A stretch of DNA of 64,000 nucleotides from assembly GCA_000092065.1 (NCBI GenBank), contig CP000596.1. One strand, given 5' to 3'. Of this stretch, positions 1-64,000 are shown piece after piece. The notes under the pieces were generated by a model that was not told the origin of the DNA, did not search any database, and saw only the letters and a list, made by a program, of their open reading frames with translations. How positions within the stretch are numbered: the first letter of the stretch is position 1; every line of letters begins with the position of its first letter. This DNA comes from Ostreococcus lucimarinus (lineage: Eukaryota). The position numbers and the translations under genes were made by a program.

Positions 1-270
1 CGTGGCGCGCGCGCGATTATGAAAACGAGGGGGCTGGCGTTCTCATTCGGTACGACGTGCGCGAGTACGCGTTTGCCGACGCCGCGCGACGCGGTCGCAC
101 CTCGCGCGTTCGCCGTCGTCCGAGCGACCCGACCGTGCGCGAAGGACGCGAATACGTCAACGCTCTTGAAAGCGTCGCGTGGGAAGCGCGCGCGCGCGCT
201 TTTCCCGTGGAATAATTGGAACACTGTACAGTAACATTACACAATATGTACATTTACGTAACACATTACG

Positions 271-1032
271 CTAATCAGAGTCTGAATTATCGCTCGCGGT
301 GAGTAAAAGATCCTTCGCGGCGTTGATCTCTTGCATCTTTTCTTTACCAGCCGGCCCGACCTTGTCCGTGTGATGCAGCTTCGCCTGTTTGTAAAAAGCT
401 TTCGTGATCTCCCTTTTCGTCGCACCTTCTGTCACCCCCAACGTCTCGCGCGCCGACTGCATCGCGTCGTCGTTATCATCTGCGGCCGGCGTGGTTTTGA
501 TGATTTGACGCTCGTTCTCCGCTTCCTTGTTCCGTTGCGCTCTTCGCTTTCGTCGACGACGGCGAAGGATATAATCCTCCGTCGCGGCGTCTTGGTTGTT
601 GTCCATCCCTCCAAACTCTGCCAGCGACGATCCCACTTCGACCTCCGGGGTTTCCGGTCCTCCCGCGTCGGCGTTGAGTTTAACGTGTCGATTAATCTCG
701 TCGCCGACCCAATTCGCCTCGCGAGAGTCTCTCGCGCGCCCCGGTCTCGCCGACGCGCCGTGTTGCATGCTCAATTGCTGCCCTCCCGCGATTTTTCGGT
801 TGTAGTACACGCTCAGCGCGCGCCGACCGACGCCGCGGTCGATGACGCGGTCATCGTTCGCGCTCGCGACGGGCGCATCGCGCGCGCGCGGCGTCGCGAG
901 CGCCAACGCGCCCCCCGTCGCCAACACCATGATCGTCAACACCCAACGCGCGCGCGCGAACGCGCGGTGACGCGGGCGATCTCGCGAGGCGTCGACCTCG
1001 CGCGCGGGCGCGGTGATCTCGATGTCGGACAT
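271..1032 (-). CDS. Membrane J-domain protein (TIM14/PAM18/DNAJC19-like) with the HPD motif replaced by HTD
   Basis: The 253-aa ORF starts at a real ATG (cat at 1030-1032 on the + strand). It has an N-terminal TM helix (WVLTIMVLATGGALALA). The C-terminal J-domain-like block (ITKAFYKQAKLHHTDKVGPAGKEKMQEINAAKDLL) aligns with PAM18 (...ANHPDKGGSP...INEAKDFLE). The overlapping +strand ORF 331-1152 is Arg-rich and was rejected. Confidence 0.5.
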   Translation of the reverse strand: MSDIEITAPAREVDASRDRPRHRAFARARWVLTIMVLATGGALALATPRARDAPVASANDDRVIDRGVGRRALSVYYNRKIAGGQQLSMQHGASARPGRARDSREANWVGDEINRHVKLNADAGGPETPEVEVGSSLAEFGGMDNNQDAATEDYILRRRRRKRRAQRNKEAENERQIIKTTPAADDNDDAMQSARETLGVTEGATKREITKAFYKQAKLHHTDKVGPAGKEKMQEINAAKDLLLTASDNSDSD

Positions 1033-1253
1033 CGTCGACGAACGCGCGCCGCGCCGACGGCGAGTGCGGGCTCTTACTTGATCGAGTCTCAGGTCGGTCG
1101 AGGAGGCCTAAACCCGCCGCAGTCGGCGAGACGCGAGCGCGCTCACTGTTAATGTTCAATAAAGATGTTGCATTAAAGATGTCGCACTGTAAGTTGTACT
1201 GTAGAGTTGAAATAGTTAAAATGACGGTGTTTTGGATTTTACGTCCAAGTCAA

Positions 1254-4200
1254 TCAGATGACGGAGCTGTAGCCGTCGACTTGGCGTGACGTCGTCGCGA
1301 CGAGCGACGTACGTTCGGACATTTCGGCGTCGGCTGGACGCGCGCGCGCGCGGAACGCGAACGCGAACAGCGCGACGCACAGCGTGAACGCGAAGGGAGT
1401 GTAAAAAATTGCGACCTTTTGACTGCCGTCGATGTCATCTTGAGGGCTCGATGATGCGAGAGATGATTTTTGTCGTGGAGAAGATCCCGACGACCCTAGT
1501 TGTGGCGTTTCGGCGGTGCTCGCGCCGACGCGCACAGGTGCGACGAATTCAAACTCAGCCGCTGGGTTGCCTGCGACGTCGGTCACTTCCGTAACAGTCA
1601 CTTTGTGATAGCCTTGTGAAAAGTATGGAAACTTCATCAACCAGTGACCACCAGCGCCATCGTTAACGCATTGAAGGACGTACTGTCTCAAGTCTTCGTT
1701 GGAAACGGCTTCGAAGGGACCCGTCGACGAGTTGCCTCGCTTGGCCGTGATCACTTGCTTCGTGCAATCAATGTCTTCCATGAAATCGACGCGTTGCGTT
1801 ACCTGTGAGCTCACATATTTGAAATCACCGACGAGCGGGTCCTTCGTATCTATCTTCACCATGAGATTTTGATCGCTCACAAATTCGTGCACTGACGGCT
1901 TTGCGAGGTGAGATCCGCCCACGCACATTGTTTTCAATCGGATATCATATTTCCCATCTTTATATCCACTCAGAAGTTTGTTGTAAGGGTCGTTTAGATC
2001 CCAGTCAAAGATGCAACCGTCTCCACCCCGCGACTCCGGGCAAAGTAAATTGAAATTCTTATTCGTGCCGGCACCGCGCTCGGCGTCTTTCGCTGTGATC
2101 CATTCGCCTCCTGATACCGAACGATATTGCACGTAGACGTAGGCGAGATTCCCATTCGTCACCAACGCTTCGGACGTGGATGCAGTTTCCTTGGGCCAGA
2201 GAGAATATCTATTCGGATTTACGACCGAGATGCTCAAAACGCTCGAATCAGACGCTGCGCTCTTCTCAAAGTAACTTGCTTCCTTGCTGAGCGTAGACGA
2301 GTGAAAAGCAACTTGAGGGCAATCTTTACTCCACGACATGGCACCGAGTGTAACACTGCTCGAGATGATCGGGCGATACATGTATTCTTCAATCATCGAC
2401 TCACACAAGCTCACCAAGGAAATCCCCAGGTACGAGCTTTCATACACTCCGTCGCTTGGCTCCACGCTCAGAAGCACGCGACTCTCGCGCACAACGCTTT
2501 GCGAATCCATACGCTCTCCAGCCAATCTTCGTAGAGGTAGGACTTCACCGAATGACCACATTTGAATACCATTGATCGAGAACTTCATTCCCTGTAGGAG
2601 TGTTCCTTGTGCTGTAGTGGTTTGCGTGAGACGAGCGATTGCGTTTGCCAACAATCTCCCTGCTCTGACGCTCATTGACTGTTCGTATGACGCTACGATG
2701 TCTTCAATCCGCGCCTTCAGGTCTTGAATGTCATCAGACTCTGACGCAAAGCATTCGTGGCTATCCGCCATGGCGTATGCTGCATTCTTTACGAACGTTG
2801 CGTTGTCCTCGTTCAACTGTGCCGCGTTATGAGCAGCCGCGATGATTTTTCCAACGCAGTCGGCGACTCCATCTACCAAACGAAGGCCCATGTTGGCCAC
2901 TTCCTTGTAGGGCGACTCATTGCTGATGAGAAGTTGGATCAAAGCGTGCTCTCCTGGGTTCAGATTCGTGTTATGCGTCGACTCCTTACCTATGGTAACG
3001 CCAGCTTCTCGGAACATCGTCCATTTTTCTCCCGGACATTGACTTCTGCCGCCCATCGTGATGAACACTGGAGATCCGAAACGTTTGTCGGAACTGACCT
3101 GGAGCACAAACTTATCCCCAAAATCTGGGTCACCTAATGAGTACATCGTGCTCATGTGTTCATACTTTGCCCAGGCAAAGGCACGACTTTTTGAAACTGA
3201 CTTGCTCATATCCGTGGTAGCACCTACATGCCCCTTGACGATGGCGATTGAACCCGCGAAGGAGTATCCGTTTTCAGCTGAGCCGTCCAGGCTGAGCGTC
3301 CATGCGTAATCTTGACCGTCGACGTTTTCGTTGGAAGAAAATATGTACTCTGTCGAAGCACCACCGCCGCTAAACGATAGTAAAATTGCTTCATCAGCGG
3401 GTCCATTCGAATCTGTGGTGGAGTAGCCGCGGGGACCCATACGCCCTGTAAACGACGCATCGACTCGTTTCGTATCGTTCATGTAAATGGATGCATCCTC
3501 TCCGAGCGTAAGATCGCTAAGATCGCTCGATTGAAGTAGTTGTGACGACACGTCTAGAGCCTGCGTTTTGCATTTTTCTGTGATGCAGGATGAAACCGTG
3601 TTGTTCAGATCTTCACGAGTGGGGCTATTCATCCCCATTGTCGTGACGAGCTCATCCGCTTCTTGAAATTGCTCGAGGAACTTCGGCTTCATCCTTTCAC
3701 TCTTTCGTGACCAGAAAACCTTGCCGACGTCTGGGGTGGCGTCGTTATCGTCGTCGTCACCGCGGAACCCAAGGTTTCCACTCAACAAGTCTGAAAATAA
3801 AGTCCCGGGATTGCTAACGTAGCCACTGATGAGCTGGGACAATCGAGATTCATCCGTCTCATCCGAGAGAATGAAGTCGTTAAGTGTGTCTATAGTACCA
3901 TCCGCGTCGCCCAAGTCCCCTGGAACGCCATGTATGTATGGACTAACTCTGTCGATTCTCTTCCAAGCAAGCTTCAACTCGTCTATTGGGGTAGAAATCG
4001 GACCGCTCGCGTCACTTATGAACGATGTTTCCATTTTCTCGGCTTCCATACCGAACGCGGATTGTTCATCCATAAAAGGAACCATGATGCGCTCCATTGC
4101 GCCGTAGTTTTTACCGTACAACACGGGAGCGCCTTCCGCAGTCGGCTCCATAGGAACCTTGTACACTGTTGGCGAAGCCCACAAAAGTGTGCGTTGCCAC

Positions 4201-7200
4201 ACGTTAATTTTGTCAGCGATGTACTGTGGCCAATTAGGCGCTTCCATTTTAGAATCATCCCCGACGATGAGGCCGCTTTCCACGACGGAAAGCAAATACC
4301 GCAAGTTTGGAATCACTTTCGCTTCAATCGAGTGTACCGTGAATATGTAGGACGTGGGTTTCCTCGGCATCCATGTGATCGCCGTCGATATCCGCAAGCA
4401 CGGTTTATCGTCTTCCCTTAGCGCAAGATCGAGCGTATCGGCTAGCCTGTAGACAAGTTCAACGCCGCCACCTAGAATCGCATCGCCCTGTCGTCCCGGG
4501 ATGGCGACGTCGGTACTTGTCCGTATGACACGATTTATCGTAGCCGTGAGATCCCAACCGACGGCGGAACTCTGAGCGACCGAAAATTCTGGTCCAGACT
4601 CCTCATGGTATGCGTCAAAATCTATCTTAAAGAGAGGCATTCCGAGCTGGAATAAAACCTCCATGCCATACCCAGCGCCGAACCCAGGTTTCGCCTCCAC
4701 TTCGAGTTCTACGCCGCCACCGCCTTCGTGTGAACTCGACACAGACGCCGCTTGTTCGTCTGAAAGCTCCACGGACATGGTCACTTCCGTGCCCATAAGA
4801 AGTTCGGCGTAAGAGTTGCCACCGGGCGGATCATGTACCGTCATGTACACCAAACCTTCGAGTGGAACAGTTGCCCAATACACGTCATCGCTTTCTTCGC
4901 CGTAGATCCCTTCGCCTCGCGGTTTCGAGCCAAGAGAGATGAGCTCTCGTTTCAACGGAACTGTCACTGTCATCGAACCATCAAATCTACCCACAGTCAG
5001 TTCGACAGATCTGCGGTAATTTCCTGAGAGCTTAGGATCTCCCGCGACAATGAGTCGATCCGTCGTCTTCTCGCCCTCATCCGTGGGGAATAAAAGTTTG
5101 TCGCTCTCCGGATCGATCTCAACGTCAAAGTCGCACAATGGTCCTCCATTGCGATCGGTATGACATGGATTTTCGGCTATATCGGTGACGCTTTGTCTGA
5201 ACATGGCCACCGTCATCCCGCCGCTCTCGGCGCTAGGCAGTGTCAAGCATTCATCGAGTGAACCATTCTCCACATGCAGTTCAAGTACTTTGGCGCTCAC
5301 AAGTTTCGGCCCCAAAGCGTAGAGCCCTTCTCCACCGAAATCATCAAAAAATGGCGATATCCCAACAAAGTGGTTGTGTCTAATGCCACCAGCTTTCACG
5401 CCATCAACGTCCCAGCAGTAATCGCCATCGTCGGTGATTACAGAAAGATCTACGAACTCTGCGCACAAATAACCGTGGTACTTGTATCTCGCCGAATACC
5501 AAGTGTGCTCAGTGCGTAATGGTACAAGCCTTTCGATCGTTGTTGGATGCTGGCGGAAGTATGGAATGATGCCGTCTACTCCGACATGACACAACGCGTT
5601 CGGATATTTCTCCTCGCGCATCGCCGTGAAATTCGCTGTGGATGGGGCCTCTTCGATCACTACCGAGTAATCCATCGCGGCGAGTGGCCACCGTCTTCCA
5701 TTCGGAACTTCTTGATATGTTGGTATAACGTCTGAGTTTTCCTTGTCGCGGTCAGGTAGAGTCCAGCCGGATACTTGAGCCGAAGTGAAGATGGCTGGTG
5801 GGTGACAGCCATTGATGGGGGTAATTTTGAAAGTCGCCCCTGTGTAAAGCTTTTCACACTCACCTTGATAGACACCCAAATCGACGTTTGCCGTCGTCGT
5901 GTCTGAGAAGAAAATGTACTTTTTCGATGATACGGCGTGGAGAGTAACTGTGGTCGGTTTACCGTCGCAGCTCCAAATTCTCGTAGCTTCCACGATGGTG
6001 GTTCCCGAATAGCAGATTTCGTGACCGGGATATTCCGCGGTTATCGTGTAGGTTTTCCCGTTTGTGACTGCGAATTCGAACCAGCCAGTCTCGTCTGTAG
6101 TGAATTGTCGCGGCGCACCAGCCTCGCTTTCATCTTTGACATAAATGCTTGCCTCAAAAAGTCCACACTCGGACAACTCGGTCCATTCTATTGGGAACAT
6201 GACGGCACCCAAAATGACCACTGTCGTATCGTCCTGCATTTTCTGCTCTACCTGATGATTATGGGTCAGCTCCAGGTTGATGACATCAATATCAGCCGTA
6301 TCCGAAAATACGGTATCACTTTCATATAGGTCACCATCGTCATCCGAAGTTCCAGCTTGCTTGACGACGTCATTGTTGTTGAATACATGCACGATTTCTG
6401 GCAGCTGCTGCGTGCTCCACAGCGCGACATCCAATCCAGGACGAGTGACGCGCGCGAACAGCGTCTGCGGATCATCTTGAACCACGTCGTGCAGTAGTGC
6501 GGCATCTAAGTCAACGAAAATCTTATTCGAGCCGGGAGATGTAGCAAGTAACGGTGTTGCATACACGGAGGTCTCATCGCCGACGACAATGGCATCGAAC
6601 TCGGCGTCTTCGAGAGGGCGACAGTGATCGATTTTTGACACAACATCACCCCCACTCTCTGCGCTGAGCTCATCATACCACTCGTTCCATCCCTCGGAAG
6701 AGTACGGAACGTGGGCTGATGTCGATCTTCGAACGATGAAATTTTCGCACGCTTTGCCAAACACTTGGCTACGCGCATCCTGGTGAGACTCGTCGGCGAT
6801 CGCAGCGCTAACACTCTGCACGGTGAACAAATCGAAGTCGTATGTAATTTTCCGCGGAGGGAATACGAGCACTGGCTCGACAAACAATGTCCGTTGAGCC
6901 AGACGATGCGCCACACTGAGGAATTCTTGTGCGTTCAGAAGTCCATCACCGTCCATATCCAACGACGAATTCCAAAGTTCTTCTGAAATTATCGCGTACC
7001 CATTGCTTGGAAAACTCGCACCTTTCTCGATGATGGCGGTCAACTCTGACTTATCGATGCCCCCGCTTCCATCTGTGTCTGTCTCGTCAAAATCGTGCAT
7101 CGGTGGTGGAGGCGATGGCGGTGGTGGCGATGGCGGCGGCGGCGATGGCGGCGGCGGCGATGGCGGCGGCGGCGACGGCGGCGGTGGCGACGGTGGCGGC

Positions 7201-10200
7201 GGCGGCGATGGCGGCGGCGGCGACGGCGGCGGCGGTGACGGTGGCGGCGACGGCGGCGGCGGCGATGGCGGCGGTGGTGATGCGATGCGCTCGACCCAGT
7301 GAACGTTTGTGAGAGAACCGGCCTTGACAGAGATATCCGCATGCAGCGGGTACTCGGGAGTCTGTTGACTGGTGTAAAAGCGAATTTCATTCTTGAAGTA
7401 CTCCACGGCTCCGGCGTCGTTGATGACGATTTGCAGCGAGTCGGACGAAGAGTAAGTCCCAGCCATCGTATACTCACGCTTGCCTTTCTCGTACACCTTG
7501 ATCTGTTTGGTATGCGTACAAAAAATCGCAAAATCAAGACTTTGATAATTCGTCGAATCCGTCGTCGACTGAGAGTTCAAACCGATCATCCTGTTGTTGT
7601 ATCCTCCGGCACAGACTGCGGAGATGCCACGCACAGAGTCAGAACCATTTCGAATAGCGCGCTGACTCACCGCACCGGCGTCCCAAGCGCCAGTCACTGC
7701 AGCCGTGCGCGTGACTTGGCCGCTTTCTGTGGATTCGACGCCGACTTGCGATACCCACGCGACATGATCGTCCGCCACCGCCTTTCCTGGCGGCGGCGGC
7801 GGCGGTGACGGTGGCGGCGGCGACGGCGGCGGCGGTGACGGTGGCGGCGGCGACGGCGGCGGCGGCGGCGACGGCGGTGGTGACGCGATGCGCTCGACCC
7901 AGTGAACGTTTGTGAGAGAACCGGCCTTGACAGAGATATCCGCATGCAGCGGGTACTCGGGAGTCTGTTGACTGGTGTAAAAGCGAATTTTATTCTTGAA
8001 GTACTCCACGGCTCCGGCGTCGTTGATGACGATTTGCAGCGAGTCGGACGAAGAGTAAGTCCCAGCCATCGTATACTTACGCTTGCCTTTCTCGTACACC
8101 TTGATCCGTTTGGTATACGTACAAAAAATCGCAAAATCAAGACTTTGATAATTCGTCGAATCCGTCGTCGACTGAGAGTTCAAACCGATCATCCTGTTGT
8201 TGTATCCTCCGGCACAGACTGCGGAGATGCCACGCACAGAGTCAGAACCATTTCGAATAGCGCGCTGACTCACCGCACCGGCGTCCCAAGCGCCAGTCAC
8301 TGCAGCCGTGCGCGTGACTTGGCCACTTTCTGTGGATTCGACGCCGACTTGCGATACCCACGCGACGCTACCAAGTATCTCGCCCGCCACCGCCTTTCCT
8401 GGCGGCGGCGGCGGCGGCGACGGCGACGGCGGCGGCGGTGACGGTGGCGGCGACGGCGGCGGCGGCGATGGCGGTGGTGGTGACGCCATGCGCTCGACCC
8501 ATTTAACATCGCTGAAGGAACCACGCATAATAAAAGCAACATCCGCGTGCAGCGGGTACTCGGGAGTCTGTTGACTGGTGTAAAAGCGAATTTCATTCTT
8601 GAAGTACTCCACGGCTCCGGCGTCGTTGATGACGACTTGCAGTGTATCGCTGTCCGTATACGCCACTGCAGCACCCTTAATTTTTTTACCACCTTCGTAC
8701 ACTTCAACTGCATCGGAGTGAAAATTGCATCTGATGCTGAAGTCCATTCGACTGGACACGGTCTCTGCCGCGGACTGCCGATTCAAGCCGATGAACTTGA
8801 GGCCGGACTCAGACCCACAACGAGCCGAGATTCCGCGCACTGAGTCCGTCAGGCCGTGGATCGACCGACGACTCACCGCACCGGCTGCGGAAAAATAATT
8901 CCACCAATTTGGAGATCGCCGCCAAACTTTTCGATTCGACGCTTTGGCTCTGCGAAGCGTCACCCAGACCACGTTGCCAACCGCCGCTTTTTCAGGCGGC
9001 GGCGGCGGCGGTGGCGACGGCGGCGGTGGCGACGGCGGCGGTGGTATGTACTGCGCAATGTTCCCCAGGAGGCGGCGCCCCCAGCGCTGCCTACCCAAGA
9101 GTGACGTCGTGGTTTCAGGAGATGACGAATCATCTTCCTTTAAGACCAATAAGACTTTACTGGGTACGTTCAGCGGGTCTGTCACGTCCGACGTTTGCAA
9201 GATGGGCTGCGTCGTCTTTTCAAAAACTTCCACTTTGTACGCCCCGATGTCAACGTGAGTTTTGATTGGCGTCATACCCGTGGAGTCTGTGATATGAACA
9301 ACAAACGATCCTTCCGAATCAGTGACCGCGCTGAAAGGGCATCGCGTCTCACCACCCAATACTCTTATTTCAGTCAAATTGACGTCTCGAACCGCCACGA
9401 CTGATACAAACTGCCCGTGCATCGCCTGCACAGTGTCGCCCCCGCCCCCCCCGCATGTAAACGTCAAACAGTCTGCGAATTCATCACTGACATCAGACGG
9501 ATCGTGGTTACATGCATATCCATAATTAGTCGTGTCTTCGGGATCGATTTCATGCACGTGCACTTTCATCGGTAAACTAAGCGTCGGACTCGCCTGTTGC
9601 CGAAATTCAAATCCCGTTACTTCAACTTTGCTCGATTCCGCACCAAACGAAATCTCGGGGAAAGTTATGTATTGATCTTGAGATGATATGAGGGTGGCGT
9701 TGAAACGTCTCCACGATTCCTCATGTATGGTGAATGATTCCGTACTGGCGTCAGTGGCGGATGTTCCGCGCAAGTCGATTGACACCGCGCGTTCACCACC
9801 CAAAGACTTCGCCCAAAACGACACCACGACAGAATCTCCAGTCAGGGCGCGCAAAGACTCGCCAGGAACGTGCACCGTGACTGAAACGCCTGCGTCCACC
9901 GATTTTACAACGTCCTCGAAACCAGGTGGAGGCGCAGTTGGGCTCGCGGTTAAAGGACTGATGGCGCTTGTCTGAACAAGCTCGAGGCGTTCGGTGAGAG
10001 TATTAAGAGTGAAATGAGCTCCGGTGAAGTAGAACGTACTTTCCGACCAAGCTGATACAGTAAATCCGACGAAAGCGGCGTCCTCTAACGTGTGCTTAAG
10101 CCTTATTTTCCTCCATTTATTCGGTTCAGCTGTAATGACGAGCGCGTCACCAACGGTCTGACGGCCTGCTGCTGTAGTTTGTTGTTCATACCCTAAAATC

Positions 10201-13162
10201 TGGAAAGTCATAATCGCCTCCTTCCCGACGGCGCGTACCCAGCATTCCAACAACACTGTATCACCAGCTTCGGCGTCTAGTCGATCAGTATTTTTCGCCC
10301 AGAGTTTCTCGTCTGCTCGCACGAGTCGGATGACATCATTCTCGTAACGAGGTGGATCAACGATCACGTCTGGATCATCGCCTGTATCGCCAGAATACCC
10401 CAGTCGGTCGGTGAGAGAACCCTCGGCAAGTTGGCGTGCCTTGATCGATTGCGGCTGTAGACATACTTGAACACTGCCTATTGACATCCAAAGACCAAGA
10501 TCGACGCGCGCGTAGCCACCCGTCGATACGACGACAGATTCACCGGTAGGTATGTGATTCCCATCGGTGAGCGTGTACGCTTGTTCATTCAAAGGGTTTG
10601 AGTATGCGTGCTTGAAAAGTGCGACATTGCTGGAAGATGATTCGACGTCGTCGCTCGGCCGTAAAGTTATCGTCGAATTCTCATTTTCATCCGCGTCTGG
10701 AGGCCTGGACCCTCGGTAATTTGCGACCTCCCCATCTATTACGATCGGGTCGTGAAAATTAGCGCATATTCGGACGTCGGGTACTGGAACAGCGGAATCA
10801 CCGGCGTACACGTAACCACCTACCTCTCCGTGCCAGGGCGTGATGAATTTGAAAGGGACAGAGTTTATACTTCCACCGGATGATGTTTTCGTCACCACCT
10901 TATACTTCCAAATCTGTCCTGGGATTGCCGCCGCCTCTCTGTCGGCGAAAAGCAACGGCGCGTACGATCGATGACAGTACGTGAGGCCACTGTCAATCAT
11001 CACCACTGACTCATAAGGTGCATCCGTCAGAGAATCCTGCATGCTTTGACGAAGAATCTCGAACCCAACGTCATTCCAGGCGGTATCACGGAAGCTGAAA
11101 GTGACTCCTACTGGATCCAGTTTTCCGTTGACGTCAATAGTAGAACCATCGTAGTACAATCCACCTCCACATTCAAACTTTGAGTAAGTTTCCTCGCGAG
11201 CGTCCGAAATGACGCCACTTAAACACACAATTCTTCGAGCTTTTGGTGCGGATGATTGACGAAGCACGCAGCGCTTGTAATGTCCACATCTTACGGTATC
11301 AATGAACATCACTTCGCGTATCACTCCGGTATACACTCGAACGTCGTCGAATTCAAAATCCACCGCGCCAAGCAGTGTAACGTCCGTCATTGACTCGAGC
11401 GCGCTCAGCGGCCAAGTTTCATCGCGCGTGTAAGTCGTATCATCGATTACTGTGGCCTTTGCGTCACTCGTTGGATCTACGTACAATGTCATGAAATTCA
11501 CCGAGTTTACGGCGAACGCGATGAGGTGCCACTCCCCGTCGCACGCAAAATCAAGTTTCACATCCTTTGAGGATGTGAAAGCGCTCGGAGGATCCACAGA
11601 CTCCTTGACCTGATGAGATGCCCGCAGTTCGACCATGCCGTCGCTCGTACGTATCTTGAGGTATACGTGGAGTCTGTGATCGTGAAGTCCCAACTGTCCT
11701 TGAAACTGAGCGACCGTCATGAGTGATTCGTCGTTGGAGGATTTGGGTTGCGAGCAACGACTTGGATCGATGCGCACCCATGTGCTCATCGCGATGTCGT
11801 GCCCAAGCGTATCTTCTTTATCAAGAGAGTATGAATAATCGTTCGTCCCAGGATCATCCACTGCTTGAAGGCAGCGAAATCCGTTGCCCCCCGAACATCC
11901 CGATATTGTGCGAGCGGATTTCGGCTGCAATCTCATCGGGACGGAAGACTGTCCGTCGACGATTGGCGCGACCGAATCAAGCGATCCGTCGTGTAAAGGG
12001 TCTTCATCAAACGTAAATGCTGCCACGAGAGAAGCGTGTTCGTCGAGAAAGTCACTCGTTGCTGGGCGAATGTCCGTGAAGGAGATGGGAAGTTGAAGCG
12101 TCGTGCCGCCGACTTCATACTCTTCAAAGCGCACATCGACGACGTCGTCGACTGTACCGTCGGCAACGTTGATCTGATTGAAGAGTATACCATCCACGTA
12201 TGCGCAGACGTAATCGCCGTTCGTTGGCTTAGGACTGTACGACCATGCAGTGGTGAGCCCGTTGAGGCCACTCACACAGCGATTCTCCGTTTGCCAGTCG
12301 AGAGTCGGATAGGTGATGCTATCGATACTGAAACTGTTCGACGGAGCTCCGCTGCACTTGACGGGTCGAACGGGGATTTCCATCACGTCGACAATAGACA
12401 CTGCCAGATCTGTGTCGTGCGCGGCGCGAAATTGGTCATTCCAAACGTTGAGAATGTACCTCGAAACGCTTTGTTCCACCAACATGGCCTGAAGTTCATT
12501 CAGTCGCAGCAGTCCGTCGCTGGGATCGACGTCGTGCCTACGAAAGATGCTTTCCTTTGTCTTGTAAATTTCGCCATCATCGCACAGCACGTTGTTGAAT
12601 TGATCGTTACTCAGCAATATGTACCGGACCAGTTCTTCAAGCCCCGAATTCTGATTCGCGCTCGCTTGGCCGGCGGCGTTGAATCCGAGAGGCAGGTGCA
12701 AATCGCAACCCTTGATAACTTCGAAAGAGTGTTGACCAACGGTTTCCGAACCTGGAACGATGCCATCGACCGTAACAAAGTGACAGTTATAAGTTATGGT
12801 GTGAGATCCAACCGAGTGCGTCCCATCCAACTCTGTGAGCGCGAGCGCCTTCGGGAAAAAATCATTCCATTTGCGACACGGTAAGTTATCCGCGTAATCC
12901 GACTCGGAACACGACTGATCGTCTCGTTTCACGCGAACATCGCATCGGAGACCAAGCGCGTGATTGCTCACGCTCTCTTCATTCACATTCAGTAAACAAT
13001 CGCTCGCTTCAGCGCACGCGGGATGATGCACCGCGACTTGGAAATCGTACGAGTACGCCGCAACCCTCTCCGTGGTGGAACCAAATCTCACTTCAATCGC
13101 AGCACCGGCACCAGGCGGCGGCGGTGGACTCGGCGGCGGCGGGCTCGGCGGCGGGCTCGGCG

Positions 13163-13202
<40 letters not shown>

Positions 13203-13569
13203 CGGACTCGGCGGCGGCGGCGGGCTCGGCGGCGGCGAACAATTCGCTATACCCTCGCAATTCTCCGTTCGTGTTTGTCCCTCATACGCTCCACAACTTC
13301 GTCCACCGTTTCGCGGCTTGACGGTGATCGTGAACGTCTGCGAGTACGTCGCCGGTCCGCAAAAAGCCGTGCAACTCCCTTGCCAAAAGCCTACACAATC
13401 CGTTTTCGGCGGCGACGGCGACGACCCCCCGTGGACCCCTCGCAGCGACGACAGCGCGCTCGCGACGACCAACCCGCGCATCATCGTTCGCGTCGCGTCC
13501 CATCGACGTCCGGCGCCATCGCGCGTCGTCGACCGCGACGGCGCGCGTCGTTCGCGAAGCTGACGCGGC

Positions 13570-13571
<2 letters not shown>
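1254..13571 (-). CDS. Giant (about 4,080-4,105 aa) single-exon cell-surface protein with a C-terminal TM anchor. N to C: signal peptide, TSP1-like Cys motif, extensin-like (S)PPPP spacers, LamG/concanavalin-like region, three tandem ~190-aa repeats, EF-hand/dockerin-like Ca-binding pair, ~2,500-aa C-terminal ectodomain. Function unknown.
   Basis: The ORF is uninterrupted for 12,318 nt on the minus strand. The probable true start is the ATG ATG at 13479-13484, giving MMRGLVVASALSSLRGVHG, which looks like a signal peptide. The TSP1-like motif is CVGFWQGSCTAFCGP...RNGGRSCGAYEG...NCEG. SPPPPSPPPP runs are encoded by GGCGGCGGCGGCGAY tracts. The LamG-like signature is FACDGEWHLIAFAVNSVNFMTLYVDPT. 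The Ca-binding loops are DTDGSGGIDKSE and DMDGDGLLNAQE. The C-terminal TM helix is VAIFYTPFAFTLCVALFAFAF, followed by a short tail. Confidence 0.8.
7040..9060 (-). repeat. In-frame tandem array of a roughly 600-bp unit (two near-identical 603-bp copies plus one or two diverged copies) inside the giant gene. Each unit encodes a ~160-aa domain plus a PPPS spacer.
   Basis: The string cgctcgacccagtgaacgtttgtgagagaaccggccttgacagagatatccgcatgcagcgggtactcgggagtctg occurs at 7291 and again at 7894, a period of 603 bp (201 codons). A diverged copy begins at 8494. The duplicated spurious ORFs in the track (MILRFFVRIPN..., MNVCERTGLD...) reflect the same repeat. Confidence 0.85.
13113..13240 (-). repeat. 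Coding G-rich 12-15-nt periodic microsatellite (GGCGGCGGCGGGCTC-like) encoding the (S)PPPP extensin-like spacer. Similar tracts lie at about 7100-7290, 7790-7890, 8395-8490 and 8990-9045.
   Basis: The periodicity is visible directly in the sequence. Read on the minus strand it gives SPPPPSPPPPPSPPPP. Confidence 0.7.
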
Positions 13572-13602
<31 letters not shown>

Positions 13603-13770
13603 GTCGTCCGTCCTCGCGCGCGGCCCTCGCGCGGGCGCCGCGTCGTCGCGCGTCGGGGGTTTCGGTTCGCTCCGCGTTCGTCGCGCTCGCGTCGCGCGAT
13701 GCCGTCGCGCGCGCGACGAACGCGCGCCGCGACGTTTGGGGGAGGTGTTGCGTCTTTTCAAAAAAAAACG

Positions 13771-13803
13771 AGGGTGTTACAAGGGTGTTACGAGGGTGTT
13801 GCG
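13771..13803. promoter_or_regulatory. Three tandem 11-bp repeats, AGGGTGTT(A/G)C(A/G), about 200-300 bp upstream of the giant-gene start. A degenerate fourth copy lies at 13743-13752, next to an A9 run.
   Basis: The sequence reads agggtgttac a agggtgttac g agggtgttgc. The 11-bp period is about one helical turn. It sits in the 5' flank of the minus-strand giant gene. Confidence 0.35.
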
Positions 13804-14218
13804 CGCGGGGCGTTACAAAATAAACGTCTAGGCTAGTTGGAGGACGCGAGGTCGAACGGATTGTTTTCTTCGGGATTCAATCGAATTCTTCGGAATTCTT
13901 GGAGATGCGAGCTCCGCAGCGGACCTCGCGCCCTACGCCTTCGCCCGATTTCGGCGAACGAACGAACGATCGCTCGCCTTCCGGCGGCGGCGCCGACAGC
14001 CCCTCGGGACTGGCGACCACCCACCTGGGAGGAGGGAAATCCCTGACCGCGATGCGCACCATCTCGAATGCGCGCACTCGGGATGATCCACGGACCCGCG
14101 CGCGCGCATCCGAACGATGCGGTAGGGAGTTTCTTTCGACCGACGCTTTTTTTTGTTTGACTTCCGTCGCCCCCGAAGGCGCGTCGACCGCTTCCATCGT
14201 AAAATTCGCGCGCGTCCG

Positions 14219-14764
14219 CTACATCTCGCCGCACTCCGCGATCACGCACGGCAGCTTGGGCTTATTCCCGCCCCCCGTCGCCACGTTCTCCACCTTTCTA
14301 ATCACCAACATCCCGTCTCCCAGCACGCGTCCGAACACCACGTGCTTATCGTCCAACCACTCCGTCTTCGCGCACGTCACGAAGAACTGGCACCCGTTCG
14401 TGTCCGGCCCGCTGTTCGCGCTCGACAGCAACCCCGCACCCGTGTGCCTGCCGACGAACGCCTCGTCGTCGAACTTCGATCCGTATATCGACGCGCACCC
14501 CGTGCCGTCGCCGTTGACGAAGTCCCCGCCCTGAATCATGAAATCCTTGATCACGCGATGAAACGCGCACCCCTTGTACCCTCGCGGCGCGCCCTCGCGC
14601 GAGCGAAACTCCCCCGCGCACATCTGCCTGAAGTTTTCGCACGTCTTCGGCGCGACGTCGGCGAAGAGCTCGAACGTCACCCGCCCCGCGCTCGCGCCGC
14701 CGATCGTCACGTCGAAGAAAACCACCGGATTCGAGTCGACGCGCGCGCGATCGTGCCACGACAT
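14219..14764 (-). CDS. Cyclophilin-type peptidyl-prolyl cis-trans isomerase (181 aa, cytosolic type)
   Basis: The protein reads [33 protein letters not shown]...[14 protein letters not shown]...[24 protein letters not shown]. It starts at a real ATG (cat at 14762-14764). Confidence 0.9.
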
Positions 14765-14919
14765 CCTCGGCGACGACGCGCGGCGTCGCCCGCGACGCGC
14801 GCGCGCGGTCCCGGTCGCGCCTCGCGACGCGACGCGGCGATGAGTGTGGACGATTCCTCACATCACAGCGCGCGACGTCGACCGCGTCGACGCTCGGACC
14901 CTCGCGAGACCTTCTCTTT

Positions 14920-14941
14920 ATGGCCGACGACTTAGTGTTCG
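14920..14941 (+). CDS. SUI1: eIF1/SUI1 exon 1 (22-nt micro-exon encoding MADDLVF plus the first base of the next codon). The intron spans 14942-15363 (422 nt; GTGCGT donor, GAGACTGACGAG branch site at 15323-15334, CAG acceptor).
   Basis: The SUI1 homology region (…NDPFANEA…YIHIRVQQRNGRK) has no in-frame Met before an upstream stop at 15297. The only GTGCGT in the 5' flank follows ATG GCC GAC GAC TTA GTG TTC G. Splicing to CC AAC GAT... gives MADDLVFANDPFANEA..., which matches the eIF1 N-terminus (MSDLD..AFDPFADA). Confidence 0.55.
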
Positions 14942-15363
14942 GTGCGTCGACGCCACGCGCGCGGCGCGTCGCGATCGCGTCGCGGCGCGCGCGCGGCGAC
15001 GCGATCGCGACGCGCGATCGCGACCTCGAATCGCGAACGATTCTTTCGGCGTCGCGCGGTTCGCGGCGCGCGCGCGCGCGAAGGGCGCGCGCGCGCGCGC
15101 GATGGACGCGCGATCGTCGCGCGCGACGGCGAGCGGCGCGAGCGGGGACGACGCGACGCGCGCGGGACGGGAAAACGGGACGATGGAGGGATCGCGCGGC
15201 GCGAGGGCGCGCGAGACGACGAGGCGCGCGGGAAGCGCGCGGATCTCGGACGAGACGCGCGAGGGATGACGAGGGATGACGAGGGATGGGGCGCGATGAC
15301 GACGACGACGACGACGCGAACGAGAGACTGACGAGAGGCGCGCGACGAATCCGCGAGACGCAG

Positions 15364-15713
15364 CCAACGATCCCTTTGCTAACGAAGCGCTTGACTTTGG
15401 AGACGAAGAAAAGCCAAAAAAGGAAAAGAAGGAAACCGCGGACTCGGTTCAGGAGAACTACATTCACATTCGCGTGCAACAGCGTAACGGACGTAAGAGC
15501 TTGACGACGGTGCAAGGACTCAACCCGAAGATCAACAAGAAATTGGTGCTCAAGGATCTCAAGAAGAAGTTCAACTGCAACGGATGCATCGTTGAGGATC
15601 CCGATCACGGAGACATCGTTCAGCTTCAAGGAGACCAGCGTAAGCAAATCGCGACGTTCCTTCTCGAGGCGAAGATTTCTAAAAAGGCGTTGATCAAGGT
15701 GCACGGGAGTTAA
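15364..15713 (+). CDS. SUI1: eIF1/SUI1 translation initiation factor, exon 2
   Basis: The protein reads YIHIRVQQRNGRKSLTTVQGLNPKINKKLVLKDLKKKFNCNGCIVEDPDHGDIVQLQGDQRKQIATFLLEAKISKKALIKVHGS, ending at TAA 15711-15713. Confidence 0.85.
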
Positions 15714-16035
15714 AATCTCACGCGCGTGATTTCACGACGGACGCGACGAGACGTCCAAAATTTTACTTACACGTTACACGACGCAAACGCGCGACTGGGA
15801 GACGGCGACCGCCGAAAGACAGACACGTTGAGGGGGGGTAGATTTTTTACCCGCGGCGCTCGCGCCGCCGGTGTACTTCTTGTAGCTTTCTCTTAGCGTT
15901 GTCAGATACGAAATGATACGAATTGCGTGACTTTCGTTTACCAGCCAAACTTCGTCAAGGGCGCGCTCTCGCGAGACGTCGAGTTTAAAAGTTCAATCTC
16001 ACACTACACACACCGCTCGTTCGATTCGTTCGCCG

Positions 16036-16827
16036 CTATTCTTCCTCATCCGGCGACGCGGCCTCGTCTTCGGTCGCCGCCTCCGCCGCGTCGTCGCCGC
16101 GTCGTTTCGTCCCCCACGAGCGCGCCTTTTCGTTCCTCGCCTTCGCCGCGGCCCTGCGCTCGTTCGCGCCCCCCCCGACCGGCCCGCTCACGACGACGTT
16201 CTTATAATTCTCCCCGCTCGACGTCATTTTCAGAATTTTAAATCCGCACAGCTCTCCGACCACGGGCGCGTCCACCTTCCCCCCCCCCGCCGCCGCTCGC
16301 TCCGCCGTCGTCGGCGGCGCTCGACCTCGATACGCTCTCGCCGGCAAAAACGCAATCATTCCCGCGATCCCCACCGCGTACCCCCCGTTCACCGCGTTCA
16401 ATATCCTCCCTTTCACCGTCGCACCCGCGTCGCGCGCTCGCACGAGCTCCCTCCACACCCGCTCCAGCGACCGCCGTCTCGCCAGCCCCTTCACCTCCAG
16501 GTCGAGCGCGCCCGCGGGATTATTCATCCACGTCACCCTCGCCTCCACGACGTCCCCGACCCGCGGCGTCGCGTCCAGCTCGCTCAACTTGTACGTCACC
16601 GCGCCCCGGATCCCCGTCAGCGCGCTCGCGACGCCGTTCCGCGCGTCGACGGCGACTATTCTCGTCGCGATGACTTTGCCCTGCACGCACGGCATCAGCG
16701 CGTTGTGCGCCGCGTCGTCGCGCGTCGGCGTCGAGTGCGGCGCCGTGGCGTCGCGCGTCGTCGTCGTCGTCGTCGCCGCGCCGCGCCGTCCCGCGAGACG
16801 CGCGAGCGCGACGCCGCGTCGAATCAT
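16036..16827 (-). CDS. Small S1-type RNA-binding-domain protein with a probable organellar transit peptide (MIRRGVALARLAGRRGAATTTTT...)
   Basis: S1-like segments are GKVIATRIVAVDARNGVASALTGIRGAVTYKLSEL...VGDVVEARV and ATVKGRILNAVNGGYAVGIAGMIAFLPARAY, followed by an acidic/basic tail. The start is a real ATG at 16825-16827. An alternative internal start lies at 16693-16695. The rest of the 627-aa track ORF upstream is Arg-rich and was rejected. Confidence 0.5.
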   Translation of the reverse strand: MIRRGVALARLAGRRGAATTTTTTRDATAPHSTPTRDDAAHNALMPCVQGKVIATRIVAVDARNGVASALTGIRGAVTYKLSELDATPRVGDVVEARVTWMNNPAGALDLEVKGLARRRSLERVWRELVRARDAGATVKGRILNAVNGGYAVGIAGMIAFLPARAYRGRAPPTTAERAAAGGGKVDAPVVGELCGFKILKMTSSGENYKNVVVSGPVGGGANERRAAAKARNEKARSWGTKRRGDDAAEAATEDEAASPDEEE

Positions 16828-16905
16828 CGTCGCGACGATCGGGACGCGCGTCGATCTGCGGCGCCGCACACGCGCGCGCGGGAGACGCGCGGCGCGGCGA
16901 CGACG

Positions 16906-18279
16906 ATGCGCGCGGCGACGCGCGCGACCGCGGCGCGCGTCGCCGCGACGCGCGCGCGCGCGCGACGCGCGAGGGCGACGACGATTCGCGACGACGATTC
17001 GACGCGGCGTCGTCGCCGCGCGTCTCGCGCCGAGGCGCGGCGCGGCGACGACGACGACGGCGCGAGCGGCGCGAGGGAGACGGCGCCCCGCGCGTCGGCG
17101 CAGGCGCGGGCGTCGGCGATGGACGCGGTGTGGGCGCGCGCGCACCCGAAGTACCTGCAGTCGGACGCGCTCGACGACGCGTTTTGCGACGAGATCGAGC
17201 GCGCGGACGACGTCGCGCGACGGCGGGACGCGGCGAAGATCGGGGCGTCGTCGCGGGAGGGCGGCGCGGGCGCGGCGGGCGACGAGGGGGCGGACGAGGC
17301 GGTGGATTACATTTGGACGGCGATTCGAGAGGAGGCGAGGCGAGACGCGGCGAGGGAGCCGATGCTGTCGAGCTCCCTGTACGCGAGCGTGCTCAGTCAC
17401 GACACGCTGGAGCAGAGCTTGAGCTTCGTGTTGGCGAATAAGTTGGCGGACAGCACGCTGCTGCCGACGCAGCTGATGGAGATTTTTAACACGGTGCTGA
17501 CGGAGGAGGAGGAGACGGCGGCGGGCGCGGAGCTGCGCGAGGCGGTGAGGGCGGACGTCGCGGCGTTCAAGGAACGAGATCCGGCGTGCGTGGGGTACTC
17601 GCACGCGTTGTTGTTGTTCAAGGGGTTTCACGCGCTGGAGTCGCATCGCATTCAGCACGCGCTGTGGAACCGCGGGCAGAGACTCATGGCGTTGGCGATG
17701 CAGAGTCGAATCTCCGCCGTGTTCTCGATGGACATTCATCCGGCGGCGCGGTTGGGGAAAGGGATCTTGATCGATCACGGCACGGGTGTGGTGATCGGTG
17801 AGACGTGCGTGATCGGAGACTCGGTGAGCATCTTGCAAGGCGTCACTCTGGGGGGCACCGGGAAGGCGGTCGGCGACCGTCATCCCAAAATCGAGTCGCA
17901 CGTCTTGATCGGCGCGCACAGCACCGTGCTCGGGAACATCAAAGTCGAGCGCGGATCGATGATCAGTGCGGGGAGCTTAGTGTTGAAGCCCGTCGCGGCG
18001 CACACCATGGTCGCTGGCTCGCCCGCGAAGGTCGTGGGTAAGGTTCGCGACAGCAAACCGTCGCTCGTCATGGACCATCACATCACGCCCATGGCGCCGA
18101 CGTTTTGCGACGACTTGGAAGAGGCGGTGCGTCGACAAGTGAGCGAGGAGAAAGAGAAGTGGACTCGCACGGCCGAAGATGAGGATCGAGTGCGCTCGCA
18201 AGTGATTTCCGCGGACGAGAAGAGGCGGCGAAGACGCGATCGAGGCAGTAGAAGCGGCGGCGATTCGTCGACGCGATGA
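16906..18279 (+). CDS. Serine O-acetyltransferase (SAT/SERAT; left-handed beta-helix hexapeptide acyltransferase) with an R/A/T-rich presequence and a roughly 110-aa C-terminal extension
   Basis: The core reads IHPAARLGKGILIDHGTGVVIGETCVIGDSVSILQGVTLGGTGKAVGDRHPKIESHVLIGAHSTVLGNIKVERGSMISAGSLVLKPV. The in-frame ATG at 16906 gives MRAATRATAARVAA..., and an alternative start (MDAVWARAHPKY) lies at 17119. The track ORF nominally begins at 16705 with GTG, which would overlap the divergent S1 gene. Confidence 0.8.
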   Translation: MRAATRATAARVAATRARARRARATTIRDDDSTRRRRRASRAEARRGDDDDGASGARETAPRASAQARASAMDAVWARAHPKYLQSDALDDAFCDEIERADDVARRRDAAKIGASSREGGAGAAGDEGADEAVDYIWTAIREEARRDAAREPMLSSSLYASVLSHDTLEQSLSFVLANKLADSTLLPTQLMEIFNTVLTEEEETAAGAELREAVRADVAAFKERDPACVGYSHALLLFKGFHALESHRIQHALWNRGQRLMALAMQSRISAVFSMDIHPAARLGKGILIDHGTGVVIGETCVIGDSVSILQGVTLGGTGKAVGDRHPKIESHVLIGAHSTVLGNIKVERGSMISAGSLVLKPVAAHTMVAGSPAKVVGKVRDSKPSLVMDHHITPMAPTFCDDLEEAVRRQVSEEKEKWTRTAEDEDRVRSQVISADEKRRRRRDRGSRSGGDSSTR

Positions 18280-18358
18280 TCGAGTTGTAACAAATGAACA
18301 GTAAATGAATTCACAGCTGCGTTCGCGCACGCCAATCGGACCGACTAAAGAATGTGTG

Positions 18359-19315
18359 TTAATCGAACGGGTCGATGCGAGGATCGTGCTCGGTCGCGAG
18401 CGCCATCCCGGTGCACAAGCACGACGTGCACATAACCTTCGCCGTGCCGCTGCACGTCGGACAAATACATCTCGTGTTCGACGTCGGATCGATCAATCGC
18501 CCCGGGCGGTTGCTCGTCGAGCACTCCGCGCACTGTAAGTACCCACTCCCCTTGCAATACATGCAAATCTTCTTGCGCTGCTCTTTGACGTTTTGAATTT
18601 CGATGACGAAGAAGGCGGAAATCGCCCCCACGGCGCCGCCCGTGAACGAAGCCACGATCGGATCAACCTGCGCGAGCTGCGCGGGCAAGTGCACGCTATC
18701 TATGAACTCCGCGTACGACGTCCCGCCGAGCCCGAGTTTCACTTCCGCCATGGGTGCGATCAACCCTCCGAAGAGGAGCAAAAATCCCACCGCCGCGCCC
18801 CAATAAATCCGATAATCCTTCACGCTATCCTCCGTCAACACCGGGAATCCCGGGATCACGGACTCGAACTCCCGCGTCTCCTTCACCTCATCGTCGTCCA
18901 ACCCGATCGTCTTCACGCGCTGCTGCACCCGCAACCGTCGCAACTCCTCCATCAACAAAAACAATCGCTGTCGGCGACTCTCGATGTTCTGCGCGATCTC
19001 CCCCGCCTGCATGTCCGCGAAATCCACCACACTGTTCCGCCCCTCGATGATGCAATAATTCTCCGGCAACGCTTGCGAATCAAAATCTCGCGCCTCGCCC
19101 TCCGCGTCGTCCTCCTCCGCGTCGTCGTTCGCCGCCGTCGTCGCCGCGCCCTCGCCTTCGCCCTCGCCGATCGCTCTGCGCGTCCCTCCCGCGCGCGTTC
19201 GCGCCCATTCCGCGCGCGCCGTCCGCGACGCTTTCGCGCGCATCCGCACTCGCGCGTTCACCGCCCCCGTTCGCGCGCGCATCGCGCATCGCGTCGTCGG
19301 CGTCGTCGCGCGCAT
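18359..19315 (-). CDS. OR: ORANGE (OR) protein: plastid DnaJ-like Cys-rich zinc-finger membrane protein, the phytoene-synthase holdase
   Basis: Near-identity to plant OR over the conserved core: CIIEGR..VDFA.M...I..NI.SRR...FLLMEE.RRLR.QQR; GLGGTSYAEFI; QVDPIVASFTGGAVGAISA; CMYCKGSGYLQC; KVMCTSCLCTGMALATEHDPRIDPFD. There are two TM helices and CxxCxGxG motifs. Confidence 0.9.
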   Translation of the reverse strand: MRATTPTTRCAMRARTGAVNARVRMRAKASRTARAEWARTRAGGTRRAIGEGEGEGAATTAANDDAEEDDAEGEARDFDSQALPENYCIIEGRNSVVDFADMQAGEIAQNIESRRQRLFLLMEELRRLRVQQRVKTIGLDDDEVKETREFESVIPGFPVLTEDSVKDYRIYWGAAVGFLLLFGGLIAPMAEVKLGLGGTSYAEFIDSVHLPAQLAQVDPIVASFTGGAVGAISAFFVIEIQNVKEQRKKICMYCKGSGYLQCAECSTSNRPGRLIDPTSNTRCICPTCSGTAKVMCTSCLCTGMALATEHDPRIDPFD

Positions 19316-19517
19316 GGCGCGACGCTTTTCGCCCTTTCGCGTCTTCTCGACGCCGTCGACGCGTCGTCGGGCCGCCGTTCGGCGTCGCGAGGCGGTCGGT
19401 CGGCGCGCGCGCTCGCGCGCTCGCGCTCGCGCGTCGCCGCGCGCGTCGGCGTCGGCTCGAGGCGCGCTGTGCGGCGTCGACGCGCGCGCGGGTTATCCGG
19501 AGCGGCCGTCGCCGCTG

Positions 19518-19533
19518 AACCCTAGCTAGGGTT
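19518..19533. promoter_or_regulatory. Perfect 16-bp palindrome AACCCTAGCTAGGGTT (telo-box-like AACCCTA core on both strands) in the OR/QS bidirectional promoter
   Basis: Read directly from the sequence; it is self-complementary. It contains TAGGGTTTAG, which is about 1.4 units of the plant telomere repeat TTTAGGG. It lies within the 384-bp spacer between divergent start codons 19315 and 19700. Confidence 0.4.
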
Positions 19534-19699
19534 TAGACGTATCCATCGCCGACGCCGTCGCCGCGACACGGCGACGCGCGCCGACCGCCCGACGCGCGCG
19601 CGCGACGCCGACGCGCGCGCGACGCTCGCGCCGACCGCCCGCGCGCGCCGACGCGCGCCGACGCGCCGACGCGCCGACGCGACGACGCGAAACGTCGCG

Positions 19700-21742
19700 A
19701 TGACGGCGGCTCGGACGTCGTCGACGTCGGCGCGCGCGACGACGCGCGGGACGGCGACGGCGAGGCGCGGAAGAGCGCGACGCGGCGCGGAAGAGCGACG
19801 CGCGATCGCGCGGCGCGCGATGACGCGCGAGACGACGACGGGCGGGAGCGTGCGGGAGCGCGCGTCGGCGGCGAGCGCGAGGGTTCGGGACGCGGGCGCG
19901 AGCGTCGCGGACCGCGTGAAATGGTTGATCGCGCTCGCGCGAACGCGGGGCGGCGACGACGCGTGGCTGGACGAGGATGGGAGAAATGCGACGACGCGCG
20001 TGATGGGGTGCGCGTCGGCGAGCTGGATCGAGGCGGTGGTGGATGAGGCGAGCGGACGGGTGCGAGCGCGATGCGCGAGCGAGAGCGACGCGACTCGAGG
20101 ATACGGAACGTTGTTGTGCGAGGCGTTGAGCGGTGGGACGGTGGATGAGTGCTTGGAGCTGGGAGATGATTTCGTGGACGCGATGGAGATCGGGATCGGG
20201 TCCAAGGTGGAGAAGTCGCGAACGAATGGGTTTAAGAATATGTTAGAGACGGCGAAGAAGCAGTTGCGAACGCTTCGAGCCGACGCCGGAGGGGATCCGT
20301 TTCCGAGCTTGATCGTCACCGCGGACGAAGTGCGATCGCGTGGATCGTTTGCGGCGTCGCAGGCGTCGTATTTGGAGCCCGATGCGGGCAAAGTGAAGGC
20401 TTTGGTCGAGGCGTTGTCGACGAAGAAGATCGGCATCGTGGCGCACTTTTACATGGATCCCGAGGTGCAAGGCATTTTGATGGCCGCAAAGGCGTCGTAT
20501 CCGCACATCGCCATCAGCGATTCGCTCGTCATGGCGGATTTAGCGGTGAAGATGGTCGAGGACGGGTGCGAGACGATCGGGGTGTTGGGGGTGGATTTCA
20601 TGTCTGAGAACGTTCGCGCCATCATCGACGAAGCCGGGCACGCGGACGCCAAGGTGTATCGCATGGCGGCGGAAGACATCGGATGCTCGCTCGCGGAAGC
20701 CGCACAGAGCGAAAGTTACGATAGCTATCTCGAAGATGCGAGTAAGACGAAGAACTCGGTGCACGTGATTTACATCAACACTGGTTTGGACACCAAGGCG
20801 GCGGCGAATGCGAAAATTCCCACCATCACGTGCACGTCTTCCAACGTCGTGGCGACGGTTTTGCAAGCCGCGGCGCAGATTCCCGACGTGCACGTATTTT
20901 ACGGCCCCGATACGTACATGGGCGGGAACTTGGCCGAGCTCTTGCGTCGGATGACGACGTGGGACGACGAGGACATCAAGGCGATGCATCCGGCGCACGA
21001 CAGAGAAACCGTCAAGGCGCTCTTGCCTCGTTTGAAGTACTTCAACGACGGCACGTGCATGGTGCACGACATGTTCGGCGAAGACGTTTGCAACACCGTG
21101 CGCGCGTTTTACGGCGATGCGTACCAAACCGCGCACTTTGAAGTTCCCGGAGAAATGTTCAAGCTCGCCATGGAGGCGAAGGATCGCGGGTTGGGCGTCG
21201 TCGGCTCGACGCAAAACATCTTGGATTACACGTGCGCGCGCGTGGACGAAGCCATCGAGCGCGCGCTTCCCGAAGGCGAACGTTTGCGATTCGTGCTCGG
21301 CACCGAGACTGGGATGGTGACGTCCATCGTGCGCGCGGTGCAGGCGCGTCTTCGCGCGGCGCGCGACGCGGGCGTTCGCGGCGTCGAAGCCGAAATCGTC
21401 TTCCCAGTTTCCGCCGACGCCATCACCGCCACGGGCGACGCGGAGATCCCTGTCGTGCCCGGCGTCGTCGCGGGCGAAGGGTGCTCGCTCGACGGCGGGT
21501 GCGCGTCTTGTCCGTACATGAAGATGAACTCGTACGACGCGTTGATGAAGATGTGCGACAAAATCGGCTCCGCCGCCGGCGAAGCCGTGCTCGCCGCGCA
21601 GGAGCCGCGCAAATACGAAAGCGCGGACGGCGCGGGTCCATCCATCGCATCGCAAGGATGCGTTCCGATCTTACACATGCGGCATTTCCAAAAGAACAAG
21701 ACGTTTAGCGACGCGTTGGTCGAGGACATCACCACTCGTTAA
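19700..21742 (+). CDS. QS: Quinolinate synthase (NadA) with an N-terminal SufE-like domain (the plant plastid QS/SufE3 architecture) and a transit peptide
   Basis: The SufE-like region reads RVMGCASASWIEAVVDE...LLCEALSGGTVDECLEL. The NadA core includes IGIVAHFYMDPEVQG, ITCTSSNVV and GTETGMVTSIV, plus a C-terminal GCSLDGGCASCPYMKMN. Confidence 0.9.
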   Translation: MTAARTSSTSARATTRGTATARRGRARRGAEERRAIARRAMTRETTTGGSVRERASAASARVRDAGASVADRVKWLIALARTRGGDDAWLDEDGRNATTRVMGCASASWIEAVVDEASGRVRARCASESDATRGYGTLLCEALSGGTVDECLELGDDFVDAMEIGIGSKVEKSRTNGFKNMLETAKKQLRTLRADAGGDPFPSLIVTADEVRSRGSFAASQASYLEPDAGKVKALVEALSTKKIGIVAHFYMDPEVQGILMAAKASYPHIAISDSLVMADLAVKMVEDGCETIGVLGVDFMSENVRAIIDEAGHADAKVYRMAAEDIGCSLAEAAQSESYDSYLEDASKTKNSVHVIYINTGLDTKAAANAKIPTITCTSSNVVATVLQAAAQIPDVHVFYGPDTYMGGNLAELLRRMTTWDDEDIKAMHPAHDRETVKALLPRLKYFNDGTCMVHDMFGEDVCNTVRAFYGDAYQTAHFEVPGEMFKLAMEAKDRGLGVVGSTQNILDYTCARVDEAIERALPEGERLRFVLGTETGMVTSIVRAVQARLRAARDAGVRGVEAEIVFPVSADAITATGDAEIPVVPGVVAGEGCSLDGGCASCPYMKMNSYDALMKMCDKIGSAAGEAVLAAQEPRKYESADGAGPSIASQGCVPILHMRHFQKNKTFSDALVEDITTR

Positions 21743-21853
21743 TCCTTCGTCTCCGCGCGCGCGGCGAATGGAATCAAACGGAATCAAAACAGTTGTCGAG
21801 AGTTGCAATACTACAATAAAGTGATAGCACCACCCATCGCCGTCGCGCACTTC

Positions 21854-22264
21854 CTACTCCTGCGCCCCCTTGACGCCGCGCGTGATGGGATCCTTCGCCA
21901 CGCTCAAAAGCTCCAAGTCGAGCGTCACCGTCCCGTTCGCCGGGATCTCCATGACCTCGTTCGGCCCGTACGCGTACTCCGGCGGCACGATCATCCGTCG
22001 CACCGTCCCGACGCCCATGCCCTTGATCCCCTCGTTAAACGCCTGTATGAACGGTCCTCCCGGCTCTCCCGCGGGTTGCCCGACGGTGAATCCGATCGGC
22101 GTCCCTCCCGTGACGCCCGCGCCCTGCCTCGACGTCCCCACCGTCACCGACCGAAACTTCAAGTCGTAGTGCACCGCCACGCGCGCCCCCTTCGGCACGC
22201 CCCCCGTCGCGCCGCTCGCGCCCTGTAAATCGTAGTACAGTATCGGCGGGTTCGTTCCCGGGAT
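21854..22264 (-). CDS. Thylakoid-lumen-type FKBP peptidyl-prolyl isomerase, exon 2. The intron spans 22265-22346 (82 nt).
   Basis: The FKBP domain reads PKGARVAVHYDLKF...GFTVGQP...FIQAFNEGIKGMGVGTVRRMIVPPEYAYGPNEVMEIPANGTVTLDLELLSV. It is one frame out of phase with the upstream Tat-signal ORF. The two are joined in phase by an 82-nt intron with a GTGCGC donor, GAGACTGACGA branch site and CAG acceptor. Confidence 0.7.
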   Translation of the reverse strand: MPGTNPPILYYDLQGASGATGGVPKGARVAVHYDLKFRSVTVGTSRQGAGVTGGTPIGFTVGQPAGEPGGPFIQAFNEGIKGMGVGTVRRMIVPPEYAYGPNEVMEIPANGTVTLDLELLSVAKDPITRGVKGAQE

Positions 22265-22346
22265 CTGCGTCGCGTCGCGCGTCGTCAGTCTCGCCGTCGT
22301 CGTCGCGTTCGTTCGCGGCGTTCGTCGTCGTCGTCGTCTCGCGCAC

Positions 22347-22577
22347 CGGCTGAAAGTTCTCGATCGGCACCCCTCCCGTGACGCCTCCCGAGAGTTTCGC
22401 GCGCGCCGCGCCCGGCGTCGCGACGAGCGCCAGCGCGGCGCCGACGAGCGCGTCGCGGCGTCGCGCGACGTCGCTCGATGCCGACGCGGACGCGCGCGGC
22501 CGCGTCTTCATCGCGCGTTCGCGTCGTCCTCGCGTCGCGCCGACGCGCGCGGGCGCGACGGCGCGTCGACAGCGCAT
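22347..22577 (-). CDS. Lumenal FKBP exon 1 (77 codons): short transit region plus a twin-arginine (Tat) lumenal signal
   Basis: The exon encodes MRCRRAVAPARVGATRGRRERAMKTRPRASASASSDVARRRDALVGAALALVATPGAARA|KLSGGVTGGVPIENFQP. An RRR-hydrophobic-AxA pattern precedes the FKBP domain. The start is a real ATG at 22575-22577, and an alternative ATG lies at 22509-22511. Confidence 0.6.
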
Positions 22578-22751
22578 GGCGTTCGCGCGCGCGCGCGCGC
22601 GGGGTCGCGGATCGGCGCGGTGGGACGCCCTCGCGTCGAGGAATGGCGACGATCGACGCGTCGAGCGCGGCGTCGAGCGCGCGCGAGCGGAAGAAACGCG
22701 CGCGACGCGTCGAAGGCGCGGCGATGGACGCGATGCGCGCGCGTGACATCG

Positions 22752-25475
22752 CTAAGAGGTGGCTAATTCGGGCGCGTCGCGGTCGTCGCGGTCGTCGTCG
22801 TCGCCGGGGCGAACGCGCTTGTTGGACGCGGGCTCGACGGCGAGATTTTCGGCGGAGGAAGAGCGGCGCGCGCTGTTGATCGTCCCGCGCTCGCGACGGA
22901 GCTTTCGACGCAATTCATCGTAACGCGCGTGATCCGACTTGCTCACCGAGGGTTGCACCTTCGTGAACGCCTCTTCGAAGTGCTTCGTCGTCACCGTCGG
23001 CGTCGATTCGAGCGTCATCGATTTCAACGCCGCCACGCACGCTTCGCGCACGAGCGCCGCCAAGTCGGCGCCGCTGAAGCCTTCGCACGATCGACCGAGC
23101 GCGATTTGATCCACGCGTACGTCTGGTGCGATGGGCGTTCGGCGCGTGAGCGTCTTCAAGATGGCGACTCGGCCGTCCGGCGGCGGCAACGGAACGTACA
23201 AGAGCTTGTCCAAGCGCCCGGGACGCAGCATCGCTGGATCGATCATGTCGGGTCGGTTCGTCGCCGCGATCAAGAACGTCGCGTTTCGCGCTTCGAGACC
23301 GTCCATCTCGGTGAGAAGTTGGTTCACGACGCGCTCGGCTGAGGTGTTGTCGCCGCCGCTTCCGCGACGCGGCGCCAGAGAATCCATCTCGTCAAAGAAT
23401 AACACGCACGGGCTCGCACTTCGTGCGCGCTGGAACAGCGTCCGCACCGCGCGCTCGCTCTCACCGACGTACTTATTTAATAACTCTGGACCTTTGATGG
23501 ATATGAAATTCGCCATCGCCTCGTTCGCCGTCGCCTTGGCGACGAGCGTTTTGCCGCACCCCGGTGGGCCGTAGAGCAAGACGCCCGTAGAGATGTTCAA
23601 ACCCATCGCTTGGAATCGCTCGGGATGAGCGATGGGCTCAGCAATGGAGAACTTCAACTCTTCGCGAATTTCTGTGAGCGAGCCAACGTCGTCCCAAGTC
23701 ACGTTCGGCGTCGTGGTGAAACCTTCGCGTTGCGCCGACGGTTGCACGCGCGTGAGCGCGAGGGAGAAATCTTCCATGGTGATTGCTAGATCCTCGAGTT
23801 CGTCCTCGGTGAGCGGACGCGGATCCGCTAAGCGACCAGTCGCGAGACGAGTGTCCCCCCCCAGTGCGGGCGCGACACCCTCGTCCATCGTCACATCCGC
23901 GCTCGCCCTTTCCTCGTCCTCGAGCTTTTTAAAGATGCGCGTGACCGCCGACGCGGCGGCTTCCTTGGCCAACGCCGATAAATCCGCGCCGACATAGCCG
24001 GGCGTTTTCTTTGCGATTTCGCGCAAGTCTAAATCTCCATTCAAGCGAAGCTTGGTCGCCTGCACTCGCAAAATGCGCTCTCGCGCGGCTTCGTCTGGAA
24101 TGCCGAGCATGATTTCGCGATCAAAGCGTCCGGCGCGACGAAGCGCGGCGTCCATACCGTCCGGTCTATTCGTGGCGCCGATGACGGTGACGTGGCGACG
24201 ACACCGCGCTAGTCGATCCACCTCGTCCGTGCCATCGATTGTTGATTGAAGATCGTCCATGGACGCTAACAGCTGGGCGACAATTCGACGTTCCATCTCT
24301 CGCTGCGCGCTCTCGCGCTTCGGGACGATTGCGTCGATCTCGTCGATGAAAATCAGCGACGGCGCGTGCGCGGCGGCGGACTGGAACAACTCACGTATCT
24401 TCGCTTCAGACTCGCCACTCATTCCACTCACAATCTCCGTGGCCGCTATGGAGAAGAAGGGCACTTTCGCCTCTTGCGCGATGGCGTGCGCCAACGTCGT
24501 CTTGCCGCAACCCGGCGGGCCGTGAAGCAACACCCCGCGCGGCGGATCGACCCCGAGCCATGCGTACAACTCGGGATGCATCAAAGGGCACAGTATGAGC
24601 TCCTTGATGTCCTTCAGCGAGTCCTCGATCCCGCCTAAATCCGACAACTTCACCGAGCGAGGCGACGTCATTTGCGCAAACGCCTTCGCGCTCGTCGTTC
24701 GTCCAAACTCATCCTCATCCAAACTCTCACTGTCGCTGTCTCGGTCACCCTTCCGCTTGCGACGATGCCCCTTACCTTTTTTCCCTCGCTTCTTATCCTT
24801 GCTTTTCTCCAGGCGTTCGATTTTCATTCCGCGCTCGTTCAGCTTCACCTCGTGACCGCGCGACTTCGCCTCCGCCACCGCCCGCACCGCGCGTTCGTGC
24901 GCTGACTCTTCCTCCTTCACCGCCTTAGACCCGGACGCGCTCGCTTTCGCCTCCGCTTCCAACTTCAACGCCCGCTGCGCGGCCGCCGCGACGACCTCCG
25001 GCGCCGCGAACGCCGCCGTCGTCGCCGCCTCGTCGCCGCCGTCCATCCCGTTCTCATCCCTCTCGATCGCCCCATTCTCGTCGCTCGTCCCGTCCGAGCT
25101 CGTCGCTTCACTCGTGCTCGTCTCGGAATCATCGCTATCTTCGTGATCGCTCGAGCCTTCGCCGTCCATTCGACTAAATTTCTCGTCGTCGCCGTTCCCG
25201 TCGTCGCCGTTCCCGTCGTCGCACCGCCCGCGCGCGCGCGCCTCCGCCATCGCGCGCTCCACCGCCTTACGAAACGGATTGACGGGTTTGCGCGCGTACT
25301 GCCTGTACTGCGAGCGCAGGTACTGCGCGCACGCGTCGACGTCGCGCAATGCGTTGAGGCCGCCGCCGGCGCTCGACCGCGCGAACGCCTCGACGCGCGG
25401 CAGCAACAGCGGGTCGCTCGTGACGTACGACGACGACACCCCACCGCGGAGCTTCGCGGGGCGCGCGTTGGGCAT
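22752..25475 (-). CDS. NVL: Nuclear VCP-like AAA+ ATPase (NVL/Rix7 family, two AAA domains; ribosome-biogenesis type)
   Basis: There are two Walker A motifs (GPPGCGKT twice), two second-region-of-homology segments, a basic NLS-like stretch (KSKDKKRGKKGKGHRRKRKG) and an N-terminal nucleolar-type domain. Confidence 0.9.
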   Translation of the reverse strand: MPNARPAKLRGGVSSSYVTSDPLLLPRVEAFARSSAGGGLNALRDVDACAQYLRSQYRQYARKPVNPFRKAVERAMAEARARGRCDDGNGDDGNGDDEKFSRMDGEGSSDHEDSDDSETSTSEATSSDGTSDENGAIERDENGMDGGDEAATTAAFAAPEVVAAAAQRALKLEAEAKASASGSKAVKEEESAHERAVRAVAEAKSRGHEVKLNERGMKIERLEKSKDKKRGKKGKGHRRKRKGDRDSDSESLDEDEFGRTTSAKAFAQMTSPRSVKLSDLGGIEDSLKDIKELILCPLMHPELYAWLGVDPPRGVLLHGPPGCGKTTLAHAIAQEAKVPFFSIAATEIVSGMSGESEAKIRELFQSAAAHAPSLIFIDEIDAIVPKRESAQREMERRIVAQLLASMDDLQSTIDGTDEVDRLARCRRHVTVIGATNRPDGMDAALRRAGRFDREIMLGIPDEAARERILRVQATKLRLNGDLDLREIAKKTPGYVGADLSALAKEAAASAVTRIFKKLEDEERASADVTMDEGVAPALGGDTRLATGRLADPRPLTEDELEDLAITMEDFSLALTRVQPSAQREGFTTTPNVTWDDVGSLTEIREELKFSIAEPIAHPERFQAMGLNISTGVLLYGPPGCGKTLVAKATANEAMANFISIKGPELLNKYVGESERAVRTLFQRARSASPCVLFFDEMDSLAPRRGSGGDNTSAERVVNQLLTEMDGLEARNATFLIAATNRPDMIDPAMLRPGRLDKLLYVPLPPPDGRVAILKTLTRRTPIAPDVRVDQIALGRSCEGFSGADLAALVREACVAALKSMTLESTPTVTTKHFEEAFTKVQPSVSKSDHARYDELRRKLRRERGTINSARRSSSAENLAVEPASNKRVRPGDDDDRDDRDAPELATS

Positions 25476-25599
25476 GGCGCGCGCGGACGAGGCGGCGAGG
25501 CGGGCAATGGGGCGCGAGGGTGATGATTCGGCAAAAATCTCGAGGCGGCGACGCGAGGCGAGCTAGAATGTGTCGATGTCAGAATTTCAAGAAAGAATA

Positions 25600-27873
25600 T
25601 CACGCTTCGCTGACGTTGCCGAGCAAGCTCATGCCGGACCTGTCTTCGATTTCCTCGAACCCGATTCCTCGCGGCGGGTTGGGGGGGATCTCGCCGAGCA
25701 AGTCGCGGCGGTCGAGGATGATTTCCAAATCTTTGTCGGAGATGTTGGCGGACTGCGGTGAATCCTCGTCGTTGGCGCCGGTTTCGCCCTTGAGGAGAGC
25801 CATGAGTTCGTCAGCGCCGAAAGCGCGACCGTCGTCGTTTTTCTCTTGTTTGAACCCGCCGTTGGTGACGACGAGCTTCTCGAGAGCGAGCTTGGAGGCG
25901 GCTTTTTTGAGCATTTTTCCTTCGACGGATTTCGCCGTGGCCAAGCGGTAGACGTGCACGGGCTTGGTTTGACCGATTCTGTGCACGCGATCCATCGCTT
26001 GCAAATCTTGATGCGGGTTCCAATCGCTGTCGTAAATGATAACGGTGTCACCGCCCGTGAGGTTGATGCCTAATCCTCCCGCGCGGGTCGAGAGCAAAAA
26101 GATGCCGTACTTCGGGTCTTCGTTGAATCGAGCGATGAACTCGCGACGGTCGTCTTGTTTCACCGAGCCGTCGATTCTGCACACCGGTTCGCCGCGCTGT
26201 TGGAAAAATGATTCGAGCAAGTCGAGCATGCGCGTCATCTGAGAAAAGATCAACACCTTGTGTCCGCGCGCGCGCAGGCGCGTCATCAACCTATCGAGGA
26301 GCTGCATCTTCCCGCACTGTTCCACGAGTTCGTCCGCGGAGGGGAACATGATGGATCCGTCCAGACCGCCGGTGATCAAATCCGGGTGGTTGCAGTTTTT
26401 CCGCAGTTGCATGAGCATGTTGTTCACAGCGGTGTGACCGACGGGAATGTGGCTGTTGCCCGCGAATTTCGTCAGCATCTCGGTGATGGTTTTGTTCACC
26501 AACGCGTCGTTGAACTCTTTTTGCTTTGGAACCATTTGCGCGTACAAAAGAATCTCCTTCTTGCGCGGAAGCGAAAGCTCGACGTCGCCCTTTAATCGGC
26601 GCAACAAAAATGGTCGCAAAATACCGTGCAACTTGCTCACGACGCGCGCGCGATGCTCTTGTTCATTCTTATCGACCACCTCCTGCTCTTGCGATTCGTC
26701 GTTCCCGATGTTGTCGGCAAAGTCAAACCAAGATTGGAACTGCGACAGCGAACTGAAGACGTCTGGGAGCAAAAAGTGCAAAAGCGACCAAAGCTCGGGC
26801 AAGTTGTTCTGGAGCGGCGTGCCGGTGAGCAACAACTTGTTCGCGGTGGGAATGTACTTGAGCTCGCGAATGAGCTTGCAGTCAAAGTTTTTCAATCTGT
26901 GACCTTCGTCCACGACCAAGTACTTGAAGTTGTACTTGGCCAAAAACTTGCGATCGGCCATGACGACTTCGTACGAGGTGACGATGACGGGGAAATCGGG
27001 TTTGATCGGCGTCGACGTCGGCAAGAATTCGATTCGCTTCTCCGCGCGTTCTTGCCTCGTGCCGTGGTACAAAAGCACGGGAATCGACGGCGTCCAACGT
27101 TGAAACTCGCTCACCCAATTGCTCAGCGTCGATAACGGACCGATGACGAGATACGGTCCCAACACGCCCTTCGATCGCAAGTGCGATAAAAAACCAATCG
27201 TCTGCACCGTCTTCCCGAGACCCATCTGGTCCGCCAAGATTCCGTTCAAGCCGTTTTGATATAAAGAAATCATCCAATTCACCCCCTTGAGCTGATAATC
27301 CCGCATCGAACCGCCCTCCATGAGCGGCAGCATCTTTCTCGTCGCCTCCAACTCCTCGCTCTCGCTCATCTTTTTCCGCTTCTTCGTCGCCTTCGCCTTG
27401 TCCCCATCCTTCCCGTGCTCGTCCTCCAGCGTGTCCATCTGCTCGCTCAAAAACTGCGAATAAATCGTCGTCTGATCCAGCAGCGCGTCCAACTGTTTAA
27501 ACTTTTTATCGTCCAACTTCGTCGTCCCGCTCGCCGCCGCGCTCGCGTCCTCGCTCGCGCCCTTCCCGCCGCCCTTCCCGCTCGGCGACGCCACGCGCGC
27601 CTTCTGCAGCTCCGCCTCCGCCTCGATCGCGTGCGCCTCGATCCCCGTCAGCGCCGACGCCGTCAGATCATCGTACGATTCCTCCGCGTCCGCGTTCACT
27701 CGCACCAGCCCCCCCCCGGCGCCGTCGTCGTCGTCGCCGTCCCGTTCCGTCGTCGTCATCATCTTTTCCCGCGCATCTCCCCCCGCGTCGTCGTCCTCGC
27801 GCGCGCTCTTCGCCGCGCCTTCGCCCGCGATCGGCGACGACGCCTTGCGTCGCTTCGCCCCGTTCGGCGCCAT
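25600..27873 (-). CDS. SNF2-family chromatin remodelling ATPase, DDM1/HELLS (LSH)-like, about 757 aa
   Basis: The SNF2_N motif is DYQLKGVNWMISLYQNGLNGILADQMGLGKTVQTIGFLSHL, followed by DEGHRLKN and the helicase-C QAMDRVHRIGQTKPVHVYRL. Its small size and N-terminal coiled-coil suit DDM1/HELLS better than ISWI. The real ATG is at 27871-27873 (MAPNGAKRRK); the track start at 28017 is GTG. Confidence 0.8.
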   Translation of the reverse strand: MAPNGAKRRKASSPIAGEGAAKSAREDDDAGGDAREKMMTTTERDGDDDDGAGGGLVRVNADAEESYDDLTASALTGIEAHAIEAEAELQKARVASPSGKGGGKGASEDASAAASGTTKLDDKKFKQLDALLDQTTIYSQFLSEQMDTLEDEHGKDGDKAKATKKRKKMSESEELEATRKMLPLMEGGSMRDYQLKGVNWMISLYQNGLNGILADQMGLGKTVQTIGFLSHLRSKGVLGPYLVIGPLSTLSNWVSEFQRWTPSIPVLLYHGTRQERAEKRIEFLPTSTPIKPDFPVIVTSYEVVMADRKFLAKYNFKYLVVDEGHRLKNFDCKLIRELKYIPTANKLLLTGTPLQNNLPELWSLLHFLLPDVFSSLSQFQSWFDFADNIGNDESQEQEVVDKNEQEHRARVVSKLHGILRPFLLRRLKGDVELSLPRKKEILLYAQMVPKQKEFNDALVNKTITEMLTKFAGNSHIPVGHTAVNNMLMQLRKNCNHPDLITGGLDGSIMFPSADELVEQCGKMQLLDRLMTRLRARGHKVLIFSQMTRMLDLLESFFQQRGEPVCRIDGSVKQDDRREFIARFNEDPKYGIFLLSTRAGGLGINLTGGDTVIIYDSDWNPHQDLQAMDRVHRIGQTKPVHVYRLATAKSVEGKMLKKAASKLALEKLVVTNGGFKQEKNDDGRAFGADELMALLKGETGANDEDSPQSANISDKDLEIILDRRDLLGEIPPNPPRGIGFEEIEDRSGMSLLGNVSEA

Positions 27874-28203
27874 CGTCGCGCCGTCGCGTCGCGTCGCGTC
27901 GCGTCGCGGCGTCGCGCGCGCGTTTGACGTCGACAGCCGACGTCGATCGTTCGAAACGCGCGCGCGCCCGTAATGTTCGCGCCTTTGGATCGTCGCGGCG
28001 GTCGCGGTCGCGGGCACGAAAACGCGTATTGTATGCGTTTTTCGTGCATTGTTGTCGATGTTTGTACTTTTTTTATCCGACTGTCCGACTGTCCGAACGA
28101 TGATTCAAAATCCACCGGCCCCGCGCGTCAGAGGTCGTCGGATCGATCGAACGCGCGCGCGCGCGCGTCGAGCGAACGAGCGCGCGCGTCGCGGACGCGG
28201 ACG

Positions 28204-28743
28204 ATGTCGACGATGTCGATGATGCCGATCGCGTCGACGTCGGCGCGAACGACGCGAACGCGCGCGCGCGCGCCGAGAACGACGCAGACGCGGGCGCCGC
28301 GGATGAAGATGGGGCGGGCGACGCGAGCGACGACGCGGACGCGGGCGATCGCGAACGAGGCGCAGACGAGCGAGGAGTTGAACTTTTGGGGGAAGATGCG
28401 ACAGGCGTATCGAATCTTTTTCCCGCCGAGCGCGGAGGAGAACGCGCGGAACGAGGCGAAGAAGCGCCTGCGAATGATTCTCGTCGCCGATCGGTGCACG
28501 ATGAGCGAGAGCTCGATGGACGAGATGAAGGCGAAGATAATGACCGTGGTCGGGGAATTCGTGGACGTGGACGATTCGCAGGAGGTGGACGTGAGCATGA
28601 ACACGGATGAGGAGTTGGGGACGATGTACGCGGTGTCGATTCCGGTGAAGCGCGTCAAGGCGGAGTACGACGCGGAGAACGACGCGTACATGTTGGGGGC
28701 GCAGTTCGTGTACGACGACGAGAACGTGTGGGACGACGAATGA
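28204..28743 (+). CDS. MINE: Plastid division topological specificity factor MinE, with a transit peptide
   Basis: AKKRLRMILVADRCTMSESSMDEMKAKIMTVVGEFVDVDDSQEVDVSMNTDEELGTMYAVSIPVKRV matches plant MinE (KKRLRLMLVSDRC...VEVNMSTDE...AVNIPVRRV). The start is ATG 28204 (MSTMSMMP...). Confidence 0.85.
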   Translation: MSTMSMMPIASTSARTTRTRARAPRTTQTRAPRMKMGRATRATTRTRAIANEAQTSEELNFWGKMRQAYRIFFPPSAEENARNEAKKRLRMILVADRCTMSESSMDEMKAKIMTVVGEFVDVDDSQEVDVSMNTDEELGTMYAVSIPVKRVKAEYDAENDAYMLGAQFVYDDENVWDDE

Positions 28744-28868
28744 TTAATTTTACTCGCGCATCGAGCGACGGGCGACGGACGGCGCGCGCGCGACGCGCGT
28801 CGATCGAGGCGACCGCGACCATTGTAAGCAAATCAAACGACAGACGGACCGCGTCACTTCGCCTCGCG

Positions 28869-29441
28869 ATGTCCGACGCGCGCGCGGCGTCGGGGCTCGA
28901 CCCCAAAACGTGGGCCGGCGCCTTCGACTGCGCGCGGTGCGCGCGCAAGCGCCTGCCCGCGATCGAATTCAGCAAAAAGGCGCTGCTCAGGATGCGCGAG
29001 CGCGGCGACGATGCCGGGACGTGCAAGGCGTGCGTCGACGCCGAGGCCGCGATCGAGCGCGCGCGCGCGAGGGAGAGCGCGAGCGCCGTCGACGACGACG
29101 CGGACGCGACGTGCGCGGCGTGCGGGGCGACGAAACCGGCGAGCGCGTTCTCGAAGACGCAGCGGCGCGGCGCGGCGCCGCGGTGCGGCGAGTGCGTCGA
29201 CGCCGCGGCGAGGGACGACGCGGCGCGCGGCGCCGCGGCGCTGGCGAAATCGTTGGAATCGGCGAGGGTCGACGCCGCGAGGGTCGGGGCGACGCTGGGG
29301 GATCACGTGCGAGAGACGAATCTGGACGCGGAGGCGGTGACGGGGTTGCGGGCGAAGTTCGTCGGCGCGCGGGGACGCGGACGCGGGCGAGGACGGTCGG
29401 CGAATCCGAACTCCATGCTCGGCCGAGGGGGGCGGAAGTGA
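28869..29441 (+). CDS. Small tandem CxxC zinc-ribbon protein with two C-x2-C…FSK…C-x2-CVD repeats (Stc1-like domain)
   Basis: The two repeats are CARCARKRLPAIEFSKKALLRMRERGDDAGTCKACVD and CAACGATKPASAFSKTQRRGAAPRCGECVD, followed by an RG-rich tail. The overlapping ORFs 28910-29455(+) and 28987-29490(-) are Arg/Gly-rich and were rejected. Confidence 0.4.
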   Translation: MSDARAASGLDPKTWAGAFDCARCARKRLPAIEFSKKALLRMRERGDDAGTCKACVDAEAAIERARARESASAVDDDADATCAACGATKPASAFSKTQRRGAAPRCGECVDAAARDDAARGAAALAKSLESARVDAARVGATLGDHVRETNLDAEAVTGLRAKFVGARGRGRGRGRSANPNSMLGRGGRK

Positions 29442-29522
29442 GCGCGACGCGATGATAGTGACTAGCTAGCTCTATTCTAGAAGATTGCAACGTTGTTCGT
29501 TTTGCTAATGATTGCGCGCGGG

Positions 29523-31736
29523 CTATTCGTCTCGCGCCCAGACGTCGCTGTAGACTCCGGGACGCGAGCTCTTCGGCGGATTGGCGCGACGACGAATGTA
29601 CGGCCCGCTCGATCTGAACCGACCGGTGCCGTCGTCGGGGAGCGCTAAAGCGACGTCACCGATGAGCGGGGTCGCAGCCTCGGTCCTGTCGGTGCGACGT
29701 CGATTGAATGAAATGGTTGAATCGTCGTCGTCGTTGACGCTGTACGAAAACGCCTTGACGGGCTTGTGCGTCGCCGTGCCGAATTCGTCGGCATGTGTGA
29801 TGTACAAGTCTTCATCGAACGCCAAAAGATCGACGTCTTCGTCTTCGTCGTCGCCGTCTATGATGCCGTAATCATCGACGTCCCGGTTGAACGCGCGACG
29901 AAGCGTGCACACGCTCGCCGCGACGAACGTGATCAACACGACGACGGAAAAAGACAGGAAACGCCAGACATCCGCGTTGACCTGCGCCGAGGCGCGCTTG
30001 TACACTCGAACGTAGTCGACGTAATGAAACATGTCATCGTCGCACTGATTGAGCGCCGCAGGCATGCCGAACGGCGACACCGCGGTGTTCAGGATGAGAT
30101 AAAACGGCCATCGCGGAATGATGGGCACATTAAAGCGCGTCAAGTGATGCACGGGATGACCGTCGACGGTGAACGTCAAGCTATCCTTCGACCACTCCAC
30201 CGCATACGTGTGGAAATCCGCGCTGAAATCGATCGCGGGGTCCATCATGGGCGGGTACGCGCTTCGCGAGAAGCCTTCGGCGCCGCACTCCGCCTTTGGG
30301 GCGAAATGATATCCCGATTCCACCGTTCCCGCACGCGTCCCGGGCCCGCCCAAACCTCTGCCGTACGACTGCATGATGTCAATTTGCCCGCCAAGCGGCC
30401 AGCACGCGCGCTTCGGCACGCTCTTCTCGGGGTCAGGTAACATCCAGTGCTGCGGCCAAACGCCCGGACACTTGGACTCGGGAATCTTCGCGCGAATCTC
30501 AACTCGCCCGTACGTTTGCGTGAACGCCTCTTTCGTGTCCACCCAGCACGACAGGAACGGATACTGATCACCGCGACCACGATGACCCACGGCACCTCCG
30601 TGTGGCGTCGCGGCAGTGCGCACGCCTCGCTGACGCCGCGTCCCGATGACGAGCGCGCCGTCGACGACTTTACACATCTCGGGAACGTAAAACTGTTGCT
30701 GTCCGCCGTGTCGCTCTAAACCTGGCGCGCTCTCGTTCACCTTCGGTCGCCATTTCGATAAATCTAACGCATCACCGTCGAACTCGTCGCTGAACGTCAA
30801 CTCCCATCCCGGCTGTCTCGCGTCCTTCGACGAGGCGCCCTTCGTCGACCCCGGCACGCTTTGCGGAAACCCACGTCGAGGGGTCGCGCCCGCGCGCCGC
30901 CGCGCCGCCGCGCGCTCTTTTATCGCCGCCGCGTTCGCTGGCGGTCGAGTCGGCATCGTTCTCGCCGCCGACGGCGCGTCTTCTTCCCCTCCCGTCGCGC
31001 CGTCGCCCGCGCCGGCGAGCGCGTCTCTCGCGCGACGCAGCGCCTCGTCTGGATCCTCCAACGCCCCCAGCGCCGCCTCATCGCGTTCTCTGCGCATTCG
31101 CGCCCGTCTAATTTTCATCATCTGTCGCTTCGTCGGCGCCCTCGCGCCCAACCGCGCCGTCGAACCGCCCGCGTCGTCTTCGTCCTCCTCCTCGTCCTCG
31201 TACGCCTCCTCGTCCTCGTCCTCGTCCGCCCCGTACATCTCGTCCGGATCGTCCGGCGCCTCGTCCTCGACGATCCTGCGCATCAACGCGTCGTCCATCG
31301 TCCCGAACCGCGTCCCCGCGCTCGCGTCGACGTACCCCGGCGCGTCGCCCGCGTCGTCCCGCGCGTTGGGTGTTGCGTCTCGCGTCGTCCCGTCCCCGCC
31401 CGCGCCTTCGCCCGTCGCGCGTCCCGATCGCGCCCTCGCGAGCGTCGCGAGCGTCACCGCGCACATCGCCGCCCGCGCGCGACGCGACGTCGCGCCGCGC
31501 GTCGCGCGCCGCGATCGGCGCCGCGTCGAATGCGCGGCGTCCATCGCCTCGCGCGCGTCGTCCCGCGTCGACGTCGTCGCCGTCGGTCGCCGCGCGCCGC
31601 CGCGCGCGTCGCCGCCGTCGCGCGTCACGCGCGCGACGTCGCCGTGTGTCGCGCGCCGCGCCGCGCGACCGACGACCGACGCCGCGCGCGGGATGTTGGC
31701 GCCGCGCATAAAACCAATCGCGCGATTCGTTCGCAT
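29523..31736 (-). CDS. GH16-like (laminarinase/beta-1,3-glucanase fold) membrane protein with both catalytic Glu replaced by Gln. It has a long disordered acidic/basic N-terminal region, one TM helix after the GH16 domain, and a C-terminal tail.
   Basis: GH16 signatures are VWPQHWMLP and FHTYAVEWSKDSLTFTVDG. The active-site strand is WPLGGQIDIMQ, where GEIDIME would be expected (CAA/CAG codons at + 30369-30389). The TM helix FLSFSVVVLITFVAASVCTL follows the domain. There is no N-terminal signal peptide in the ORF starting at ATG 31734-31736, so the start may differ. Confidence 0.65.
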   Translation of the reverse strand: MRTNRAIGFMRGANIPRAASVVGRAARRATHGDVARVTRDGGDARGGARRPTATTSTRDDAREAMDAAHSTRRRSRRATRGATSRRARAAMCAVTLATLARARSGRATGEGAGGDGTTRDATPNARDDAGDAPGYVDASAGTRFGTMDDALMRRIVEDEAPDDPDEMYGADEDEDEEAYEDEEEDEDDAGGSTARLGARAPTKRQMMKIRRARMRRERDEAALGALEDPDEALRRARDALAGAGDGATGGEEDAPSAARTMPTRPPANAAAIKERAAARRRAGATPRRGFPQSVPGSTKGASSKDARQPGWELTFSDEFDGDALDLSKWRPKVNESAPGLERHGGQQQFYVPEMCKVVDGALVIGTRRQRGVRTAATPHGGAVGHRGRGDQYPFLSCWVDTKEAFTQTYGRVEIRAKIPESKCPGVWPQHWMLPDPEKSVPKRACWPLGGQIDIMQSYGRGLGGPGTRAGTVESGYHFAPKAECGAEGFSRSAYPPMMDPAIDFSADFHTYAVEWSKDSLTFTVDGHPVHHLTRFNVPIIPRWPFYLILNTAVSPFGMPAALNQCDDDMFHYVDYVRVYKRASAQVNADVWRFLSFSVVVLITFVAASVCTLRRAFNRDVDDYGIIDGDDEDEDVDLLAFDEDLYITHADEFGTATHKPVKAFSYSVNDDDDSTISFNRRRTDRTEAATPLIGDVALALPDDGTGRFRSSGPYIRRRANPPKSSRPGVYSDVWARDE

Positions 31737-32010
31737 CGCGCGCGCGTTTTACCCCATCATCGCGCGTTCGCGTTCGCCGACCCCGCGACGCGCGTAAATT
31801 CCGAGATGGGCGTCGCGAGGCGCGGAATGCGCGATCACCGATCGACGGCGTCGATGACCGATCGTGGGAATCGCGGTTACGGGCGCGACGCGCGATCGCG
31901 GAATTCACGCGCGCGCCGGCGCGAACCCCGCGGGGCGACCGGCGGCACATCGTCGCGCGTCGCGGAGCACTCAGGACGCTCTTAAGAAGGCAACGCGCGA
32001 GGATAAAATC

Positions 32011-32239
32011 ATGGCTCCGAAGCAAGGATCGAAGAAGGCGGCCGAGGGCATCAACGCGCGACTGCAGATCGTCATGCGATCGGGGCGGTACACGCTCGGG
32101 TACAAGCAGTGCCTGAAGACGCTGCGCAAGGGACAGTCGAAGCTCGTGCTGATCTCGAACAACTGCCCGGCGCTGCGCAAGAGCGAGATCGAGTACTACG
32201 CGATGTTGGCGAAGACCGGGGTGCATCACTACGCCGGAA
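32011..32239 (+). CDS. RPL30: 60S ribosomal protein L30e, exon 1
   Basis: [76 protein letters not shown] matches RPL30e. The GTGCGT donor lies at 32240. Confidence 0.85.
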
Positions 32240-32297
32240 GTGCGTGCGCGAGGCGACGCGATTCGACGCGATGCGACGCGCGAGGACGGGGGGGTGG

Positions 32298-32307
32298 AAA
32301 ACCCTAA
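32298..32307. promoter_or_regulatory. Telo-box AAACCCTAAA inside the RPL30e intron
   Basis: The intron sequence ggaaaaccctaaagacgg holds 1.4 units of the CCCTAAA (TTTAGGG) telomere repeat. In plants this matches the telo-box cis-element typical of ribosomal-protein gene 5' regions and introns. Confidence 0.4.
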
Positions 32308-32362
32308 AGACGGCGACGACGCGCGAGAGACTGACGAAGACGACGAACGCGTCGCGTGAACA

Positions 32363-32469
32363 GATAACGTCGATCTCGGCACGGCGTGCGGTCGATACTA
32401 CCGCGTGTCTTGCATGTCGATCACCGATCCGGGCGACTCCGACATCGTCAAGGCGGTGCCGGAGGAGTA
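32363..32469 (+). CDS. RPL30: 60S ribosomal protein L30e, exon 2 (the 123-nt intron spans 32240-32362)
   Basis: After the splice (phase 1) the exon encodes [35 protein letters not shown], which matches the RPL30e C-terminus ([29 protein letters not shown]). The intron carries the branch motif GAGACTGACGA and a CAG acceptor. Confidence 0.85.
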
Positions 32470-32727
32470 AACGCGCGAAGCCGTTCGGCGACGCGCGGGC
32501 GATTCTTCGGACGATGATTGGTTCGGGCGATCGCGACGCGATCGACGTCGCGAGTTTGCTTGTAATAGATCATCGACTCGCTTCGAGAGTTATTTTAAAT
32601 CGGTCAAACGTCGCGGGTGGTGATGAAACTCTGTATCTGGTCTTCTTTCCACTGAGGAGACGTCGTCTCGGCGACGTCATGAAGAGAATGTCCGCATACC
32701 TTCTGAACCCAACTCTCTTTTGCGTCG

Positions 32728-32770
32728 CTCGTTCCTCGTTCGCTCGTTCGCTCGTTCGCTCGTTCGCTCG
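32728..32770. repeat. (TCGTTCGC)n octanucleotide microsatellite: four perfect copies plus degenerate flanks, in the RPL30e 3' region
   Basis: The sequence reads tcgttcgctcgttcgctcgttcgctcgttcgc at 32736-32767. Confidence 0.6.
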
Positions 32771-32810
32771 CGATAGAAATCTAGATTACAAAATGATGAT
32801 CAACGTTCGA

Positions 32811-33782
32811 CTACGCGGCGGCGGCGGCGGCGGCGCGCGCTGCCTCCCACTCGTCCACGCACTCGACGAGCAAACGATTGACGAGCTCGGGGGCCTCGTC
32901 TTGCGGGCAGTGTCCGACGCCCGGGAGCGGGATGAACTTATCGGCGTACGACGCGTATAGTTTCCGCCCTTGGTCGATGTTCTCCCACGGATCTTTATCG
33001 CCCCAGAACATGCGCACCGGGACGTCGCATCGAGGCAACAACTCCTCGGGCAGCGGACCGCCGCTGTACGAGATGAAATCCAAAAACACCTCCGCCGCGC
33101 CTTCGCGCAATCCCGGACTGAGAATCGCCTCCACGAGCTCATCCGTGACTTGCGCGGAGTCTCCGTACGCTTCGCACAAGATATTCTTCACCGTCCGCGC
33201 CTTGGCCACCGAACCGAAGAAGGACTTTCCCACGCTCGTCTCTCGAAGCGTTCGCTGCAGCGCCTTCACGAACGGTCGAATGATCGCCGGCTGCTTGCTC
33301 ACGTGCAATCCACGCAGGCTGATATTCATCAGCACCACCCCGCGCACCTTCGTCGGCGCGTCCACGGCGGCTTGCAACCCCGCGACGCCGCCCACCGAGT
33401 TGCACGCCACGTACGCCGGCGTCCCCACCACCTCGTCCAAAAAATCCTCAATCTGCTTTCCCCACGTCTCGAAGCAGTATATCTCGTTCTGTTCTCGCAG
33501 CATCGGATTCGGTTTATCGCTGTACCCGTACCCGAGCAGATCGATCGCGTACACGCGCTTGCCAGTCGCCGCCAGCGCGTTTACGTTTCTTCTCCAGTGG
33601 TCCGCGTTCCCGCCGAATCCGTGCACCAGCACCACCGCCGGTCCGTCGCCGTCGCCGACCGCCTCCGTGTACCGTATCGCGTGCGTCTCGTTCGTGCGCG
33701 GCGCGCGCCAGCGCCAGTAGCGCTCGTCCACGCCGTAGCGCTGCGCGCGCGTCGCCGGCGTCGTCGTCCCGGTCGACGTCAT
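32811..33782 (-). CDS. Alpha/beta-hydrolase of the pheophytinase (PPH)/CLD1-like family
   Basis: VVLVHGFGGNADHWRRNVNALAATGKRVYAIDLLGYGYSDKP, the nucleophile elbow CNSVGG, the Asp region GDKDPWE and the His motif GHCPQDE parallel the PPH-family motifs (VLIHGFGAS..HW, GNSLGG, GDLDPW, GHCPHDE). The start is ATG 33780-33782 (MTSTGTT…). A possible transit-peptide start (MTLGAAPRAPP...) lies at 33918-33920. The rest of the 684-aa track ORF is rejected because it overlaps Listerin. Confidence 0.8.
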   Translation of the reverse strand: MTSTGTTTPATRAQRYGVDERYWRWRAPRTNETHAIRYTEAVGDGDGPAVVLVHGFGGNADHWRRNVNALAATGKRVYAIDLLGYGYSDKPNPMLREQNEIYCFETWGKQIEDFLDEVVGTPAYVACNSVGGVAGLQAAVDAPTKVRGVVLMNISLRGLHVSKQPAIIRPFVKALQRTLRETSVGKSFFGSVAKARTVKNILCEAYGDSAQVTDELVEAILSPGLREGAAEVFLDFISYSGGPLPEELLPRCDVPVRMFWGDKDPWENIDQGRKLYASYADKFIPLPGVGHCPQDEAPELVNRLLVECVDEWEAARAAAAAAA

Positions 33783-33945
33783 CGCGACGCGCGCGCGCCG
33801 TCTCGCGTCGCCGCGCGCGCGCCGCGGCGCGCGACGCGCCGGCGAGCGACGCGCGACGTCGCGGAGCGTCGACGGCGGCGCGCGCGGCGCGGCGCCGAGC
33901 GTCATCGCGCGCGCGGCCGGCCGAGACGCGTCAGAGTGACGCGCG

Positions 33946-36900
33946 ATGGGACGCGAGCGCGTCGCCGCGTCGAGCGCGTCCGCGGCGCCCGCGAGCGCGG
34001 AGCGCGCGCGACGCGCGCTCGCGGACGCGCCCGCGGCGTCCGCGCTCTCGGGGTGCGTCGACCGCGCGAGCGACGCGAGGGCGACGCGCGCGAACGAAGG
34101 CGCGCGCGAACGACGACTGACGACGCGACGACGCGCGACGACGACGCGACGCAGGTTCGGGTTCGGTGGATACGCCGGACAGGTGTCCCTGACGGCGCGC
34201 GCGGCGAGCGACGCGAGCGCGGACGCGGGAGAGGTGGACGAGGACGCGGCGCGCGCGCTGCGGCGATGCGCGCAAAAGTCGTCGACGGCGACGAAGGCGA
34301 AGGCGCTGCGAGAACTCCGCGACGCGCTGTTCGTCGACGCCGCGGACGAAGATTCGATGGAGGAAGTGGCGAAAAAGGTGAAAACGGTCGCGGGCGTGCT
34401 CGGGGTGTCGCGGGCGTGGGCGAGGGCGTACGATAAATTGGCGGGCGACGGCGACGCGGGATGTCGACGCGAGGCGGCGGCGTTGAACGGAGCGATCGCG
34501 GTGGCGGCGGGGAAGGGACTGGGGAAGATTTTGAAGAGCACGCCGATCATGTGCGCGTGGGTGCGGGGGATGTGCGATCCAAGCGCGGAGGTGCGAGAGA
34601 TGGCGATGGTGGCGTTTGAGAAGACGTTTTCGACCGATGCGCGACGCGCGGGGGCGTTGGCGCTCGCGCACGAAGTGATTTTAGACGATTTGATCGAGGC
34701 TTTGAAACGGCGCGGGCCGCAGGATATGATCTTTAAGGAAGGCTCAGAGGCTGAGCAGTACGCGCGTTTCGAGTTGAGCGCGCGCGCGGCTCTCAGGGCG
34801 GTGACGTTTACGTGTGAGCGATTGAGCGCGTTTGAGGGAGACGAGAGCGACGCCGCGGCGAGCAAGTTTAGTTATTTGCTCGATGAGTTGGCGACGTTAA
34901 AGACGCAAATTCGAGGTGAATACATGGTCATACGCCGAGATGCGTACGCGACGTTGGCGGCGATTTGTAAGCGCGCGGTCGATGACGAAATCACCCCGGC
35001 GTGGCGAGACGCGCTTCGAGGCCAAGTGCCTAAAATTGCCTCGACGAGCTTCGCTCTGATTTCGTCCGAGACCGAGCCAGGAGCGATGCGTGATATGTGG
35101 GAGCTCATACTCGGTATCGCCACTTCGCACCCCGACGCTTGGGGCGCTATAGATGTCGAAAAAACCTTCATGTCTGGCTTGCGCAAGCACTTCAAACGCG
35201 GGAGCTACGGCGCCGCGAGTGTTTCGTCGCCGTCGCTCCTTCCGCTTCTCGCGCACTTGCCCCCGAAAGCGCTTATCGAGCGCGACGCCGATGGTCGCGC
35301 CATGTCGGGATTAGTGCGCGTCATGGACGCCGTTTTTGCGGGGTGGTGTTTCTTGAGTTCGAGCGCCGTTCGCTCAAACGAGGCGCGCGATACGCTGCCG
35401 GCGATGCGCGAAGGCGTTTTATACGGCGTTCTGAAGCTCGCCCCGCTCACCGATCACGCGGAAGAGTGCGCCACGCACGTCTTGGTCGATCACGTGGTCG
35501 ATGTGTGGATGCGAGAGTTTTTAGCGCGCGGTAACGGCGCCGCGCTCGATTTGATGTGCGACGTGCTCAACGTGCTGAGCACAAAGCCGCACGCGAAGAC
35601 CGCCGTCGTGGAGGCGTGGGCGAAATTAGGAGACATCACAGAAGCGGCGTTGGACGACCCCGAAAAAGGCGAACACGCAAATGCGATGTACGCTCGACTG
35701 TTTGCATCGGGGAAATTCGCGTCGTCGTCGCAGGCTACGGCGCCATTCGCGAAGGCTGTTTTCGCGCAAGCAGTGGATGCGCCGTCGAAGCAAACCTTCG
35801 AGCGATTGGCGACCTTGGTCGAGAGTCTAGGCGTTGAGCCATTCGACGGTGCGCAACGTTTGATGGACTTCGCACTCGCGGACAACGCGCCACAAGGTTC
35901 GGGCGCGGTCGTCGCTGCGGTGTTGAAGCACGACGCGAGCTGGTGGAGCGCGGTGCTGGATGACGCGAACGCGGCGGATGAATTGGAGTCGTCTTCGCGC
36001 GTGCGAGTCGTAACGGAAGCAATCGCCGCCACGAAATCGTTCGGTGAACTCAAATGCCCGGCGCTCGATGATCTCGTTCGTCGATGCGCGAAGCGATCGA
36101 GTGATGCTTCGTGCTCGCAACTGTTAATCGCCATCTCGCAGTTTTTTGAACCGGTTTCCGCCGACGTCGCATCCGACGTCTTTGAAAGTCTCGCTTCGAG
36201 CGACCTCGGCGACGGCGCGTCGAACGCGCGTAAAGCGCTGCGCGAGTGGATACTGATACCGCCTAAAGAAGCACTGAGTATTCCGTGGTCAAATGCCGTC
36301 GGTGCACTCTTCGCACACGTGCTCTTGGAAAGTCAGCACACCGTGAAGTGCGTGATTCACGAAGCCGAGAGCGAGGGTGAAAGCGAGGACGAGGTGGAAT
36401 ACGACGAGACGAAAGTCGGAGAAGTGCAACGCGATTGGAAAGCTTTCGAGTGCGACGCAGAGAGTAATCCAGTACTGTCACCCGCGCTTCAGGCCGCGTT
36501 CACAACCGCCATCGCACGCACCGCCGCGGCGACGGCGGCGACGCAACACCCAGGTGAATCCGATTTGGTTTTGAGATTGTGGGCGCAGATGACCGCGCGA
36601 GCGCTTCGAGCGTTCCACGTCGACGATGAGACGTTTGCAAAATGCATCGTCGACGAAATGGAAAATAACGTGGACGACGATGTGACTTTTCACTGGCTGA
36701 ACGCCGTCGCGCGCGTTCTCGATTGGAGCTCGTTGTTGCGCGCGATGGATGCAGACAGGCGAAAAGAATTCACGGTCGACGCGTTAGCGCTGGCGCCGAG
36801 TGTCAATAAAGCGTTCGCGATTGCGCTGTGCGGTGATGCTGCGATGCAAACGCAAATATTCGTCTCGCTCGTCAACGCGGTGTTGGAGGCGTCGCCAGAT

Positions 36901-39180
36901 GATGAATCTGCCGAAGACGCGTTGCTCAATTTTTCGCGTCGCGCTCGCGCGCTCGACGAGGCTTGGATCGACAATCACGCCGATGTCGTGCGCGAGTTCC
37001 TCGACGCGTCAAGCGCGAAGCGCGATACGTGTTCAAATCGTTTGACGCGAGTCATACCGTGGATATTACCCTCTGACATGTCTGGGGGCGCGCACGCCGA
37101 GCGTTTCATCGCTGAGCTCACGCGCGAGGTGATTGCGGATATCGAAAACCGTCGCCGACGATTGGATGGCGCTAAGATTCGACTCGTCGCCGCATGTTTT
37201 AGCCGCGCGGACGACTTGGGTGAAACGATTGTCGTGCATTCGATTCAAGACCCCGCGTGCGCGCCTCTCGTGGAGGTGTTTCGCGCGATTGCCAAACGAG
37301 AAGCGGCAGAGGCCGCCGCGAGCGCCGCCGCGGCGCGCTTCGGCGACGCTGGCGATAGCGAGTCGCGCGATGGTTCGAGTGCATCTGATGTAGGCATCGC
37401 CGCGCTCACCGCGGCAATCATTCGTCGCACCGCCGCGGATTTCGATTCTCGAGATTGGGGCTCTATAATCGGGCGATTGCACGCGTGGACGGCGTTGCGG
37501 GCGAAGATGGCGGAGACGTACGCAGAGAACGAAGCCGTCGACGGGGACGACGGTTCACAGTCGGCGCACGCTGCGGCGACGATCGTGTGTCTCATCGATG
37601 CGTTACCGATGGAACTTCTTGAAGCCACGGATTCGTCTTCGGGTGATCTCGTTCCTTACGCGGCGCATGGGTCGTCGATGATGACCATCGCCAAGGCGCT
37701 CGCGAATGCGTCGTGGCCGCGCGAGCGCGCCGAAATCGTCGAACGTTTATATCGTTGCGTCATCATCACCGGTACCGAGCTGCGCGACGTCGAAGAGGAG
37801 GACGACGACGAGCGTCGACATCGCTTCTGGGCCCGATGCCGGGACGAGACGCGCATGTGGATACGCATCGCTGACATTGCGTGCGGCGGCACGCCGACAA
37901 AGACGAGCGCGTGGCGAGCCGGCGTTTACGTAGACGCGTGGGACGATGCCCCGTGTGAATCCATAGGCGCGCTTTACCAGTTGCTCGCCATGTTGCCGAC
38001 GTTGTGGTTCGACGTTTCGGCCGCCGACGACGACGAAGTATTGGAAGCGCTCAGGCGCGCGGCTTATGGTTTGCTTTCCAACGAAGCGCTCATCCAAGCC
38101 GCCGTCGTCGGCTTGGACGCGGGAATCGCAGACGTCGCCAAGGTGGAGCAAGCCCTCGACGCCGCGCTCGCGGCCGCGGACGAGAACGACGAAGCAGACG
38201 TCGGTAACTTTGGGACACCCGCCGAAAGCGCCGGATTGCGCGAAGATTTGGCGACACTCCTATCGAGCGCCGGGTACGAGCCACGCGTCGCGTGGTTAGG
38301 CTGGGCCTTGCTCTTCCGCTACGTCCTCGCCTTGCCCATCGAGTCTTCGTGCAGGGAGCGTTTGGTGAATTATACGCGCGAAACAAAGGCGATTCCATCG
38401 CTTATGCGCGACATCATGCGCTCGATGCCCCTTCCCGAGAGTGCGGACGTAGAAAGCGAAGACGATTTGCCGTCGTCGTGGCGAGGCGTCGATTGGGACA
38501 ATCCCGCGTCGGCGACGCAAATTTATGATCCGAGATTCTCGTTCGAAGTCTTAATGTACGCCGCCGCGCTCCGCGCGCTTCCAGCGAGCGTTCGAGCGTT
38601 CGTAAGCGACATGAAACCTCAACGCGACGCCAAGCGTCTCGAAGGTGCCACCTCGGCGACGGTTTCGCCGACGCTCATCGCCGCCGAATTCAAAGCCGTC
38701 TCCGCCATGACGTTCGCCGGCGACGGCACGGGATCACTCACCGTCAAGCCCTCCATCGCCACGCGCGAATTTCTCACGACGTACGAAATCGACGAATCCT
38801 CCCTCGAGCTCACCGTGCGTCTCCCCAACGCCTACCCCCTCGCCCCGGCGGAGCTCGTCTGCGCCAAGCGCGTCGGCATCTCCGAGGCTCGCCTTCGCAA
38901 ATGGATGCTCGGCATCTCCGCCATCCTCAAGCATCAAAACGGTGCCGTCGCCCAGGCTTTACTCCAATGGCAGCGCAACATCGACGCCGAGTTCGCCGGC
39001 GTGGAGCCGTGTCCGATTTGCTACGCCGTCATCCACCCCGTGGATCATCAAAAGCCTCGCCTGCGCTGTCGCCAGTGCTCGAACACCTTTCACGCCACCT
39101 GTCTCTACACCTGGTTCCGCACGTCGAGCAAGAGTTCGTGTCCACTGTGCGTCACGCCGTGGGGGAGTTCGTACCGTTAG
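33946..39180 (+). CDS. LTN1: Listerin (LTN1/Rkr1) E3 ubiquitin ligase of ribosome quality control: 1,744 aa, single exon, HEAT/ARM repeats, RWD-like region and a C-terminal RING-CH
   Basis: The N-terminal conserved block is FGFGGYAGQV…KAKALRELRDAL (compare the human GFIGFG…KLKALQEF). The C-terminal RING is CPICYAVIHPVDHQKPRLRCRQCSNTFHATCLYTWFRTSSKSSCPLCVTPW. The overall size fits. Confidence 0.9.
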   Translation: MGRERVAASSASAAPASAERARRALADAPAASALSGCVDRASDARATRANEGARERRLTTRRRATTTRRRFGFGGYAGQVSLTARAASDASADAGEVDEDAARALRRCAQKSSTATKAKALRELRDALFVDAADEDSMEEVAKKVKTVAGVLGVSRAWARAYDKLAGDGDAGCRREAAALNGAIAVAAGKGLGKILKSTPIMCAWVRGMCDPSAEVREMAMVAFEKTFSTDARRAGALALAHEVILDDLIEALKRRGPQDMIFKEGSEAEQYARFELSARAALRAVTFTCERLSAFEGDESDAAASKFSYLLDELATLKTQIRGEYMVIRRDAYATLAAICKRAVDDEITPAWRDALRGQVPKIASTSFALISSETEPGAMRDMWELILGIATSHPDAWGAIDVEKTFMSGLRKHFKRGSYGAASVSSPSLLPLLAHLPPKALIERDADGRAMSGLVRVMDAVFAGWCFLSSSAVRSNEARDTLPAMREGVLYGVLKLAPLTDHAEECATHVLVDHVVDVWMREFLARGNGAALDLMCDVLNVLSTKPHAKTAVVEAWAKLGDITEAALDDPEKGEHANAMYARLFASGKFASSSQATAPFAKAVFAQAVDAPSKQTFERLATLVESLGVEPFDGAQRLMDFALADNAPQGSGAVVAAVLKHDASWWSAVLDDANAADELESSSRVRVVTEAIAATKSFGELKCPALDDLVRRCAKRSSDASCSQLLIAISQFFEPVSADVASDVFESLASSDLGDGASNARKALREWILIPPKEALSIPWSNAVGALFAHVLLESQHTVKCVIHEAESEGESEDEVEYDETKVGEVQRDWKAFECDAESNPVLSPALQAAFTTAIARTAAATAATQHPGESDLVLRLWAQMTARALRAFHVDDETFAKCIVDEMENNVDDDVTFHWLNAVARVLDWSSLLRAMDADRRKEFTVDALALAPSVNKAFAIALCGDAAMQTQIFVSLVNAVLEASPDDESAEDALLNFSRRARALDEAWIDNHADVVREFLDASSAKRDTCSNRLTRVIPWILPSDMSGGAHAERFIAELTREVIADIENRRRRLDGAKIRLVAACFSRADDLGETIVVHSIQDPACAPLVEVFRAIAKREAAEAAASAAAARFGDAGDSESRDGSSASDVGIAALTAAIIRRTAADFDSRDWGSIIGRLHAWTALRAKMAETYAENEAVDGDDGSQSAHAAATIVCLIDALPMELLEATDSSSGDLVPYAAHGSSMMTIAKALANASWPRERAEIVERLYRCVIITGTELRDVEEEDDDERRHRFWARCRDETRMWIRIADIACGGTPTKTSAWRAGVYVDAWDDAPCESIGALYQLLAMLPTLWFDVSAADDDEVLEALRRAAYGLLSNEALIQAAVVGLDAGIADVAKVEQALDAALAAADENDEADVGNFGTPAESAGLREDLATLLSSAGYEPRVAWLGWALLFRYVLALPIESSCRERLVNYTRETKAIPSLMRDIMRSMPLPESADVESEDDLPSSWRGVDWDNPASATQIYDPRFSFEVLMYAAALRALPASVRAFVSDMKPQRDAKRLEGATSATVSPTLIAAEFKAVSAMTFAGDGTGSLTVKPSIATREFLTTYEIDESSLELTVRLPNAYPLAPAELVCAKRVGISEARLRKWMLGISAILKHQNGAVAQALLQWQRNIDAEFAGVEPCPICYAVIHPVDHQKPRLRCRQCSNTFHATCLYTWFRTSSKSSCPLCVTPWGSSYR

Positions 39181-39268
39181 TCTCGATCGAGTAGCTAGTT
39201 TAGACGATACGAGTCGAGTTAGAATCCGTCGGCGTCGGCGTCGACGCCTCACACGTCGAGGCGTCGCG

Positions 39269-40762
39269 ATGAGCGCGCCGTCCATTTTCCTCGTCCTCGC
39301 CGTCGGCGCCCTCGAGCACGTCTACAGCGCGAGCGCGAACACGACGCACGTCAAGCGCACCGTGTTGATCGTCGACGGCGACCGCGCGCGTCGTCCGTCG
39401 CCGTTGATTCTTTGGAACGCCACGGCGAGATGCGAATTAAAAATCGGCGACGTCGCGTACGCGAGCGCGCTGCGGCGCGCGCACGCGTCGCCTCGATGGC
39501 GAACGCATCGCGACGCCCTCGTCGCGGCGCGCGGGTGCGAGATTCGCGCGGTGGCGAGCGCGGAGGCGGTGGCGGGACGGCGCGAGCGACGCGCGCCGGG
39601 TGCCGAGTTTTCAACGAAAAATGGATTCGACGGTCGCGCCGCGATGCGACGGACGATCGAGCGCGCGCGCAAGGAACACGCGGACGTGTTGCGACGCGCG
39701 GTGGACGCGGCGGAGGCGAGACGGCGGGAGAGCTTCGGAAGGGAGGCGGGGTACGTCGAGGTCGAGGCGCTCGACGGGACGAGCGCGGCGTTGGTGCACG
39801 TGCTGGGACGCGTCGTGCGAGAGACGATCGCGCCGAGCAGCTGGCGTCCGCGCGCGGGGGGACGCGACGGCGCGCGGTACGTGCGAAGGATCGTTTGGGT
39901 GGTGCAAACGCACGGGGGACGGTGCGTGGCGATTTGTTTACCGCCGACGACGGAGGCGGCGGCGGCGGAGCGATCTTTATTGAAAGACGGTGCGGTGATC
40001 GACGTGCGCAACGCGTTGGTTCGACGAAACGCGCAGACGGGCGTGTGTGACTTAGTGTGCGACGTTCGATCGCACTGGCGCGCGCTCGATGGGAAGGACC
40101 CGAGGTACGCCGACGTGTGCGCTCGCGCGCCGAAATCGGCGTTTGAGCAAACGCTGACGTTCGAAGCGCTCGCGCTCGCGATGCACTCGAACGGATTCGC
40201 GCGCGCGTCGTCCATGATTCGATTCAAAGCGTGCGTGCGATGGGTGAAGGTGGCCACAGAGCGTAGACGCGTGCCACCGATGCTTCGCGAGACGGACTCA
40301 TCCGTGACGGCGGCGATGACGTACTTGGCGTGCCTCGCGTGCTCGCGAGAGCTCGAAACCGATCACAACAACGTGTACAAGATGTGTCACTGCACGTCAA
40401 ACGACGCGAGGTGTGGGTTCGTGTGGCGGGACATCGTGCTCGGAATGCAAAGCGACCACGGAGATTCCAAGACGGTGATTCCGGTGCGGGCGCGCGGCGA
40501 CATCGCGCGACGACTTTTATTCAACGTCGACGCGTCGAGCGTGTTGGACGAACACGCCAGCGACGACGAGTTTGACGACTTCGACGACGACGACGCAGCT
40601 CCGCGTTCAGATCACAAGAAGGTCGTGGTTGCCGCCATCAACGCGCTCGCCGCCGGCCGTCGAAACGCCGCCATGGATTGGCGAGTGAAATTCCCCGCGC
40701 TCGACGAGAACGGACTGCCGAGACGAGACGAGCTCGAGCTCGTGGATTTTAACGCAGACTAA
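39269..40762 (+). CDS. Hypothetical 497-aa protein with an N-terminal signal-peptide-like segment (MSAPSIFLVLAVGALEHVYSA); function unknown
   Basis: The ORF has mixed, non-Arg-biased composition (K, N, F, Y, W and H present) and several Cys pairs (CDLVCDV, CHCTSNDARCGF). The start is ATG 39269; the upstream part of the track ORF overlaps the Listerin 3' end in another frame. I recognise no family. Confidence 0.5.
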   Translation: MSAPSIFLVLAVGALEHVYSASANTTHVKRTVLIVDGDRARRPSPLILWNATARCELKIGDVAYASALRRAHASPRWRTHRDALVAARGCEIRAVASAEAVAGRRERRAPGAEFSTKNGFDGRAAMRRTIERARKEHADVLRRAVDAAEARRRESFGREAGYVEVEALDGTSAALVHVLGRVVRETIAPSSWRPRAGGRDGARYVRRIVWVVQTHGGRCVAICLPPTTEAAAAERSLLKDGAVIDVRNALVRRNAQTGVCDLVCDVRSHWRALDGKDPRYADVCARAPKSAFEQTLTFEALALAMHSNGFARASSMIRFKACVRWVKVATERRRVPPMLRETDSSVTAAMTYLACLACSRELETDHNNVYKMCHCTSNDARCGFVWRDIVLGMQSDHGDSKTVIPVRARGDIARRLLFNVDASSVLDEHASDDEFDDFDDDDAAPRSDHKKVVVAAINALAAGRRNAAMDWRVKFPALDENGLPRRDELELVDFNAD

Positions 40763-41703
40763 GCCACATCACTCGTCGCCGCGTGGGCGATCTCTCGGAG
40801 CACGCGCGCGCGCTCTTCGACGAAGTCTAACTCGCGCGAGAGGCTCGCGTCGCCGCCGTAGGCGCGATTATCGCGTGAGCACCGACACGCCAGGTTTCGC
40901 ACCGCCATCTTCGCCTCGGCGAGACCGCGCACTTTTTCCACCATCGCCCGCGCCCTGTACGCCGCCTCCTGTTGCAATCGCCCGTTTTCGCGCTTCAAGT
41001 CTTCATCCTGTTGTCGCAGCCGAGCGACGGACGCCGTCGCCGCCAACCGTTCCTCCTCCATGTGTTTCACCGCGCGCTCGTGCGCCGCGCGCGTCGCCTC
41101 CACGCGCTCGTTCGACTCCACCACGCTCGCGCGCAAGCTTTCGTACGTCCGCTGCAGCGTATCGTGCCGTCCGAGCACATCGGCGATGTCCTCGAACGCG
41201 TTTCCCCGCGCCGCTTCCTCGGCGACGCGCGCCAGAAACCATTCAAACACCCGCACCCGACCCAACTCCTCCTCCACGCTCGCCCCCGCGCTCGCGCGCT
41301 CGCGCAGGCTCCATCGCATCTCCGTCAATCGCGCGTCCCGCGCCTCGTTCGCCTCCCGCTCCTCTTTCGCCCGTCGCAGCGCCGACTGTCGCTTCACCTC
41401 GTTCTCCCGCACGAACGCCTCGAACCGCCCGACGTCCGCGCGCGCGCGCCGCTGCGCCTCGTTCGTCGCGCGCTCGCGCCTCGCGCACGCCTCCGCGCGC
41501 GCGTCGCGCTCGCGCTTCTTCGCCTCGAGCGCGAGCGACACGCGCGCGAGCGCCAGCGCCTCGAGCGCGCGCGACGACCGCGCGGCGGTTCGCGCGAACG
41601 CCGCCACCGCGCGCGCCTCGCTCGCATCGCTCGTCGCCGCCGCGTCCGACGCGAGCGCGGTGAGGAAACCCTCGCGCGCGGTCGCGCGCGCGTCGTCGTC
41701 CAT
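40759..41703 (-). CDS. Coiled-coil protein, about 314 aa (possibly DUF4200/CCDC42-like); the stop codon overlaps the stop of the convergent upstream gene
   Basis: The protein is heptad-rich (…FEAFVRENEVKRQSALRRAKEEREANEARDARLTEMRWSLRE…VRVFEWFLARVAEEAARG…LKRENGRLQQEAAYRARAMVEKVRGLAEAK). The start is ATG 41701-41703. Upstream of that the track ORF is poly-Arg and was rejected. Confidence 0.5.
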   Translation of the reverse strand: MDDDARATAREGFLTALASDAAATSDASEARAVAAFARTAARSSRALEALALARVSLALEAKKRERDARAEACARRERATNEAQRRARADVGRFEAFVRENEVKRQSALRRAKEEREANEARDARLTEMRWSLRERASAGASVEEELGRVRVFEWFLARVAEEAARGNAFEDIADVLGRHDTLQRTYESLRASVVESNERVEATRAAHERAVKHMEEERLAATASVARLRQQDEDLKRENGRLQQEAAYRARAMVEKVRGLAEAKMAVRNLACRCSRDNRAYGGDASLSRELDFVEERARVLREIAHAATSDVA

Positions 41704-41720
41704 CGCGTCGCCCGCGTCGC

Positions 41721-41755
<35 letters not shown>

Positions 41756-42048
41756 CGGTTCGACGTGCGCGCGAACGTCGCTTTGTATCGCCAAAAATAA
41801 CCGTCGACGCCTCGACGCGCGCGACGCGCGCCGCCTCGACGCGCGCGCGAACGCGCGACGGTTCCCTCGACCGCGCCGAAAACAGGCGCGCGCGCGACGC
41901 GCGCGCGACGGGCCGCGTCCGCGCGCGCGCCGACGCCCGGCGCGTCGTCCGTCTCGACGTCGAAAACGCGCGCGCCGCGCACCGTCGCGGACCGTCGCGC
42001 GTTAAAACGCGCGCGCTCGAAACGCGCGCCGCGCGCGCGCGATGAACG

Positions 42049-45000
42049 ATGGAAAGTTTCGAGTCGTCGTCGCGGCGCGTCGTCCGTCTCGACGTCGCGC
42101 CCGCGCGACGCCGCTCGAGCGTCACGTCGCGACGCGCGATGTCGCGAATCGCCGCGCTTCGCGCGCTCGCGCTCGTCGCGTGCGTCGCGACGCTCGTCGA
42201 TCGTCGATGCGGCGTCCCGTCGTCGTCGTCGGCGTCCGACGCGACGGCGTTCGACGAGTCGCGCGCGCGCGCGACGGCGCGCGCGCTCGAGGCGCTCGGC
42301 GCGCGACCGTGCGGGACGCCCGCCGAGGCGCGCGGATTCGCGACGCTCGAGCGCGCGACGACGACGATGGCCGAGGCGCTCGCGCGGGACGCGGGCGCAC
42401 ACGGCGTCGCGTCCTGGACGACCGCGGAGACGCGCGCGACGTCGACGTGGACGAGCGAGGCGTACGAGACGACGTACGCGAACGCGACGGCGACGACGAC
42501 GAAGGCGATGAATCGGGACGCGATCGAGCGGTTAGGGTACGACGAGCGCGTGGTCGTCGTGAGCGCGCACGTGGACACGGCGCACGCGAGCGCGGGCGGG
42601 AGCGACGCGGGAGCGTGCGCGGCGATCGCGCTGGAGACGATGCGGGCGCTGTCGGCGCGAATCGCGGCGGCGGCGAACGAAAAGGCGAAGAGCGGAGGGA
42701 CGGCGTCGCCGGTGATGTGCGACGCGAAAGCGCGGCGGTGCGCGTCGGTGGTTTTGACGTTTAGCACGGCGGAGGAGGACGGATTGGCGGGCGCGCGAGG
42801 GTTGACGGCGTCGCGGGAGTGGGCGCGGCGAGCGCCGCAGGCGATTTTAAACCTCGAGTCGATGGGCGCGGGCGGGCCGCATCGAATGTTTCAGGCGCGC
42901 GCGGACACGGCGGTCGGAAGGCAGGCGCTGCGCGCGTGGGCGCGCGTCGCGCCGCTCGCGAGCGGCGGCGTCTTCGGAGACGATGTGTTCAAGTCGGGGT
43001 TGATCAACAGCGGCACCGATTACTCGGTGTTTCGGAAATTTAGCGACGCCGAGGCGCTGTTCGATTTCGCGTTCGTCGAGCGCACGATGGTGTATCACAC
43101 GCCGCGAGATCGGGTGAAATATATCCGGCCGGGGTCGTTTAAGCATTCGGGGGAGAATTTGCTCGAGTTTTTATCGGACTACGTCACGCGCGGCGGATTC
43201 GAGAGCGAAGGCGACGACGCGCGCGCGACGAAATCATCGCCGCCGGTGTCGTGGTACACGATCCCTGGATACGGCATGGTGGTGCACGACGCGCCTCGGC
43301 GCGAGACGCACGCGGTCTTCTTCGCCGCGCCGCTCGTCCTCTTCGCCGCGTTTTTGCACAAGGCGTACGTCGGCGAAATATTCGCCTCGTCGTCGGCTTG
43401 CTCCGAAGCCGCGCGCGTTCGCATGGAAAACACGTTTCGACTCATGGTGAGCGTCCCGTTCGTCATCGCGGGGTGCGCCGCGAGCTGGATGGGTGCCATC
43501 GCATCAGCCGCGCTCGCGCCCGCGACGGTGGCGTTCGCGTTCGGCGAGCCGAGTTTGTACGTCGCTCGTCCGCTCGCGCTCGGCGCGCTCGCGGGCTCAG
43601 CCGCGTGTCTCGCCTTCATCTGCGTTCAAAGGTTCACGCGCATGCTCGCGTTCGCGATGATGCCCTTACCGGTGAAGATGAAATCGAACGCCGACGACGA
43701 GCGCGTCGTCGAGTGGTCGCTGCTTCTGGGAAACGTCGCGATTTGGGGCGCGGCGGCGTCTCGCGCGACGCGCGCCGAGATCGGCTCGTCCTACATCCCG
43801 CTGCTTTGGCTGATATTGCCGTCGTCCATAATCATCGCGCCGGTTCTCGTGCCGTGGATTCTCGCGCATGGTCGATCGAGCGAAACGGAAGCCGCGCCGC
43901 CGCCGCCGACGCCGATGAACGTCGCGTTCGCCATCGCCGCGCCGGTGTGGATTACGTTTCCGAACGCCGCCCTCGTGCTTCGCGTCTTGCAAGGCATCGG
44001 CGCGCGTTCGCCTCTGAGTGATGATATCGTGTATCTCTACGACGCCATCGGCGGCGCCGTGGTCGGGATCTTCGTCGCCATGACGTGTAGCTTTTTGGTT
44101 CCGGGCGCGGTGGCGAAGGAGGACTCGGCGTCGTGGCGGCGCGGCGCCAGGATCTCAATCATCACGCTCGCTTCGGCGTGCGCGTATACCGTGGTTTTCA
44201 TGCGCGCGAACGCGGGCGTGCACTGGACGGCGTTGTCGCCGCAGCCACTGGTCTTGACGCACATCTCCGACGCGTCGTTTTCTCGCTCGCGCGTCGTGTT
44301 GGCGCGCGCTGGAGCGTCTCGCACGCGACGCGTCGTCGAGCACCTCGAATCCAACCCCGCCATCGCTCGCGCGTTCACGTTCGATTGCACCGCCAACGCG
44401 ACGTATGATTTTGTGAACACCGTCGTCAGGGGCGCGTGCGTGATCGATGCGAAACAGAAGACACCCGGCGTCGACGCGCTCGCGATGGAGGCGAGAGCCA
44501 CTGGAGCGTCGCCGCCGAAATTTACGACGCCGCGCCAAAGACACGCACCGAACGTGCGTTCGGTGACGATGGACGTGGGCGAAAGCACGCGATGGGTGCT
44601 CGCGGTGGACACGCGGTGCGTCGCTCGCGTCGCCATCAAGGCGCTTTACGATGAAAACGACGACGAATCGCCCGAGCAATGGGTGCGCGTCGAGCCGTAC
44701 GCGCCCGGCGGCAAGAAACGACACGTGCTCAACGGCGTCGGCGGCCTCTCGGCGCCGTCGACGTACGCGATTTGGTATGAAACGCGCGACGCGGAGACGC
44801 GCGCTCGTTACTTTTCGAGCGACGACGAAGCGCAAGCGCGCGCGTGCGCCAAAGGCTTGCGCGCGCGAACGGATTACGTCGCGCGAACGCCGAGCGTCGT
44901 CGCCGTCGACGCGGCTTTGCCCACATGGGCGGTGCCGTTCGGTAAACATCGAAGCCCGCAATGGCTAGGTTTCGTAGAAACGCACGATGTGTTGAATTGA
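42049..45000 (+). CDS. M28-family zinc metallopeptidase with a C-terminal polytopic membrane region (ERMP1/FXNA-like)
   Basis: The M28 core is VVVVSAHVDTAHASAGGSDAGACAAIALETMRAL…TFSTAEEDGLAGARG, with at least eight predicted TM helices in the C-terminal half. ATG lies at 42049, with an alternative at 42139 (MSRIAALRALALVACV). Confidence 0.8.
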   Translation: MESFESSSRRVVRLDVAPARRRSSVTSRRAMSRIAALRALALVACVATLVDRRCGVPSSSSASDATAFDESRARATARALEALGARPCGTPAEARGFATLERATTTMAEALARDAGAHGVASWTTAETRATSTWTSEAYETTYANATATTTKAMNRDAIERLGYDERVVVVSAHVDTAHASAGGSDAGACAAIALETMRALSARIAAAANEKAKSGGTASPVMCDAKARRCASVVLTFSTAEEDGLAGARGLTASREWARRAPQAILNLESMGAGGPHRMFQARADTAVGRQALRAWARVAPLASGGVFGDDVFKSGLINSGTDYSVFRKFSDAEALFDFAFVERTMVYHTPRDRVKYIRPGSFKHSGENLLEFLSDYVTRGGFESEGDDARATKSSPPVSWYTIPGYGMVVHDAPRRETHAVFFAAPLVLFAAFLHKAYVGEIFASSSACSEAARVRMENTFRLMVSVPFVIAGCAASWMGAIASAALAPATVAFAFGEPSLYVARPLALGALAGSAACLAFICVQRFTRMLAFAMMPLPVKMKSNADDERVVEWSLLLGNVAIWGAAASRATRAEIGSSYIPLLWLILPSSIIIAPVLVPWILAHGRSSETEAAPPPPTPMNVAFAIAAPVWITFPNAALVLRVLQGIGARSPLSDDIVYLYDAIGGAVVGIFVAMTCSFLVPGAVAKEDSASWRRGARISIITLASACAYTVVFMRANAGVHWTALSPQPLVLTHISDASFSRSRVVLARAGASRTRRVVEHLESNPAIARAFTFDCTANATYDFVNTVVRGACVIDAKQKTPGVDALAMEARATGASPPKFTTPRQRHAPNVRSVTMDVGESTRWVLAVDTRCVARVAIKALYDENDDESPEQWVRVEPYAPGGKKRHVLNGVGGLSAPSTYAIWYETRDAETRARYFSSDDEAQARACAKGLRARTDYVARTPSVVAVDAALPTWAVPFGKHRSPQWLGFVETHDVLN

Positions 45001-45020
45001 ATTAAATTGAATCGGCTCGT

Positions 45021-45755
45021 TCACGCCGCCGCCGCGCTTCTCGAAGAGCGAGTCTCCACGAAGAGCAAGTCTTCATCCGTCCCGAACGCCGTCCGCGCCT
45101 CGTCGAACCGCGCGCGAGAGACCATCACGTCGCCCCCATCCGGCGCCGGGTCGAATATTCTAAATCGAATCACCCTCCCGCCGTCGACGTCCGCGCCTCG
45201 CACGACGACGAAGTGCCCGACGAAATCGCGCTCGCGTTCGCGTTCGCCCTCCCGCGCCGTCAACAACCGCGCGTCCACCAGAGCCACGCACCGCACCGCC
45301 CGCGTCGAGAGCGCTCGCGCGATGTCCTCCGCGCGCATCCTCGCGCGCACCACCGTCGAGGCGTCCGCGCGCGCGAAGAGCCTCGCCACGCGCTCGCAGT
45401 CCTTTATCAACTCGTTCTCGTAAAAGCCGTCGTTCGCGTACCGCGGATCGACGCCCGCGCGCGTCGTCACCAGCGTCGCCCTCGCGCCCGTCGCTCGCAC
45501 CGCGCGCAGCAAATCGATCGTCCAGCACGACCTCGCGCGCAGCGCCCGTCGCAGGGCGTCGCGCGGCGTCCCGCTCGCGCTCGCCGCCGCGCTCAGCCCG
45601 CAGTCCCACGCCGAGCGCTGTTCGCGCGGCGTCCAATCCGCCGCCTCGTCGCGCGCGCGCGCGGGAAACCGTCCAAACGTTCGGTCGAACGCGCGCGCCG
45701 TCATGGCGCGCGCGCGCGCGGTCCGGTCGTCGTCGTCGCGCCGTCGCGTTCGCAT
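45021..45755 (-). CDS. Peptidase-C39-like fold protein (Pfam Guanylylate_cyc-like, cf. plant GC1-type proteins)
   Basis: The ORF has AWDCGLSAAASA (Cys region), GHFVVVRGADVDGGRVIRFRIFDPA (the GHxVVxxGYD-like His motif typical of C39-like domains) and VMVSRARFDEAR. A real ATG lies at 45753-45755. The family call is tentative. Confidence 0.4.
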   Translation of the reverse strand: MRTRRRDDDDRTARARAMTARAFDRTFGRFPARARDEAADWTPREQRSAWDCGLSAAASASGTPRDALRRALRARSCWTIDLLRAVRATGARATLVTTRAGVDPRYANDGFYENELIKDCERVARLFARADASTVVRARMRAEDIARALSTRAVRCVALVDARLLTAREGERERERDFVGHFVVVRGADVDGGRVIRFRIFDPAPDGGDVMVSRARFDEARTAFGTDEDLLFVETRSSRSAAAA

Positions 45756-46376
45756 CGTTCGAACACCGTTACTCGAAATGTTTGATTGATGAAGGCGCGA
45801 TTCGTCGCGCGAGGACGCGAAATGCGGCGCCGAGGCGCGCGCGCGACGCGCGCGACGGCGTCGTTCGCGCGCGTCGTCGCGCGCGGCGCGCGGCGCGCGG
45901 CGCGCGGCGGTGTGAGGAAATGGAGCGTCGACTCGCGCTCACGCGAGGCACGGGACGGCGGCGGCGGCGGCGAAGAGGAGCGACGCGCGCTCGCTCGCGG
46001 CGATGGCGGCGCACGCGCTCGAGCCCGACGCCGACGTGGTGCCGACGGCGCACGCGGCGCACGCGCTCGAGCCCGCGTTCGCGGCGAACGTGCCCGACGG
46101 ACAGAAATCACACGCGCCGGCGACGCGTCCGCGCGCGCGCGCCCGGGATCGATCGCTCACTGTTACTCATACCCGAATGTCCGAAATCGTCGTCGTATTT
46201 ATGCGCGACGCGCACCGTACTCGAGCGCTCTGAAAGGCCATCAGTAAAGCGTCGCGAGACGTCGCGTCCGACCGCCTCCCGCGCGCGCGTCGCACACCGC
46301 GACGCGCGCGCGCGACGCGACGGACGACGCGGAAGACGACACGGAAGACGGACGACGGACGCTCGAACCGCGAGCG

Positions 46377-47447
46377 ATGCCGACCGCCGCGATGACGGCG
46401 CGAACGAAGGACGAACGACGACGATTCGTCGTTCGAGGCGCGATCACGCGCGCGCCCTGCCTCCCGGAATTGAGCGCGAAGGCGACGCCGGAAGCGCGTA
46501 AGAAGGTCGATTTCAACGAGGTGATGAAGAAGGCGTCCGCGCGGGCGTTTCGCGGCGGCGTCGCGGGATTCGCGGCGGGCGTGATTCAGGTCGGGACGTT
46601 CATGTGGATGCGAACGGCGATGAATTATCAGTACGCGAACGGCGGGACGATGCTGTCGAGCATTAAGGCGCTGTATAAGGAGGGCGGAGTGCCGAGATTG
46701 TATAAGGGGATGTCGTTTGCGATCGTGCAAGCGCCGTTGAGCCGATTCGGGGACACGGCGGCGAACACTGGGGTGATCGCGGCGTTGGAGGCGTACTATC
46801 CGCAAATGCCGGTGAGCGTGATGACGGGATTCGCGAGCGTCGGAGGCGCGACGTGGCGGATCTTTTTAACGCCCGTGGACACGTTCAAGACGACGCTGCA
46901 AGTGCAAGGGAACGCGGCCTTCGCGTTGTTGAAGGATAAGGTGCGAACTGGTGGCGTCGGAGTGTTGTACAACGGCGCGGCGGCGAACTTCGCGGCGAAC
47001 TGGGTCGGCAACTATCCGTGGTTCGCGACGTTCAACTACTTGCAAAAGGCGATCCCGAAGCAAGACACGAAGTTGAAGAACAACGCGCGCAACGCTTTGA
47101 TCGGTATGGCGGCGTCGATCGTGTCCGATTGCATCTCCAACTCTTTGCGCGTCGTGAAGACGGTCAAGCAAACCTCTGGCGACGCCAAGTTGAGTTACAC
47201 GGGCGCCATCAAGGGTGTGCTCGAAAAGGACGGCATGAAGGGCTTGTTCGGCCGTGGATTGTCCACGCGCATCGCCACGAATGTGTTGCAAGCCATGGTG
47301 TTCTCTGTGGCGTGGAAGGCTATCGAGGAAGAGCTCAACAAGAAGGCTGAAGCCAAGAACGCCGCGCCGGCGAAGAAGGGCAAAAAGGCGTCCCTCACCG
47401 CCGCGCAAGTCGCCGGCGTCGGGTTACCCCCGCTCAGCATCGCGTAA
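46377..47447 (+). CDS. Mitochondrial carrier family (SLC25) transporter
   Basis: There are three carrier repeats with P-x-D/E-x-x-K/R signatures (PVDTFKTTLQ, …), six TM segments, and a possible N-terminal extension or presequence. Confidence 0.85.
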   Translation: MPTAAMTARTKDERRRFVVRGAITRAPCLPELSAKATPEARKKVDFNEVMKKASARAFRGGVAGFAAGVIQVGTFMWMRTAMNYQYANGGTMLSSIKALYKEGGVPRLYKGMSFAIVQAPLSRFGDTAANTGVIAALEAYYPQMPVSVMTGFASVGGATWRIFLTPVDTFKTTLQVQGNAAFALLKDKVRTGGVGVLYNGAAANFAANWVGNYPWFATFNYLQKAIPKQDTKLKNNARNALIGMAASIVSDCISNSLRVVKTVKQTSGDAKLSYTGAIKGVLEKDGMKGLFGRGLSTRIATNVLQAMVFSVAWKAIEEELNKKAEAKNAAPAKKGKKASLTAAQVAGVGLPPLSIA

Positions 47448-47681
47448 ACAAACGCGATTAATATCTGTAGATCATTCGATCTCTGTGCCGCTCGAAAACC
47501 GAGCAGCGCACATTTTTCTCGCGTCGACACGAAGCAGAGCGCTCGCGGGGCGAGCGGTGATACAATACGCCGTTTCGCTCTTCGGCGAATTCCAGCATGT
47601 GAAATAAACACGCACGTATATAATCATAATCACAATGCTCGTCTCTCTAACTAAAACTTAATATCCTCGTCACACGCGCGC

Positions 47682-48977
47682 TCACGCCGCGACCGGGTCG
47701 AGCTGCTTGTCCGTGAACACCCACTCGTCGCCCTTCTTGACGACGGCGATGCACTTGCTGCCGACGCGCCAAGTCGCCGTGGCGATGGGCGTCGGGTCAT
47801 ACAGGTACAGATCCGGGAACGCCTTTTGCAACGCCTCGGTGGCCTTCTTGGCGTGGTAGTGCGGGATGGTGTGGTTGATGTGATGCGCGACGTGCGTGCT
47901 GCCGATGCGGTGGTGCAAAAAGTCAAACACTGGCCCGTACGGGCGATCAATCGTCATAAACGCGCCCTTGACCAAGTTCCAGTCGTCGCCCTCAAAGTGC
48001 GGCACGTCCACGTCAGTGTGCTGCAACCACGTGTACAGGACGAGCCAAAAGTTGGTCACCATGTACGGTCCGACGTAGAGCGCCATGACGGTGGCGACAC
48101 CGCTGTGCGCCGCCCACGCCGCGAGCGCTCCCAAAACCGCCACGACGCCGACGTCGCTCTGCCAAACCTTCTTCGCCCACTTCCCCGGGAACAACGCGTG
48201 CTTACCCTTCTCGCCCATGAACGGCAAGAAGTGGTTCGTGTTCCCGCGAACCGGCCCACCGCTGGCGCCGGTGAGCAAATAAATCGGCCACCCCAAGGCG
48301 AACACTCCGACGAGGTTCAAAAACGTAAACGGCCCTTCGCCGAGCAACCCGCGCAACTTGAACATCACGTTCGCGTCCTCCGTCCCCAACCGCGCCGGCA
48401 CGTGCGTCTCTCCCTCGAGCACGTGATTAGTCCTCGAGTGATGCACCGCGTGCGACCGCTGCCACGAAAAATACGGCACCAACAACAACGAGTGCAGCGC
48501 GTATCCCACCGCGTCTTGAATCGTTTTATCGTCGCTAAACGCGCCGTGTCCGCACTCGTGCGCCGCGACCCAGCACCCGGTCGCCGCCGTTCCCGTCACG
48601 AACGCGTACGCCACCCACACCGGCCAATACGCCGCCGTCACCGGCACGCACGCCCACGCCAGCGCGCCGCACGCCAGCGTGATCGCCGTCGAGCACGCCG
48701 CGTACGCGAGCGACTTTCCCGTGTCCCGCTCGAAGCACTCCCTCGGGATCGCGCGCAGCACCTCTTGCATCGTCGGGAACGTCTTCGCCTCGGCGTTCAG
48801 CGCCTTGGCGTTCAAGCCCGAGCGCAGTTGTTCGTGTCGCGACGTGTCGTAGGTCGTCGCGGCGTCGGCGCGCGCGGCGCGGGCGACGCGCGCGCGATCG
48901 CGACGTGACGTCGTCGAGCGAGAGAACGCGGCGCGCGGGAGCGCGCGAGCGCGCGGGAGCGTCAGAGCGCGGAGCAT
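47682..48977 (-). CDS. Membrane-bound fatty-acid desaturase, Δ12/ω6 (FAD2/FAD6)-like, with a plastid-type transit peptide
   Basis: The three His boxes are HECGHGAF, WQRSHAVHHSRTNH (FAD2-like W..SH..HHS.T) and HVAHH. The N-terminus is MLRALTLPRARALPRAAFSRSTTSRR. There is no cytochrome-b5 fusion. Confidence 0.85.
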   Translation of the reverse strand: MLRALTLPRARALPRAAFSRSTTSRRDRARVARAARADAATTYDTSRHEQLRSGLNAKALNAEAKTFPTMQEVLRAIPRECFERDTGKSLAYAACSTAITLACGALAWACVPVTAAYWPVWVAYAFVTGTAATGCWVAAHECGHGAFSDDKTIQDAVGYALHSLLLVPYFSWQRSHAVHHSRTNHVLEGETHVPARLGTEDANVMFKLRGLLGEGPFTFLNLVGVFALGWPIYLLTGASGGPVRGNTNHFLPFMGEKGKHALFPGKWAKKVWQSDVGVVAVLGALAAWAAHSGVATVMALYVGPYMVTNFWLVLYTWLQHTDVDVPHFEGDDWNLVKGAFMTIDRPYGPVFDFLHHRIGSTHVAHHINHTIPHYHAKKATEALQKAFPDLYLYDPTPIATATWRVGSKCIAVVKKGDEWVFTDKQLDPVAA

Positions 48978-49143
48978 GACGCGCGACTGTCGTTCGTGGA
49001 TCGCGGTGCCGCGGGAAAGCGGTCGACGCGCGAGCGCCGGTGAGTGCGAACGCGACGACGCGACGGGAGAGCCTTATCCCGCGAGGCGCGAAGGCGGACG
49101 CGAGGCGAGCGAAACGCGCGAACGAATCGGGGCGTTACAAAGG

Positions 49144-52100
49144 CTAGACGACGCGCGAGAGACGCATGGAACGTAAAATCTTATCCACGAGTTGTGCGAT
49201 CACGGTGTGGGATTGACGCTCGTCGCCGTGGTCGGTGAATAAAGACTTGAGCCTGGCGACGACGTCGTGGCGGATGATGAGCTCCTTGGGACGCTGGGCG
49301 TGCTCGTGGACGACGCCGAGGGTCTTGAGAAGGGTGATGCGGATCGTCGGTTTCGTGGTTGGGGAAGTGATGGCGTCCATGAGGGATGGGATGAAATCCT
49401 CGTTGGCCAGGGCTTGGCACAAGCGGGGGGATTTGGAGATGAGATCGAGCAAGGCTTCGAGGACGTTGGCTTGGGAGGTGGATTCGTCGAGGACCTCGAG
49501 GATGGAATCGATGGCGTCCGTCTCGAGCAAGCGAGCTTCGACTTTCCACGGTTCGATAGCGAGCCAGGAACCGACGGCATTGAGCGCGGAGAGTGTCCAT
49601 CCGGAGTTCACGGCTATGAGCTGGACGTAGGTGTCCAACGCGCCGTGCTTCTCCAAAATTTCGCGCGTTTTCCGACTCGTCGACGCCATGTCGCACAAGA
49701 GCGGCACGGCGAGCGTCATCGCGGAAGAGCGCGCGGTGGTCGCGACTGCGGCGGTGTTGACTTTATCGCCATTCGTGGCCGTCGACATCGAGCCATCTCC
49801 GTTCTTTTCGTCCCGAGCGCTGGCGATGATTTGAACGAGGATTGGAATCAAACCCGCCACGGCGGCTTGCTCCTGACGCTCCTTGTTCACCGCGCACAAG
49901 TTGTGCAACGCCTTCAGCGCCATCTCCCACGATTGCGCGTGACCACTTCGAAAGTTACCTTCGACGCATTTCACCAATTTGGGAATCGCTCCGGCGTTTT
50001 GCAACACATGAAATGCATTCGTTTGTTGAGACAGCAAGTGCACCAGACCGAGAATCTTCGTCGCCGTCGAGCGAGGGACGACGCTCAATTGCGCCAAACA
50101 TCCGTGAATAATTCTCACGTCCACGAGCGCCTTGGAGACTTCTGCGCATCCTTCACCACGTTTGGCGACACGATACAGCGTCTCGGCGACGAGTTCGCGG
50201 TAATACTTGCCCCCACTGGAACCTCCGCTGCGCGATCGACTGATCGTACTCGCGCCGCCGATTGATCCTGTCATCGACGAACCCCCCTCGCTGCGCGCGT
50301 CGTCGATATCGTCCGTGATCATCGCCGCATCTTCTAAACTCGCTGTGTGCGTTGCACCGAGCAAGGTGACAAGTTTCGGGAACAGGCCTGCGCTAGCAAG
50401 GGCAAGCGAGACGGTTTGAGCGAGTTGTTTCGGCAGCTGGTCGCCGCGCTCGATCTCCGCGGCAATATAAATCGCCCCGAGTGCGTATTTGGTGAGCTCG
50501 CGCCCGTTTCCGCTGTATCCGTAATCCAATACGTCGACTAATATGGGAAGCGCCCCGCATGCGACGAGACATCGTGTGAACACCGGTCCAGCCTTGGCGG
50601 TGGCGCGACACAGCCGCAACGCCGCGAGCTTGATCCTCATGCTTGAATCCTTCTTTTTCAGCACCTCTAAAGCCCTAGGTAGCACCGCAAGCGTGACGAA
50701 CGATGTGAGTATATCTCTGCTCAACATACTCGCTGCCGTGACACACTCTAACGCCACCGTTCGCATTCTTGCCGACGCCGATTCATTTTCTAAGACGTTG
50801 ACGAAAACGCCGCACGCTCGCGTGGTAAAGAGCGTCTCGTTCGCCACCAATACGCTCGTAGCGGTCTCCATCGCGCGTACGAATTCTGCACCAGCCTGTT
50901 CGGCGTCATCTATCGCCGCCACATCACTCGTTGACGTGCCGAACGCATCCTTCAAGCGATCGACGATTGAGATGAGCGATTTGTTGAAGTCGATTTGCGC
51001 CTTTGTCACGCCCGAGTCGCTCTTCATAAAGTTCCCCAAATCGCTCTTCATAAAGTTTTCTAAGTCCTTTTGCGAGCTTGAGCGCTCGCTCGCGGCTATT
51101 AGGGGTGACGAATTGGCGGCTGCGGCGTCGTCCGCCGCCGTGACGTCGCCGTTCACGCCAACTTTTGCCATTTGATCGATGACTTTAACGATGACGCCTT
51201 CCTCCGCGTCGTCATTCTGCGTTCGCCCACCGCTCGCGTCTCGTTTGGTCCACGTCTCGGCGAGCACTTTGTGCTCGTCCATCAACCACGTGTGGTTGAT
51301 CAACTCCTCCGCGCTCGGTCGATCTTTCGGGTCCCTTTTGAAGCACAACAACAAGAAATCCCGCAACGCCTCTGAAATCCCCGTCGGCAGCGGCGGGTGC
51401 TCGTCGCGTACGATCCTAAACAACGCCGGCATGGGATCGAGATCAAAATACGGCGGGTTGCTGGTCAATAACTCTATGATAGTACATCCCACGCTCCATA
51501 TATCCGCCGCCGCCGTGACGCTCCGCATTTCGATCACTTCCGGCGCCATCCAATACGGAGTCCCCAGCGCCTTGTCGCCCTCGCCCTCACCCTCGGCTCG
51601 CGTCCCATCGCCAATCCCGCGCCCATCGCTCGCATCACCATCGCTTCCTTCCGACCTCCCCTCCGCCCCGAACACACCACTCAACCCATCCCCCGACGCC
51701 CGTCCGCCCTTTGTCGCCACGCCGAAATCCGCCAACTTCACCACTCCCTCCTTCGTCGTCAATATATTCGCCCCCTTGATGTCCCTGTGCACCACTCCTT
51801 GCGAGTGCAAGTACGCCAACCCTCTCAACACCTGCGCGACGTACACCGCGCACAGGCTCTCCGGGAACGCCCCGAATCGACTCGGATGTACCGTTCGCGC
51901 CAGCGACCCATTCTCCGCGTACTCCAGCATGATGTACAAGCACTCCTCCACGCGCACCGCGCCCTCATATTTCACGATATTCGCGTGTTCGAGCCTCGAC
52001 AGCAGCTCCACTTCGCTCGTGATGCGCTCGAGCTGCTCGACCGGGACGCCGCGCAGCGGAATCTCCTTCACCGCGCAAATCGACCCCGTGCGCTGGTCGA

Positions 52101-52209
52101 CGGCTTTGTGCACGCGCGACGTCGCGCCGGAGCCGATGAGCTCGCCCAGGATGTGGTTACCGACGCGTTTCACCGCGTGGTGCGGCGACGCCGGCGGCGA
52201 CGCCGGCAT
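49144..52209 (-). CDS. MAP3K-epsilon (Cdc7/sepH-type) Ser/Thr protein kinase with C-terminal ARM/HEAT repeats and a long Gly/Asp/Ser-rich activation-loop insert
   Basis: Kinase motifs are GSGATSRVHKAV…AVKEI, HRDIKGANIL, DFGVAT and (about 45-aa insert) GTPYWMAPEV, followed by an ARM-like repeat region. The real ATG is at 52207-52209 (MPASPPASP…); the track start at 52341 is GTG. Confidence 0.85.
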   Translation of the reverse strand: MPASPPASPHHAVKRVGNHILGELIGSGATSRVHKAVDQRTGSICAVKEIPLRGVPVEQLERITSEVELLSRLEHANIVKYEGAVRVEECLYIMLEYAENGSLARTVHPSRFGAFPESLCAVYVAQVLRGLAYLHSQGVVHRDIKGANILTTKEGVVKLADFGVATKGGRASGDGLSGVFGAEGRSEGSDGDASDGRGIGDGTRAEGEGEGDKALGTPYWMAPEVIEMRSVTAAADIWSVGCTIIELLTSNPPYFDLDPMPALFRIVRDEHPPLPTGISEALRDFLLLCFKRDPKDRPSAEELINHTWLMDEHKVLAETWTKRDASGGRTQNDDAEEGVIVKVIDQMAKVGVNGDVTAADDAAAANSSPLIAASERSSSQKDLENFMKSDLGNFMKSDSGVTKAQIDFNKSLISIVDRLKDAFGTSTSDVAAIDDAEQAGAEFVRAMETATSVLVANETLFTTRACGVFVNVLENESASARMRTVALECVTAASMLSRDILTSFVTLAVLPRALEVLKKKDSSMRIKLAALRLCRATAKAGPVFTRCLVACGALPILVDVLDYGYSGNGRELTKYALGAIYIAAEIERGDQLPKQLAQTVSLALASAGLFPKLVTLLGATHTASLEDAAMITDDIDDARSEGGSSMTGSIGGASTISRSRSGGSSGGKYYRELVAETLYRVAKRGEGCAEVSKALVDVRIIHGCLAQLSVVPRSTATKILGLVHLLSQQTNAFHVLQNAGAIPKLVKCVEGNFRSGHAQSWEMALKALHNLCAVNKERQEQAAVAGLIPILVQIIASARDEKNGDGSMSTATNGDKVNTAAVATTARSSAMTLAVPLLCDMASTSRKTREILEKHGALDTYVQLIAVNSGWTLSALNAVGSWLAIEPWKVEARLLETDAIDSILEVLDESTSQANVLEALLDLISKSPRLCQALANEDFIPSLMDAITSPTTKPTIRITLLKTLGVVHEHAQRPKELIIRHDVVARLKSLFTDHGDERQSHTVIAQLVDKILRSMRLSRVV

Positions 52210-52388
52210 GGCGCGTCGGAGAGTGCGTTCGATGCGATTGAGATTGGCGACGACGGTTGAAAATTTGAGATTTCGGCGGAGGCGCGGTCGGCGACGGATG
52301 CACGCGCGATGCGGGACGCGCGCGACGCGAACGCGCGTCACGAACGAAATGAAAAGACTCGCATGAGATTACACGCGAGATGGCGCGG

Positions 52389-55300
52389 TTAGATCTCGGC
52401 CGAGGTGGAGACGTCGAGGATTCGACGGCGAATGACGCGGTCGGCGACGGCGAGTTGGGCGTCGGCGACGGAGGCTCGAACGGCGCGAATCGCGGATGCG
52501 GTCGTGGCGATGATGGCGATCGCGCCGAGAGGCGATTTGGGGGGTAACGTTCCCGCGCGAATGTGCGCGGAGAGGGCGTAGATGGCGTACACGGTGGGGA
52601 TGGCTTGGAAGACGTAAAAGGCGACGACGGCGAGGCGTTGCGACGCGGCGTACGCGACGGTTTCGTAGTGAGGAAAACCGCTCGCCGTTCGGGCGAATGT
52701 GCGGAAGTGTACCGTGGCGTCGCGGAGTTCGGTGATGAGCGAACACGCGATTGCGACGACGAAAACGTCGTGGTGCAACGCGAGGAGCGTGACGGCCAAA
52801 GCGACGACGCGGCGAAACATCTCGCCGCGCTCGCGGCGGGCGCCGTCGACGACGACACGACCGACCATCACCATGACGTACACCTTGAGTAACTCCACCG
52901 CAGCTAACTTTCCAGCCTGCTTTCTTTCGTTCGGAAGTATCCACGAGATGGCGGCGGCGCGCACGTTTTGCGTGTCGTCGATGAAGCGATACGCCGCCGT
53001 GCCGACGGCGGCGGCGACGACTGCCTTGGTCAACGGGACGCTGAGCGCCAAGGAACGTTCCATGAGCGTGCCGTGTGCGCTCGATGCTTCGGCGAGCTTG
53101 ACTTTACTAACCTTTTTACCGAGCTGCGGCAACGCCACGCTCGAGACGACGGCGGCTAAGAAGGTCGCGCAGCTAAAGACTGCGACGACGCCGACGAGCA
53201 GAGGCACAGCCATCGGGAGCATTTCCGTCACTGTTGAAGGATTGCGCTGCGCGAACATCGCACAGATGGCCACTACCACGGCTAAGTATTGAAATTCCGG
53301 CGCGATGGACGAGGTAGAAACCTCGCTTCTAGATGCATCGTCGCTCTTCTTGACCCACGTCATTTGCAAATCGTAAATCAACTTGTTCGCAAACGCAGCC
53401 TCGCAATACGCAAAGTAAAACTCAAACATGCGCAAAAACTTTCGTGAGTAGCCCATAGAAAGGATTCGTTGGGCGTGATGCATCATACGCTCGCGCCACA
53501 ATCGCAAAGTGACGGCATAATGCAAGCCGATATCGTCGTATCCCTCGAGCACGAGACCACGCGGCGAAGCGCTCTTCATCGCCCCCACCGACGGCAAGTG
53601 GCCACCTGGGAAAATGTACGCACGAATGAAGTCGCTTTCACTGTTGCAGTATGACTCGTAGCGGCCGTCCGGCATAGTGATGACTTGGATCGCGGCTCGC
53701 CCGCCGGGTTTCAGCACTCTGTGCACGGTGCCAAAGAACGTCGGCAAGTGTTCGTGTCCGACCGCCTCAAGCATTTCAATCGACACCACCTTGTCGAACG
53801 TTCCTTGCACATCGCGGTAGTCACAAATGACGATGTCGATCAAGTGTGACAAACCGGCGGCTTTGACGCGCGCCGTTGCTTCGGCGTGCTGCTCGTGCGA
53901 CAGTGTCAAACCAGTGACATGGCAATTCTTCTCGCTCGCCATGCGAATCGCGCACGTCCCCCAACCGCAGCCAATCTCAAGCACGCGATCGCCTGGCTTA
54001 ATACCCGCTCGAGCGATCATGGCGTCTATCTTTAAATACTGCGCCTCTTCCAAGTGCTTTTCTTGGGCCTCGAACGTCTTGAACTTCTTCAAAACGTCTA
54101 CGGACATCGCAGCGTCGTCGATAGCGCCGTGAATGGCGCTCGAGTACAACATGGTGTCATCCAAAAACAGCTTGTAGAACTCGTTTCCAGCGTCGTAGTG
54201 GTACTCTATGTTTTTACGAGATCCTTCTTTCGTGTTACTTAACGCCTTGTGTGCTGCCATCTCCATTTGCGCTCCTACCCAGTTAACCGCCTCCGTGAGG
54301 AGACCCACTGGGTCGAGACGCATCTTCGGCTTACAGCTCTCCGTCTCTGCGCCAGAAGCCGCGGGATGGCCTTTGCAAATCATGTCCATGAACCCAATTA
54401 AATCCACGTCGAAATCTCCGTTCATATAACACTCACCAAGACCGATATCTGCGCGCAAAATCGTTTGCATGAAGAGTCTTTGGTTGAATACCGTCATGGT
54501 AATCGTCTCCGACGACGCGTTGGCCTCTTTACCCATCATAAGACGTTCGCTTCCATCCGGTAAAATCATGCGGAGTCGTTTGTCGGCTGGTAACCACCCC
54601 ACGCACGCGCGCTGGAAAAGCGGTAAGACCATCTTCGTGCTCATGGACAACTTTGGATCGCACGACCGCGGCATCCACGGCACGGATGACTTGCCGAGCA
54701 TTTTGTCCACACAATCAACCGCTGATTTGATACCATCCTCGTGAAATCCGTAGCCGCACCACGCGCCGCAAAACCAAACCCGGTCTTTACCTTGTAACGC
54801 CTTGATCTCCTCCTGCGCCGCGATCGCGGCTTTGTTAAATAACGGATGCGCGAGCGTGACTTTGTGTTCGACCGAGCCTGCCTTCGGCTCGCGCGGCGGG
54901 TTCAGCGTGACGAACAAATCCTTCGTCCCAGGGGCGAGGTTTTGCAACAAGTTGACCCAGTAAGTCACACAAACGCTTCGATTTGCGGCTTCTTCGGCGG
55001 GAATGCCTAAGCGATCGCCGCGAAGGCAGTTCCACGATGCCCAGGCATCTTTGTTCCGCGGCATCATTGTTTCGTCGGTGTGCAAATACACGTCATTCTC
55101 TTGATACTTCACCGCCGACAGAGCCGAGACTTCTTCCTCGCTCGCAGCTTTGCCAAGTATTTGTAACGCTTGATCGCTATGGCACGCGAAAACGACGTCG
55201 TCGAAAACCTCGGTGGACTCCTGAACTTTTCCCTTGGCGTCCTCTGTCTTAAAAGTCACGCTCACGCCCCCCGCCACGCGGTACACCTTGGTCACGTACG

Positions 55301-56072
55301 CGCCCTTACGCACGTCTTTGAGCTCGCGCTCAACGGCGTCGACGTAAGCGCTCGATCGACCACTGACGACTCGCCAGAGAGGTCGCTCGATGATGTTTAA
55401 TAAGTGATGGTTCACCCAAAATCGTACGAGCGTGCGCACTGGGAACGCCATCGCGTCGTCGTCGCTGCAGCTCCAAATCGCCGCACACATCGGCACCACG
55501 TACGACTCTTGAAAGAACGCCGAGTACTTGCGAGCTTTGAGGTACTCACCCAAAGAGACGTCCGCGAACTCGCTCGCGCGTTCCGGCGCCAAAACCTCTG
55601 GCGCCTCGCGACCAAAACGTAGAATCTCCCGAATCATATTCAAAAACCGTCCGCTCATCGCGTTCGACTTTTGCGCGAACACGCCTTTCAGTCCTATGCT
55701 CCCCCACTCGACGTCTCCCGTGGACAATGAAAACGACATGTCGCTCGGTTCGCTCTCGACGCCGAGCTCGCCGAACAGGCCCACCAGGTGCGGGTACGTC
55801 GTCAGGTTGAACACCTGGAAGCCCAAATCCACGTCGCACTTCGCCGTGCTCGAGTATTGCGTCAGTGCGTGTCCACCGAGCTTCGTCGACGCTTCGAACA
55901 GCGTCACCGCGCCGCACGAGGGCGTCGAGGGCGCGCTTTGCGCTTTTACACTTTTTGGTCCGCCGCCGGCGTCGTCGGCGTTCTTTTGGAGTAAATACGC
56001 CGCCGACAGGCCGCTGACGCCGCCGCCGATGACGGCGACGCGTTTACCGCGTGTGGTGGCTTCGTCCTTCAT
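52389..56072 (-). CDS. CFAS: Tri-domain fusion of 1,227 aa: N-terminal FAD-dependent amine-oxidase-like domain, a cyclopropane-fatty-acyl-phospholipid synthase (CFAS, SAM methyltransferase) domain, and a C-terminal ~330-aa polytopic membrane domain
   Basis: The FAD Rossmann motif is KRVAVIGGGVSGLSAAYLL. The CFAS region reads NIEYHYDAGNEFYKLFLDDTMLYSSAIH…VLEIGCGWGTCAIRMASEKNCHVTGLTLSHEQ…FDKVVSIEMLEAVGHEHLPTFF…LKPGGRAAIQVIT. After it come six or seven hydrophobic helices (LAVVVAICAMFAQ…, MAVPLLVGVVAVFSCATFLAAVV, VVALAVTLLALHHDVFVVAIACSL, LAVVAFYVFQAIPTVYAIYAL…). Confidence 0.85.
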   Translation of the reverse strand: MKDEATTRGKRVAVIGGGVSGLSAAYLLQKNADDAGGGPKSVKAQSAPSTPSCGAVTLFEASTKLGGHALTQYSSTAKCDVDLGFQVFNLTTYPHLVGLFGELGVESEPSDMSFSLSTGDVEWGSIGLKGVFAQKSNAMSGRFLNMIREILRFGREAPEVLAPERASEFADVSLGEYLKARKYSAFFQESYVVPMCAAIWSCSDDDAMAFPVRTLVRFWVNHHLLNIIERPLWRVVSGRSSAYVDAVERELKDVRKGAYVTKVYRVAGGVSVTFKTEDAKGKVQESTEVFDDVVFACHSDQALQILGKAASEEEVSALSAVKYQENDVYLHTDETMMPRNKDAWASWNCLRGDRLGIPAEEAANRSVCVTYWVNLLQNLAPGTKDLFVTLNPPREPKAGSVEHKVTLAHPLFNKAAIAAQEEIKALQGKDRVWFCGAWCGYGFHEDGIKSAVDCVDKMLGKSSVPWMPRSCDPKLSMSTKMVLPLFQRACVGWLPADKRLRMILPDGSERLMMGKEANASSETITMTVFNQRLFMQTILRADIGLGECYMNGDFDVDLIGFMDMICKGHPAASGAETESCKPKMRLDPVGLLTEAVNWVGAQMEMAAHKALSNTKEGSRKNIEYHYDAGNEFYKLFLDDTMLYSSAIHGAIDDAAMSVDVLKKFKTFEAQEKHLEEAQYLKIDAMIARAGIKPGDRVLEIGCGWGTCAIRMASEKNCHVTGLTLSHEQHAEATARVKAAGLSHLIDIVICDYRDVQGTFDKVVSIEMLEAVGHEHLPTFFGTVHRVLKPGGRAAIQVITMPDGRYESYCNSESDFIRAYIFPGGHLPSVGAMKSASPRGLVLEGYDDIGLHYAVTLRLWRERMMHHAQRILSMGYSRKFLRMFEFYFAYCEAAFANKLIYDLQMTWVKKSDDASRSEVSTSSIAPEFQYLAVVVAICAMFAQRNPSTVTEMLPMAVPLLVGVVAVFSCATFLAAVVSSVALPQLGKKVSKVKLAEASSAHGTLMERSLALSVPLTKAVVAAAVGTAAYRFIDDTQNVRAAAISWILPNERKQAGKLAAVELLKVYVMVMVGRVVVDGARRERGEMFRRVVALAVTLLALHHDVFVVAIACSLITELRDATVHFRTFARTASGFPHYETVAYAASQRLAVVAFYVFQAIPTVYAIYALSAHIRAGTLPPKSPLGAIAIIATTASAIRAVRASVADAQLAVADRVIRRRILDVSTSAEI

Positions 56073-56242
56073 CTCGGCGTCGCCCGCGCGCGCGATGACG
56101 CGTCGAGCGCTGACGTCACTCTGAGGTGGTCACTTTAGGGGACGGCGGGACGAGGCGCGCGCGGACGCGAACGCGGCCACGTTTGGGCGCTACGATGATC
56201 TAATTCTAGTTACACGTTGTTGTGCTAATGTTTGAGCGCGCG

Positions 56243-57712
56243 CTACGTCCACACGATGTGCCGGTCGGAGGTGACCTCGTATCGGCGCTGGTCCACGAGG
56301 CGACGCTTTACGTGGTCGCATCGAAGGTCGGGGTGCGGGAACCGCGCGAGGTCGGCCACGCCGTCGTGGTCGAAATCGGTGGCGGATCGTAATGGAATGG
56401 CGGTCGTGGCGTCGGGCCCGATTCCGAGCGCGGCTTCGGCGTTGTGCTTGGTTTCGAGGACGTGCTGGAGGAATTGTTCCTTGTCGCGCGCGTCTCCGCA
56501 ATACGACGCCGTGACGGTGTGCGCGCCTGGGAACGTACCATCGTCTCCCGCGTTGGCGGTGATGAAATTTCCCGATTCTGCGGTGCTCATGGCGTGGATG
56601 TGGAACTCTCCCGCCGTCGTCGGCACGAGAACGTAGTTGAAGTAACTCTGCTCCGGAAATTCGCCGTAGTTCACCTTGGATACTAATCGACTCTCCCCCT
56701 CGAGCCATCGCTCGCACAAACTCACGCTCCGCGTCGTGGCTGGGAAAATGACGAGCTTCGTGTTCATGTTTCCTTGCGCCTCGAACTCGTTACCGACGTC
56801 TGAGCTCACGACGACGTCGTACTTTTCGAGCGCGCTCGTCCACGCTTCGGTTGGATCGGACAAAAACACCGTGTCCGAATCGAGCATCACCACTGGGATG
56901 CGCGCTTTCAGTAATTCTAAGGCCGCGTGTACCTTGCGCCACGACATGGCGTCGCGCGCGACGCCATCGTTCGGATCTTGCCCGTACGCCCGCGCGAAGT
57001 CGGCGTCGTAAAAGCAATCCACGCCGCGATGCGCCTCGCACGATCGCTGCGTCTCCGTGTCGTACGTCAGCACCGTGACGTGCGGCAACAACGCCGGTGC
57101 CCATCGTTTAACGCTCTGAATCTGCAAATACGTCATCCCCCACTCGAACGGCTTGGTGAGGATTAATATCCGCGCGTCGTCGCTCGCCCGCTGCGTCTCT
57201 CGCACGTGCGTCCGCAGCCCCGGCACGCCGCGTCCCGGCGACCGCAGTCCCGGCACGCGCGTGCGCAGCGATATCCTATTTATCACATCCGCCTTCGCCG
57301 GCGCCCGCATCCGCGCTTCCGCGCTCAACGGCGCTCCGAAAAAGTTCCCTCGCTCGTTCGCCGTCCCGCCCAGCCTCGCCGTCGCCCTCGATCGCCCCGC
57401 CGCGCCCTCTCGCACCGCCGCGACCGCGAGCGCGCACGCCAGCGCGACCGCCACCGCGACCGCGATCCCCGAGCCGCGCGTTCGCGCGCCGATTCGCCTC
57501 GCGCGGCGCACCTCGGCGACGCGTTCGTCCTCAACACCATTCGCTTCCCGCGCGCGCGACTCCGTCCCGTACGCCGTCGACGCGCCGCGCGCCATCAGCC
57601 CCGTCGCGGGGTCCTCGCTCGACATCTCCGCGCGTCGACGCTCGCGCGCGCGCGCGTCGCGGTGTGCCGCGCGCGTCGCCCGCGCGCCGCGCGAAGATGT
57701 CGTAACACCCAT
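56243..57712 (-). CDS. Type-II membrane nucleotide-diphospho-sugar glycosyltransferase (Nucleotid_trans/GT77-like) with a DxD motif
   Basis: The N-terminal cytosolic tail is followed by a signal anchor (IAVAVAVALACALAVAAV). The catalytic region contains IPVVMLDSDTVFLSDPTEAW (DxD), VVVSSDVGNE and KLVIFPATTRS. An alternative ATG lies at 57623-57625. Confidence 0.55.
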   Translation of the reverse strand: MGVTTSSRGARATRAAHRDARARERRRAEMSSEDPATGLMARGASTAYGTESRAREANGVEDERVAEVRRARRIGARTRGSGIAVAVAVALACALAVAAVREGAAGRSRATARLGGTANERGNFFGAPLSAEARMRAPAKADVINRISLRTRVPGLRSPGRGVPGLRTHVRETQRASDDARILILTKPFEWGMTYLQIQSVKRWAPALLPHVTVLTYDTETQRSCEAHRGVDCFYDADFARAYGQDPNDGVARDAMSWRKVHAALELLKARIPVVMLDSDTVFLSDPTEAWTSALEKYDVVVSSDVGNEFEAQGNMNTKLVIFPATTRSVSLCERWLEGESRLVSKVNYGEFPEQSYFNYVLVPTTAGEFHIHAMSTAESGNFITANAGDDGTFPGAHTVTASYCGDARDKEQFLQHVLETKHNAEAALGIGPDATTAIPLRSATDFDHDGVADLARFPHPDLRCDHVKRRLVDQRRYEVTSDRHIVWT

Positions 57713-57822
57713 CGACGGCGCGACACAAATCGTCGCGCGAGCGCGCGCGAGCGTCGCGCTCGACGCCCGGCGCCGACTCGAGCGACGCGCGAACGCGATC
57801 GACGCGCGATCGACGACGCGCG

Positions 57823-59406
57823 ATGGCGCGAACGGAGCGCACGGCGCTGCTGCGCGGCGATGAAGACGTGGAAATCGCGTTGAAAACGCGTCGCGGCGAC
57901 AAAGACGCGTCCGCGGACGACGCGCGCGAGGCTCTCGGGCGACGCGAGAGGCGCGCGCGCGAGTCGAACGGTGGCGCGGAGGCGTCGACGAGCGCGCGCG
58001 GGATGAAGACGGCGCGCGCGGTGGTGGTGGGGACGTTGGCGGCGGGGGCGATCGCGGCGGGCGTCGCGGCGTTCGCGGCGTCGCCGCGCGCGGCGTCGAT
58101 GACGGCCGATCGCGCGTTCGCGTCGCTCGGTGAGCGAGGAATGGCGATGTTGGGCTCGAGCGAGGGCGCGGGTCGCGACGCGAGACCGGTGCCGGTGCTG
58201 TCGAAACGATTTCCGGGATACGCGGCGCCGTTTAGCGGACGTTTCGAACGCATCGGCGAGTGGCCCGAGCACTGGTTGGTGAAGTGCTCGAAGCACGTGG
58301 TGTGCGAGCAATCACACTTGGGAGCGTTTTTGGGGTCTCGTGACGCGCCCGCGCCGTATGCTAACCCGCTCGGGCACGGGCTGCCGCGTGGATACGTGCG
58401 GCCAGACCAGGCGCGCATAAACGAGTTCATCTCGACGTGGGACAGCAACGCTAGACAGGCGCACGGGGGGGTGTATGAGCTGCCGCAAGCTGGCAAGGCT
58501 AAAATGGTCGCGATGGCGCATAATTCTGCGTACTTTTACAACTTTGTGCACGTGCCAAAGGCGGGCGGGTCGTATTTTTCCATCACCGTCTTGATGGAAG
58601 CCCTGGAGCGCAGCGGTGAGCATCACGGGTATCCGTACAAACTCACGCACGAGCCCGTATCGCACTGGATCACGCTTCCACAGGTGGATCTTACGCAGAC
58701 AAACGTGAAGGAGACGTATACACATTTCCAGGAAGGGAAGCCGGAGGGCATTTTTGGACCCGAAAATACCAAACAAATGTATAAAGAAGGCAAGCGGATG
58801 TTCGGAAAGGGCCAGTTCGGCATGGGACTGTGCGGAGTTATTCACGCACCGTGCGTGTACTTGACTGTGTTGCGCGATCCGGTGGAACGTTACTTGAGTC
58901 ATTACAAGTACTCGTGCTTGGCCGGGTCTGAGGGCGCCGCGCAGTGGTTACCCGAGTGGAAAGAACTCGACCGTTGCCCGTTGGATCCGATCGAGTTCAT
59001 GGACTACCTCGGACCAAACCTGGACTGGACGATCGAGCTCGCCCCTGGCGCGAAGAACGCGCAAGAGCGCATGGAGACAGCCAAAAGAAATCTCGACAGT
59101 AACTGCTTGCGATACCTCATACTCGAGAAGTACGAAGACGGGTTGGATAAACTCGGCGCGACGTACGCCGATTTCTTATTTTTGAACAAAGAGCCCGCGA
59201 AAGAAAGGCACAAAAAAAAAAACGAAAAGGCCAAAAACGCCGGGCACGGCGTGAGCGAAGGCGAGCAAGACAGGTTTGACATCTACATGAAGAACCAAAC
59301 CATCGTCGACGCCATCGCCGCGCGTCACGCAAAGATGAAGGAAGTGTACGACTACGCGGTCGCCAAATACGAAGCCAACTGGGCGCGCGCGCCGGGGAGC
59401 TGCTAA
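57823..59406 (+). CDS. Type-II membrane carbohydrate sulfotransferase, paralog 1 (Sulfotransfer_2/HS6ST-Gal3ST-like)
   Basis: The signal anchor is AVVVGTLAAGAIAAGVAAFAA. The 5'-PSB motif is FVHVPKAGGSYF. The 3'-PB motif is YLTVLRDPVERYLSHYKYSCL. There are conserved luminal Cys. Confidence 0.7.
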   Translation: MARTERTALLRGDEDVEIALKTRRGDKDASADDAREALGRRERRARESNGGAEASTSARGMKTARAVVVGTLAAGAIAAGVAAFAASPRAASMTADRAFASLGERGMAMLGSSEGAGRDARPVPVLSKRFPGYAAPFSGRFERIGEWPEHWLVKCSKHVVCEQSHLGAFLGSRDAPAPYANPLGHGLPRGYVRPDQARINEFISTWDSNARQAHGGVYELPQAGKAKMVAMAHNSAYFYNFVHVPKAGGSYFSITVLMEALERSGEHHGYPYKLTHEPVSHWITLPQVDLTQTNVKETYTHFQEGKPEGIFGPENTKQMYKEGKRMFGKGQFGMGLCGVIHAPCVYLTVLRDPVERYLSHYKYSCLAGSEGAAQWLPEWKELDRCPLDPIEFMDYLGPNLDWTIELAPGAKNAQERMETAKRNLDSNCLRYLILEKYEDGLDKLGATYADFLFLNKEPAKERHKKKNEKAKNAGHGVSEGEQDRFDIYMKNQTIVDAIAARHAKMKEVYDYAVAKYEANWARAPGSC

Positions 59407-59436
59407 TCAGATCCCAAAATTAGAACCATAACTGTA

Positions 59437-59466
59437 ACATCAACGCGCATCAACGCGCATCAACGC
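59437..59466. repeat. (CATCAACGCG)x3 tandem decamer between the two sulfotransferase paralogs, just downstream of a TGTAA poly(A)-type signal
   Basis: The sequence reads ctgtaacatcaacgcgcatcaacgcgcatcaacgcg. Confidence 0.5.
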
Positions 59467-59708
59467 GCTGGATGGAGCGCGCGTCCAAAGTCCAAAATCG
59501 CCGAGCGCGCCGCCGGCGCCTCCGTCTCGTCGATGTCTGCTCGCGCCTCACTGCGCCGCGCGCGGCGTCTCGCGCGAACGCCCACGGCTCGAACGCGCGT
59601 CTAAAACGCTTTCGAGCGCGAGCGACGCCTCCGCGTTCGCGAGCGATCGCCGGCGACGCCCCGAGCGACGATCTCTCGCGGCGGGCGGGGCGTAACACCC
59701 TCTGGACG

Positions 59709-61157
59709 ATGACGAAAGAAACGAGCGCCCACAACGCCGAGCGCGCGCCGTTGGTCGTGAAAACCACCGCGCGCGATGCGGTGGACGTAGAGATTGCCGA
59801 TCGCGCGCGTCACGCGGGCGGTGAAGGCGAAGCAACGCCGACAGCGCGAGGAAAGTGGTCGATCGCGGGCAGAGCGGCGTTGGCGGTGGCGTGCGCGACG
59901 TTCGCGGCGGTGGGCGTCGCGCGCGCGTCCACCGTTCGTCGCGGTGGTGAGGTCGTGACGTTGTTCCCCGAACTAGGTGGGGTTTCGGAGTGGCGCAGGG
60001 ACTTCGTGGCGGGGAAGATTGCGCCGGGGCGGAAGTTTAGCGACACGGTGCCGAGCAAGACGTGCGTGCGACAAACGAGCCGGAATAGATTGGAGGACGT
60101 GGAAAAGTATTACATCGTGAGGGCGATGAATCACGAAAACGAGCTGCATAAGGGTAATAAAACGATCGCGGCGATGCCGACGTACGATCACATAAAGGCG
60201 GAGTCGATGTTCATGACGGGCATGGTGAACAAGAATTCAGAGTCGCCGTACATGTTGCCGTCAAGCGGGTACGAGAAGAGCATCAAGCAGTCCGGAAACT
60301 CGGCGATGATGTATAATTTCGTGCACATTCCCAAGGCTGGGGGGACGTACTTGTGCGAAGTTTTGCAGCAGGTGCAATCTCATTTGGACGCTCGACACGG
60401 GAGCGTCTTTGGAAATTACAACCTGTACCGCGACCCATGGTCCATGAAACCGCTCTTAGACGCCACGTCGCGCAATGTTTGGCAAACCACGCATCTCATG
60501 AAAAGTAAGCTCAAGGCGTTTACCGACGAAAATCTGGCGAGAGGCTACGCCAAGGGCCAGCGGATGATGTCGAAGGGGTCGTATAATATGGGCTTGTGCT
60601 CAACCACGGAGGCGCCGTGCATGTACCTCACCGTTTTACGAAATCCCTTTCAGCGCTTTATGAGTCACTACAAGTATTCTTGCCTCGAAGGCGCGGAGAA
60701 CCGAGCGATGTGGATGCCGGCTTGGAAAAAGCAAGGCTCGTGTCCACTCAACCCATTGGAATGGTTTTACTTCACGCAAGGCGACGATTGGACGCATCTG
60801 ATCGCCCCGGGGGCGTTCCCGCGTGACTCCCAGTGTCACATCGACGCCGCGAAGAATAATTTAATGAGTGGTTGCATGCGATACTTGATCACGGAGAACT
60901 TGCACGACGGATTAGCCAAGCTTAAGAATAAGCTTCCAGATTTCGCGACGTTGGATCTCAACGCCGTCAAGTCGCTCTTCAAGAATGACAGCGCTGGTCG
61001 ATTAACGCCGGCGCTGCAAGCGAGGTTGAAGCGGTACGAGGAAGATAAGAACATGATGCACCAGATCAAACAAGGACTGTGGCATCAAACGAAAATTTAC
61101 AACTTTGCCGTAGAGAACTACGAAAAGTCGTGGGACAGAGACATTCAGACGTGCTGA
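59709..61157 (+). CDS. Type-II membrane carbohydrate sulfotransferase, paralog 2, a tandem duplicate of 57823-59406
   Basis: The protein has FVHIPKAGGTYL and YLTVLRNPFQRFMSHYKYSCL, and is collinear with paralog 1 along its whole length (…CMRYLITENLHDGLAKL vs …CLRYLILEKYEDGLDKL). The start ATG 59709 aligns with the paralog-1 N-terminus (…DVEIA…). An alternative ATG lies at 59472. Confidence 0.7.
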   Translation: MTKETSAHNAERAPLVVKTTARDAVDVEIADRARHAGGEGEATPTARGKWSIAGRAALAVACATFAAVGVARASTVRRGGEVVTLFPELGGVSEWRRDFVAGKIAPGRKFSDTVPSKTCVRQTSRNRLEDVEKYYIVRAMNHENELHKGNKTIAAMPTYDHIKAESMFMTGMVNKNSESPYMLPSSGYEKSIKQSGNSAMMYNFVHIPKAGGTYLCEVLQQVQSHLDARHGSVFGNYNLYRDPWSMKPLLDATSRNVWQTTHLMKSKLKAFTDENLARGYAKGQRMMSKGSYNMGLCSTTEAPCMYLTVLRNPFQRFMSHYKYSCLEGAENRAMWMPAWKKQGSCPLNPLEWFYFTQGDDWTHLIAPGAFPRDSQCHIDAAKNNLMSGCMRYLITENLHDGLAKLKNKLPDFATLDLNAVKSLFKNDSAGRLTPALQARLKRYEEDKNMMHQIKQGLWHQTKIYNFAVENYEKSWDRDIQTC

Positions 61158-61227
61158 GACCAATCGAGAAAATCTGTTGTAATATGCAAAACGCTAATTA
61201 GTGGTGCTAACCCGCTGAGATGCTCGC

Positions 61228-62391
61228 CTAGACCGCAGCCGAGCCGATGCCGCCCGTTGTGGCGGCGGCGATCCCCTCCCGATACGCCTCGGCGCGCGCC
61301 TGCTCGAGCGTGTGCCCGCCGCTGCGGAACGAGCTGTACACCCAGCGAATAGCCAAGACGGACAAGACGGAGTCCGCCGCGAACAGCAGCATGACGATGG
61401 TGTGCATGACGCCAATGGTCTTGTTGCCTTGCAGCGCTTCGTTGAGATTCAATATTCCGCACAGCGACCATTTCTGCGCGCCGAACATGTTCGGCGGCGC
61501 CAGGGTGGCGAAGAAGACGAATCCGATGTGCACCATGAACATCAAGAAGAACCAAAGGAACCCGAACGCGCGGTCGGTTTTGCACGAATTATAAACTCGT
61601 CTGTACCACAACATGTAGGCACCGGGGATGCCACACACCATGTATATGAACGCCATGAGAAACGCCGCGAAGTCCATGTGCAAGAACATGCGCGCCATGG
61701 CCACGAAAAAGTTGCTCACGAGGGCGAGCGCGAAGACGCAGTACACCGTGTAACAGAACTTCACGCACGATCGGTGCTGCGGATGAATCTCGTCGGAGAT
61801 GTTGTGGTACGTGAACGCCCAGAACGAGAACGGCCAGTTCGGCGTCTTCCCTCCCCCTCCGCTTCGCGCCGACCGCTCGCGAACCTCCAAGTCGCGCTCT
61901 CGCCGTAAAATTTCCGCCTCGCGACGCTCGAGGTCGCGTCGCGCCGCCGTCAACGTCGCCGCCGACGCGCCACCGCCGCCCGCGCTCGTCCCCATCGCGC
62001 CTTGCGTCCCCCCCACCGCGGACGCGGACGAAGACCCGCCGCCGAACGCGCCCTTAAACGCGCTCGTCGCCGATCGAAACGCCGACCGCCCGCCCTCCGC
62101 GGCCGCCTCCACCCCTCCCGTCGCCCCAGCCCCCGCCGCGACGTCGTACGCCCCGAACGTCGAGTGCGGCGCCCCCCCGCTTCCCACCGCTCGCTCGTAC
62201 GCGCTCTCCGGCATCGGCACGTCCGGCAGCGTCTCGCCGACCCCCCCCGCGCCGCCGCCCTCCGTCGTCGTCGACGCCCCCTCGAACGGGTTACTGAACC
62301 CATCCTGCGACTCGTCGCTCGCGCGTCGCGCGCGTCCGCTCTCGAACGGGTTCGACGCCCGCGCGGGCGTCGTCTCGAACGGGTTGCTCAT
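61228..62391 (-). CDS. SCAMP: Secretory carrier membrane protein (SCAMP)
   Basis: There are three N-terminal NPF repeats (NPFE) and a coiled-coil. The SCAMP box is KTPNWPFSFWAFTYHNISDEI. Four TM helices follow, then a C-terminal tail. Confidence 0.85.
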   Translation of the reverse strand: MSNPFETTPARASNPFESGRARRASDESQDGFSNPFEGASTTTEGGGAGGVGETLPDVPMPESAYERAVGSGGAPHSTFGAYDVAAGAGATGGVEAAAEGGRSAFRSATSAFKGAFGGGSSSASAVGGTQGAMGTSAGGGGASAATLTAARRDLERREAEILRRERDLEVRERSARSGGGGKTPNWPFSFWAFTYHNISDEIHPQHRSCVKFCYTVYCVFALALVSNFFVAMARMFLHMDFAAFLMAFIYMVCGIPGAYMLWYRRVYNSCKTDRAFGFLWFFLMFMVHIGFVFFATLAPPNMFGAQKWSLCGILNLNEALQGNKTIGVMHTIVMLLFAADSVLSVLAIRWVYSSFRSGGHTLEQARAEAYREGIAAATTGGIGSAAV

Positions 62392-62411
62392 TCGAACGCG
62401 TCGGATCGAAT

Positions 62412-62446
62412 CAAATCTTCAAATCTTCAAATCTTTCGCAAATCTG
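62412..62446. repeat. (CAAATCTT)n tandem octamer (three or four copies), 20 bp upstream of the SCAMP ATG in the SCAMP/SET bidirectional promoter
   Basis: The sequence reads tcaaatcttcaaatcttcaaatctttcgcaaatctg. Confidence 0.5.
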
Positions 62447-62623
62447 TGCGCGTTCGCGCCCCTCGCGAAGCGTCGCGACGGATTCGCGCGTAAAGCGTCG
62501 CTCGTGGGCGTCCCGCGTCTCTCCCGCGCGCGAACCCGCGGCGGCGCGCGGCGTCAGCGCGCGAACCGCGTCGCGAAATGCCGAATCCGCAGCGTCACTG
62601 CGCGACGCCGATCGATCGACGAC

Positions 62624-64000
62624 ATGGCGCCGAGCGACGCGCTGACGCGATTGCTCGAAGAAACCCCGCTCACGACGGACGCGTGGGTGCAGTGCGATTC
62701 GTGCGAGACGTGGCGCCGCGTCCCGCGCGTCGTCGCGGACCGGTTGGGGGAAAACACGGCGTGGTTTTGTCATCAGAATTTGGATCAGAAATTCTCGACG
62801 TGCGACGACGCGCAGGAGCTGAGCGACGACGAGATCGATCGGTTGATGCGCGCGCAGGCGCATGCGGCGACGAGCGCGGCGAACGGTGAGGACGCGTGCG
62901 ATGGGGATTCGAACGCGAGGGCGCGCGGGCGCGCGGTGACGAACGAGTGGTACAGGACGACGCGAAACATATTCGCGCACCGAGCGCCGAGGACGCCGTC
63001 GGAGGACGACGCGATGATCTGCGCGTGCGCGCCGGAGAGCGGCGCGGGGTGCGGGAGCGATTGTTTGAATCGATTGGTGCTGAGCGAGTGCGATCCGGCG
63101 CACTGTCCGTGCGGGAGCGCGTGCGGGAATCAGAGGATGAGTCGGGGGGAGAGCAGAGCGACGACGGTGCGACGAACGGGGAAAAAGGGACACGGGTTGT
63201 TCGCCGCGGAGCGCGTCGGCGCGGGGGAGTTCGTGTTGGAGTACTGCGGGGAGGTTTTGCACGAGGAGGCGTACAAGGAACGGAAGCGGCGGTATCAAGA
63301 CGAGGGAAGGAGTCATTATTACTTCATGACGCTGTCGAGCAGCGAAACGATCGACGCGACGATTCGAGGAAACGAGGGGCGGTTTTTAAATCACTCGTGC
63401 GCGCCGAATTGCGAGACGCAAAAGTGGATGGTTCGCGGGGAGCTGTGCATCGGAATATTCGCCACGCGAGACATCGAGGAGGGGGAGGAGCTGACGATCG
63501 ATTACAAGTTTGAGCGCTTCGGTGAGAAACCGTCGCGATGCTACTGCATGGCGGGCGCGTGTTGCGGGTGGATCGGCGGCGCGAAAGCCGCCGAGGCGGC
63601 CAAGGCGTACAACGTCGACGGCGACGACGACGAGGGGCACGAGGACGATCCGGAGCCGATAATGCGCGAACTCGACGAGGCGCTCATCGCGCAAGAAGAA
63701 GCCAAGGGACGAGAACAGATGGCGGACAAGTACGCACCGAAAAAGGTGGCCGTCAAGGCCGAAAACAAGTCTTGGCGACCGCCCGAGGAGGTTCGCGAAA
63801 TCGAGCGACAGCGCAAGGCGACGGAACGAGACGAAAACCGCGCGGCGCGCGCGGCGAGATCGAGCGGTGGCTCCAACGTCCGTCGCGTCAAGATTCCCGC
63901 GGGTTCGTACGCGCAAAAGTGGAGCGCGATGTCCGCCGGGGCGAAGAAGCGGACCGAGGTCGATCTCACCATGGAGGAGTTGCAATCCACGACTGGGGGG
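62624..64000 (+). CDS. SET-domain histone-lysine methyltransferase of the SET2/ASH1 (H3K36) class with an N-terminal CW-type zinc finger. It is 5'-complete and 3'-truncated by the window end.
   Basis: The ORF opens at ATG 62624 and runs to the window end without a stop, so it is absent from the ORF track. The CW domain reads WVQCDSCETWRRVPRVVADRLGENTAWFCHQN. The AWS region reads CACAPESGAGCGSDCLNRLVLSECDPAHCPCGSACGNQRM. The SET domain reads GKKGHGLFAAERVGAGEFVLEYCGEVL…RFLNHSCAPNCETQKWMVRGELCIGIFATRDIEEGEELTIDYKFERFG. The post-SET segment reads CYCMAGACCGW. Confidence 0.85.
   Translation, partial: MAPSDALTRLLEETPLTTDAWVQCDSCETWRRVPRVVADRLGENTAWFCHQNLDQKFSTCDDAQELSDDEIDRLMRAQAHAATSAANGEDACDGDSNARARGRAVTNEWYRTTRNIFAHRAPRTPSEDDAMICACAPESGAGCGSDCLNRLVLSECDPAHCPCGSACGNQRMSRGESRATTVRRTGKKGHGLFAAERVGAGEFVLEYCGEVLHEEAYKERKRRYQDEGRSHYYFMTLSSSETIDATIRGNEGRFLNHSCAPNCETQKWMVRGELCIGIFATRDIEEGEELTIDYKFERFGEKPSRCYCMAGACCGWIGGAKAAEAAKAYNVDGDDDEGHEDDPEPIMRELDEALIAQEEAKGREQMADKYAPKKVAVKAENKSWRPPEEVREIERQRKATERDENRAARAARSSGGSNVRRVKIPAGSYAQKWSAMSAGAKKRTEVDLTMEELQSTTGG

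What the first reader, a model, noticed from the sequence alone, without database searches (positions are those of the whole stretch)
19518..19533. Perfect 16-bp palindromic telo-box (AACCCTAGCTAGGGTT) in the bidirectional promoter of ORANGE and quinolinate synthase
This AT-containing motif sits in an otherwise almost pure GC spacer, so it stands out. It presents the plant telo-box core AACCCTA on both strands, and the palindrome suggests binding by a dimeric factor. It sits between two divergently transcribed plastid-function genes whose ATGs are 384 bp apart (OR, a holdase for phytoene synthase; QS with a SufE Fe-S domain). It may co-regulate them.
Basis: partly seen in the sequence, partly recalled or inferred. 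Interest (0 to 1): 0.5.

Follow-up and report, generated by a model that had tools for sequence, protein, structure and literature searches.

The report
Conserved telomere-like promoter motif pair
Two back-to-back copies of the alga's own telomere repeat sit in the shared promoter of two chloroplast-related genes in Ostreococcus, and comparison with related species suggests they are a real regulatory site of the plant "telo-box" kind, in a group of algae where that system has not been described.

Summary
The 16-bp palindrome AACCCTAGCTAGGGTT is present at 19518-19533. The window is Ostreococcus lucimarinus, and the site lies between divergent ORANGE (OR) and SufE-quinolinate synthase (QS) genes.

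A 16-bp palindrome is not unusual in itself. About 4 are expected per 64 kb, and 0.6 with at least 8 A/T bases. What is unusual is the 7-mer AACCCTA, which matches the Ostreococcus telomere unit. It occurs only three times in the window, all in non-coding DNA near gene 5' ends.

The OR-QS spacer cannot be aligned between species, yet it holds two AACCCTA copies in 4 of 6 Ostreococcus lineages, spanning the deepest split sampled. The copies are inverted and abutting only in the O. lucimarinus clade. They are direct repeats 83 bp or 35 bp apart elsewhere. One sister pair of lineages has lost them. The QS-proximal copy keeps its orientation and lies about 160-185 nt from the QS start codon.

The third copy lies in the intron of ribosomal protein L30. 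A telo-box or near-match sits in that intron in all three other Ostreococcus lineages checked. A Micromonas-like contig carries it in the opposite orientation.

I read the site as a functional telo-box pair. The palindrome is lineage-specific. TRB proteins are an unlikely reader, because they are reported only from streptophytes. Co-regulation and genome-wide enrichment could not be tested.

The parts
19518..19533 (.). Perfect 16-bp palindrome AACCCTAGCTAGGGTT, made of two inverted, abutting telo-box cores.
   Evidence: It is identical in a close relative (L008) and in two O. lucimarinus metagenome contigs (L065, L090).
19515..19525 (+). Left (OR-side) site, CTGAACCCTAG, with the C-rich strand on the + strand.
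   Evidence: It matches the 11-nt consensus CTNAACCCTAG. Seven of the eight spacer sites match this consensus in full; one L005/L006 copy ends in C instead of G. L008 has CCCTAAACCCTAG here, which is 12 nt of perfect telomere repeat.
19526..19536 (-). Right (QS-side) site, read on the - strand as CTAAACCCTAG. This is the full telo-box AAACCCTAG, and its first 10 nt are perfect telomere repeat.
   Evidence: This QS-proximal copy, with the G-rich strand on the QS sense strand, is present in all four motif-bearing lineages. It ends 166, 158, 166 and 184 nt before the QS ATG.
19492..19503 (.). GTTATCCGGAGC, a companion conserved block containing TTATC (GATAA on the other strand).
   Evidence: It is identical in L008. 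TTATC lies 18-25 nt to the left of the motif cluster in five of six Ostreococcus lineages, including those without telo-boxes.
19461..19476 (.). GGCGCGCTGTGCGGCG, the left edge of the best-conserved part of the spacer.
   Evidence: In the pairwise alignment of window and L008, 30-column windows spanning 19463-19551 are 83-90% identical, against 75% for the whole aligned stretch 19244-19699.
18359..19315 (-). ORANGE (OR) homologue with a Cys-rich DnaJ-like zinc-finger C-terminus, transcribed leftwards.
   Evidence: No Pfam family was hit. The annotated start may be 19243.
19700..21742 (+). SufE-NadA quinolinate synthase (QS), transcribed rightwards.
   Evidence: NadA E=1.3e-26, SufE E=4.3e-16.
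32298..32308 (+). AAAACCCTAAA, a second and independent telo-box in the window. It lies inside the 124-nt intron (32240-32363) of the ribosomal protein L30e gene (ATG 32011, stop 32468-32470).
   Evidence: the spliced protein hits Ribosomal_L7Ae/L30e at E=8.6e-24. The motif is kept in the same intron in O. tauri (L132) and L133, with a 1-mismatch form in L134. A Micromonas-like contig (L135) has it in the opposite orientation.

Best explanation
The palindrome is a pair of telo-box-type cis-regulatory sites in the shared promoter of the divergent OR and QS genes of Ostreococcus lucimarinus. Telo-boxes are short interstitial copies of the organism's own telomere repeat; here the consensus is CTNAACCCTAG.

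**Proposed mechanism (inferred).** A sequence-specific double-stranded telomere-repeat-binding protein occupies each site independently of orientation. The most likely kind is a Myb 'telobox'-domain factor other than TRB. It promotes or tunes transcription, as plant telo-boxes do for housekeeping and translation-related genes.

**Which gene is the target.** The QS-proximal copy keeps both its orientation and its distance of about 160-185 nt from the QS start codon, so QS is the more likely primary target.

**Role of the palindrome.** The back-to-back arrangement is a lineage-specific packing of two older sites, not the functional unit.

**Shown versus inferred.**
- Shown: the sequence, its rarity, its match to the telomere repeat, its position, its conservation and turnover, and a second conserved telo-box in a ribosomal protein gene.
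- Inferred: the binding protein, the direction of the regulatory effect, and any co-regulation of the two genes.
For: 1. AACCCTA occurs only 3 times in 64 kb (both strands). All three are non-coding and near gene 5' ends.
2. OR-QS synteny holds across six Ostreococcus lineages and in Bathycoccus-like L009.
3. The spacer is essentially unalignable between species (mean column identity 44%). Even so, two AACCCTA copies are present in O. lucimarinus, L008, O. tauri and L005/L006. The chance of two or more copies per spacer is about 1e-4 to 3e-4.
4. Neighbour-joining trees of QS and OR proteins give ((O. tauri, L005), ((O. lucimarinus, L008), (L002, L007))). The pair therefore spans the deepest split sampled, and its absence is explained by one loss.
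5. Seven of the eight spacer sites share the extended form CTNAACCCTAG; one L005/L006 copy ends in C. The flanks follow the telomere register, and L008 has CCCTAAACCCTAG.
6. The spacing from the QS-proximal copy to the QS ATG is 166, 158, 166 and 184 nt.
7. Independent locus: the RPL30 intron telo-box is kept in O. tauri and L133, in a 1-mismatch form in L134, and inverted in a Micromonas-like contig, where it is the only telo-box in 9.2 kb. Orientation independence points to recognition of DNA rather than RNA.
8. The Ostreococcus telomere repeat is TTTAGGG (PMC3318450, PMC8287931).
9. The same 16-mer lies 11-35 nt upstream of start codons of dynamin-related, E2 ubiquitin-conjugating and RPL34e genes on contigs that look plant-derived. 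The double inverted telo-box therefore recurs in 5' regions elsewhere.
Against: - No transcription start sites, expression data or protein-binding data were available. The position relative to the transcription start is unknown.
- The element is missing from the L002-L004/L007 clade, from Bathycoccus-like loci and from a Micromonas-like OR locus. It is therefore not essential for either gene.
- Only about 30 promoters could be inspected. Just one of them has the motif, plus one intron, so promoter enrichment genome-wide is untested.
- OR and QS are not the translation-related genes with which plant telo-boxes are classically associated.
- The canonical plant reader, TRB, is reported to be absent outside streptophytes (PMC10167121), and no Ostreococcus reader was identified here.
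- The lineages are related, so the four occurrences are not four independent events.
Confidence: 0.6

Rival explanations
1. A neutral short interstitial telomere-like sequence. It would be a by-product of telomerase or repair activity, or a chance local inverted duplication, with no regulatory role.
For: - Perfect 16-bp palindromes are expected by chance at about 0.6 to 4 per 64 kb.
- The palindromic form is confined to one clade, and the motif was lost outright in the L002/L007 clade without disrupting the gene pair.
- Head-to-head telomere-repeat junctions exist in other organisms' contigs, for example L078 and L041.
Against: - Two copies persist across the deepest Ostreococcus split in DNA that is otherwise unalignable.
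- Their distance to the QS ATG is similar in all four lineages, and seven of the eight sites share an extended 11-nt form.
- OR-QS synteny reaches Bathycoccus-like L009, so no chromosome fusion occurred here.
- A second telo-box, in the RPL30 intron, is conserved as far as a Micromonas-like contig.
Confidence: 0.17
2. A binding site for a factor unrelated to telomere-repeat recognition, for example another Myb or GARP-type protein that recognises CTAGGGTT. The resemblance to the telomere repeat would then be coincidental.
For: - The position next to the core varies (CTG/CTA/CTC-AACCCTAG), and the base after the core is G rather than the telomeric A at most sites.
- TRBs are absent from chlorophytes according to PMC10167121.
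Against: - L008 carries 12 nt of perfect telomere repeat, and the right arm of the window site carries 10 nt.
- The RPL30 intron sites read AAAACCCTAAA, the canonical telo-box.
Confidence: 0.15
3. A structural element: a DNA cruciform, or a hairpin in a 5' UTR RNA, formed by the palindrome.
For: The sequence is a perfect inverted repeat with no spacer. A 6-bp hairpin stem is predicted.
Against: - Folding energy is not unusual: z = -1.3, and 25 of 200 shuffles fold at least as well.
- O. tauri and L005/L006 keep the motif as direct repeats 83 bp and 35 bp apart, which cannot form this structure.
- The RPL30 site is a single copy and occurs in either orientation.
Confidence: 0.04
4. The template region of a telomerase RNA gene, or another small RNA gene hidden in the spacer.
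For: The minus strand reads CTAAACCCTA, which is one telomere unit plus 3 nt and so a typical template length. PMC8287931 lists six unresolved telomerase-RNA-like loci in O. lucimarinus.
Against: - No Rfam match was found in the spacer at E<=10 other than noise, and none in the whole window at gathering thresholds.
- The motif is absent from the orthologous spacer of two Ostreococcus lineages.
- Both O. tauri copies read CTGAACCCTAG, which would template the wrong repeat.
- By eye I found no CCCRTAA upstream sequence element within 200 nt on the relevant strand (no pattern search was run).
Confidence: 0.02

Closest known systems
Plant telo-box (AAACCCTAA/G), a short interstitial telomere motif in promoters, 5' UTRs and first introns of Arabidopsis and rice genes
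   Same: - The core sequence is the same and equals the host's telomere repeat.
- The location is non-coding and close to gene 5' ends.
- Function appears independent of orientation.
- Only a minority of genes carry it (about 9-15% of promoters in Arabidopsis and rice, PMC2576244).
- It occurs in a ribosomal protein gene (RPL30 here), the classic plant target class (PMC3212954).
   Different: - The host is a chlorophyte of the order Mamiellales. The papers I could search place telo-box enrichment at land plants or at the base of streptophytes, and the only chlorophyte they sampled was Chlamydomonas, which has a different telomere repeat (PMC3212954; bioRxiv 10.64898/2026.09.09.750301).
- The known readers, the TRB proteins, are reported to have arisen in streptophytes (PMC10167121).
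- The flanking genes, OR and QS, have plastid-related functions rather than roles in translation.
- I did not look for an accompanying site II motif (TGGGCY).
Inverted double telo-box AACCCTAGCTAGGGTT in 5' leaders of land-plant genes
   Same: The exact 16-mer lies 11-35 nt upstream of the ATG of dynamin-related, UBC-type E2 and RPL34e genes on plant-like metagenome contigs. The dynamin-related case recurs across several related contigs.
   Different: Those copies lie very close to the start codon, probably within the 5' UTR. Here the site is 166 nt and 202 nt from the two ATGs. The source organisms of those contigs were not identified, so 'plant-like' is my reading of the sequences.
Head-to-head interstitial telomeric repeats left by chromosome fusion (for example human 2q13)
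   Same: Telomere-type repeats meet in inverted orientation.
   Different: There are only about 1.4-2 repeat units per arm. Gene order across the site is conserved as far as Bathycoccus-like L009, so the site is not a fusion scar.

Membership tests
Plant-type telo-box cis-element | The sequence matches AAACCCTA(A/G). | tested here: met
   The minus-strand arm reads AAACCCTAG. The plus-strand arm reads GAACCCTAG, which has the 7-nt core only. L008 has AAACCCTAG on both arms.
Plant-type telo-box cis-element | The motif is a fragment of the organism's own telomere repeat. | tested here: met
   The Ostreococcus telomere is TTTAGGG/CCCTAAA according to PMC3318450 and PMC8287931. The right arm matches 10 nt of it, and the L008 left arm matches 12 nt. 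The telomere sequence is taken from the literature and was not seen in the window.
Plant-type telo-box cis-element | Preferred position around the transcription start (about -60 to +140 in Arabidopsis, PMC2576244). | not testable with these tools
   No transcription-start or transcript data were available. The site is 166 nt from the QS ATG and 202 nt from the OR ATG, which is compatible but not informative.
Plant-type telo-box cis-element | Genome-wide enrichment in promoters, especially those of translation-related and housekeeping genes. | tested here: inconclusive
   - Only 64 kb plus orthologous loci could be examined.
- All 3 copies in the window are non-coding, and one is in the RPL30 intron.
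- The only other copy examined outside the focal regions, in O. tauri (L001:8976), is coding and looks like chance (and my own codon reading). A further copy in L007 (position 1139) was not examined.
Plant-type telo-box cis-element | Evolutionary retention at orthologous non-coding positions. | tested here: met
   - OR-QS spacer: 4 of 6 Ostreococcus lineages, two copies each.
- RPL30 intron: an exact telo-box in 3 of the 4 Ostreococcus lineages (the window included) and in a Micromonas-like contig, and a 1-mismatch form in the fourth.
Plant-type telo-box cis-element | Bound by TRB-type (Myb plus H1/H5) proteins. | not testable with these tools
   No proteome or binding data were available. PMC10167121 places the origin of TRBs in streptophyte algae, so this feature is probably not met and another reader is implied.
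Bidirectional (shared) promoter | Divergent genes whose starts are less than 1 kb apart. | tested here: met
   The spacer is 384 bp (or 456 bp). The arrangement is conserved in six Ostreococcus lineages and in Bathycoccus-like L009.
Bidirectional (shared) promoter | Correlated expression of the two genes that depends on shared elements. | not testable with these tools
   No expression data could be accessed.
Telomerase RNA gene | A template embedded in a structured RNA with a pseudoknot and an upstream Pol III type-3 promoter. | tested here: not met
   No Rfam hit. The motif is absent from two orthologous spacers. By eye I found no upstream sequence element.
Chromosome-fusion interstitial telomeric sequence | Inverted arrays of many repeats at a break in synteny. 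| tested here: not met
   There are fewer than 2 repeat units per arm, and synteny is intact on both sides as far as Bathycoccus-like L009.

The most novel reading that the evidence does not exclude
Telo-box regulation is older than the TRB protein family. On this reading it was already operating in the common ancestor of Mamiellales and possibly of all green plants. It would be read in these picoalgae by a different telomere-repeat-binding factor, and it would link telomere-repeat recognition to the expression of ribosomal-protein genes and some plastid-function genes. This would overturn the current inference that telo-box cis-regulation arose with TRBs at the base of streptophytes or in land plants.
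Probability: 0.4. Interest if true: 0.6.

Novelty: new member of a known kind. Interest (0 to 1): 0.42.

Why it matters
Telo-boxes are among the best-known plant promoter motifs. They link telomere-repeat-binding proteins to chromatin control (PRC2, JMJ14) and to ribosome-biogenesis genes.

The papers I could search describe this link as specific to land plants or streptophytes. The only chlorophyte they tested was Chlamydomonas, whose telomere repeat differs.

Conserved telo-boxes in Ostreococcus, and a matching one in a Micromonas-like contig, would place the motif's regulatory use near the base of the green lineage. They would also imply a reader other than TRB.

These algae have tiny, compact genomes, and O. 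tauri can be transformed, so the idea is directly testable. For the specific locus, the result identifies an approximately 80-bp conserved core (19461-19538) of the OR/QS promoter that could be used in expression studies or engineering.

Tried and rejected
1. **Tara header as a transcript 5' end.** I first read the header 'start:215' on the OR protein cluster as a transcript 5' end falling inside the palindrome. It is most likely a gene-call coordinate on an assembled contig, not a transcription start, so I dropped it.
2. **Multiple alignment of the six spacers.** The spacers are too diverged and too CG-repetitive for a meaningful alignment, so I compared motifs and distances instead.
3. **Palindromy as a statistic.** It is not significant on its own.
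4. **Metagenome scan for the 16-mer.** Only two were O. lucimarinus, both from this same locus. It therefore cannot show whether the palindrome recurs elsewhere in the genome. It did show that the 16-mer recurs in plant-like 5' leaders and in head-to-head telomere arrays.
5. **Cruciform or hairpin.** Folding is unremarkable.
6. **Telomerase RNA or another small RNA.** No Rfam match.
7. **O. tauri L001:8976 AAAACCCTAAAA.** By my own codon reading it lies in the coding sequence of the S1-domain gene (reading ...FRVLKM...), so I treated it as chance.
8. **Bathycoccus-like and Micromonas-like OR loci.** They carry no telo-box, so the OR-QS element is specific to the genus Ostreococcus.
9. **Piganeau et al. 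2009 (phylogenetic footprinting in Ostreococcus, PubMed 19693423).** This paper is not held in the library and could not be checked. It may already list this motif.
10. **Search for an Ostreococcus telobox-Myb protein.** I did not attempt it, because a plant query would return only land-plant hits among the 120 rows listed.

Full report
**1. What is in the sequence**

The 16-mer AACCCTAGCTAGGGTT is at 19518-19533. It is unique in the window even with two mismatches allowed, and none of 100 shuffles produced it. It extends to a 22-bp palindrome with one mismatched pair: CTGAACCCTAG|CTAGGGTTTAG, 19515-19536.

The window is Ostreococcus lucimarinus. The ORF at 18359-19315 (-) is 100% identical to a CCE9901 protein and 55% identical to a plant protein named 'protein ORANGE, chloroplastic-like'. 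The ORF at 19700-21742 (+) has SufE and NadA domains.

The NCBI model is 24 residues shorter, which would make the spacer 456 bp. The spacer is 79% G+C, and its lowest-GC 20-mer starts at 19523, within the motif.

**2. Is it more than chance?**

- As a palindrome, no. A 16-bp palindrome needs only eight matches.
  - The window has 18 of them, and 17 have fewer than 8 A/T bases.
  - First-order Markov simulations give 4.0 per 64 kb, and 0.6 with at least 8 A/T bases.
- As a pair of a rare word, yes.
  - AACCCTA occurs three times on both strands of the window.
  - Two of the three make up the palindrome.
  - At the background rate in about 128 kb of Ostreococcus DNA outside the spacers (3.9e-5 per bp), two or more copies in one spacer has a probability of about 1e-4 to 3e-4.

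**3. Comparative evidence at the OR-QS spacer**

I fetched the orthologous locus from O. tauri (L001) and from four unnamed Ostreococcus lineages found in metagenomes. Their OR proteins are 96% (L008), 93% (L002-L004), 83% (L007) and 77% (L005/L006) identical to the window's. I also fetched two Bathycoccus-like loci (L009, L011) and one Micromonas-like locus (L010).

The divergent OR-QS arrangement is kept in all six Ostreococcus lineages and in Bathycoccus-like L009. The spacers do not align outside the closest pair. The motif content is nevertheless as follows:

| Lineage | Telo-box content of the spacer |
|---|---|
| Window (O. lucimarinus) | GCTGAACCCTAGCTAGGGTTTAGAC |
| L008 | CCCTAAACCCTAGCTAGGGTTTAGAC: a 20-bp perfect palindrome whose left arm is 12 nt of perfect telomere repeat |
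| O. tauri (L001) | CTAGGGTTCAGCG twice, 83 bp apart and in the same orientation, inside a local tandem duplication |
| L005/L006 | CCCTAGGGTTGAGCACG and CGTAGGGTTGAGTACG, 35 bp apart, in the same orientation |
| L002-L004 and L007 | none |
| Bathycoccus-like and Micromonas-like loci | none |

- Outside the spacer these loci contain almost no AACCCTA.
- Written on the C-rich strand, seven of the eight spacer sites read CTNAACCCTAG. One L005/L006 copy ends in C.
- Neighbour-joining trees of both proteins give ((O. tauri, L005), ((O. lucimarinus, L008), (L002, L007))) with Bathycoccus as outgroup.
- The simplest history is therefore a pair of sites already present in the ancestor of the sampled genus, followed by one loss.
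- The QS-proximal copy always has its G-rich strand on the QS sense strand. It ends 166, 158, 166 and 184 nt before the QS ATG; the last figure spans a 20-N assembly gap.
- Between the window and L008, 30-column windows spanning 19463-19551 are 83-90% identical, against 75% for the whole aligned stretch (19244-19699). The longest identical run that is not a CG repeat is AACCCTAGCTAGGGTTTAGAC.

**4. A second, independent telo-box**

The third AACCCTA in the window (AAAACCCTAAA, 32298-32308) lies in the 124-nt intron of the ribosomal protein L30e gene. I reached the orthologous genes through the neighbouring pheophytinase-like gene.

| Locus | Sequence in the orthologous RPL30 intron |
|---|---|
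| O. tauri (L132) | GAAAACCCTAGAG |
| L133 | GAAAACCCTAAAA |
| L134 | GAAAGCCCTAGCC (one mismatch) |
| Micromonas-like L135 (70% G+C) | GCAAACCCTAAAAACC, in the opposite orientation, and the only telo-box in 9.2 kb |

The rest of the intron is not conserved. This is the classic plant context for a telo-box: a ribosomal protein gene, downstream of the transcription start. The orientation flip points to recognition of DNA rather than RNA.

**5. What the wider scan showed**

The exact 16-mer was scanned against the metagenome collection. The scan stopped at 120 stretches, which fall into 77 loose clusters.

- Two stretches are this same O. lucimarinus locus (L065, L090).
- No other contig with an Ostreococcus-like composition appeared. 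Because the scan was truncated, this says little.
- Many hits look plant-like. In these the 16-mer lies 11-35 nt upstream of start codons of dynamin-related (recurring across several related contigs), UBC-type E2 and RPL34e genes.
- Others are head-to-head telomere arrays, for example L078: (AAACCCT)n-AGCT-(AGGGTTT)n.
- The base just outside each arm is A in 64 of 154 arms. That extends the match to AAACCCTAG more often than a 25% per-base expectation.

**6. Literature**

- The Ostreococcus telomere repeat is TTTAGGG (PMC3318450), and PMC8287931 lists CCCTAAA for O. lucimarinus.
- In Arabidopsis, telo-boxes are preferentially located from -60 to +140 relative to the transcription start and occur in about 11-15% of promoters (PMC2576244).
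- The link between telo-boxes and ribosomal-protein genes was described as specific to land plants, after negative results in Ectocarpus and Chlamydomonas (PMC3212954).
- TRB proteins are reported to have arisen in streptophyte algae (PMC10167121).
- A 2026 preprint infers the first telobox enrichment near the base of streptophytes. Its only chlorophyte was Chlamydomonas (10.64898/2026.09.09.750301).
- No paper in the library pairs 'telo-box' with Micromonas, or AAACCCTA with an analysis of Ostreococcus promoters.
- The one directly relevant study, Piganeau et al. 2009 on phylogenetic footprinting in Ostreococcus, is not held.

**7. Interpretation**

The best reading is a pair of functional telo-box-type sites in a shared promoter (confidence 0.6).

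- The palindrome is a lineage-specific arrangement of two older sites. The dimer idea is therefore not what conservation supports.
- QS is the more likely primary target, because the QS-proximal copy keeps its orientation and spacing.
- The element is not essential. The L002/L007 clade lost it and carries instead GAGTCATGACTC followed by AAGAGTCCCC at the same position. O. tauri has both that motif set and the telo-boxes.
- This looks like ordinary turnover of binding sites within a promoter core whose position is fixed. The core is also marked by a conserved TTATC 18-25 nt to the left of the motif cluster.

The rivals are a neutral interstitial telomere-like sequence (0.17), an unrelated factor that happens to recognise CTAGGGTT (0.15), a DNA or RNA structure (0.04) and a telomerase RNA template (0.02). 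Each is addressed in its own entry.

**8. Verdict**

- The kind of element is known (the plant telo-box), but its host lineage is new for the literature I could search.
- The evidence rests on two loci and has no expression or binding data, so I score interest as moderate (0.42).

Noticed in passing
window 32298-32308 (RPL30e gene: ATG 32011, intron 32240-32363, stop 32468-32470): A canonical telo-box, AAAACCCTAAA, lies in the single intron of ribosomal protein L30e. It is kept in the orthologous intron of O. tauri (L132) and L133, with a 1-mismatch form in L134. A Micromonas-like contig (L135) has it in the opposite orientation.
   Followed up: yes
L001:5600-5860, L002:5790-5830, L007 spacer; L132-L134 upstream of RPL30: A recurrent motif pair, GAGTCA[T/C]GAC(TC) followed about 5-10 nt later by (A)AGAGTCCCC(C). 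It occupies the position of the telo-boxes in the OR-QS spacer of L002 and L007, and O. tauri has it as well as telo-boxes. It also appears upstream of RPL30 in O. tauri (three tandem copies), L133 and L134. It looks like a general Ostreococcus promoter element. It is absent from the O. lucimarinus OR-QS spacer.
   Followed up: partly
window 31981-31991: CTTAAGAAGGC lies about 20 nt upstream of the RPL30 ATG. CTTAAGAAGGC is shared by the window, O. tauri, L133 and Micromonas-like L135, and L134 has the variant CTTAAGAAAGC. It may be a transcription-start or leader element of ribosomal protein genes.
   Followed up: no
window 19493-19497 (within GTTATCCGGAGC, 19492-19503): TTATC (GATAA on the other strand) lies 18-25 nt to the left of the motif cluster in five of six Ostreococcus OR-QS spacers, including the lineages that lack telo-boxes. 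It may be a GATA or I-box-like companion site.
   Followed up: partly
window 1254-13571 (-): A single uninterrupted 4105-aa ORF with only sub-threshold EF-hand matches. It coincides with the low-GC part of the window (51-60% G+C, against 60-70% elsewhere). My codon-usage model, trained on neighbouring genes, did not recognise it.
   Followed up: partly
L001:5526-5545 and 5690-5860 (O. tauri CAID01000017.2): The O. tauri OR-QS spacer contains a tandem duplication (period about 83 bp) that carries the whole motif set, and a 20-N assembly gap. The annotated QS start there (622 aa) appears to lie downstream of an in-frame MAAAMRR... start.
   Followed up: no
window 19243-19315: The first in-frame ATG of OR (19315) gives 318 aa, the length used in JGI and Tara gene calls. 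The NCBI O. lucimarinus model is 294 aa, consistent with a start near 19243. The true start is unresolved, and it changes the spacer length from 384 to 456 bp.
   Followed up: partly
L078:409-424, L041, L046, L058 (metagenome contigs): Perfect head-to-head telomere-repeat junctions, (AAACCCT)n-AGCT-(AGGGTTT)n, occur in contigs from unidentified organisms. The group L013/L020/L097/L105/L115 carries the 16-mer next to a second telomere-like inverted repeat, CTAAACCCTGATTAGGGTTTAG.
   Followed up: no
L025, L040, L050, L067, L074, L081, L082, L094, L021/L043/L120: The exact 16-mer lies 11-25 nt upstream of the start codon of a dynamin-related (DRP1-like) gene on several related low-GC contigs that look plant-like. 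This suggests a conserved double telo-box in that gene's 5' leader.
   Followed up: partly

What the first reader, a model, noticed from the sequence alone, without database searches (positions are those of the whole stretch)
30369..30389. GH16-like protein with both catalytic glutamates replaced by glutamine (Q-I-D-I-M-Q) and an unusual topology
The GH16 fold signatures are intact (VWPQHWMLP, FHTYAVEWSKDSLTFTVDG). The nucleophile and the acid/base of the E-x-D-x(x)-E strand are both Gln, encoded as CAA/CAG where GAA/GAG would be expected. That predicts a catalytically dead glucan-binding pseudoenzyme, comparable to insect βGRP/GNBP. The ORF also has no signal peptide, a 330-aa disordered acidic/basic N-terminal region, and a single TM helix after the GH16 domain. 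That topology would put a glucanase fold on the cytosolic side unless the true 5' end differs.
Basis: partly seen in the sequence, partly recalled or inferred. Interest (0 to 1): 0.6.

Follow-up and report, generated by a model that had tools for sequence, protein, structure and literature searches.

The report
Catalytically dead membrane-anchored glucanase-fold protein
A gene of a tiny marine green alga (Ostreococcus type) encodes a membrane-anchored protein whose glucan-cutting fold has lost its cutting residues. It is still strictly conserved, so it most likely binds something rather than digests it; its odd-looking topology is an artefact of an over-long reading frame.

Summary
Window 30369-30389 (minus strand) encodes G-Q-I-D-I-M-Q. 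Gln451 (CAA) and Gln456 (CAG) sit where 93 of 93 other GH16 homologues have the nucleophile and acid/base glutamates. A third near-invariant Glu (NNELQYY) is also Gln.

It is neither a sequencing error nor a pseudogene. Independent assemblies carry the same motif, and one syntenic orthologue keeps Gln with a synonymous codon. dN/dS of the domain is 0.13-0.15. The AlphaFold model (pLDDT 89) matches laminarinases.

The loss is family-wide. All Mamiellales-type members (named anchors: O. tauri and M. commoda) lack the acid/base Glu (Q/R/S/A/G). The nucleophile is Gln in every Ostreococcus-type member and in the separate, more divergent lineage P0234.

The "unusual topology" is not supported. Orthologues have N-terminal signal peptides, and the window keeps a weak aligned hydrophobic segment. 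The domain has six invariant Cys and an invariant N-x-S sequon, and the transmembrane helix has its positive charges on the C-terminal side. That indicates a type I protein with the domain outside the cytosol.

Best reading: a non-hydrolytic, lectin-like binding module joined to a conserved cytosolic tail motif. The ligand is unknown. Analogous to insect βGRP/GNBP, but of independent origin. Moderate interest.

The parts
29523..31736 (-). Maximal ORF (737 aa + stop) of the GH16-like gene. No intron is needed. The true start is probably downstream of 31736.
   Evidence: It aligns collinearly with orthologues. It has syntenic orthologues in L001-L004.
31542..31544 (-). Met65, a candidate start codon 24 aa before the hydrophobic segment. 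Met91 at 31464-31466 is another candidate.
   Evidence: Upstream of about 31650 the window/L001 DNA alignment has frame-breaking indels; downstream only 3n indels occur. Codon 37 is polymorphic (V/T/M/A), and some haplotypes carry a 41-aa in-frame deletion.
31437..31472 (-). Weak signal-peptide h-region AAMCAVTLATLA (aa 89-100), followed by R-A-R-S-G.
   Evidence: It aligns with the clear N-terminal hydrophobic segments of the orthologues. The mean Kyte-Doolittle value of about 2.0 over 12 residues is my hand calculation from the sequence. The segment falls below the 15-residue scan threshold.
30822..31436 (-). Fast-evolving Ala/Arg/Asp/Gly/Glu-rich linker (aa 101-305). It holds one island conserved among Ostreococcus-type orthologues, GYVDASAGTRFGTMDDALMRRIVEDEAPDDPDEM (aa 134-167, nt 31236-31337).
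   Evidence: Composition. dN/dS is 0.62-0.69 for aa 65-300, which contains this linker. The island is visible in A3.
29991..30821 (-). GH16 (laminarinase-like, GH16_3-type) beta-jelly-roll domain, aa 306-582.
   Evidence: Pfam. PDB phmmer 1e-25/1.5e-26. AF2 pLDDT 89.4, pTM 0.88. Foldseek top hits are laminarinases, E=3.9e-23. dN/dS is 0.13-0.15.
30729..30737 (-). N334-E-S336, an N-glycosylation sequon. It is invariant in 16/16 family members of A3.
30687..30707 (-). GGQQQFY, which replaces the N-N-E-L-Q-Y-Y motif of active GH16_3 enzymes. Gln346 stands where 91/93 homologues have Glu, and Gly344 aligns with the sugar-contacting Asn (SCLam N53).
   Evidence: SCLam contacts are from PMC7961093.
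30435..30461 (-). VWPQHWMLP. W431 corresponds to the -1 subsite stacking Trp (SCLam W129).
   Evidence: W is present in 93/93 outside homologues.
30369..30389 (-). G-Q-I-D-I-M-Q, the catalytic strand. Q451 (CAA) is at the nucleophile position, D453 is kept, and Q456 (CAG) is at the acid/base position.
30306..30329 (-). GTVESGYH. H477 is the conserved GH16 His (SCLam H163). E473 is invariant in the family, at a position that is Y/H/F/E in active enzymes. A clade-specific loop GRGLGGPGTRA precedes it.
   Evidence: The register was ambiguous, and was resolved with the bridging sequence P0243.
29901..29966 (-). Transmembrane helix WRFLSFSVVVLITFVAASVCTL (aa 591-612). RRAFNR lies on its C-terminal side.
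   Evidence: Hydropathy scan and flanks. It is present in all full-length family members.
29526..29900 (-). Cytosolic tail (aa 613-737) with the family-invariant short motif PLIGDVALALPDDGTG (aa 690-705, nt 29622-29669).
   Evidence: Invariant P, L, G, L, P, G columns in A3. The motif is kept in P0233 and largely in P0234 (APLIGGVRPAPGG); P0235 keeps only GGVTLRLPD. dN/dS is 0.23-0.27.

Best explanation
The gene is the Ostreococcus-type orthologue of a family so far found only in Mamiellales-type picoalgae. The two named anchors are O. tauri XP_022840479.1 and M. commoda XP_002502320.1, both annotated only as 'glycoside hydrolase family 16'.

Architecture: signal peptide, then a variable acidic/basic linker, then a laminarinase-like GH16 beta-jelly-roll, then one transmembrane helix, then a cytosolic tail. 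It is a type I membrane protein whose GH16 domain faces the secretory lumen or the cell exterior.

The canonical retaining machinery has been dismantled. The acid/base Glu is absent in every family member, which implies an ancestral loss. The nucleophile Glu became Gln in the Ostreococcus lineage, and the third conserved Glu (NNELQYY) is also gone.

The domain is nevertheless kept under strong purifying selection. It therefore most likely acts as a non-hydrolytic binding module. That is lectin-like, probably for a beta-linked glycan in the remodelled cleft. The transmembrane helix couples it to the conserved tail motif PL[IVM]G[GD][VI]xLx[LM]PxD, for sorting or signalling.

Shown: the sequence facts, homology, fold, family-wide substitution pattern, purifying selection and synteny. 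Inferred: topology (strongly), absence of hydrolytic activity (from the established GH16 mechanism), ligand binding and tail function (weakly).

The overall confidence of 0.6 combines about 0.85 for 'inactive by the canonical mechanism', about 0.75 for the type I topology, and about 0.4 for 'binds a glycan'.
For: Motif and codons.

Alignment to solved laminarinases puts Q451/Q456 on the catalytic Glu residues. In SCLam, E144 and E149 are the nucleophile and acid/base (PMC7961093). E414A or E419A in the EXDXXE motif is used to disrupt GH16 catalytic activity in S. pombe Ghs2 (PMC13612389).

Outside the clade, 93/93 homologues have E, D, E. Inside it, the acid/base is E in 0/21 and the nucleophile is Q in 7/21. 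The exhaustive profile search adds P0233 (EIDIMA), P0234 (QVDVAA) and P0235 (DIRVAQ).

Not an error or a pseudogene:
- Identical codons in L001, and a CAA->CAG synonymous difference in L002.
- QIDIMQ in every full-length member of the 90% cluster that was read.
- Conserved synteny.
- dN/dS of 0.15 and 0.13 for the domain.

The fold is intact: pLDDT 89.4, pTM 0.88, and Foldseek E=3.9e-23 to laminarinases.

Topology: N-terminal hydrophobic signal sequences in orthologues, haplotypes with a canonical signal peptide, six invariant Cys and an invariant N-x-S that are absent from bacterial homologues, and positive charges after the TM.

Binding platforms W431, W446, F556, D453 and H477 are kept in Ostreococcus.
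Against: No biochemical or expression data exist here.

The sugar-contacting Asn (SCLam N53) is lost. In the divergent members P0234 and P0235, W427 and W431 are also lost. So canonical -1 subsite glycan binding cannot be the function shared by the whole family.

E473 is invariant and faces the cleft side of its strand, so an unconventional catalytic arrangement is not excluded, especially in the members that keep the nucleophile.

The window's own h-region is weak (12 residues) and its start codon is unresolved. No coordinates of the model were available, so no distances or disulfide geometry could be checked.
Confidence: 0.6

Rival explanations
1. The domain is a binding or scaffolding module for a non-carbohydrate partner (a protein, or a structural role in the secretory pathway or at the surface). 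The ancestral sugar cleft is vestigial. The conserved function sits in the clade-specific elements: the GRGxGGPG loop, E473, VPIIPRWPF and SPFG.
For: Divergent family members lose the -1/-2 aromatic residues and even the central Asp (P0235: DIRVAQ, W427F, W431E; P0234: W427S, W431R). They keep the six Cys, E473, the clade-specific motifs, the TM and the tail motif. The NNELQYY Asn/Glu are lost family-wide.
Against: Within Ostreococcus, Micromonas and their near relatives, W431, W446, D453 and F556 are invariant and H477 nearly so (R in M. commoda). This is hard to explain if the cleft were unused. The E->Q replacements are isosteric, the kind that preserves ligand binding in engineered GH mutants (general knowledge).
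Confidence: 0.2
2. The protein is still an enzyme that uses non-canonical residues. Candidates are D453 and/or the invariant E473, or substrate-assisted catalysis on an N-acetylated sugar.
For: E473 is invariant in all family members and lies on the strand next to the catalytic strand, on the same face as H477. D453 is retained in all but one lineage. Fourteen of 21 family members keep the nucleophile Glu.
Against: The acid/base column is unconstrained (Q, R, S, A, G), and the nucleophile is Q in 7 of the 21 family members aligned, and Q or D in two further divergent members. The E473 position is Y/H/F/E in active enzymes, so it is not a known catalytic site. No GH16 with relocated catalytic residues turned up in the papers read. 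Nucleophile or acid/base mutants of GH16 are used as inactive controls.
Confidence: 0.08
3. The topology is. There is no functional signal peptide in this species, so the GH16 domain is cytosolic and the protein is tail-anchored-like.
For: The window's hydrophobic segment is only 12 residues and fails a 15-residue hydropathy threshold. The closest relative L001 has no ATG near it.
Against: Orthologues have clear signal peptides, and the segment is aligned with them. Some haplotypes have a canonical signal peptide. Six invariant Cys and an N-x-S sequon make little sense in the cytosol. The positive-inside rule places the tail in the cytosol. About 125 residues follow the TM, so it is not tail-anchored.
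Confidence: 0.05
4. The two Gln codons are a sequencing or assembly error, or the locus is a decaying pseudogene.
For: None found. Each change is a single G->C transversion from GAA/GAG.
Against: L001 from a different sample has the same codons. L002 has CAG/CGC. The ORF is intact at 737 aa, synteny is conserved and dN/dS is 0.13-0.15.
Confidence: 0.01

Closest known systems
Ostreococcus tauri XP_022840479.1 / CEG00617.1 'Glycoside hydrolase, family 16' and Micromonas commoda XP_002502320.1 'glycoside hydrolase family 16 protein'
   Same: They are members of the same family. The O. tauri cluster representative is 74% identical over the query (78% over the domain) and has QIDIMQ. The M. commoda cluster is about 52% identical (53% over the domain) and has EIDIAG. 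Both have the same signal peptide-linker-GH16-TM-tail architecture.
   Different: The database names come from homology only. None of the papers found describes the missing catalytic residues or any function. The window is a different Ostreococcus-type lineage from O. tauri.
GH16_3 laminarinases (e.g. Thermotoga maritima Lam 3azx, T. petrophila 4dfs, SCLam 6xof)
   Same: They are the best sequence and fold matches. They share the beta-bulge spacing x-I-D-I-M-x, both Trp platforms, the His and the FHxYxxEW core.
   Different: All three conserved Glu are Gln in the window. There are extra loops, six Cys, a membrane anchor and long non-catalytic regions. Hydrolysis by the canonical mechanism is not expected.
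Arthropod βGRP/GNBP and other non-catalytic GH16_4 binding proteins
   Same: They are GH16-fold proteins in which catalytic residues are mutated and which act as glucan-recognition proteins rather than enzymes (PMC6827312; PMC2375007).
   Different: They are metazoan GH16_4, secreted and soluble, and often carry an N-terminal glucan-binding extension. The algal family is nearest to GH16_3-type laminarinases, is membrane-anchored, and lost its residues independently. Its ligand is unknown.
Fungal Kre6/Skn1/Ghs2 (GH16_2, Pfam PF03935)
   Same: They are membrane-anchored GH16 domains on the extracytosolic side. There is a weak PF03935 match (28.3 bits).
   Different: That score is below the Pfam cutoff of 30 bits. 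The fungal proteins are type II, with the TM before the domain, and need an intact EXDXXE motif (PMC13612389). PMC3797821 identified no GT48 glucan synthase partner in prasinophyte genomes.
Metagenomic protein P0243 (313 aa, unnamed)
   Same: It is the nearest catalytically intact relative found. It has a signal peptide, 'CWPVGGEIDIMESYGNG', a similar insertion after the catalytic strand and HYVDWVRVW. It is 32% identical, E=2e-46.
   Different: It keeps both Glu and has no TM or tail. It lacks four of the six family Cys.

Membership tests
GH16 (CAZy family / Pfam PF00722), as a homologous fold family | Significant sequence match to the family model | tested here: met
   PF00722 E=1.9e-10, 40.9 bits against a cutoff of 22. 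PDB phmmer gives 1e-25 to laminarinase 3azx.
GH16 (CAZy family / Pfam PF00722), as a homologous fold family | Beta-jelly-roll (ConA-like) fold | tested here: met
   AF2 pLDDT 89.4, pTM 0.88. Foldseek top 30 hits are almost all GH16 beta-glucanases/laminarinases, best E=3.9e-23, TM(target) 0.82.
GH16 as an enzyme family (retaining glycosidase/transglycosidase) | Catalytic motif E-x-D-x(-x)-E with nucleophile and acid/base Glu | tested here: not met
   The window has Q451-I-D453-I-M-Q456. 93/93 outside homologues have E...E.
GH16 as an enzyme family (retaining glycosidase/transglycosidase) | Measurable hydrolysis or transglycosylation of a beta-glycan | not testable with these tools
   This needs recombinant protein and activity assays.
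GH16_3 laminarinase subfamily | Closest relatives are laminarinases, with beta-bulge spacing in the catalytic strand | tested here: met
   The best PDB hits by sequence and fold are almost all GH16 laminarinase-type beta-glucanases. The spacing x-I-D-I-M-x is kept. No CAZy subfamily HMM was available, so formal subfamily assignment was not done.
GH16_3 laminarinase subfamily | Substrate-contact residues (SCLam Y52, N53, W129, W139, D146, H163, W240) | tested here: inconclusive
   W431, W446, D453 and H477 are kept, and W240 becomes F556. N53 becomes Gly, Y52 becomes His, and the NNELQYY Glu becomes Gln.
Arthropod βGRP/GNBP (non-catalytic GH16_4) | GH16-like domain lacking catalytic residues | tested here: met
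Arthropod βGRP/GNBP (non-catalytic GH16_4) | Membership of the metazoan GH16_4 clade, secreted and soluble, with an N-terminal glucan-binding extension | tested here: not met
   The nearest relatives are bacterial or algal laminarinase-type sequences. A TM helix is present. No Pfam domain is found in the N-terminal region.
Arthropod βGRP/GNBP (non-catalytic GH16_4) | Binds beta-1,3-glucan | not testable with these tools
   This needs a binding assay.
Kre6/Skn1/Sbg1 (PF03935, GH16_2) | Match above the Pfam gathering threshold | tested here: not met
   28.3 bits against a cutoff of 30, and only a C-terminal fragment of the model is matched.
Kre6/Skn1/Sbg1 (PF03935, GH16_2) | Type II topology (cytosolic N-terminus, TM before the GH16 domain) | tested here: not met
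   The TM lies after the domain at aa 591-612, and the N-terminus carries a signal-peptide-like segment. The fungal architecture is described in PMC13612389.

The most novel reading that the evidence does not exclude
Wall-less marine picoalgae (Ostreococcus, Micromonas and relatives) carry a lineage-specific surface receptor built from a silenced laminarinase. It would let them sense, capture or be recognised through external beta-glucans such as diatom laminarin, or it would serve as a glycan-dependent attachment or defence factor in prasinovirus infection. The invariant cytosolic PLIGGVxLxLPxD motif would relay the signal or drive endocytosis.
Probability: 0.12. Interest if true: 0.75.

Novelty: new variant of a known kind. 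Interest (0 to 1): 0.42.

Why it matters
Ostreococcus and Micromonas are among the most abundant eukaryotic phytoplankton, and they have no cell wall. A strictly conserved, membrane-anchored, catalytically silenced glucanase fold is therefore unlikely to be a wall-remodelling enzyme. It is a candidate surface or secretory-pathway lectin, a class of protein almost unstudied in these algae.

It would also be a second, independent case of a GH16 enzyme turned into a binding protein, after the arthropod βGRP/GNBP. It comes with a natural series of intermediates: E..E, then E..Q/A/G, then Q..Q. That series could be used to study how glycosidases become lectins.

In practice, database entries calling these proteins 'glycoside hydrolase family 16' or 'beta-glucanase' should not be counted as glucan-degrading capacity in CAZyme inventories or metagenome surveys.

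Tried and rejected
- **Sequencing error or pseudogene:** rejected.
- **Kre6/Skn1 membership:** rejected on Pfam score and topology.
- **E473 as a replacement of the conserved His or a relocated acid/base:** pairwise HMMER and one MAFFT run aligned E473 with the GTxH histidine. The larger alignment with the bridging sequence P0243 puts H477 there, and E473 at a position that varies in active enzymes. The idea is kept only as a low-probability rival.
- **Virus-encoded homologues:** the scan of viral contigs found none. A preprint mentions ConA-like lectin/glucanase genes in OtV hypervariable regions, but no link could be made.
- **Endogenous beta-1,3-glucan as ligand:** PMC3797821 reports no GT48 in prasinophytes, while PMC2850359 mentions a 'callose synthase' annotation in O. 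tauri. This stays unresolved.
- **Foldseek against AFDB:** the library was unavailable.
- **Literature searches for a description of this family as inactive:** nothing found.
- **Species names for most family clusters:** could not be obtained. Only O. tauri and M. commoda are anchored.
Full report
**What is at the coordinates**

The interval 30369-30389 lies on the minus strand inside a 737-codon ORF, 29523..31736. Read on that strand it is GGG CAA ATT GAC ATC ATG CAG = G450-Q451-I452-D453-I454-M455-Q456. (from aa 508), are present.

The window is GC-rich eukaryotic DNA. Its neighbours are an SNF2 helicase, MinE, an Stc1-domain protein, ribosomal protein L30e and an alpha/beta hydrolase. The family anchors below place it in an Ostreococcus-type green alga.

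**Is it GH16, and do the Gln residues sit on the catalytic positions?**

Yes.
- Pfam PF00722 matches above threshold: E=1.9e-10, 40.9 bits against a cutoff of 22.
- phmmer against PDB sequences gives 1e-25 to the Thermotoga maritima laminarinase 3azx. It aligns 'cwplggqidimq' with 'GWPTCGEIDIME'.
- An AlphaFold2 model of aa 296-600, built on a 115-sequence alignment, is confident: pLDDT 89.4, pTM 0.88.
- Its best Foldseek matches in the PDB are GH16 laminarinases: 4dfs E=3.9e-23, TM 0.82 on the target.
- In SCLam, a solved GH16_3 enzyme, E144 and E149 of the same strand are the nucleophile and acid/base, and D146 is the auxiliary residue (PMC7961093).
- In the 115-sequence alignment, all 93 homologues outside the algal clade have Glu, Asp, Glu at these three columns.

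A third Glu that is present in 91/93 of those homologues (N-N-E-L-Q-Y-Y) is also Gln here (G-G-Q346-Q-Q-F-Y), and the Asn that contacts the -2/-1 sugars in SCLam (N53) is Gly.

**Error or pseudogene?**

Neither.
- A metagenomic contig from another sample (L001, 97% identical protein over the GH16 domain) has the same CAA...CAG.
- A syntenic orthologue from another lineage (L002, 76% identical) has CAG...CGC. This keeps Gln at the nucleophile position through a synonymous change, and has Arg at the acid/base position.
- Every full-length member of the 90%-identity cluster that was read has QIDIMQ.
- Gene order around the locus is conserved: hydrolase, L30e, GH16, Stc1, MinE, SNF2.
- Nei-Gojobori dN/dS for the GH16 domain is 0.15 (dS 0.08) against L001 and 0.13 (dS 0.93) against L002. 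The N-terminal region gives 0.62-0.69 and the TM plus tail 0.23-0.27.

**Family-wide pattern**

The word-indexed search and an exhaustive profile search of 1.84 billion representatives recover one compact clade and then a steep drop to ordinary bacterial GH16 (33-36% identity).

Two clusters are anchored by named proteins: O. tauri XP_022840479.1 'Glycoside hydrolase, family 16' and M. commoda XP_002502320.1. The rest are unnamed marine metagenome lineages.

| Lineage | Catalytic strand motif |
|---|---|
| Ostreococcus-type | QIDIMQ, QIDIMR, QIDVMQ |
| Intermediate lineages | EIDIMQ, EIDIMA, EIDIA[ASA] |
| Micromonas | EIDIAG |
| Divergent member P0234 | QVDVAA |
| Divergent member P0235 | DIRVAQ |

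No member has Glu at the acid/base position (0/21, plus the three added). That column is unconstrained. The simplest history is loss of the acid/base in the family ancestor, followed by E->Q at the nucleophile in the Ostreococcus lineage, and separately in P0234.

All members share features that active relatives lack:
- six invariant Cys (aa 355, 397, 423, 445, 484, 565);
- an N-x-S sequon (aa 334-336), invariant in the 16 aligned members but lost in the divergent P0234 and P0235;
- a loop G[RK]GxGGPG after the catalytic strand;
- invariant E473 in GTVESGYH;
- VPIIPRWPF and SPFG;
- a TM helix directly after the domain;
- a tail motif PL[IVM]G[GD][VI]xLx[LM]PxD.

The nearest relative with an intact E..E motif is an unnamed 313-aa secreted protein, P0243. 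It has CWPVGGEIDIMESYG and is 32% identical.

**Topology**

- Most orthologues begin with an obvious signal sequence, for example MGSGRWGVRFTLVLLLLLVCCTSVSSSE and MNATRRMMEKGVFVLAFAMAVMPMTKA. The O. tauri NCBI model has ...RRRGVTMGVVIVVVVAVMCAGVRG.
- A DNA alignment with L001 shows frame-breaking indels upstream of about 31650 and only 3n indels downstream, so the first about 30 codons of the maximal ORF are probably not coding.
- Codon 37 is polymorphic (V/T/M/A).
- Some haplotypes carry a 41-aa in-frame deletion that yields MTRGATSRRARAAMCAVTLATLARARSG, a conventional signal peptide.
- In the window itself the candidate starts are Met65 (31542-31544) or Met91. This is unresolved.
- The TM helix (aa 591-612) is followed by RRAFNR.

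Together with the invariant cysteines and the sequon, this indicates a type I protein with the GH16 domain in the secretory lumen or outside the cell, and a 125-aa cytosolic tail. This is an inference from sequence. It was not tested experimentally, and I had no signal-peptide predictor.

**What it most likely does**

By the established retaining mechanism of GH16, a protein with Gln at both catalytic positions cannot hydrolyse glycosidic bonds. Nucleophile and acid/base substitutions are the standard way to make inactive GH16. The fold and much of the cleft are nevertheless conserved. W431 (-1 platform), W446 (-2 platform), D453 and F556 (for the +1 Trp) are invariant, and H477 nearly so (R in M. 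commoda), in the Ostreococcus, Micromonas and near clades. The three Glu->Gln changes are isosteric.

I therefore favour a non-hydrolytic binding module, lectin-like, anchored in the membrane. The conserved tail motif would mediate sorting or signalling.

There are cautions. The Asn/Glu of NNELQYY are gone. Two divergent members have lost W427/W431, and one has lost even the Asp. A canonical glucan-binding mode therefore cannot be the property shared by the whole family, and a non-carbohydrate ligand is a serious rival.

An unconventional catalytic arrangement involving the invariant E473 is a minor rival. Its alignment with the conserved His in some pairwise alignments was not upheld when the bridging sequence P0243 was included. 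H477 is the conserved His, and the E473 position is Y/H/F/E in active enzymes.

**Comparison with what is known**

Non-catalytic GH16 proteins are known. In GH16_4 the beta-1,3-glucanases cannot be separated from homologous binding proteins whose catalytic residues are mutated (PMC6827312). Insect βGRP/GNBP lack one or more catalytic residues and recognise microbial glucans (PMC2375007).

The algal family works like these in the sense of a silenced GH16 fold, but it is not a member. Its nearest relatives are laminarinase-type (GH16_3-like) sequences. It is membrane-anchored, has no recognisable N-terminal glucan-binding domain, and lost its residues independently.

It is not a Kre6/Skn1 protein either. 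PF03935 scores below threshold, and the topology is the reverse.

The proteins are already in public databases under homology-derived names. I found no paper that notes the missing catalytic residues or assigns a function.

**Verdict**

- The sequence observation is confirmed.
- The 'dead enzyme' reading is supported, and extends to a whole lineage-specific family.
- The glucan-binding analogy is plausible but untested.
- The 'unusual topology' is an artefact of the maximal ORF and a weak h-region.

I rate it a new variant of a known kind, of moderate interest. Its value lies in a natural series from enzyme to pseudoenzyme in ecologically dominant, wall-less picoalgae, and in correcting CAZyme inventories.

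Noticed in passing
window 1254-13571 (-): A 4105-aa ORF fills the lower-GC part of the window (GC 0.51-0.56 against about 0.65 elsewhere). It has no Pfam match at E<=1e-5. It has a signal-peptide-like N-terminus, several (SPPPP)n extensin-like linkers and a single C-terminal hydrophobic helix, so it looks like a giant type I surface glycoprotein.
   Followed up: partly
window 31745-32010 vs L001 5621-5890: The shared divergent promoter region between the GH16-like gene and the L30e gene is about 97% identical (mismatches and small indels) between the window and L001. Synonymous sites of the flanking gene differ by 8-14%. This suggests constrained regulatory sequence. Just downstream (31660-31742) the alignment breaks down with non-3n indels.
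   Followed up: partly
window about 31500-31630 (-), codons 37-78 of the maximal ORF: The same species shows population polymorphism here. Codon 37 is V, T, M or A in different assemblies, and some haplotypes (P0130, P0134, P0132) lack 41 codons in frame. This moves an ATG to 13 residues before the hydrophobic segment.
   Followed up: partly
P0243 (metagenome, 313 aa); P0234, P0235 (divergent family members): P0243 is a secreted, catalytically intact relative that shares the CWP-GG-EIDIM-SYG context. It bridges the family to ordinary GH16. P0235 comes from a much lower-GC organism and has DIRVAQ in place of the whole catalytic motif, but keeps the Cys pattern, E473, the TM and part of the tail motif (GGVTLRLPD).
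   Followed up: partly
window 28728-29441 (+): The small gene immediately downstream of the GH16-like gene has an Stc1 domain (PF12898, E=1.4e-7). It is syntenic in all the related contigs that extend that far.
   Followed up: no
literature (bioRxiv 10.1101/2025.08.15.670463): [quoted passage not shown] My scan of viral contigs found no homologue of the host protein, so any relation is open.
   Followed up: partly

Follow-up and report, generated by a model that had tools for sequence, protein, structure and literature searches.

Introduction

Ribosomal-protein genes of plants bear a textbook signature, the telo-box, whose occurrence outside land plants is poorly documented; in Arabidopsis it acts together with other elements at these genes and at those encoding eEF1A. 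The land-plant motif (AAACCCTAA), which accompanies genes for ribosomal proteins, eEF1A and other components of translation in Arabidopsis and rice, shares its core sequence exactly with the algal motif that we describe here. The two resemble each other further in that both equal the telomere repeat of their own organism (TTTAGGG type), both are tied to cytosolic ribosomal-protein genes, and both occur near the transcription start or shortly after it, first introns included, in either orientation and usually in one or two copies. The Arabidopsis motif is placed preferentially between -60 and +140 around the transcription start (PMC2576244), and the best-documented plant proteins that bind it, the TRB proteins, have to date been traced no further than streptophytes (PMC12616469). 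A plant telo-box is expected to be bound by a factor that recognises telomere repeats, such as a TRB, Pur-alpha or TRF-like Myb protein, and to influence transcription through it. Algae were considered in a single open paper, on Ectocarpus and Chlamydomonas. Wang et al. 2011 saw no enrichment in Ectocarpus and called the telo-box-linked coordination of ribosomal-protein genes land-plant-specific. The open literature yielded no paper linking telo-boxes to ribosomal-protein genes of algae, and an earlier mention in the Ostreococcus footprinting study of Piganeau et al. 2009 is possible.

Three other systems invite comparison. First, in yeast the sites of Rap1 and Tbf1 at the promoters of ribosomal-protein and snoRNA genes are likewise a motif of telomere proteins reused as the signature of a ribosomal-protein regulon. 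The motif sequences differ from the algal one, the yeast sites lie upstream rather than in introns, and binding and function have been established by experiment in yeast, whereas in algae they are deduced from sequence. Second, the telobox Polycomb response elements of Arabidopsis, which work through TRB and PRC2, contain the same motif and are read by a telomere-repeat-binding protein, the kind of reader that we propose for the algae; they silence developmental genes, in contrast with the housekeeping ribosomal-protein genes that are the algal targets. Third, the autoregulatory site of yeast RPL30, where L30 contacts the pre-mRNA of its own gene close to the 5' splice site, involves the same gene family and, again, an intron-containing transcript. 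That site is a strand-specific RNA kink-turn, unlike the algal motif, which is found in either orientation and, in some lineages, outside the transcript.

Here, we analyse a copy of the motif in a 64 kb stretch of the genome of the green alga Ostreococcus lucimarinus (hereafter the window, at its full length), and follow it through the RPL30 and RPS23 genes of related prasinophytes.

Results

The gene concerned, RPL30e, lies on the plus strand and consists of a first exon at 32011-32239, starting with the ATG at 32011, an intron of 124 nt at 32240-32363 (GTGCGT...ACAG, phase 1, after codon 76, HHYAG|N), and a second exon at 32364-32470 that includes the stop codon. A putative branch point, CTGAC, assigned by its fit to the consensus, is located at 32331-32335, 29 nt ahead of the 3' splice site. 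The spliced product of 111 amino acids matches the Pfam family Ribosomal_L7Ae (E=8.6e-24) and is identical both to RPL30 of O. lucimarinus CCE9901 (XP_001421907.1) and to the product of an MMETSP transcript. Furthermore, a contig from a close relative (L001), which lacks the intron, has the two exons fused precisely where splicing was predicted. The initial annotation had placed the motif in the only intron of this gene, and so it is: the gene has one intron, and because the exon-intron model is backed by the identical protein and by the exon junction of L001, the motif can be assigned to positions 60-69 of that intron. Pfam scans of the long open reading frames revealed no other ribosomal-protein gene among the approximately 30 genes of the window.

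The motif itself is the 10-mer AAACCCTAAA, at 32299-32308 on the plus strand, which has this single exact match in the 64 kb. The initial annotation was right about its presence in the intron and one base off in its coordinates, since it had given 32298-32307. These positions read AAAACCCTAA and include the canonical 9-mer AAACCCTAA (32299-32307), with the full 10-mer one base to the right. Such a match is not expected often: base composition predicts about 0.035 copies of the 10-mer, 100 shuffles of the window that preserved its dinucleotides yielded no copy, and the 8-mer of the motif would turn up by chance on one or the other strand of an intron of 124 nt with a probability of approximately 2e-3. 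The G-strand of O. lucimarinus telomeres is TTTAGGG, as deduced from a study of POT1 binding sites (PMC2794166), so the motif represents 1.4 units of the (CCCTAAA)n repeat of the cell's own telomeres. Its sequence is that by which plant telo-boxes are recognised, AAACCCTA(A) spanning a full unit or more of the repeat found at the organism's telomeres, and its location is of the right class, the first and only intron. It lies 288 nt past the ATG, a distance counted from the start codon, and this position of about +290 is farther out than the -60 to +140 interval of Arabidopsis.

We then compared the RPL30 intron of O. lucimarinus with its counterparts in two more Ostreococcus lineages, represented by metagenome contigs of genomic origin (L012-L021 and L022). 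In both, the intron is at the same place as in the window and the exons are approximately 78-92% identical. The introns differ in length (124 nt in the window vs 156 and 165 nt) and are only 52-58% identical to that of the window in global alignments with L012 and L022. Within them, GGAAAACCCT(A)AAAGACGG is kept in all three lineages and is the sole interior block to be retained, the splice sites and the GAGACTGAC branch region being kept as well. At the locus studied here, this block extends over 32296-32313 on the plus strand (GGAAAACCCTAAAGACGG), and it is found as GGAAAACCCTAAAAGACG in L012-L021 and L022. Among the haplotypes of L012-L021, the positions directly upstream of the motif vary and those within the motif never do.

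The association of RPL30 with the motif extends beyond Ostreococcus, in changing positions. In Cymbomonas tetramitiformis, a member of another prasinophyte class, RPL30 is interrupted by an intron at the same codon and phase (GGA A|GT after HHYxG), with CCATAGGGTTTCC in inverted orientation 24 nt from the 5' splice site; this is the only AACCCTA in a locus of 11.6 kb, and a second Cymbomonas contig agrees. A Micromonas species with 65% GC (L026-L031), whose RPL30 clusters with that of M. commoda, contains the motif (GGGTTTTAGGGTTTTCC / CCATGGGCCTGGGTTTTAGGGTTTTCC) in another intron, which follows codon 9, approximately 50 nt from the 5' splice site, and here, too, it is the only AACCCTA, this time in 20.6 kb. 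Bathycoccus prasinos carries an inverted pair, TTTAGGGTTACTATAAAACCCTAAA, approximately 155-170 nt ahead of the RPL30 ATG; these are the only matches in 6.6 kb, they recur in three assemblies, and the RPL30 intron of this species (after approximately codon 28) is devoid of the motif. In the Ostreococcus-like P0005 clade, represented by short contigs, CTAGGGTTTGG is located 117 nt ahead of the ATG. The contigs of this clade and L001-L011 have no intron and are probably transcripts, so they are uninformative on the intron content of those species. Volvocine algae showed no telo-box of either the TTTAGGG type or the TTTTAGGG type, the altered telomere repeat of Chlamydomonas, in or near RPL30.

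To extend the comparison to a second ribosomal-protein gene, RPS23 (uS12) loci were collected with a codon-targeted DNA pattern in metagenome contigs, followed by a protein search and by cluster and contig look-ups. The metagenome scan returned mostly archaeal S12 and approximately ten useful green-algal loci, and viral contigs scanned for RPS23 gave 0 matches. The resulting sample is made of relatives of O. lucimarinus, including O. tauri. In Mamiellales, exon 1 of RPS23 consists of ATGGG only and is followed by an intron of 430-560 nt. Strict telo-boxes in the minus orientation occur in this first intron in M. commoda-type contigs (L142, 15 kb, and L127, 11.4 kb, with an RPS23 protein identical to XP_002499765), in contigs of the M. 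pusilla CCMP1545 type (L140, 10.7 kb, and L044) and, as two copies, in L106. In Ostreococcus sp. B (L158-L161, 20.4 kb), TTTTTAGGGTTTG is found in intron 1 approximately 115 nt ahead of the 3' splice site. In each of L142, L127, L140, L044 and L158-L161, the site is the only AACCCTA of the locus, and the same holds for the two copies of L106.

A strict copy is absent across the RPS23 locus of O. tauri (L162, 20.9 kb) and of the abundant Ostreococcus sp. A (L152-L157, L088, L117). When the three Ostreococcus introns are aligned, their sole well-conserved interior block is (C/T)TAGGG(C/T)TT, in which CTAGGGCTTCG, the version of O. tauri and sp. A, faces TTAGGGTTTG in sp. B. As CTAGGGCTTCG occupies the aligned position of the sp. 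B motif, O. tauri and sp. A appear to keep the element as a G variant, AAGCCCTAG, whose equivalence with the canonical motif we assume. Outside Mamiellales, neither RPS23 of Chloropicon primus (L039) nor RPS25 of Cymbomonas has the motif. An argument from rare codons, based on GGT TTA GGG GCT at the start of Ostreococcus RPS23 exon 2, was dropped; TTA accounts for 9% of the leucine codons in the genes of the window.

The intronic location of so many copies raises the alternative of a role at the RNA level, in which the motif would serve the pre-mRNA as a splicing enhancer or silencer, as an intron-retention switch, or as part of a small RNA encoded in the intron, such as a snoRNA. The sites are close to the 5' splice site (28-60 nt in Ostreococcus and 24 nt in Cymbomonas), the RPL30e intron folds somewhat better than its shuffles (z = -2.2), and ribosomal-protein introns of other eukaryotes host snoRNAs or autoregulatory sites. 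An RNA signal would nevertheless be bound to one strand, and the motif is in the plus orientation in Ostreococcus RPL30 but in the minus orientation in RPL30 of Cymbomonas and Micromonas and in every RPS23 intron. Such a signal would also have to be transcribed, and in Bathycoccus and the P0005 clade the motif is upstream of RPL30. The flanks of the motif are unconserved, which leaves no conserved helix, and the region 31800-32700 around RPL30e has no match to any Rfam family at E<=1. With the antisense copies of other lineages, these observations led us to reject an intron snoRNA or another known RNA family, and they make a role in the pre-mRNA as a whole quite improbable. Because it is found on either strand, in varied introns or upstream of the gene, at no more than a few hundred bases from where the gene begins, and because only the motif itself is conserved, we favour a site in double-stranded DNA over an RNA signal.

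A better candidate for an RPL30-specific RNA element than the telo-box would be another sequence of the same gene, CTTAAGAAGG, located in the 5' leader at 31981-31990 on the plus strand, 20 nt ahead of the ATG, and unique in the window. It recurs 18-61 nt ahead of the RPL30 ATG in Ostreococcus spp., the P0005 clade, Bathycoccus and Micromonas. None of the RPS23 loci examined has it, which rules it out as a general leader motif of ribosomal-protein genes, and because of this absence it seems to be a conserved element specific to RPL30, probably outside the telo-box system. The leader has no significant predicted RNA structure (z = 0.06).

How specific the motif is to ribosomal-protein genes was assessed with one locus per lineage, i.e., ten loci and 187.8 kb, representing two ribosomal-protein families, RPL30 and RPS23. 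The ribosomal-protein zone of each locus was defined as the stretch that begins at -300 relative to the ATG and ends with the first intron; these zones total 6.3 kb, leaving 181.5 kb outside. The strict AACCCTA occurs ten times within the zones, against 0.07 expected at the density observed outside, where there are two occurrences. The relaxed A[AG]CCCTA[AG] matches 10 of the 10 Mamiellales RPL30 and RPS23 loci, with three matches outside the zones. If sites were placed at random in each locus, the product of the zone fractions would be 1e-9 for the seven loci with strict sites, and 6e-6 when each genus contributes a single locus for each gene and the discovery window is excluded, although both values overstate the independence of the data because the compared loci share ancestry.

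The specificity is also apparent from genes that lack the motif. It is missing from the gene for the mitochondrial ribosomal protein S17, a neighbour in three species, in contrast with the mitochondrial ribosomal-protein genes of land plants, which have it (PMC3212954). Neighbouring genes involved in translation or ribosome assembly lack it as well, namely those for a class Ib tRNA synthetase, an HflX-like GTPase, a GNL3-like GTPase and MPP6, as does the NVL/Rix7-like ATPase gene of the window. Unlike in land plants, there is no enrichment of the site II/TCP companion (TGGGCY), which is present at 0.32 per kb in ribosomal-protein zones vs 0.40 per kb outside. Among the motif-bearing introns of RPL30, site II is found in that of Micromonas only. 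In plants, the site II partner is frequent, and the definition of the telo-box does not require it.

These distributions bear on the possibility that the motif is a neutral relic or a coincidence, either an interstitial repeat left by telomerase-mediated repair or a part of a mobile intron akin to the introners of Micromonas. Short interstitial telomere repeats do arise by repair in many genomes, and Micromonas is known for its repeated introns. Yet the motif is retained in lineages whose introns have otherwise diverged, and it is present at two unlinked ribosomal-protein genes while being nearly absent elsewhere, a combination of cross-species retention and concentration that speaks strongly against a neutral origin by repair. 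The window contains no telomere arrays. Nor does it contain a second copy of the RPL30e intron, since blastn returns CG-rich low-complexity matches that avoid the motif, and the motif-bearing introns have nothing in common beyond the motif, which led us to reject a repeated mobile intron. We regard a neutral or fortuitous origin as very improbable indeed. Judged from its distribution, the motif is no chance match, because it is retained in diverged introns, recurs at RPL30 and RPS23, and is rare elsewhere.

The two strict occurrences outside the ribosomal-protein zones are the two arms of one palindrome. This second telo-box site of the window, the perfect palindrome AACCCTAGCTAGGGTT(T) at 19518-19534, is flanked by two divergently oriented genes, an Orange-like plastid gene on the minus strand (18359-19315) and SufE-NadA on the plus strand (19700-21742), and occupies the intergenic stretch that separates them. 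No other strict telo-box site occurs outside ribosomal-protein genes in the 188 kb of Mamiellales sequence examined. This non-ribosomal site shows that the motif is not strictly an activator of ribosomal-protein genes. The palindrome, set in the divergent promoter of two genes for plastid proteins, could also speak for a different use of the same DNA site: a factor would bind it, but to repress or to organise, by recruiting Polycomb or other chromatin proteins or by forming a boundary, thereby damping or timing transcription, for instance at night. According to work cited in PMC5405695, teloboxes of Arabidopsis are enriched at Polycomb peaks, and they recruit Polycomb; telomere-binding factors are associated with Polycomb proteins. 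Against such a role, the tight restriction to ribosomal-protein genes fits a factor specific to a regulon better than a general chromatin boundary. Moreover, few genes are expressed as highly as those for ribosomal proteins, and in plants the motif is a positive element at ribosomal-protein and eEF1A genes in cycling cells. A repressive or architectural function is thus unlikely, if less so than a role in the pre-mRNA.

Discussion

We consider it likely that the motif in the RPL30e intron functions in the DNA as a telo-box-type cis-element, a short interstitial copy of the cell's own telomere repeat. A number of arguments favour this explanation. First, the motif is conserved against a diverged background, in the RPL30 intron as well as in RPS23 intron 1, and the comparison of lineages shows it to be under purifying selection. 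Second, by the same comparison it is specifically tied to two cytosolic ribosomal-protein genes across Mamiellales, plus RPL30 in Cymbomonas. Third, the aligned loci show it to be independent of position and orientation. The initial annotation had suggested that a plant-type telo-box marks ribosomal-protein genes from within an intron in this alga and may regulate them from there. The comparative data, i.e., RPL30 in relatives, RPS23, and the rarity of the motif in approximately 180 kb, agree with the first part of this suggestion and are consistent with the regulation.

How could such an element work? The site would be located just downstream of the transcription start of RPL30e, inside the intron, where a sequence-specific protein that binds double-stranded DNA might recognise AA(A/G)CCCTA(A/G) in either orientation. 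A telomere-repeat-binding protein of the Myb type is the simplest candidate, because the site equals the telomere repeat. Once bound, this protein would alter how cytosolic ribosomal-protein genes are transcribed, its most probable part being that of a growth-linked activator or co-ordinator. The intron may be mere housing for a transcriptional site that lies close to the promoter and belongs to the regulon of cytosolic ribosomal proteins, and over evolution the element would shift between the upstream region and different introns while staying within a few hundred bases of the start of the gene. If so, most ribosomal-protein genes of O. lucimarinus may be predicted to carry the motif.

Compared with its land-plant counterpart, the algal element has different hosts, the chlorophyte prasinophytes (Mamiellophyceae and Cymbomonas), and seems to tolerate the G variant. 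Our results extend a telo-box-type element to early-branching green algae, i.e., to Ostreococcus, Micromonas, Bathycoccus and Cymbomonas, and raise the question of which protein reads the motif in these algae, given that the record of TRB proteins is confined to streptophytes. They also provide a case in which a regulatory site is conserved while the intron that hosts it changes or is replaced. Tentatively, one may go further and propose that the link between the telo-box and the ribosomal-protein regulon predates land plants and runs in chlorophytes devoid of TRB, with a prasinophyte Myb that binds double-stranded telomeric DNA as the master regulator, acting via movable and often intronic sites as the green counterpart of Rap1 and Tbf1; we would lean against this broader proposal at present, while finding it well worth considering. 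If it is true, the system would be either ancestral to Viridiplantae, with losses in the core chlorophytes whose telomere repeat has changed, or repeatedly re-invented. In either case, Ostreococcus, with its intron of 124 nt, would offer a compact and transformable system for the telomere-like control of ribosome production.

A conserved element in the RPL30 leader

The sequence CTTAAGAAGG lies upstream of the RPL30 start codon in the window (31981-31990), in another Ostreococcus lineage (locus L012, ~2957), in Bathycoccus (L023, 2933), in Micromonas (L029, 9876), and in the leaders of the intron-less contigs L004-L011, which are probably transcripts. The element precedes the ATG by 18-61 nt in all the Mamiellales lineages seen, and an extended form, the 17-mer GCTTAAGAAGGCGAGTT, is common to Bathycoccus and the P0005 clade of intron-less contigs. 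It occurs once in the window and once in the 20 kb Micromonas locus, and we did not find it at RPS23 loci or at the RPL30 genes of Cymbomonas and volvocine algae. CTTAAGAAGG looks like an RPL30-specific element of the leader or promoter, and perhaps it is autoregulatory. The predicted RNA structure of the leader carrying it is not significant (z = 0.06). The convergent intergenic region that separates RPL30e from an alpha/beta-hydrolase gene, at the 3' ends of both, contains a short tandem array, (GCTCGTTC)n, at 32727-32772.

Telomere-like motifs beyond RPL30

Within the 188 kb examined (10 RPL30/RPS23 loci), a single strict telo-box, AACCCTA, falls elsewhere than at a ribosomal-protein gene. 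It forms a perfect two-arm palindrome of 16 nt, AACCCTAGCTAGGGTT(T), in a divergent intergenic region of the window (19518-19534), flanked on the minus strand by an Orange-like gene encoding a plastid protein with a DnaJ-type zinc finger (18359-19315) and on the plus strand by SufE-NadA (19700-21742). Elsewhere in the window, the first ~12 kb (1-13600) have a lower GC content, 0.51-0.57 against 0.60-0.70 in the rest, and this region is occupied by a single minus-strand ORF of 4,105 aa (1254-13571).

Telomere-like sequence was also found at RPS23 of a GC-rich eukaryote represented by two loci, L121 and L146. A degenerate CCCTAA-like array (…CCTAACCCTAGCCCTGATCCTAACC…CCTAACCCTAACGCTAACG…; L121, ~600-760) stands about 200-330 nt upstream of the start codon in this species, and L146 contains additional arrays of the CCCTAA type 2.5-3 kb away. 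This may be another lineage with telomere-like sequence at a ribosomal-protein gene. Three Ostreococcus species encode ribosomal protein S17 of the bacterial (mitochondrial) type 7-9 kb from RPS23 (species A, L153 2214-2585; species B, L158 2250-2603; O. tauri, L162 596-967), and none of the three copies has a telo-box. This agrees with the literature, in which telo-boxes common to mitochondrial and cytosolic ribosomal-protein genes are regarded as a trait of land plants.

Intron motifs and the persistence of the telo-box

A second recurrent block, CTAGGGTC(T/C) or CAGGGTCTCGG, is present in RPS23 introns of Micromonas (L142, ~7690; L127) and Ostreococcus (L152, ~9610; L158, ~9770) and in the Bathycoccus RPL30 intron (L023, ~3130); it may represent either a weaker form of the telo-box (GACCCTAG) or an element distinct from it. 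Two site-II-like TGGGCC motifs lie in the RPL30 intron of Micromonas (L029, 9950-9990 and ~10170), one immediately adjoining the telo-box (CCATGGGCCTGGGTTTTAGGGTT), an arrangement reminiscent of the telo-box/site II pairing of plants. This pairing is absent at the other loci examined, and site II is not enriched overall. In the RPL30 introns of Ostreococcus lineages other than that of the window (L012 and L022; GAGAGAGAGAGAGAG), the telo-box region is followed by runs of GA/CT dinucleotides, and in Bathycoccus by (CT)n runs (L023, 3110-3260); in the window's intron, the GA run is limited to GAGAGA.

The RPL30 intron itself varies in position between genera. It follows codon 76 in Ostreococcus (window, 32240-32363) and Cymbomonas (L173, ~5395), codon 9 in Micromonas (L029, 9931-10242), and about codon 28 in Bathycoccus (L023, ~3084-3340). 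Despite these differences, the telo-box remains associated with RPL30 in all these genera. The comparison indicates that a putative regulatory site outlives, or shifts between, its host introns at RPL30.

What the first reader, a model, noticed from the sequence alone, without database searches (positions are those of the whole stretch)
52389..56072. Amine-oxidase–CFA-synthase fusion extended by a C-terminal polytopic membrane domain, a gene-fusion counterpart of the bacterial cfa-cluster
Plant-type cyclopropane fatty acid synthases are known as oxidase–CFAS bidomain proteins of about 860 aa. This ORF adds about 330 aa with six or seven TM helices and no stop between the parts. In many bacteria CFAS genes cluster with an FAD oxidoreductase and small polytopic membrane proteins (DUF1295/DUF1365-type). 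A three-part eukaryotic fusion would recapitulate that operon as one polypeptide. It hints that the membrane domain is a functional partner, for example in substrate presentation or a further lipid modification.
Basis: partly seen in the sequence, partly recalled or inferred. Interest (0 to 1): 0.65.

Follow-up and report, generated by a model that had tools for sequence, protein, structure and literature searches.

The report
Algal lipid-modifying enzyme with ceramide-synthase-like membrane tail

Summary
Window 52389-56072 (-) is one uninterrupted 1227-codon ORF: an FAD amine-oxidase domain, a CMAS/CFAS methyltransferase domain and a roughly 300-residue, 8-helix tail. The organism is Ostreococcus lucimarinus. 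Its RefSeq model (XP_001422042.1, 877 aa, "partial") stops before the tail.

The tail is real coding sequence. Codon bias continues through it, it is 40-54% identical in full-length orthologues, and the identical protein occurs in 7 independent assemblies. 89 of the 120 closest homologues carry such a tail, including Chlamydomonas CFA1, Chlorella and Guillardia.

The first two domains mirror the bacterial ufaD-ufaO-ufaM (oxidase, DUF1365, CFAS-like) furan-fatty-acid operon. The TLC domain is a eukaryotic addition with no bacterial counterpart.

Most likely function: a membrane-anchored acyl-chain methylase/desaturase, with the TLC tail acting as anchor and lipid-binding platform. The product (cyclopropane or methyl-branched furan precursor) is unresolved.

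The parts
52389..56072 (-). Complete CDS, 1227 codons plus stop. It is a single uninterrupted ORF encoding the three-domain protein.
   Evidence: ORF list. The identical product is on 7 independent assemblies. Residues 11-906 are identical to O. lucimarinus XP_001422042.1, apart from 19 residues that model omits.
54663..56048 (-). N-terminal FAD-dependent amine-oxidase-family domain (residues 9-470), UfaD-like.
   Evidence: Pfam Amino_oxidase and NAD_binding_8. 37-45% identity over residues about 11-466 to bacterial oxidase genes that head oxidase / CFAS-like clusters, with DUF1365 between them where checked. Closest solved homologue is LkcE, E 5e-52.
55995..56033 (-). FAD-binding Rossmann motif VIGGGVSGLSAAY (residues 14-26). 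It starts almost at the N-terminus, which leaves no room for a targeting peptide.
   Evidence: Coordinates and translation. G16, G18 and G21 are invariant in alignment A3.
54225..54521 (-). N-terminal lobe of the CFAS-like module (residues 518-616).
   Evidence: NCBIfam CFAS equivalog models align from residues 518-522. Weak matches to the N-lobes of solved CFAS structures.
53355..54224 (-). SAM-dependent CMAS/CFAS catalytic domain (residues 617-906), UfaM / plant-CPS type.
   Evidence: PF02353, E 1e-77. PDB CFAS 7qos 4.5e-45 and 6bqc 5.2e-42. 35-44% identical to bacterial operon-linked CFAS-like genes among the loci listed.
53958..53984 (-). SAM-binding motif VLEIGCGWG (residues 697-705).
   Evidence: It aligns to the E. 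coli sequence VLDIGCGWG.
53685..53687 (-). Codon for Q796, at the position of the E. coli CFAS bicarbonate ligand H266. This Gln is the signature of the plant, algal and operon-linked subfamily. E769 (=E239), Y852 (=Y317) and S645 (=C139) are the other pocket residues.
   Evidence: Residue mapping across all 120 eukaryotic homologues and 72 bacterial operon CFAS-like proteins gives Gln in every case. Cotton CPS also has Gln here (PMC3132707).
54045..54101 (-). In-frame 57-nt GT...AG stretch (residues 658-676, VDVLKKFKTFEAQEKHLEE). The RefSeq model removes it as an intron, but it is most likely coding.
   Evidence: Missing from XP_001422042.1. The peptide, including the conserved HLE of the CFAS 'LExAQ' motif, is conserved in all close orthologues.
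53295..53354 (-). Short polar linker (residues 907-926) between the CFAS domain and the first membrane helix.
   Evidence: pLDDT below 50 in both models. Variable in alignment A1.
52401..53294 (-). C-terminal 8-helix membrane domain with a divergent TLC (ceramide-synthase/TLCD/CLN8) fold (residues 927-1224).
52659..52685 (-). ASGFPHYET loop (residues 1130-1138), the most conserved motif of this tail type. It is predicted to face the cytosol, between helices 6 and 7.
   Evidence: G228 (nearly invariant) and P230 (invariant) in alignment A1. Loop position.
52392..52442 (-). Conserved C-terminal amphipathic end, DRVIRRRILDVSTSAEI (residues 1211-1227). Family pattern: R.R(I/V)(I/L)..(A/S)TSA(D/E)(V/I)-COOH.
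   Evidence: R311, R313, T319, S320 and A321 are invariant in 19 tails. Its function is unknown.

Best explanation
This is a genuine single gene of Ostreococcus lucimarinus. It encodes a membrane-anchored, three-domain enzyme that modifies lipid acyl chains.

Domains 1 and 2 are the eukaryotic fused form of the bacterial UfaD/UfaM pair. A SAM-dependent CFAS-family methyltransferase adds a one-carbon unit across a cis double bond of a lipid-bound acyl chain. An FAD amine-oxidase-family domain then most likely oxidises or desaturates the methylated chain.

Domain 3 is a eukaryotic addition: a divergent TLC-fold (ceramide-synthase-like) 8-helix bundle. Both of its ends, and its conserved loops, are predicted to face the cytosol. 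I infer that it holds the two soluble catalytic domains on an endomembrane, probably the ER, and provides a lipid or acyl-chain binding cavity next to them. In the Ostreococcus lineage the canonical TLC acyl-histidine and arginine are gone, so here it probably acts as an anchor and lipid-binding pseudo-enzyme, not as an acyltransferase.

Shown: ORF continuity, domain identities, the TLC fold, loss of the motif residues, the wide algal distribution and the bacterial synteny. Inferred: the chemistry of the product, the subcellular location and the role of the tail.
For: ORF and coding signal. The same product is on 7 assemblies. Full-length orthologues exist at 67-74% identity. 89 of 120 homologues carry a multi-TM tail of at least 180 aa.

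Tails fall into two HMM families, bridged by P0037 and by hhalign at 90-92.8% probability. Group B tails pass Pfam's TLC gathering score: P0031 45.9 bits, P0062 30.3, P0097 28.6. The group B profile matches CLN8 at E 0.0026.

Motif loss: the TLC His column is Arg in this protein, and the group B / CLN8 R204 column is Gln here.

Bacterial synteny: oxidase followed by CFAS-like in 72 of 80 loci, with DUF1365 between them in the locus examined. This equals the ufaD-ufaO-ufaM order of R. palustris, RPA2571-2569 (PMC7380195).

Functional context: the Chlamydomonas orthologue CFA1 (1201 aa) and a DUF1365 gene are co-induced by singlet oxygen (PMC4067076), as the FuFA genes are in Rhodobacter. Arabidopsis AT3G23510 is already proposed to be a UfaM/UfaD fusion (PMC10940516).

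Topology: the Lys/Arg-rich loops fall on the same side as the N-terminal soluble domains.
Against: - There is no transcript or protein evidence from Ostreococcus itself.
- The direct Pfam TLC hit is below threshold (12.7 against 24.6 bits). The TLC assignment therefore rests on a predicted structure and on a profile link that covers only 79-87 columns.
- AlphaFold gives no confident fixed orientation between the CFAS and TLC domains: pTM 0.50 for the two-domain construct. A direct substrate hand-over is therefore unsupported.
- Cotton GhCPS1 and GhCPS2 share the same Ser/Gln pocket and make true cyclopropane fatty acids, so the product chemistry is open.
- The strongly conserved ASGFPH loop and C-terminal motif suggest a more specific role than a passive anchor.
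- I know of no report of furan or cyclopropane fatty acids in Ostreococcus (my own knowledge, not searched).
Confidence: 0.6

Rival explanations
1. The protein is a plant-type cyclopropane fatty acid synthase, like Sterculia SfCPS or cotton GhCPS1/2. It would make dihydrosterculate-type cyclopropane acyl chains on phospholipids. The oxidase domain would only enhance activity and the tail would only anchor the enzyme in the membrane.
For: The domain order is the same as in the plant enzymes. The pocket signature is the same as in the proven cyclopropane synthases GhCPS1 and GhCPS2 (Ser at the C139 position, Gln at the H266 position; and PMC3132707). E239 and Y317 equivalents are kept. Public annotations call the algal homologues 'cyclopropane fatty acid synthase'.
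Against: In the same study GhCPS3, the Arabidopsis-like clade and the Agrobacterium operon enzyme gave no cyclopropane product. The closest bacterial relatives sit in ufaD-ufaO-ufaM-type clusters that make methyl-branched and furan fatty acids. In Chlamydomonas, CFA1 is co-induced with a DUF1365 gene by singlet oxygen. The oxidase domain is conserved at 61% mean column identity across phyla, which argues that it is catalytic.
Confidence: 0.25
2. The TLC tail is a working acyl-CoA-dependent acyltransferase, as TLCD1, CLN8 and CerS are. It would load, or re-esterify into a lysolipid, the acyl chain that the fused methylase and oxidase edit.
For: TLC-family proteins are now shown to be lysophospholipid acyltransferases that work through an acyl-His intermediate (PMC11838012). 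Group B tails keep a conserved His at the CLN8 H138 position, an invariant Glu and an Arg at the CLN8 R204 position. The fold match to CerS covers 232 residues. The cytosolic loops are strongly conserved.
Against: In this protein the His column is Arg and the Arg column is Gln. Across group A neither column is conserved. The 'LHHD' histidines lie 14-15 residues from the motif position and are not conserved. No activity data exist for any fused tail.
Confidence: 0.2
3. The read-through is an artefact. Under this view 52389-53350 would be a separate gene, a UTR or an intron-interrupted region, and the real protein would end after the CFAS domain, as in the RefSeq model.
For: The RefSeq model XP_001422042.1 stops at residue 906 and is flagged partial. 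Long spurious ORFs do occur in this GC-rich sequence, for example 191- and 233-aa ORFs in other frames of the same region.
Against: Coding GC3 bias continues in frame. An open frame of this length arose by chance in only 1 of 20000 shuffles. The fusion and the tail sequence are conserved in orthologues at 40-54% identity. The tail folds confidently into a known membrane fold. Transcriptome ORFs of relatives contain the fusion. Only about 48 bp separate the stop codon from the upper end of the next ORF.
Confidence: 0.03
4. One reading: the tail is a DUF1295/ICMT/NnrU-type (or DUF1365-type) membrane partner taken from the bacterial cfa cluster.
For: The loci examined here do contain a polytopic partner, an MFS_2 transporter.
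Confidence: 0.02

Closest known systems
Land-plant bidomain 'cyclopropane synthases' (Sterculia SfCPS, cotton GhCPS1-3, Arabidopsis AT3G23510 = UFAM1/UFAD1)
   Same: The order is the same: N-terminal FAD oxidase, then C-terminal CFAS domain. The Gln-for-His bicarbonate pocket is the same, and Ser at the C139 position matches GhCPS1 and GhCPS2. These enzymes are membrane- or lipid-droplet-associated and modify lipids.
   Different: The plant proteins are 865-873 aa and have no transmembrane tail. This protein adds a TLC-fold domain of about 300 aa. The product of the algal enzyme is unknown.
Bacterial furan-fatty-acid pathway UfaD / UfaO / UfaM (Cereibacter sphaeroides, R. palustris RPA2571-2569)
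   Same: The oxidase domain is 37-45% identical, and the CFAS-like domain about 35-44% identical, to genes in oxidase / CFAS-like clusters, with DUF1365 between them where checked. The order oxidase-before-methylase is the same. All share the Gln signature.
   Different: The bacterial proteins are separate polypeptides with DUF1365 (UfaO) between them. Here DUF1365 is absent from the fusion and was not found in the window. Bacteria have no TLC domain; the partner seen in the operons examined is an MFS_2 transporter.
Chlamydomonas reinhardtii CFA1 (Cre06.g281250, 1201 aa) and other chlorophyte or cryptophyte three-domain homologues
   Same: The three-part architecture is the same. The first two domains are 45-48% identical, and there is a multi-TM tail of about 300 aa.
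   Different: Their tails (group B) score as bona fide Pfam TLC domains and keep the His, Glu and Arg motif residues. The Ostreococcus-type tail (group A) is so divergent that only profile and fold comparison detect the relationship, and it has lost those residues.
TLC-domain enzymes: ceramide synthases (yeast Lac1, human CerS6), TLCD1, CLN8
   Different: Sequence identity is only 8-10%. The acyl-accepting His and the conserved Arg are missing. The Pfam score is below threshold. This domain is fused to two soluble enzymes, whereas the others are stand-alone.
E. coli and other stand-alone bacterial cyclopropane fatty-acyl phospholipid synthases
   Same: The CMAS fold, the SAM motif and the E239 and Y317 equivalents are shared. 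PDB E-values are 4.5e-45 to 2.5e-39.
   Different: H266 is replaced by Gln and C139 by Ser. This protein is fused to an oxidase and a membrane domain. NCBIfam equivalog scores are far below their cut-offs: 234 against 600, and 211 against 400.

Membership tests
CMAS/CFAS SAM-dependent methyltransferases (PF02353) | Pfam CMAS score above the gathering threshold | tested here: met
   261.6 bits against a cut-off of 27, residues 617-900.
CMAS/CFAS SAM-dependent methyltransferases (PF02353) | SAM-binding motif VL(E/D)xGxGxG | tested here: met
   VLEIGCGWG at residues 697-705.
Canonical bacterial cyclopropane synthase (E. coli Cfa equivalog) | Complete bicarbonate pocket: C139, E239, H266, Y317 | tested here: not met
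   E769 and Y852 are kept, but the H266 position is Q796 and the C139 position is S645. NCBIfam equivalog scores of 211-234 are far below their cut-offs of 400-600.
Plant-type oxidase-CPS bidomain enzymes | N-terminal FAD oxidase fused to a C-terminal CFAS domain with Gln at the H266 position | tested here: met
   The cotton description is in PMC3132707.
Plant-type oxidase-CPS bidomain enzymes | Two-domain protein of about 865 aa with no transmembrane domain | tested here: not met
   This protein is 1227 aa with an 8-helix tail.
Plant-type oxidase-CPS bidomain enzymes | Produces cyclopropane fatty acids | not testable with these tools
   This needs expression and GC-MS. The pocket residues do not discriminate between chemistries.
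UfaD/UfaM furan-fatty-acid module | Oxidase domain homologous over its full length to oxidase genes of ufaD-ufaO-ufaM-type clusters | tested here: met
   37-45% identity over residues about 11-466, with E down to 8e-109. 72 of 80 loci have a CFAS-like gene downstream, and DUF1365 lies between them in the locus checked. The cluster order matches RPA2571-2569.
UfaD/UfaM furan-fatty-acid module | A UfaO (DUF1365) partner encoded in the same genome | not tested
   No DUF1365 was found among the window ORFs examined. The rest of the Ostreococcus genome could not be searched. Chlamydomonas and Arabidopsis do have one.
UfaD/UfaM furan-fatty-acid module | Makes 11-methyl-12-trans-18:1, the methyl-diene or a furan fatty acid | not testable with these tools
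   This needs biochemistry.
TLC domain (TRAM/LAG1/CLN8, PF03798) | Pfam TLC score above the gathering threshold | tested here: not met
   12.7 bits, E 0.12, against a cut-off of 24.6. Only 3 of 19 relatives hit at E<=1.
TLC domain (TRAM/LAG1/CLN8, PF03798) | Ceramide-synthase-type helical-bundle fold | tested here: met
TLC domain (TRAM/LAG1/CLN8, PF03798) | Profile-level homology to proteins that pass the Pfam TLC threshold | tested here: met
   hhalign A1 against A2 gives 92.8% probability and E 3.8e-7 over 87 columns. P0037 is recovered by both tail HMMs. Group B tails score 24.9-45.9 bits for TLC.
TLC-family acyltransferases (CerS, TLCD1, CLN8) | Acyl-accepting His of the HH motif, plus the conserved Arg (CLN8 R204) | tested here: not met
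   The His column is Arg in this protein (MFRRVV) and is not conserved in group A. The Arg column is Gln (FQAIPT). The alignment register is uncertain by about 1 residue, but no His lies within that range.

The most novel reading that the evidence does not exclude
The algal three-domain proteins, including Chlamydomonas CFA1, may be single-polypeptide 'edit-and-install' lipid-remodelling machines. In this reading a TLC acyltransferase domain captures an acyl chain, as an acyl-His intermediate or from a lysolipid or acyl-CoA. The fused UfaM-like methylase and UfaD-like desaturase then convert that chain into the methyl-branched conjugated precursor of singlet-oxygen-scavenging furan fatty acids, coupling synthesis directly to placement in a specific membrane lipid. 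The Ostreococcus lineage would carry a pseudo-enzyme derivative of the TLC domain that has lost acyl transfer but keeps lipid binding and a new conserved cytosolic interface (the ASGFPH loop and the TSAEV tail).
Probability: 0.2. Interest if true: 0.8.

Novelty: new variant of a known kind. Interest (0 to 1): 0.55.

Why it matters
**An open question in plant and algal lipid biochemistry.** Plant and algal "cyclopropane synthase" homologues are widespread, but their real products and the role of the oxidase domain have been unclear since 2002. Recent work proposes that they make furan fatty acids, which are membrane scavengers of singlet oxygen.

**What this finding adds.** The usual algal form carries a third, TLC-fold membrane domain. 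That family was shown only in 2024-2025 to consist of acyl-CoA-dependent lipid acyltransferases. This gives a concrete, testable link between acyl-chain editing and lipid remodelling. It also bears on Chlamydomonas CFA1, one of the genes most strongly induced by singlet oxygen, whose function is unknown.

**An annotation error to correct.** The Ostreococcus lucimarinus reference model is truncated, and one predicted intron is probably spurious.

**A natural comparison set.** The series runs from catalytically equipped TLC tails to degenerate ones, and could be used to ask what the domain contributes.

Tried and rejected
- **Word-indexed search with the tail alone.** It returned nothing, although a 99%-identical protein is in that database. 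The hydrophobic query probably saturated the candidate list. I replaced it with the whole-protein search and an exhaustive HMM search. The HMM search found only 24 representative clusters, mostly fragments of the same fusion.
- **PDB sequence search with the tail profile.** It gave only a spurious Talin hit. The fold search was needed.
- **The 'LHHD' pair (residues 1099-1102).** I first read it as the ceramide-synthase HH motif. I rejected this because it is not conserved in the family and lies 14-15 residues from the motif column.
- **The H266-to-Gln substitution.** I considered it as a marker separating methylases from cyclopropane synthases. I rejected this after finding that the proven cyclopropane synthases GhCPS1 and GhCPS2 also have Gln.
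- **AlphaFold of the CFAS-plus-TLC construct.** I ran it to look for a fixed interface. pTM was 0.50 against 0.76 for the tail alone, so the result is inconclusive and was not used.
- **AFDB50 fold search.** The library was unavailable.
- **Exact look-up of the RefSeq partial protein.** It found no contig.
- **Greedy longest-ORF gene calling in the GC-rich bacterial loci.** It produced antisense artefacts. I replaced it with same-strand ORFs plus Pfam.
- **Literature searches.** Searches pairing 'cyclopropane fatty acid synthase' with 'TLC domain', and LAG1 / CLN8 / cyclopropane, found no description of the fusion.

Full report
**1. The observation**

The window carries one ORF at 52389..56072 on the minus strand, with an ATG start and 1227 codons.
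- Pfam places an FAD amine-oxidase / NAD_binding_8 domain at residues 11-384 and a CMAS (cyclopropane/mycolic-acid synthase) domain at 617-900, E 1e-77.
- NCBIfam cyclopropane-synthase models align from about residue 518 to 910, but far below their equivalog cut-offs.
- The last 320 residues or so contain 6-7 hydrophobic segments. AlphaFold predicts 8 long helices there.

The open frame is not a GC-rich accident.
- GC3 stays at 0.68-0.82 in this frame to the end.
- The composition-based chance of 323 stop-free codons is 2.7e-4, and only 1 of 20000 shuffles stayed open.
- The identical 1227-aa product is called on 7 independent assemblies. That excludes a sequencing error.

**2. Organism and existing annotation**

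A member of the same 90% cluster is XP_001422042.1 / ABP00336.1, [quoted passage not shown], 877 aa. It is identical to residues 11-906 here except for 19 missing residues.

The reference model therefore stops exactly where CFAS homology ends, and it omits the membrane tail. The 19 residues correspond to an in-frame 57-nt GT...AG stretch (54045-54101). That stretch is conserved as protein in all close orthologues and contains the HLE of the conserved CFAS "LExAQ" motif. The predicted intron is probably spurious.

**3. How common the three-part layout is**

Of the 120 best homologues, 89 have a tail of at least 180 aa after the CFAS domain, usually with 4-7 hydrophobic segments.

They include Chlamydomonas, Volvox, Chlorella, Coccomyxa, Micractinium, Dunaliella, Haematococcus, Bryopsis, Ostreobium, a pedinophyte, and the cryptophytes Guillardia and Hemiselmis. 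An Emiliania cluster contains a 1202-aa member beside the truncated 960-aa NCBI model.

Several are complete ORFs from transcriptomes: MMETSP P0017, P0031, P0097 and P0106. This gives transcript-level support for the fusion in relatives, though not in Ostreococcus itself. Land-plant enzymes are 865-873 aa and lack the tail (PMC3132707).

**4. What the tail is**

Iterated HMM searches split the tails into two families.
- Group A has 26 members: this protein, its 67-74% identical orthologues and more distant relatives.
- Group B has 62 members: chlorophytes, cryptophytes and others.
- P0037 is recovered by both.

Group B tails pass Pfam's TLC (TRAM/LAG1/CLN8, PF03798) gathering score: P0031 45.9 bits, P0062 30.3, P0097 28.6, P0081 24.9. 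A group B profile matches the solved CLN8 sequence at E 0.0026.

Group A is much more divergent.
- TLC is the only recurrent Pfam family, but it is sub-threshold: 12.7 bits for this protein, and 3 of 19 members hit.
- An exhaustive HMM search of 1.84 billion representatives found just 24 clusters, mostly fragments of the same fusion.

Two lines of evidence link group A to TLC.
- Profile-profile comparison of A against B gives 90-92.8% probability, E 3.8e-7, over the helix 5-7 region.

No DUF1295, ICMT, NnrU or DUF1365 signal exists at E<=1.

**5. Is the TLC tail catalytic?**

TLC-family proteins (CerS6, TLCD1, CLN8) are acyl-CoA-dependent acyltransferases that work through an acyl-histidine. 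CLN8 H139 and R204 are conserved residues mutated in disease (PMC11838012).

Group B tails keep three motif residues: a His aligned to CLN8 H138, an invariant Glu, and an Arg aligned to CLN8 R204.

This protein does not.
- The His column is Arg (MFRRVV). No His lies within one residue of it.
- The Arg column is Gln (FQAIPT).
- Only the Glu (LITELRD) remains, and it is not invariant in group A.
- The LHHD histidines that first caught my eye are neither conserved nor at the motif position.

Other group A members still have "R..PH" where the Ostreococcus clade has "Q..PT". The motif therefore looks progressively eroded.

Group A conserves different features instead: an ASGFPH loop, a Pro in helix 7, and an invariant C-terminal R.R(I/V)(I/L)..(A/S)TSA(D/E)(V/I). 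With the soluble domains cytosolic, the Lys/Arg-rich loops, the ASGFPH loop and the C-terminus all fall on the cytosolic side of an 8-helix topology. This topology is an inference.

**6. The two soluble domains**

A scan of bacterial and archaeal species genomes with the oxidase-domain alignment found homologues at 37-45% identity over the whole domain.
- In 72 of 80 loci a CFAS-like gene lies about 0.7-0.9 kb downstream on the same strand. It is about 35-44% identical to the CFAS domain here.
- In the one locus examined with Pfam the gene between them is DUF1365 (E 4.5e-74). An MFS_2 transporter follows in the three loci examined. DUF3833 and a chalcone-isomerase-like gene occur in single loci.

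This is the ufaD-ufaO-ufaM arrangement of R. palustris (RPA2571-2569). That cluster is necessary and sufficient for the monomethyl furan fatty acid 9M5-FuFA. UfaM methylates cis-vaccenate, UfaD desaturates the product, and UfaO (DUF1365) inserts O2 (PMC7380195).

The E. coli bicarbonate ligand H266 is Gln in this protein (Q796), in all 120 eukaryotic homologues and in all 72 operon-linked enzymes. E239 and Y317 are kept, and C139 is Ser.

This signature does not settle the chemistry. Cotton GhCPS1 and GhCPS2 have the same Ser/Gln and make true cyclopropane fatty acids, whereas GhCPS3 and the Agrobacterium operon enzyme gave none (PMC3132707).

The closest solved relative of the oxidase domain is LkcE, E 5e-52.

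**7. Functional context**

Arabidopsis AT3G23510 has been renamed UFAM1/UFAD1 and, together with the DUF1365 protein AT1G30130, localises to lipid droplets. A furan-fatty-acid role is proposed for it but not shown (PMC10940516, PMC13247531).

Chlamydomonas CFA1 (Cre06.g281250, 1201 aa) belongs to the 90% cluster of P0078, a group B three-domain protein. CFA1 is among the most strongly singlet-oxygen-induced, SAK1-dependent genes, together with a DUF1365 gene (PMC4067076). This parallels the sigma-E regulon that controls the Rhodobacter pathway.

I found no paper that mentions the TLC fusion.

**8. Conclusion and limits**

The oxidase-CFAS pair does mirror a bacterial gene cluster. The membrane domain, however, is a eukaryotic TLC-fold domain with no counterpart in the bacterial loci examined here, not a DUF1295- or DUF1365-type partner.

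My best reading (confidence about 0.6) is a membrane-anchored UfaD/UfaM-type acyl-chain methylase/desaturase. In Ostreococcus the TLC tail would serve as anchor and lipid-binding platform after losing the acyltransferase residues.

What remains open:
- The product, cyclopropane or methyl-branched furan precursor, is unresolved.
- AlphaFold gave no confident CFAS-TLC interface (pTM 0.50).
- Localisation and topology are inferred.
- Ostreococcus transcript evidence is still needed.

Noticed in passing
window 54045-54101 (-) and 52389-53354 (-): The RefSeq/GenBank model for this gene (XP_001422042.1 / ABP00336.1, 877 aa, 'partial') lacks the whole membrane tail. It also splices out a 57-nt in-frame GT...AG stretch whose peptide is conserved in orthologues. 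Both look like annotation errors.
   Followed up: yes
window 1254-13571 (-): A giant 4105-aa ORF has no Pfam family at E<=1e-5. It lies in the part of the window with lower GC (0.51-0.56, against 0.60-0.69 elsewhere).
   Followed up: partly
window 47682-48977 (-): A fatty-acid desaturase gene (PF00487, E 7e-24) lies two genes downstream on the same strand as the CFAS-type gene. This may be coincidence, but both products modify acyl chains.
   Followed up: no
window 56243-57712 (-), 57823-59406 (+), 59472-61157 (+): Directly upstream are a Nucleotid_trans glycosyltransferase and two tandem weakly sulfotransferase-like ORFs. Gene spacing is very tight: about 170 bp upstream and about 48 bp downstream of the CDS.
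   Followed up: partly
window 52392-52442 (-); alignment A1: All 19 group A tails end in an invariant R.R(I/V)(I/L)..(A/S)TSA(D/E)(V/I)-COOH. I could not match it to a known sorting or interaction motif. Cryptophyte group B tails instead end in KxKxx-like sequences (KVKAD, KVKNE), which suggests ER retrieval.
   Followed up: partly
P0035 / P0192 (Emiliania huxleyi cluster): The NCBI E. huxleyi model (960 aa, 86-aa tail) shares a 90% cluster with a 1202-aa sequence. The haptophyte reference model is therefore probably truncated in the same way as the Ostreococcus one.
   Followed up: no
L053 7299-8063, 9312-10631 and 11148-11900; L021 9367-11438; L045 9259-10590: In the bacterial loci examined, the CFAS-like gene is followed by an MFS_2 transporter (L053, L021, L045). 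L053 also has DUF1365 between the oxidase and CFAS-like genes and a DUF3833 gene further downstream. L021 has a chalcone-isomerase-like gene. These are conserved partners whose role in the pathway is unknown.
   Followed up: partly
P0031-P0034, P0036, P0038, P0039 (1389-1595 aa): One subgroup of homologues has tails of 575-690 aa with 7-9 hydrophobic segments. In P0031 the TLC domain is at the very end, preceded by about 350 residues with no Pfam match.
   Followed up: no
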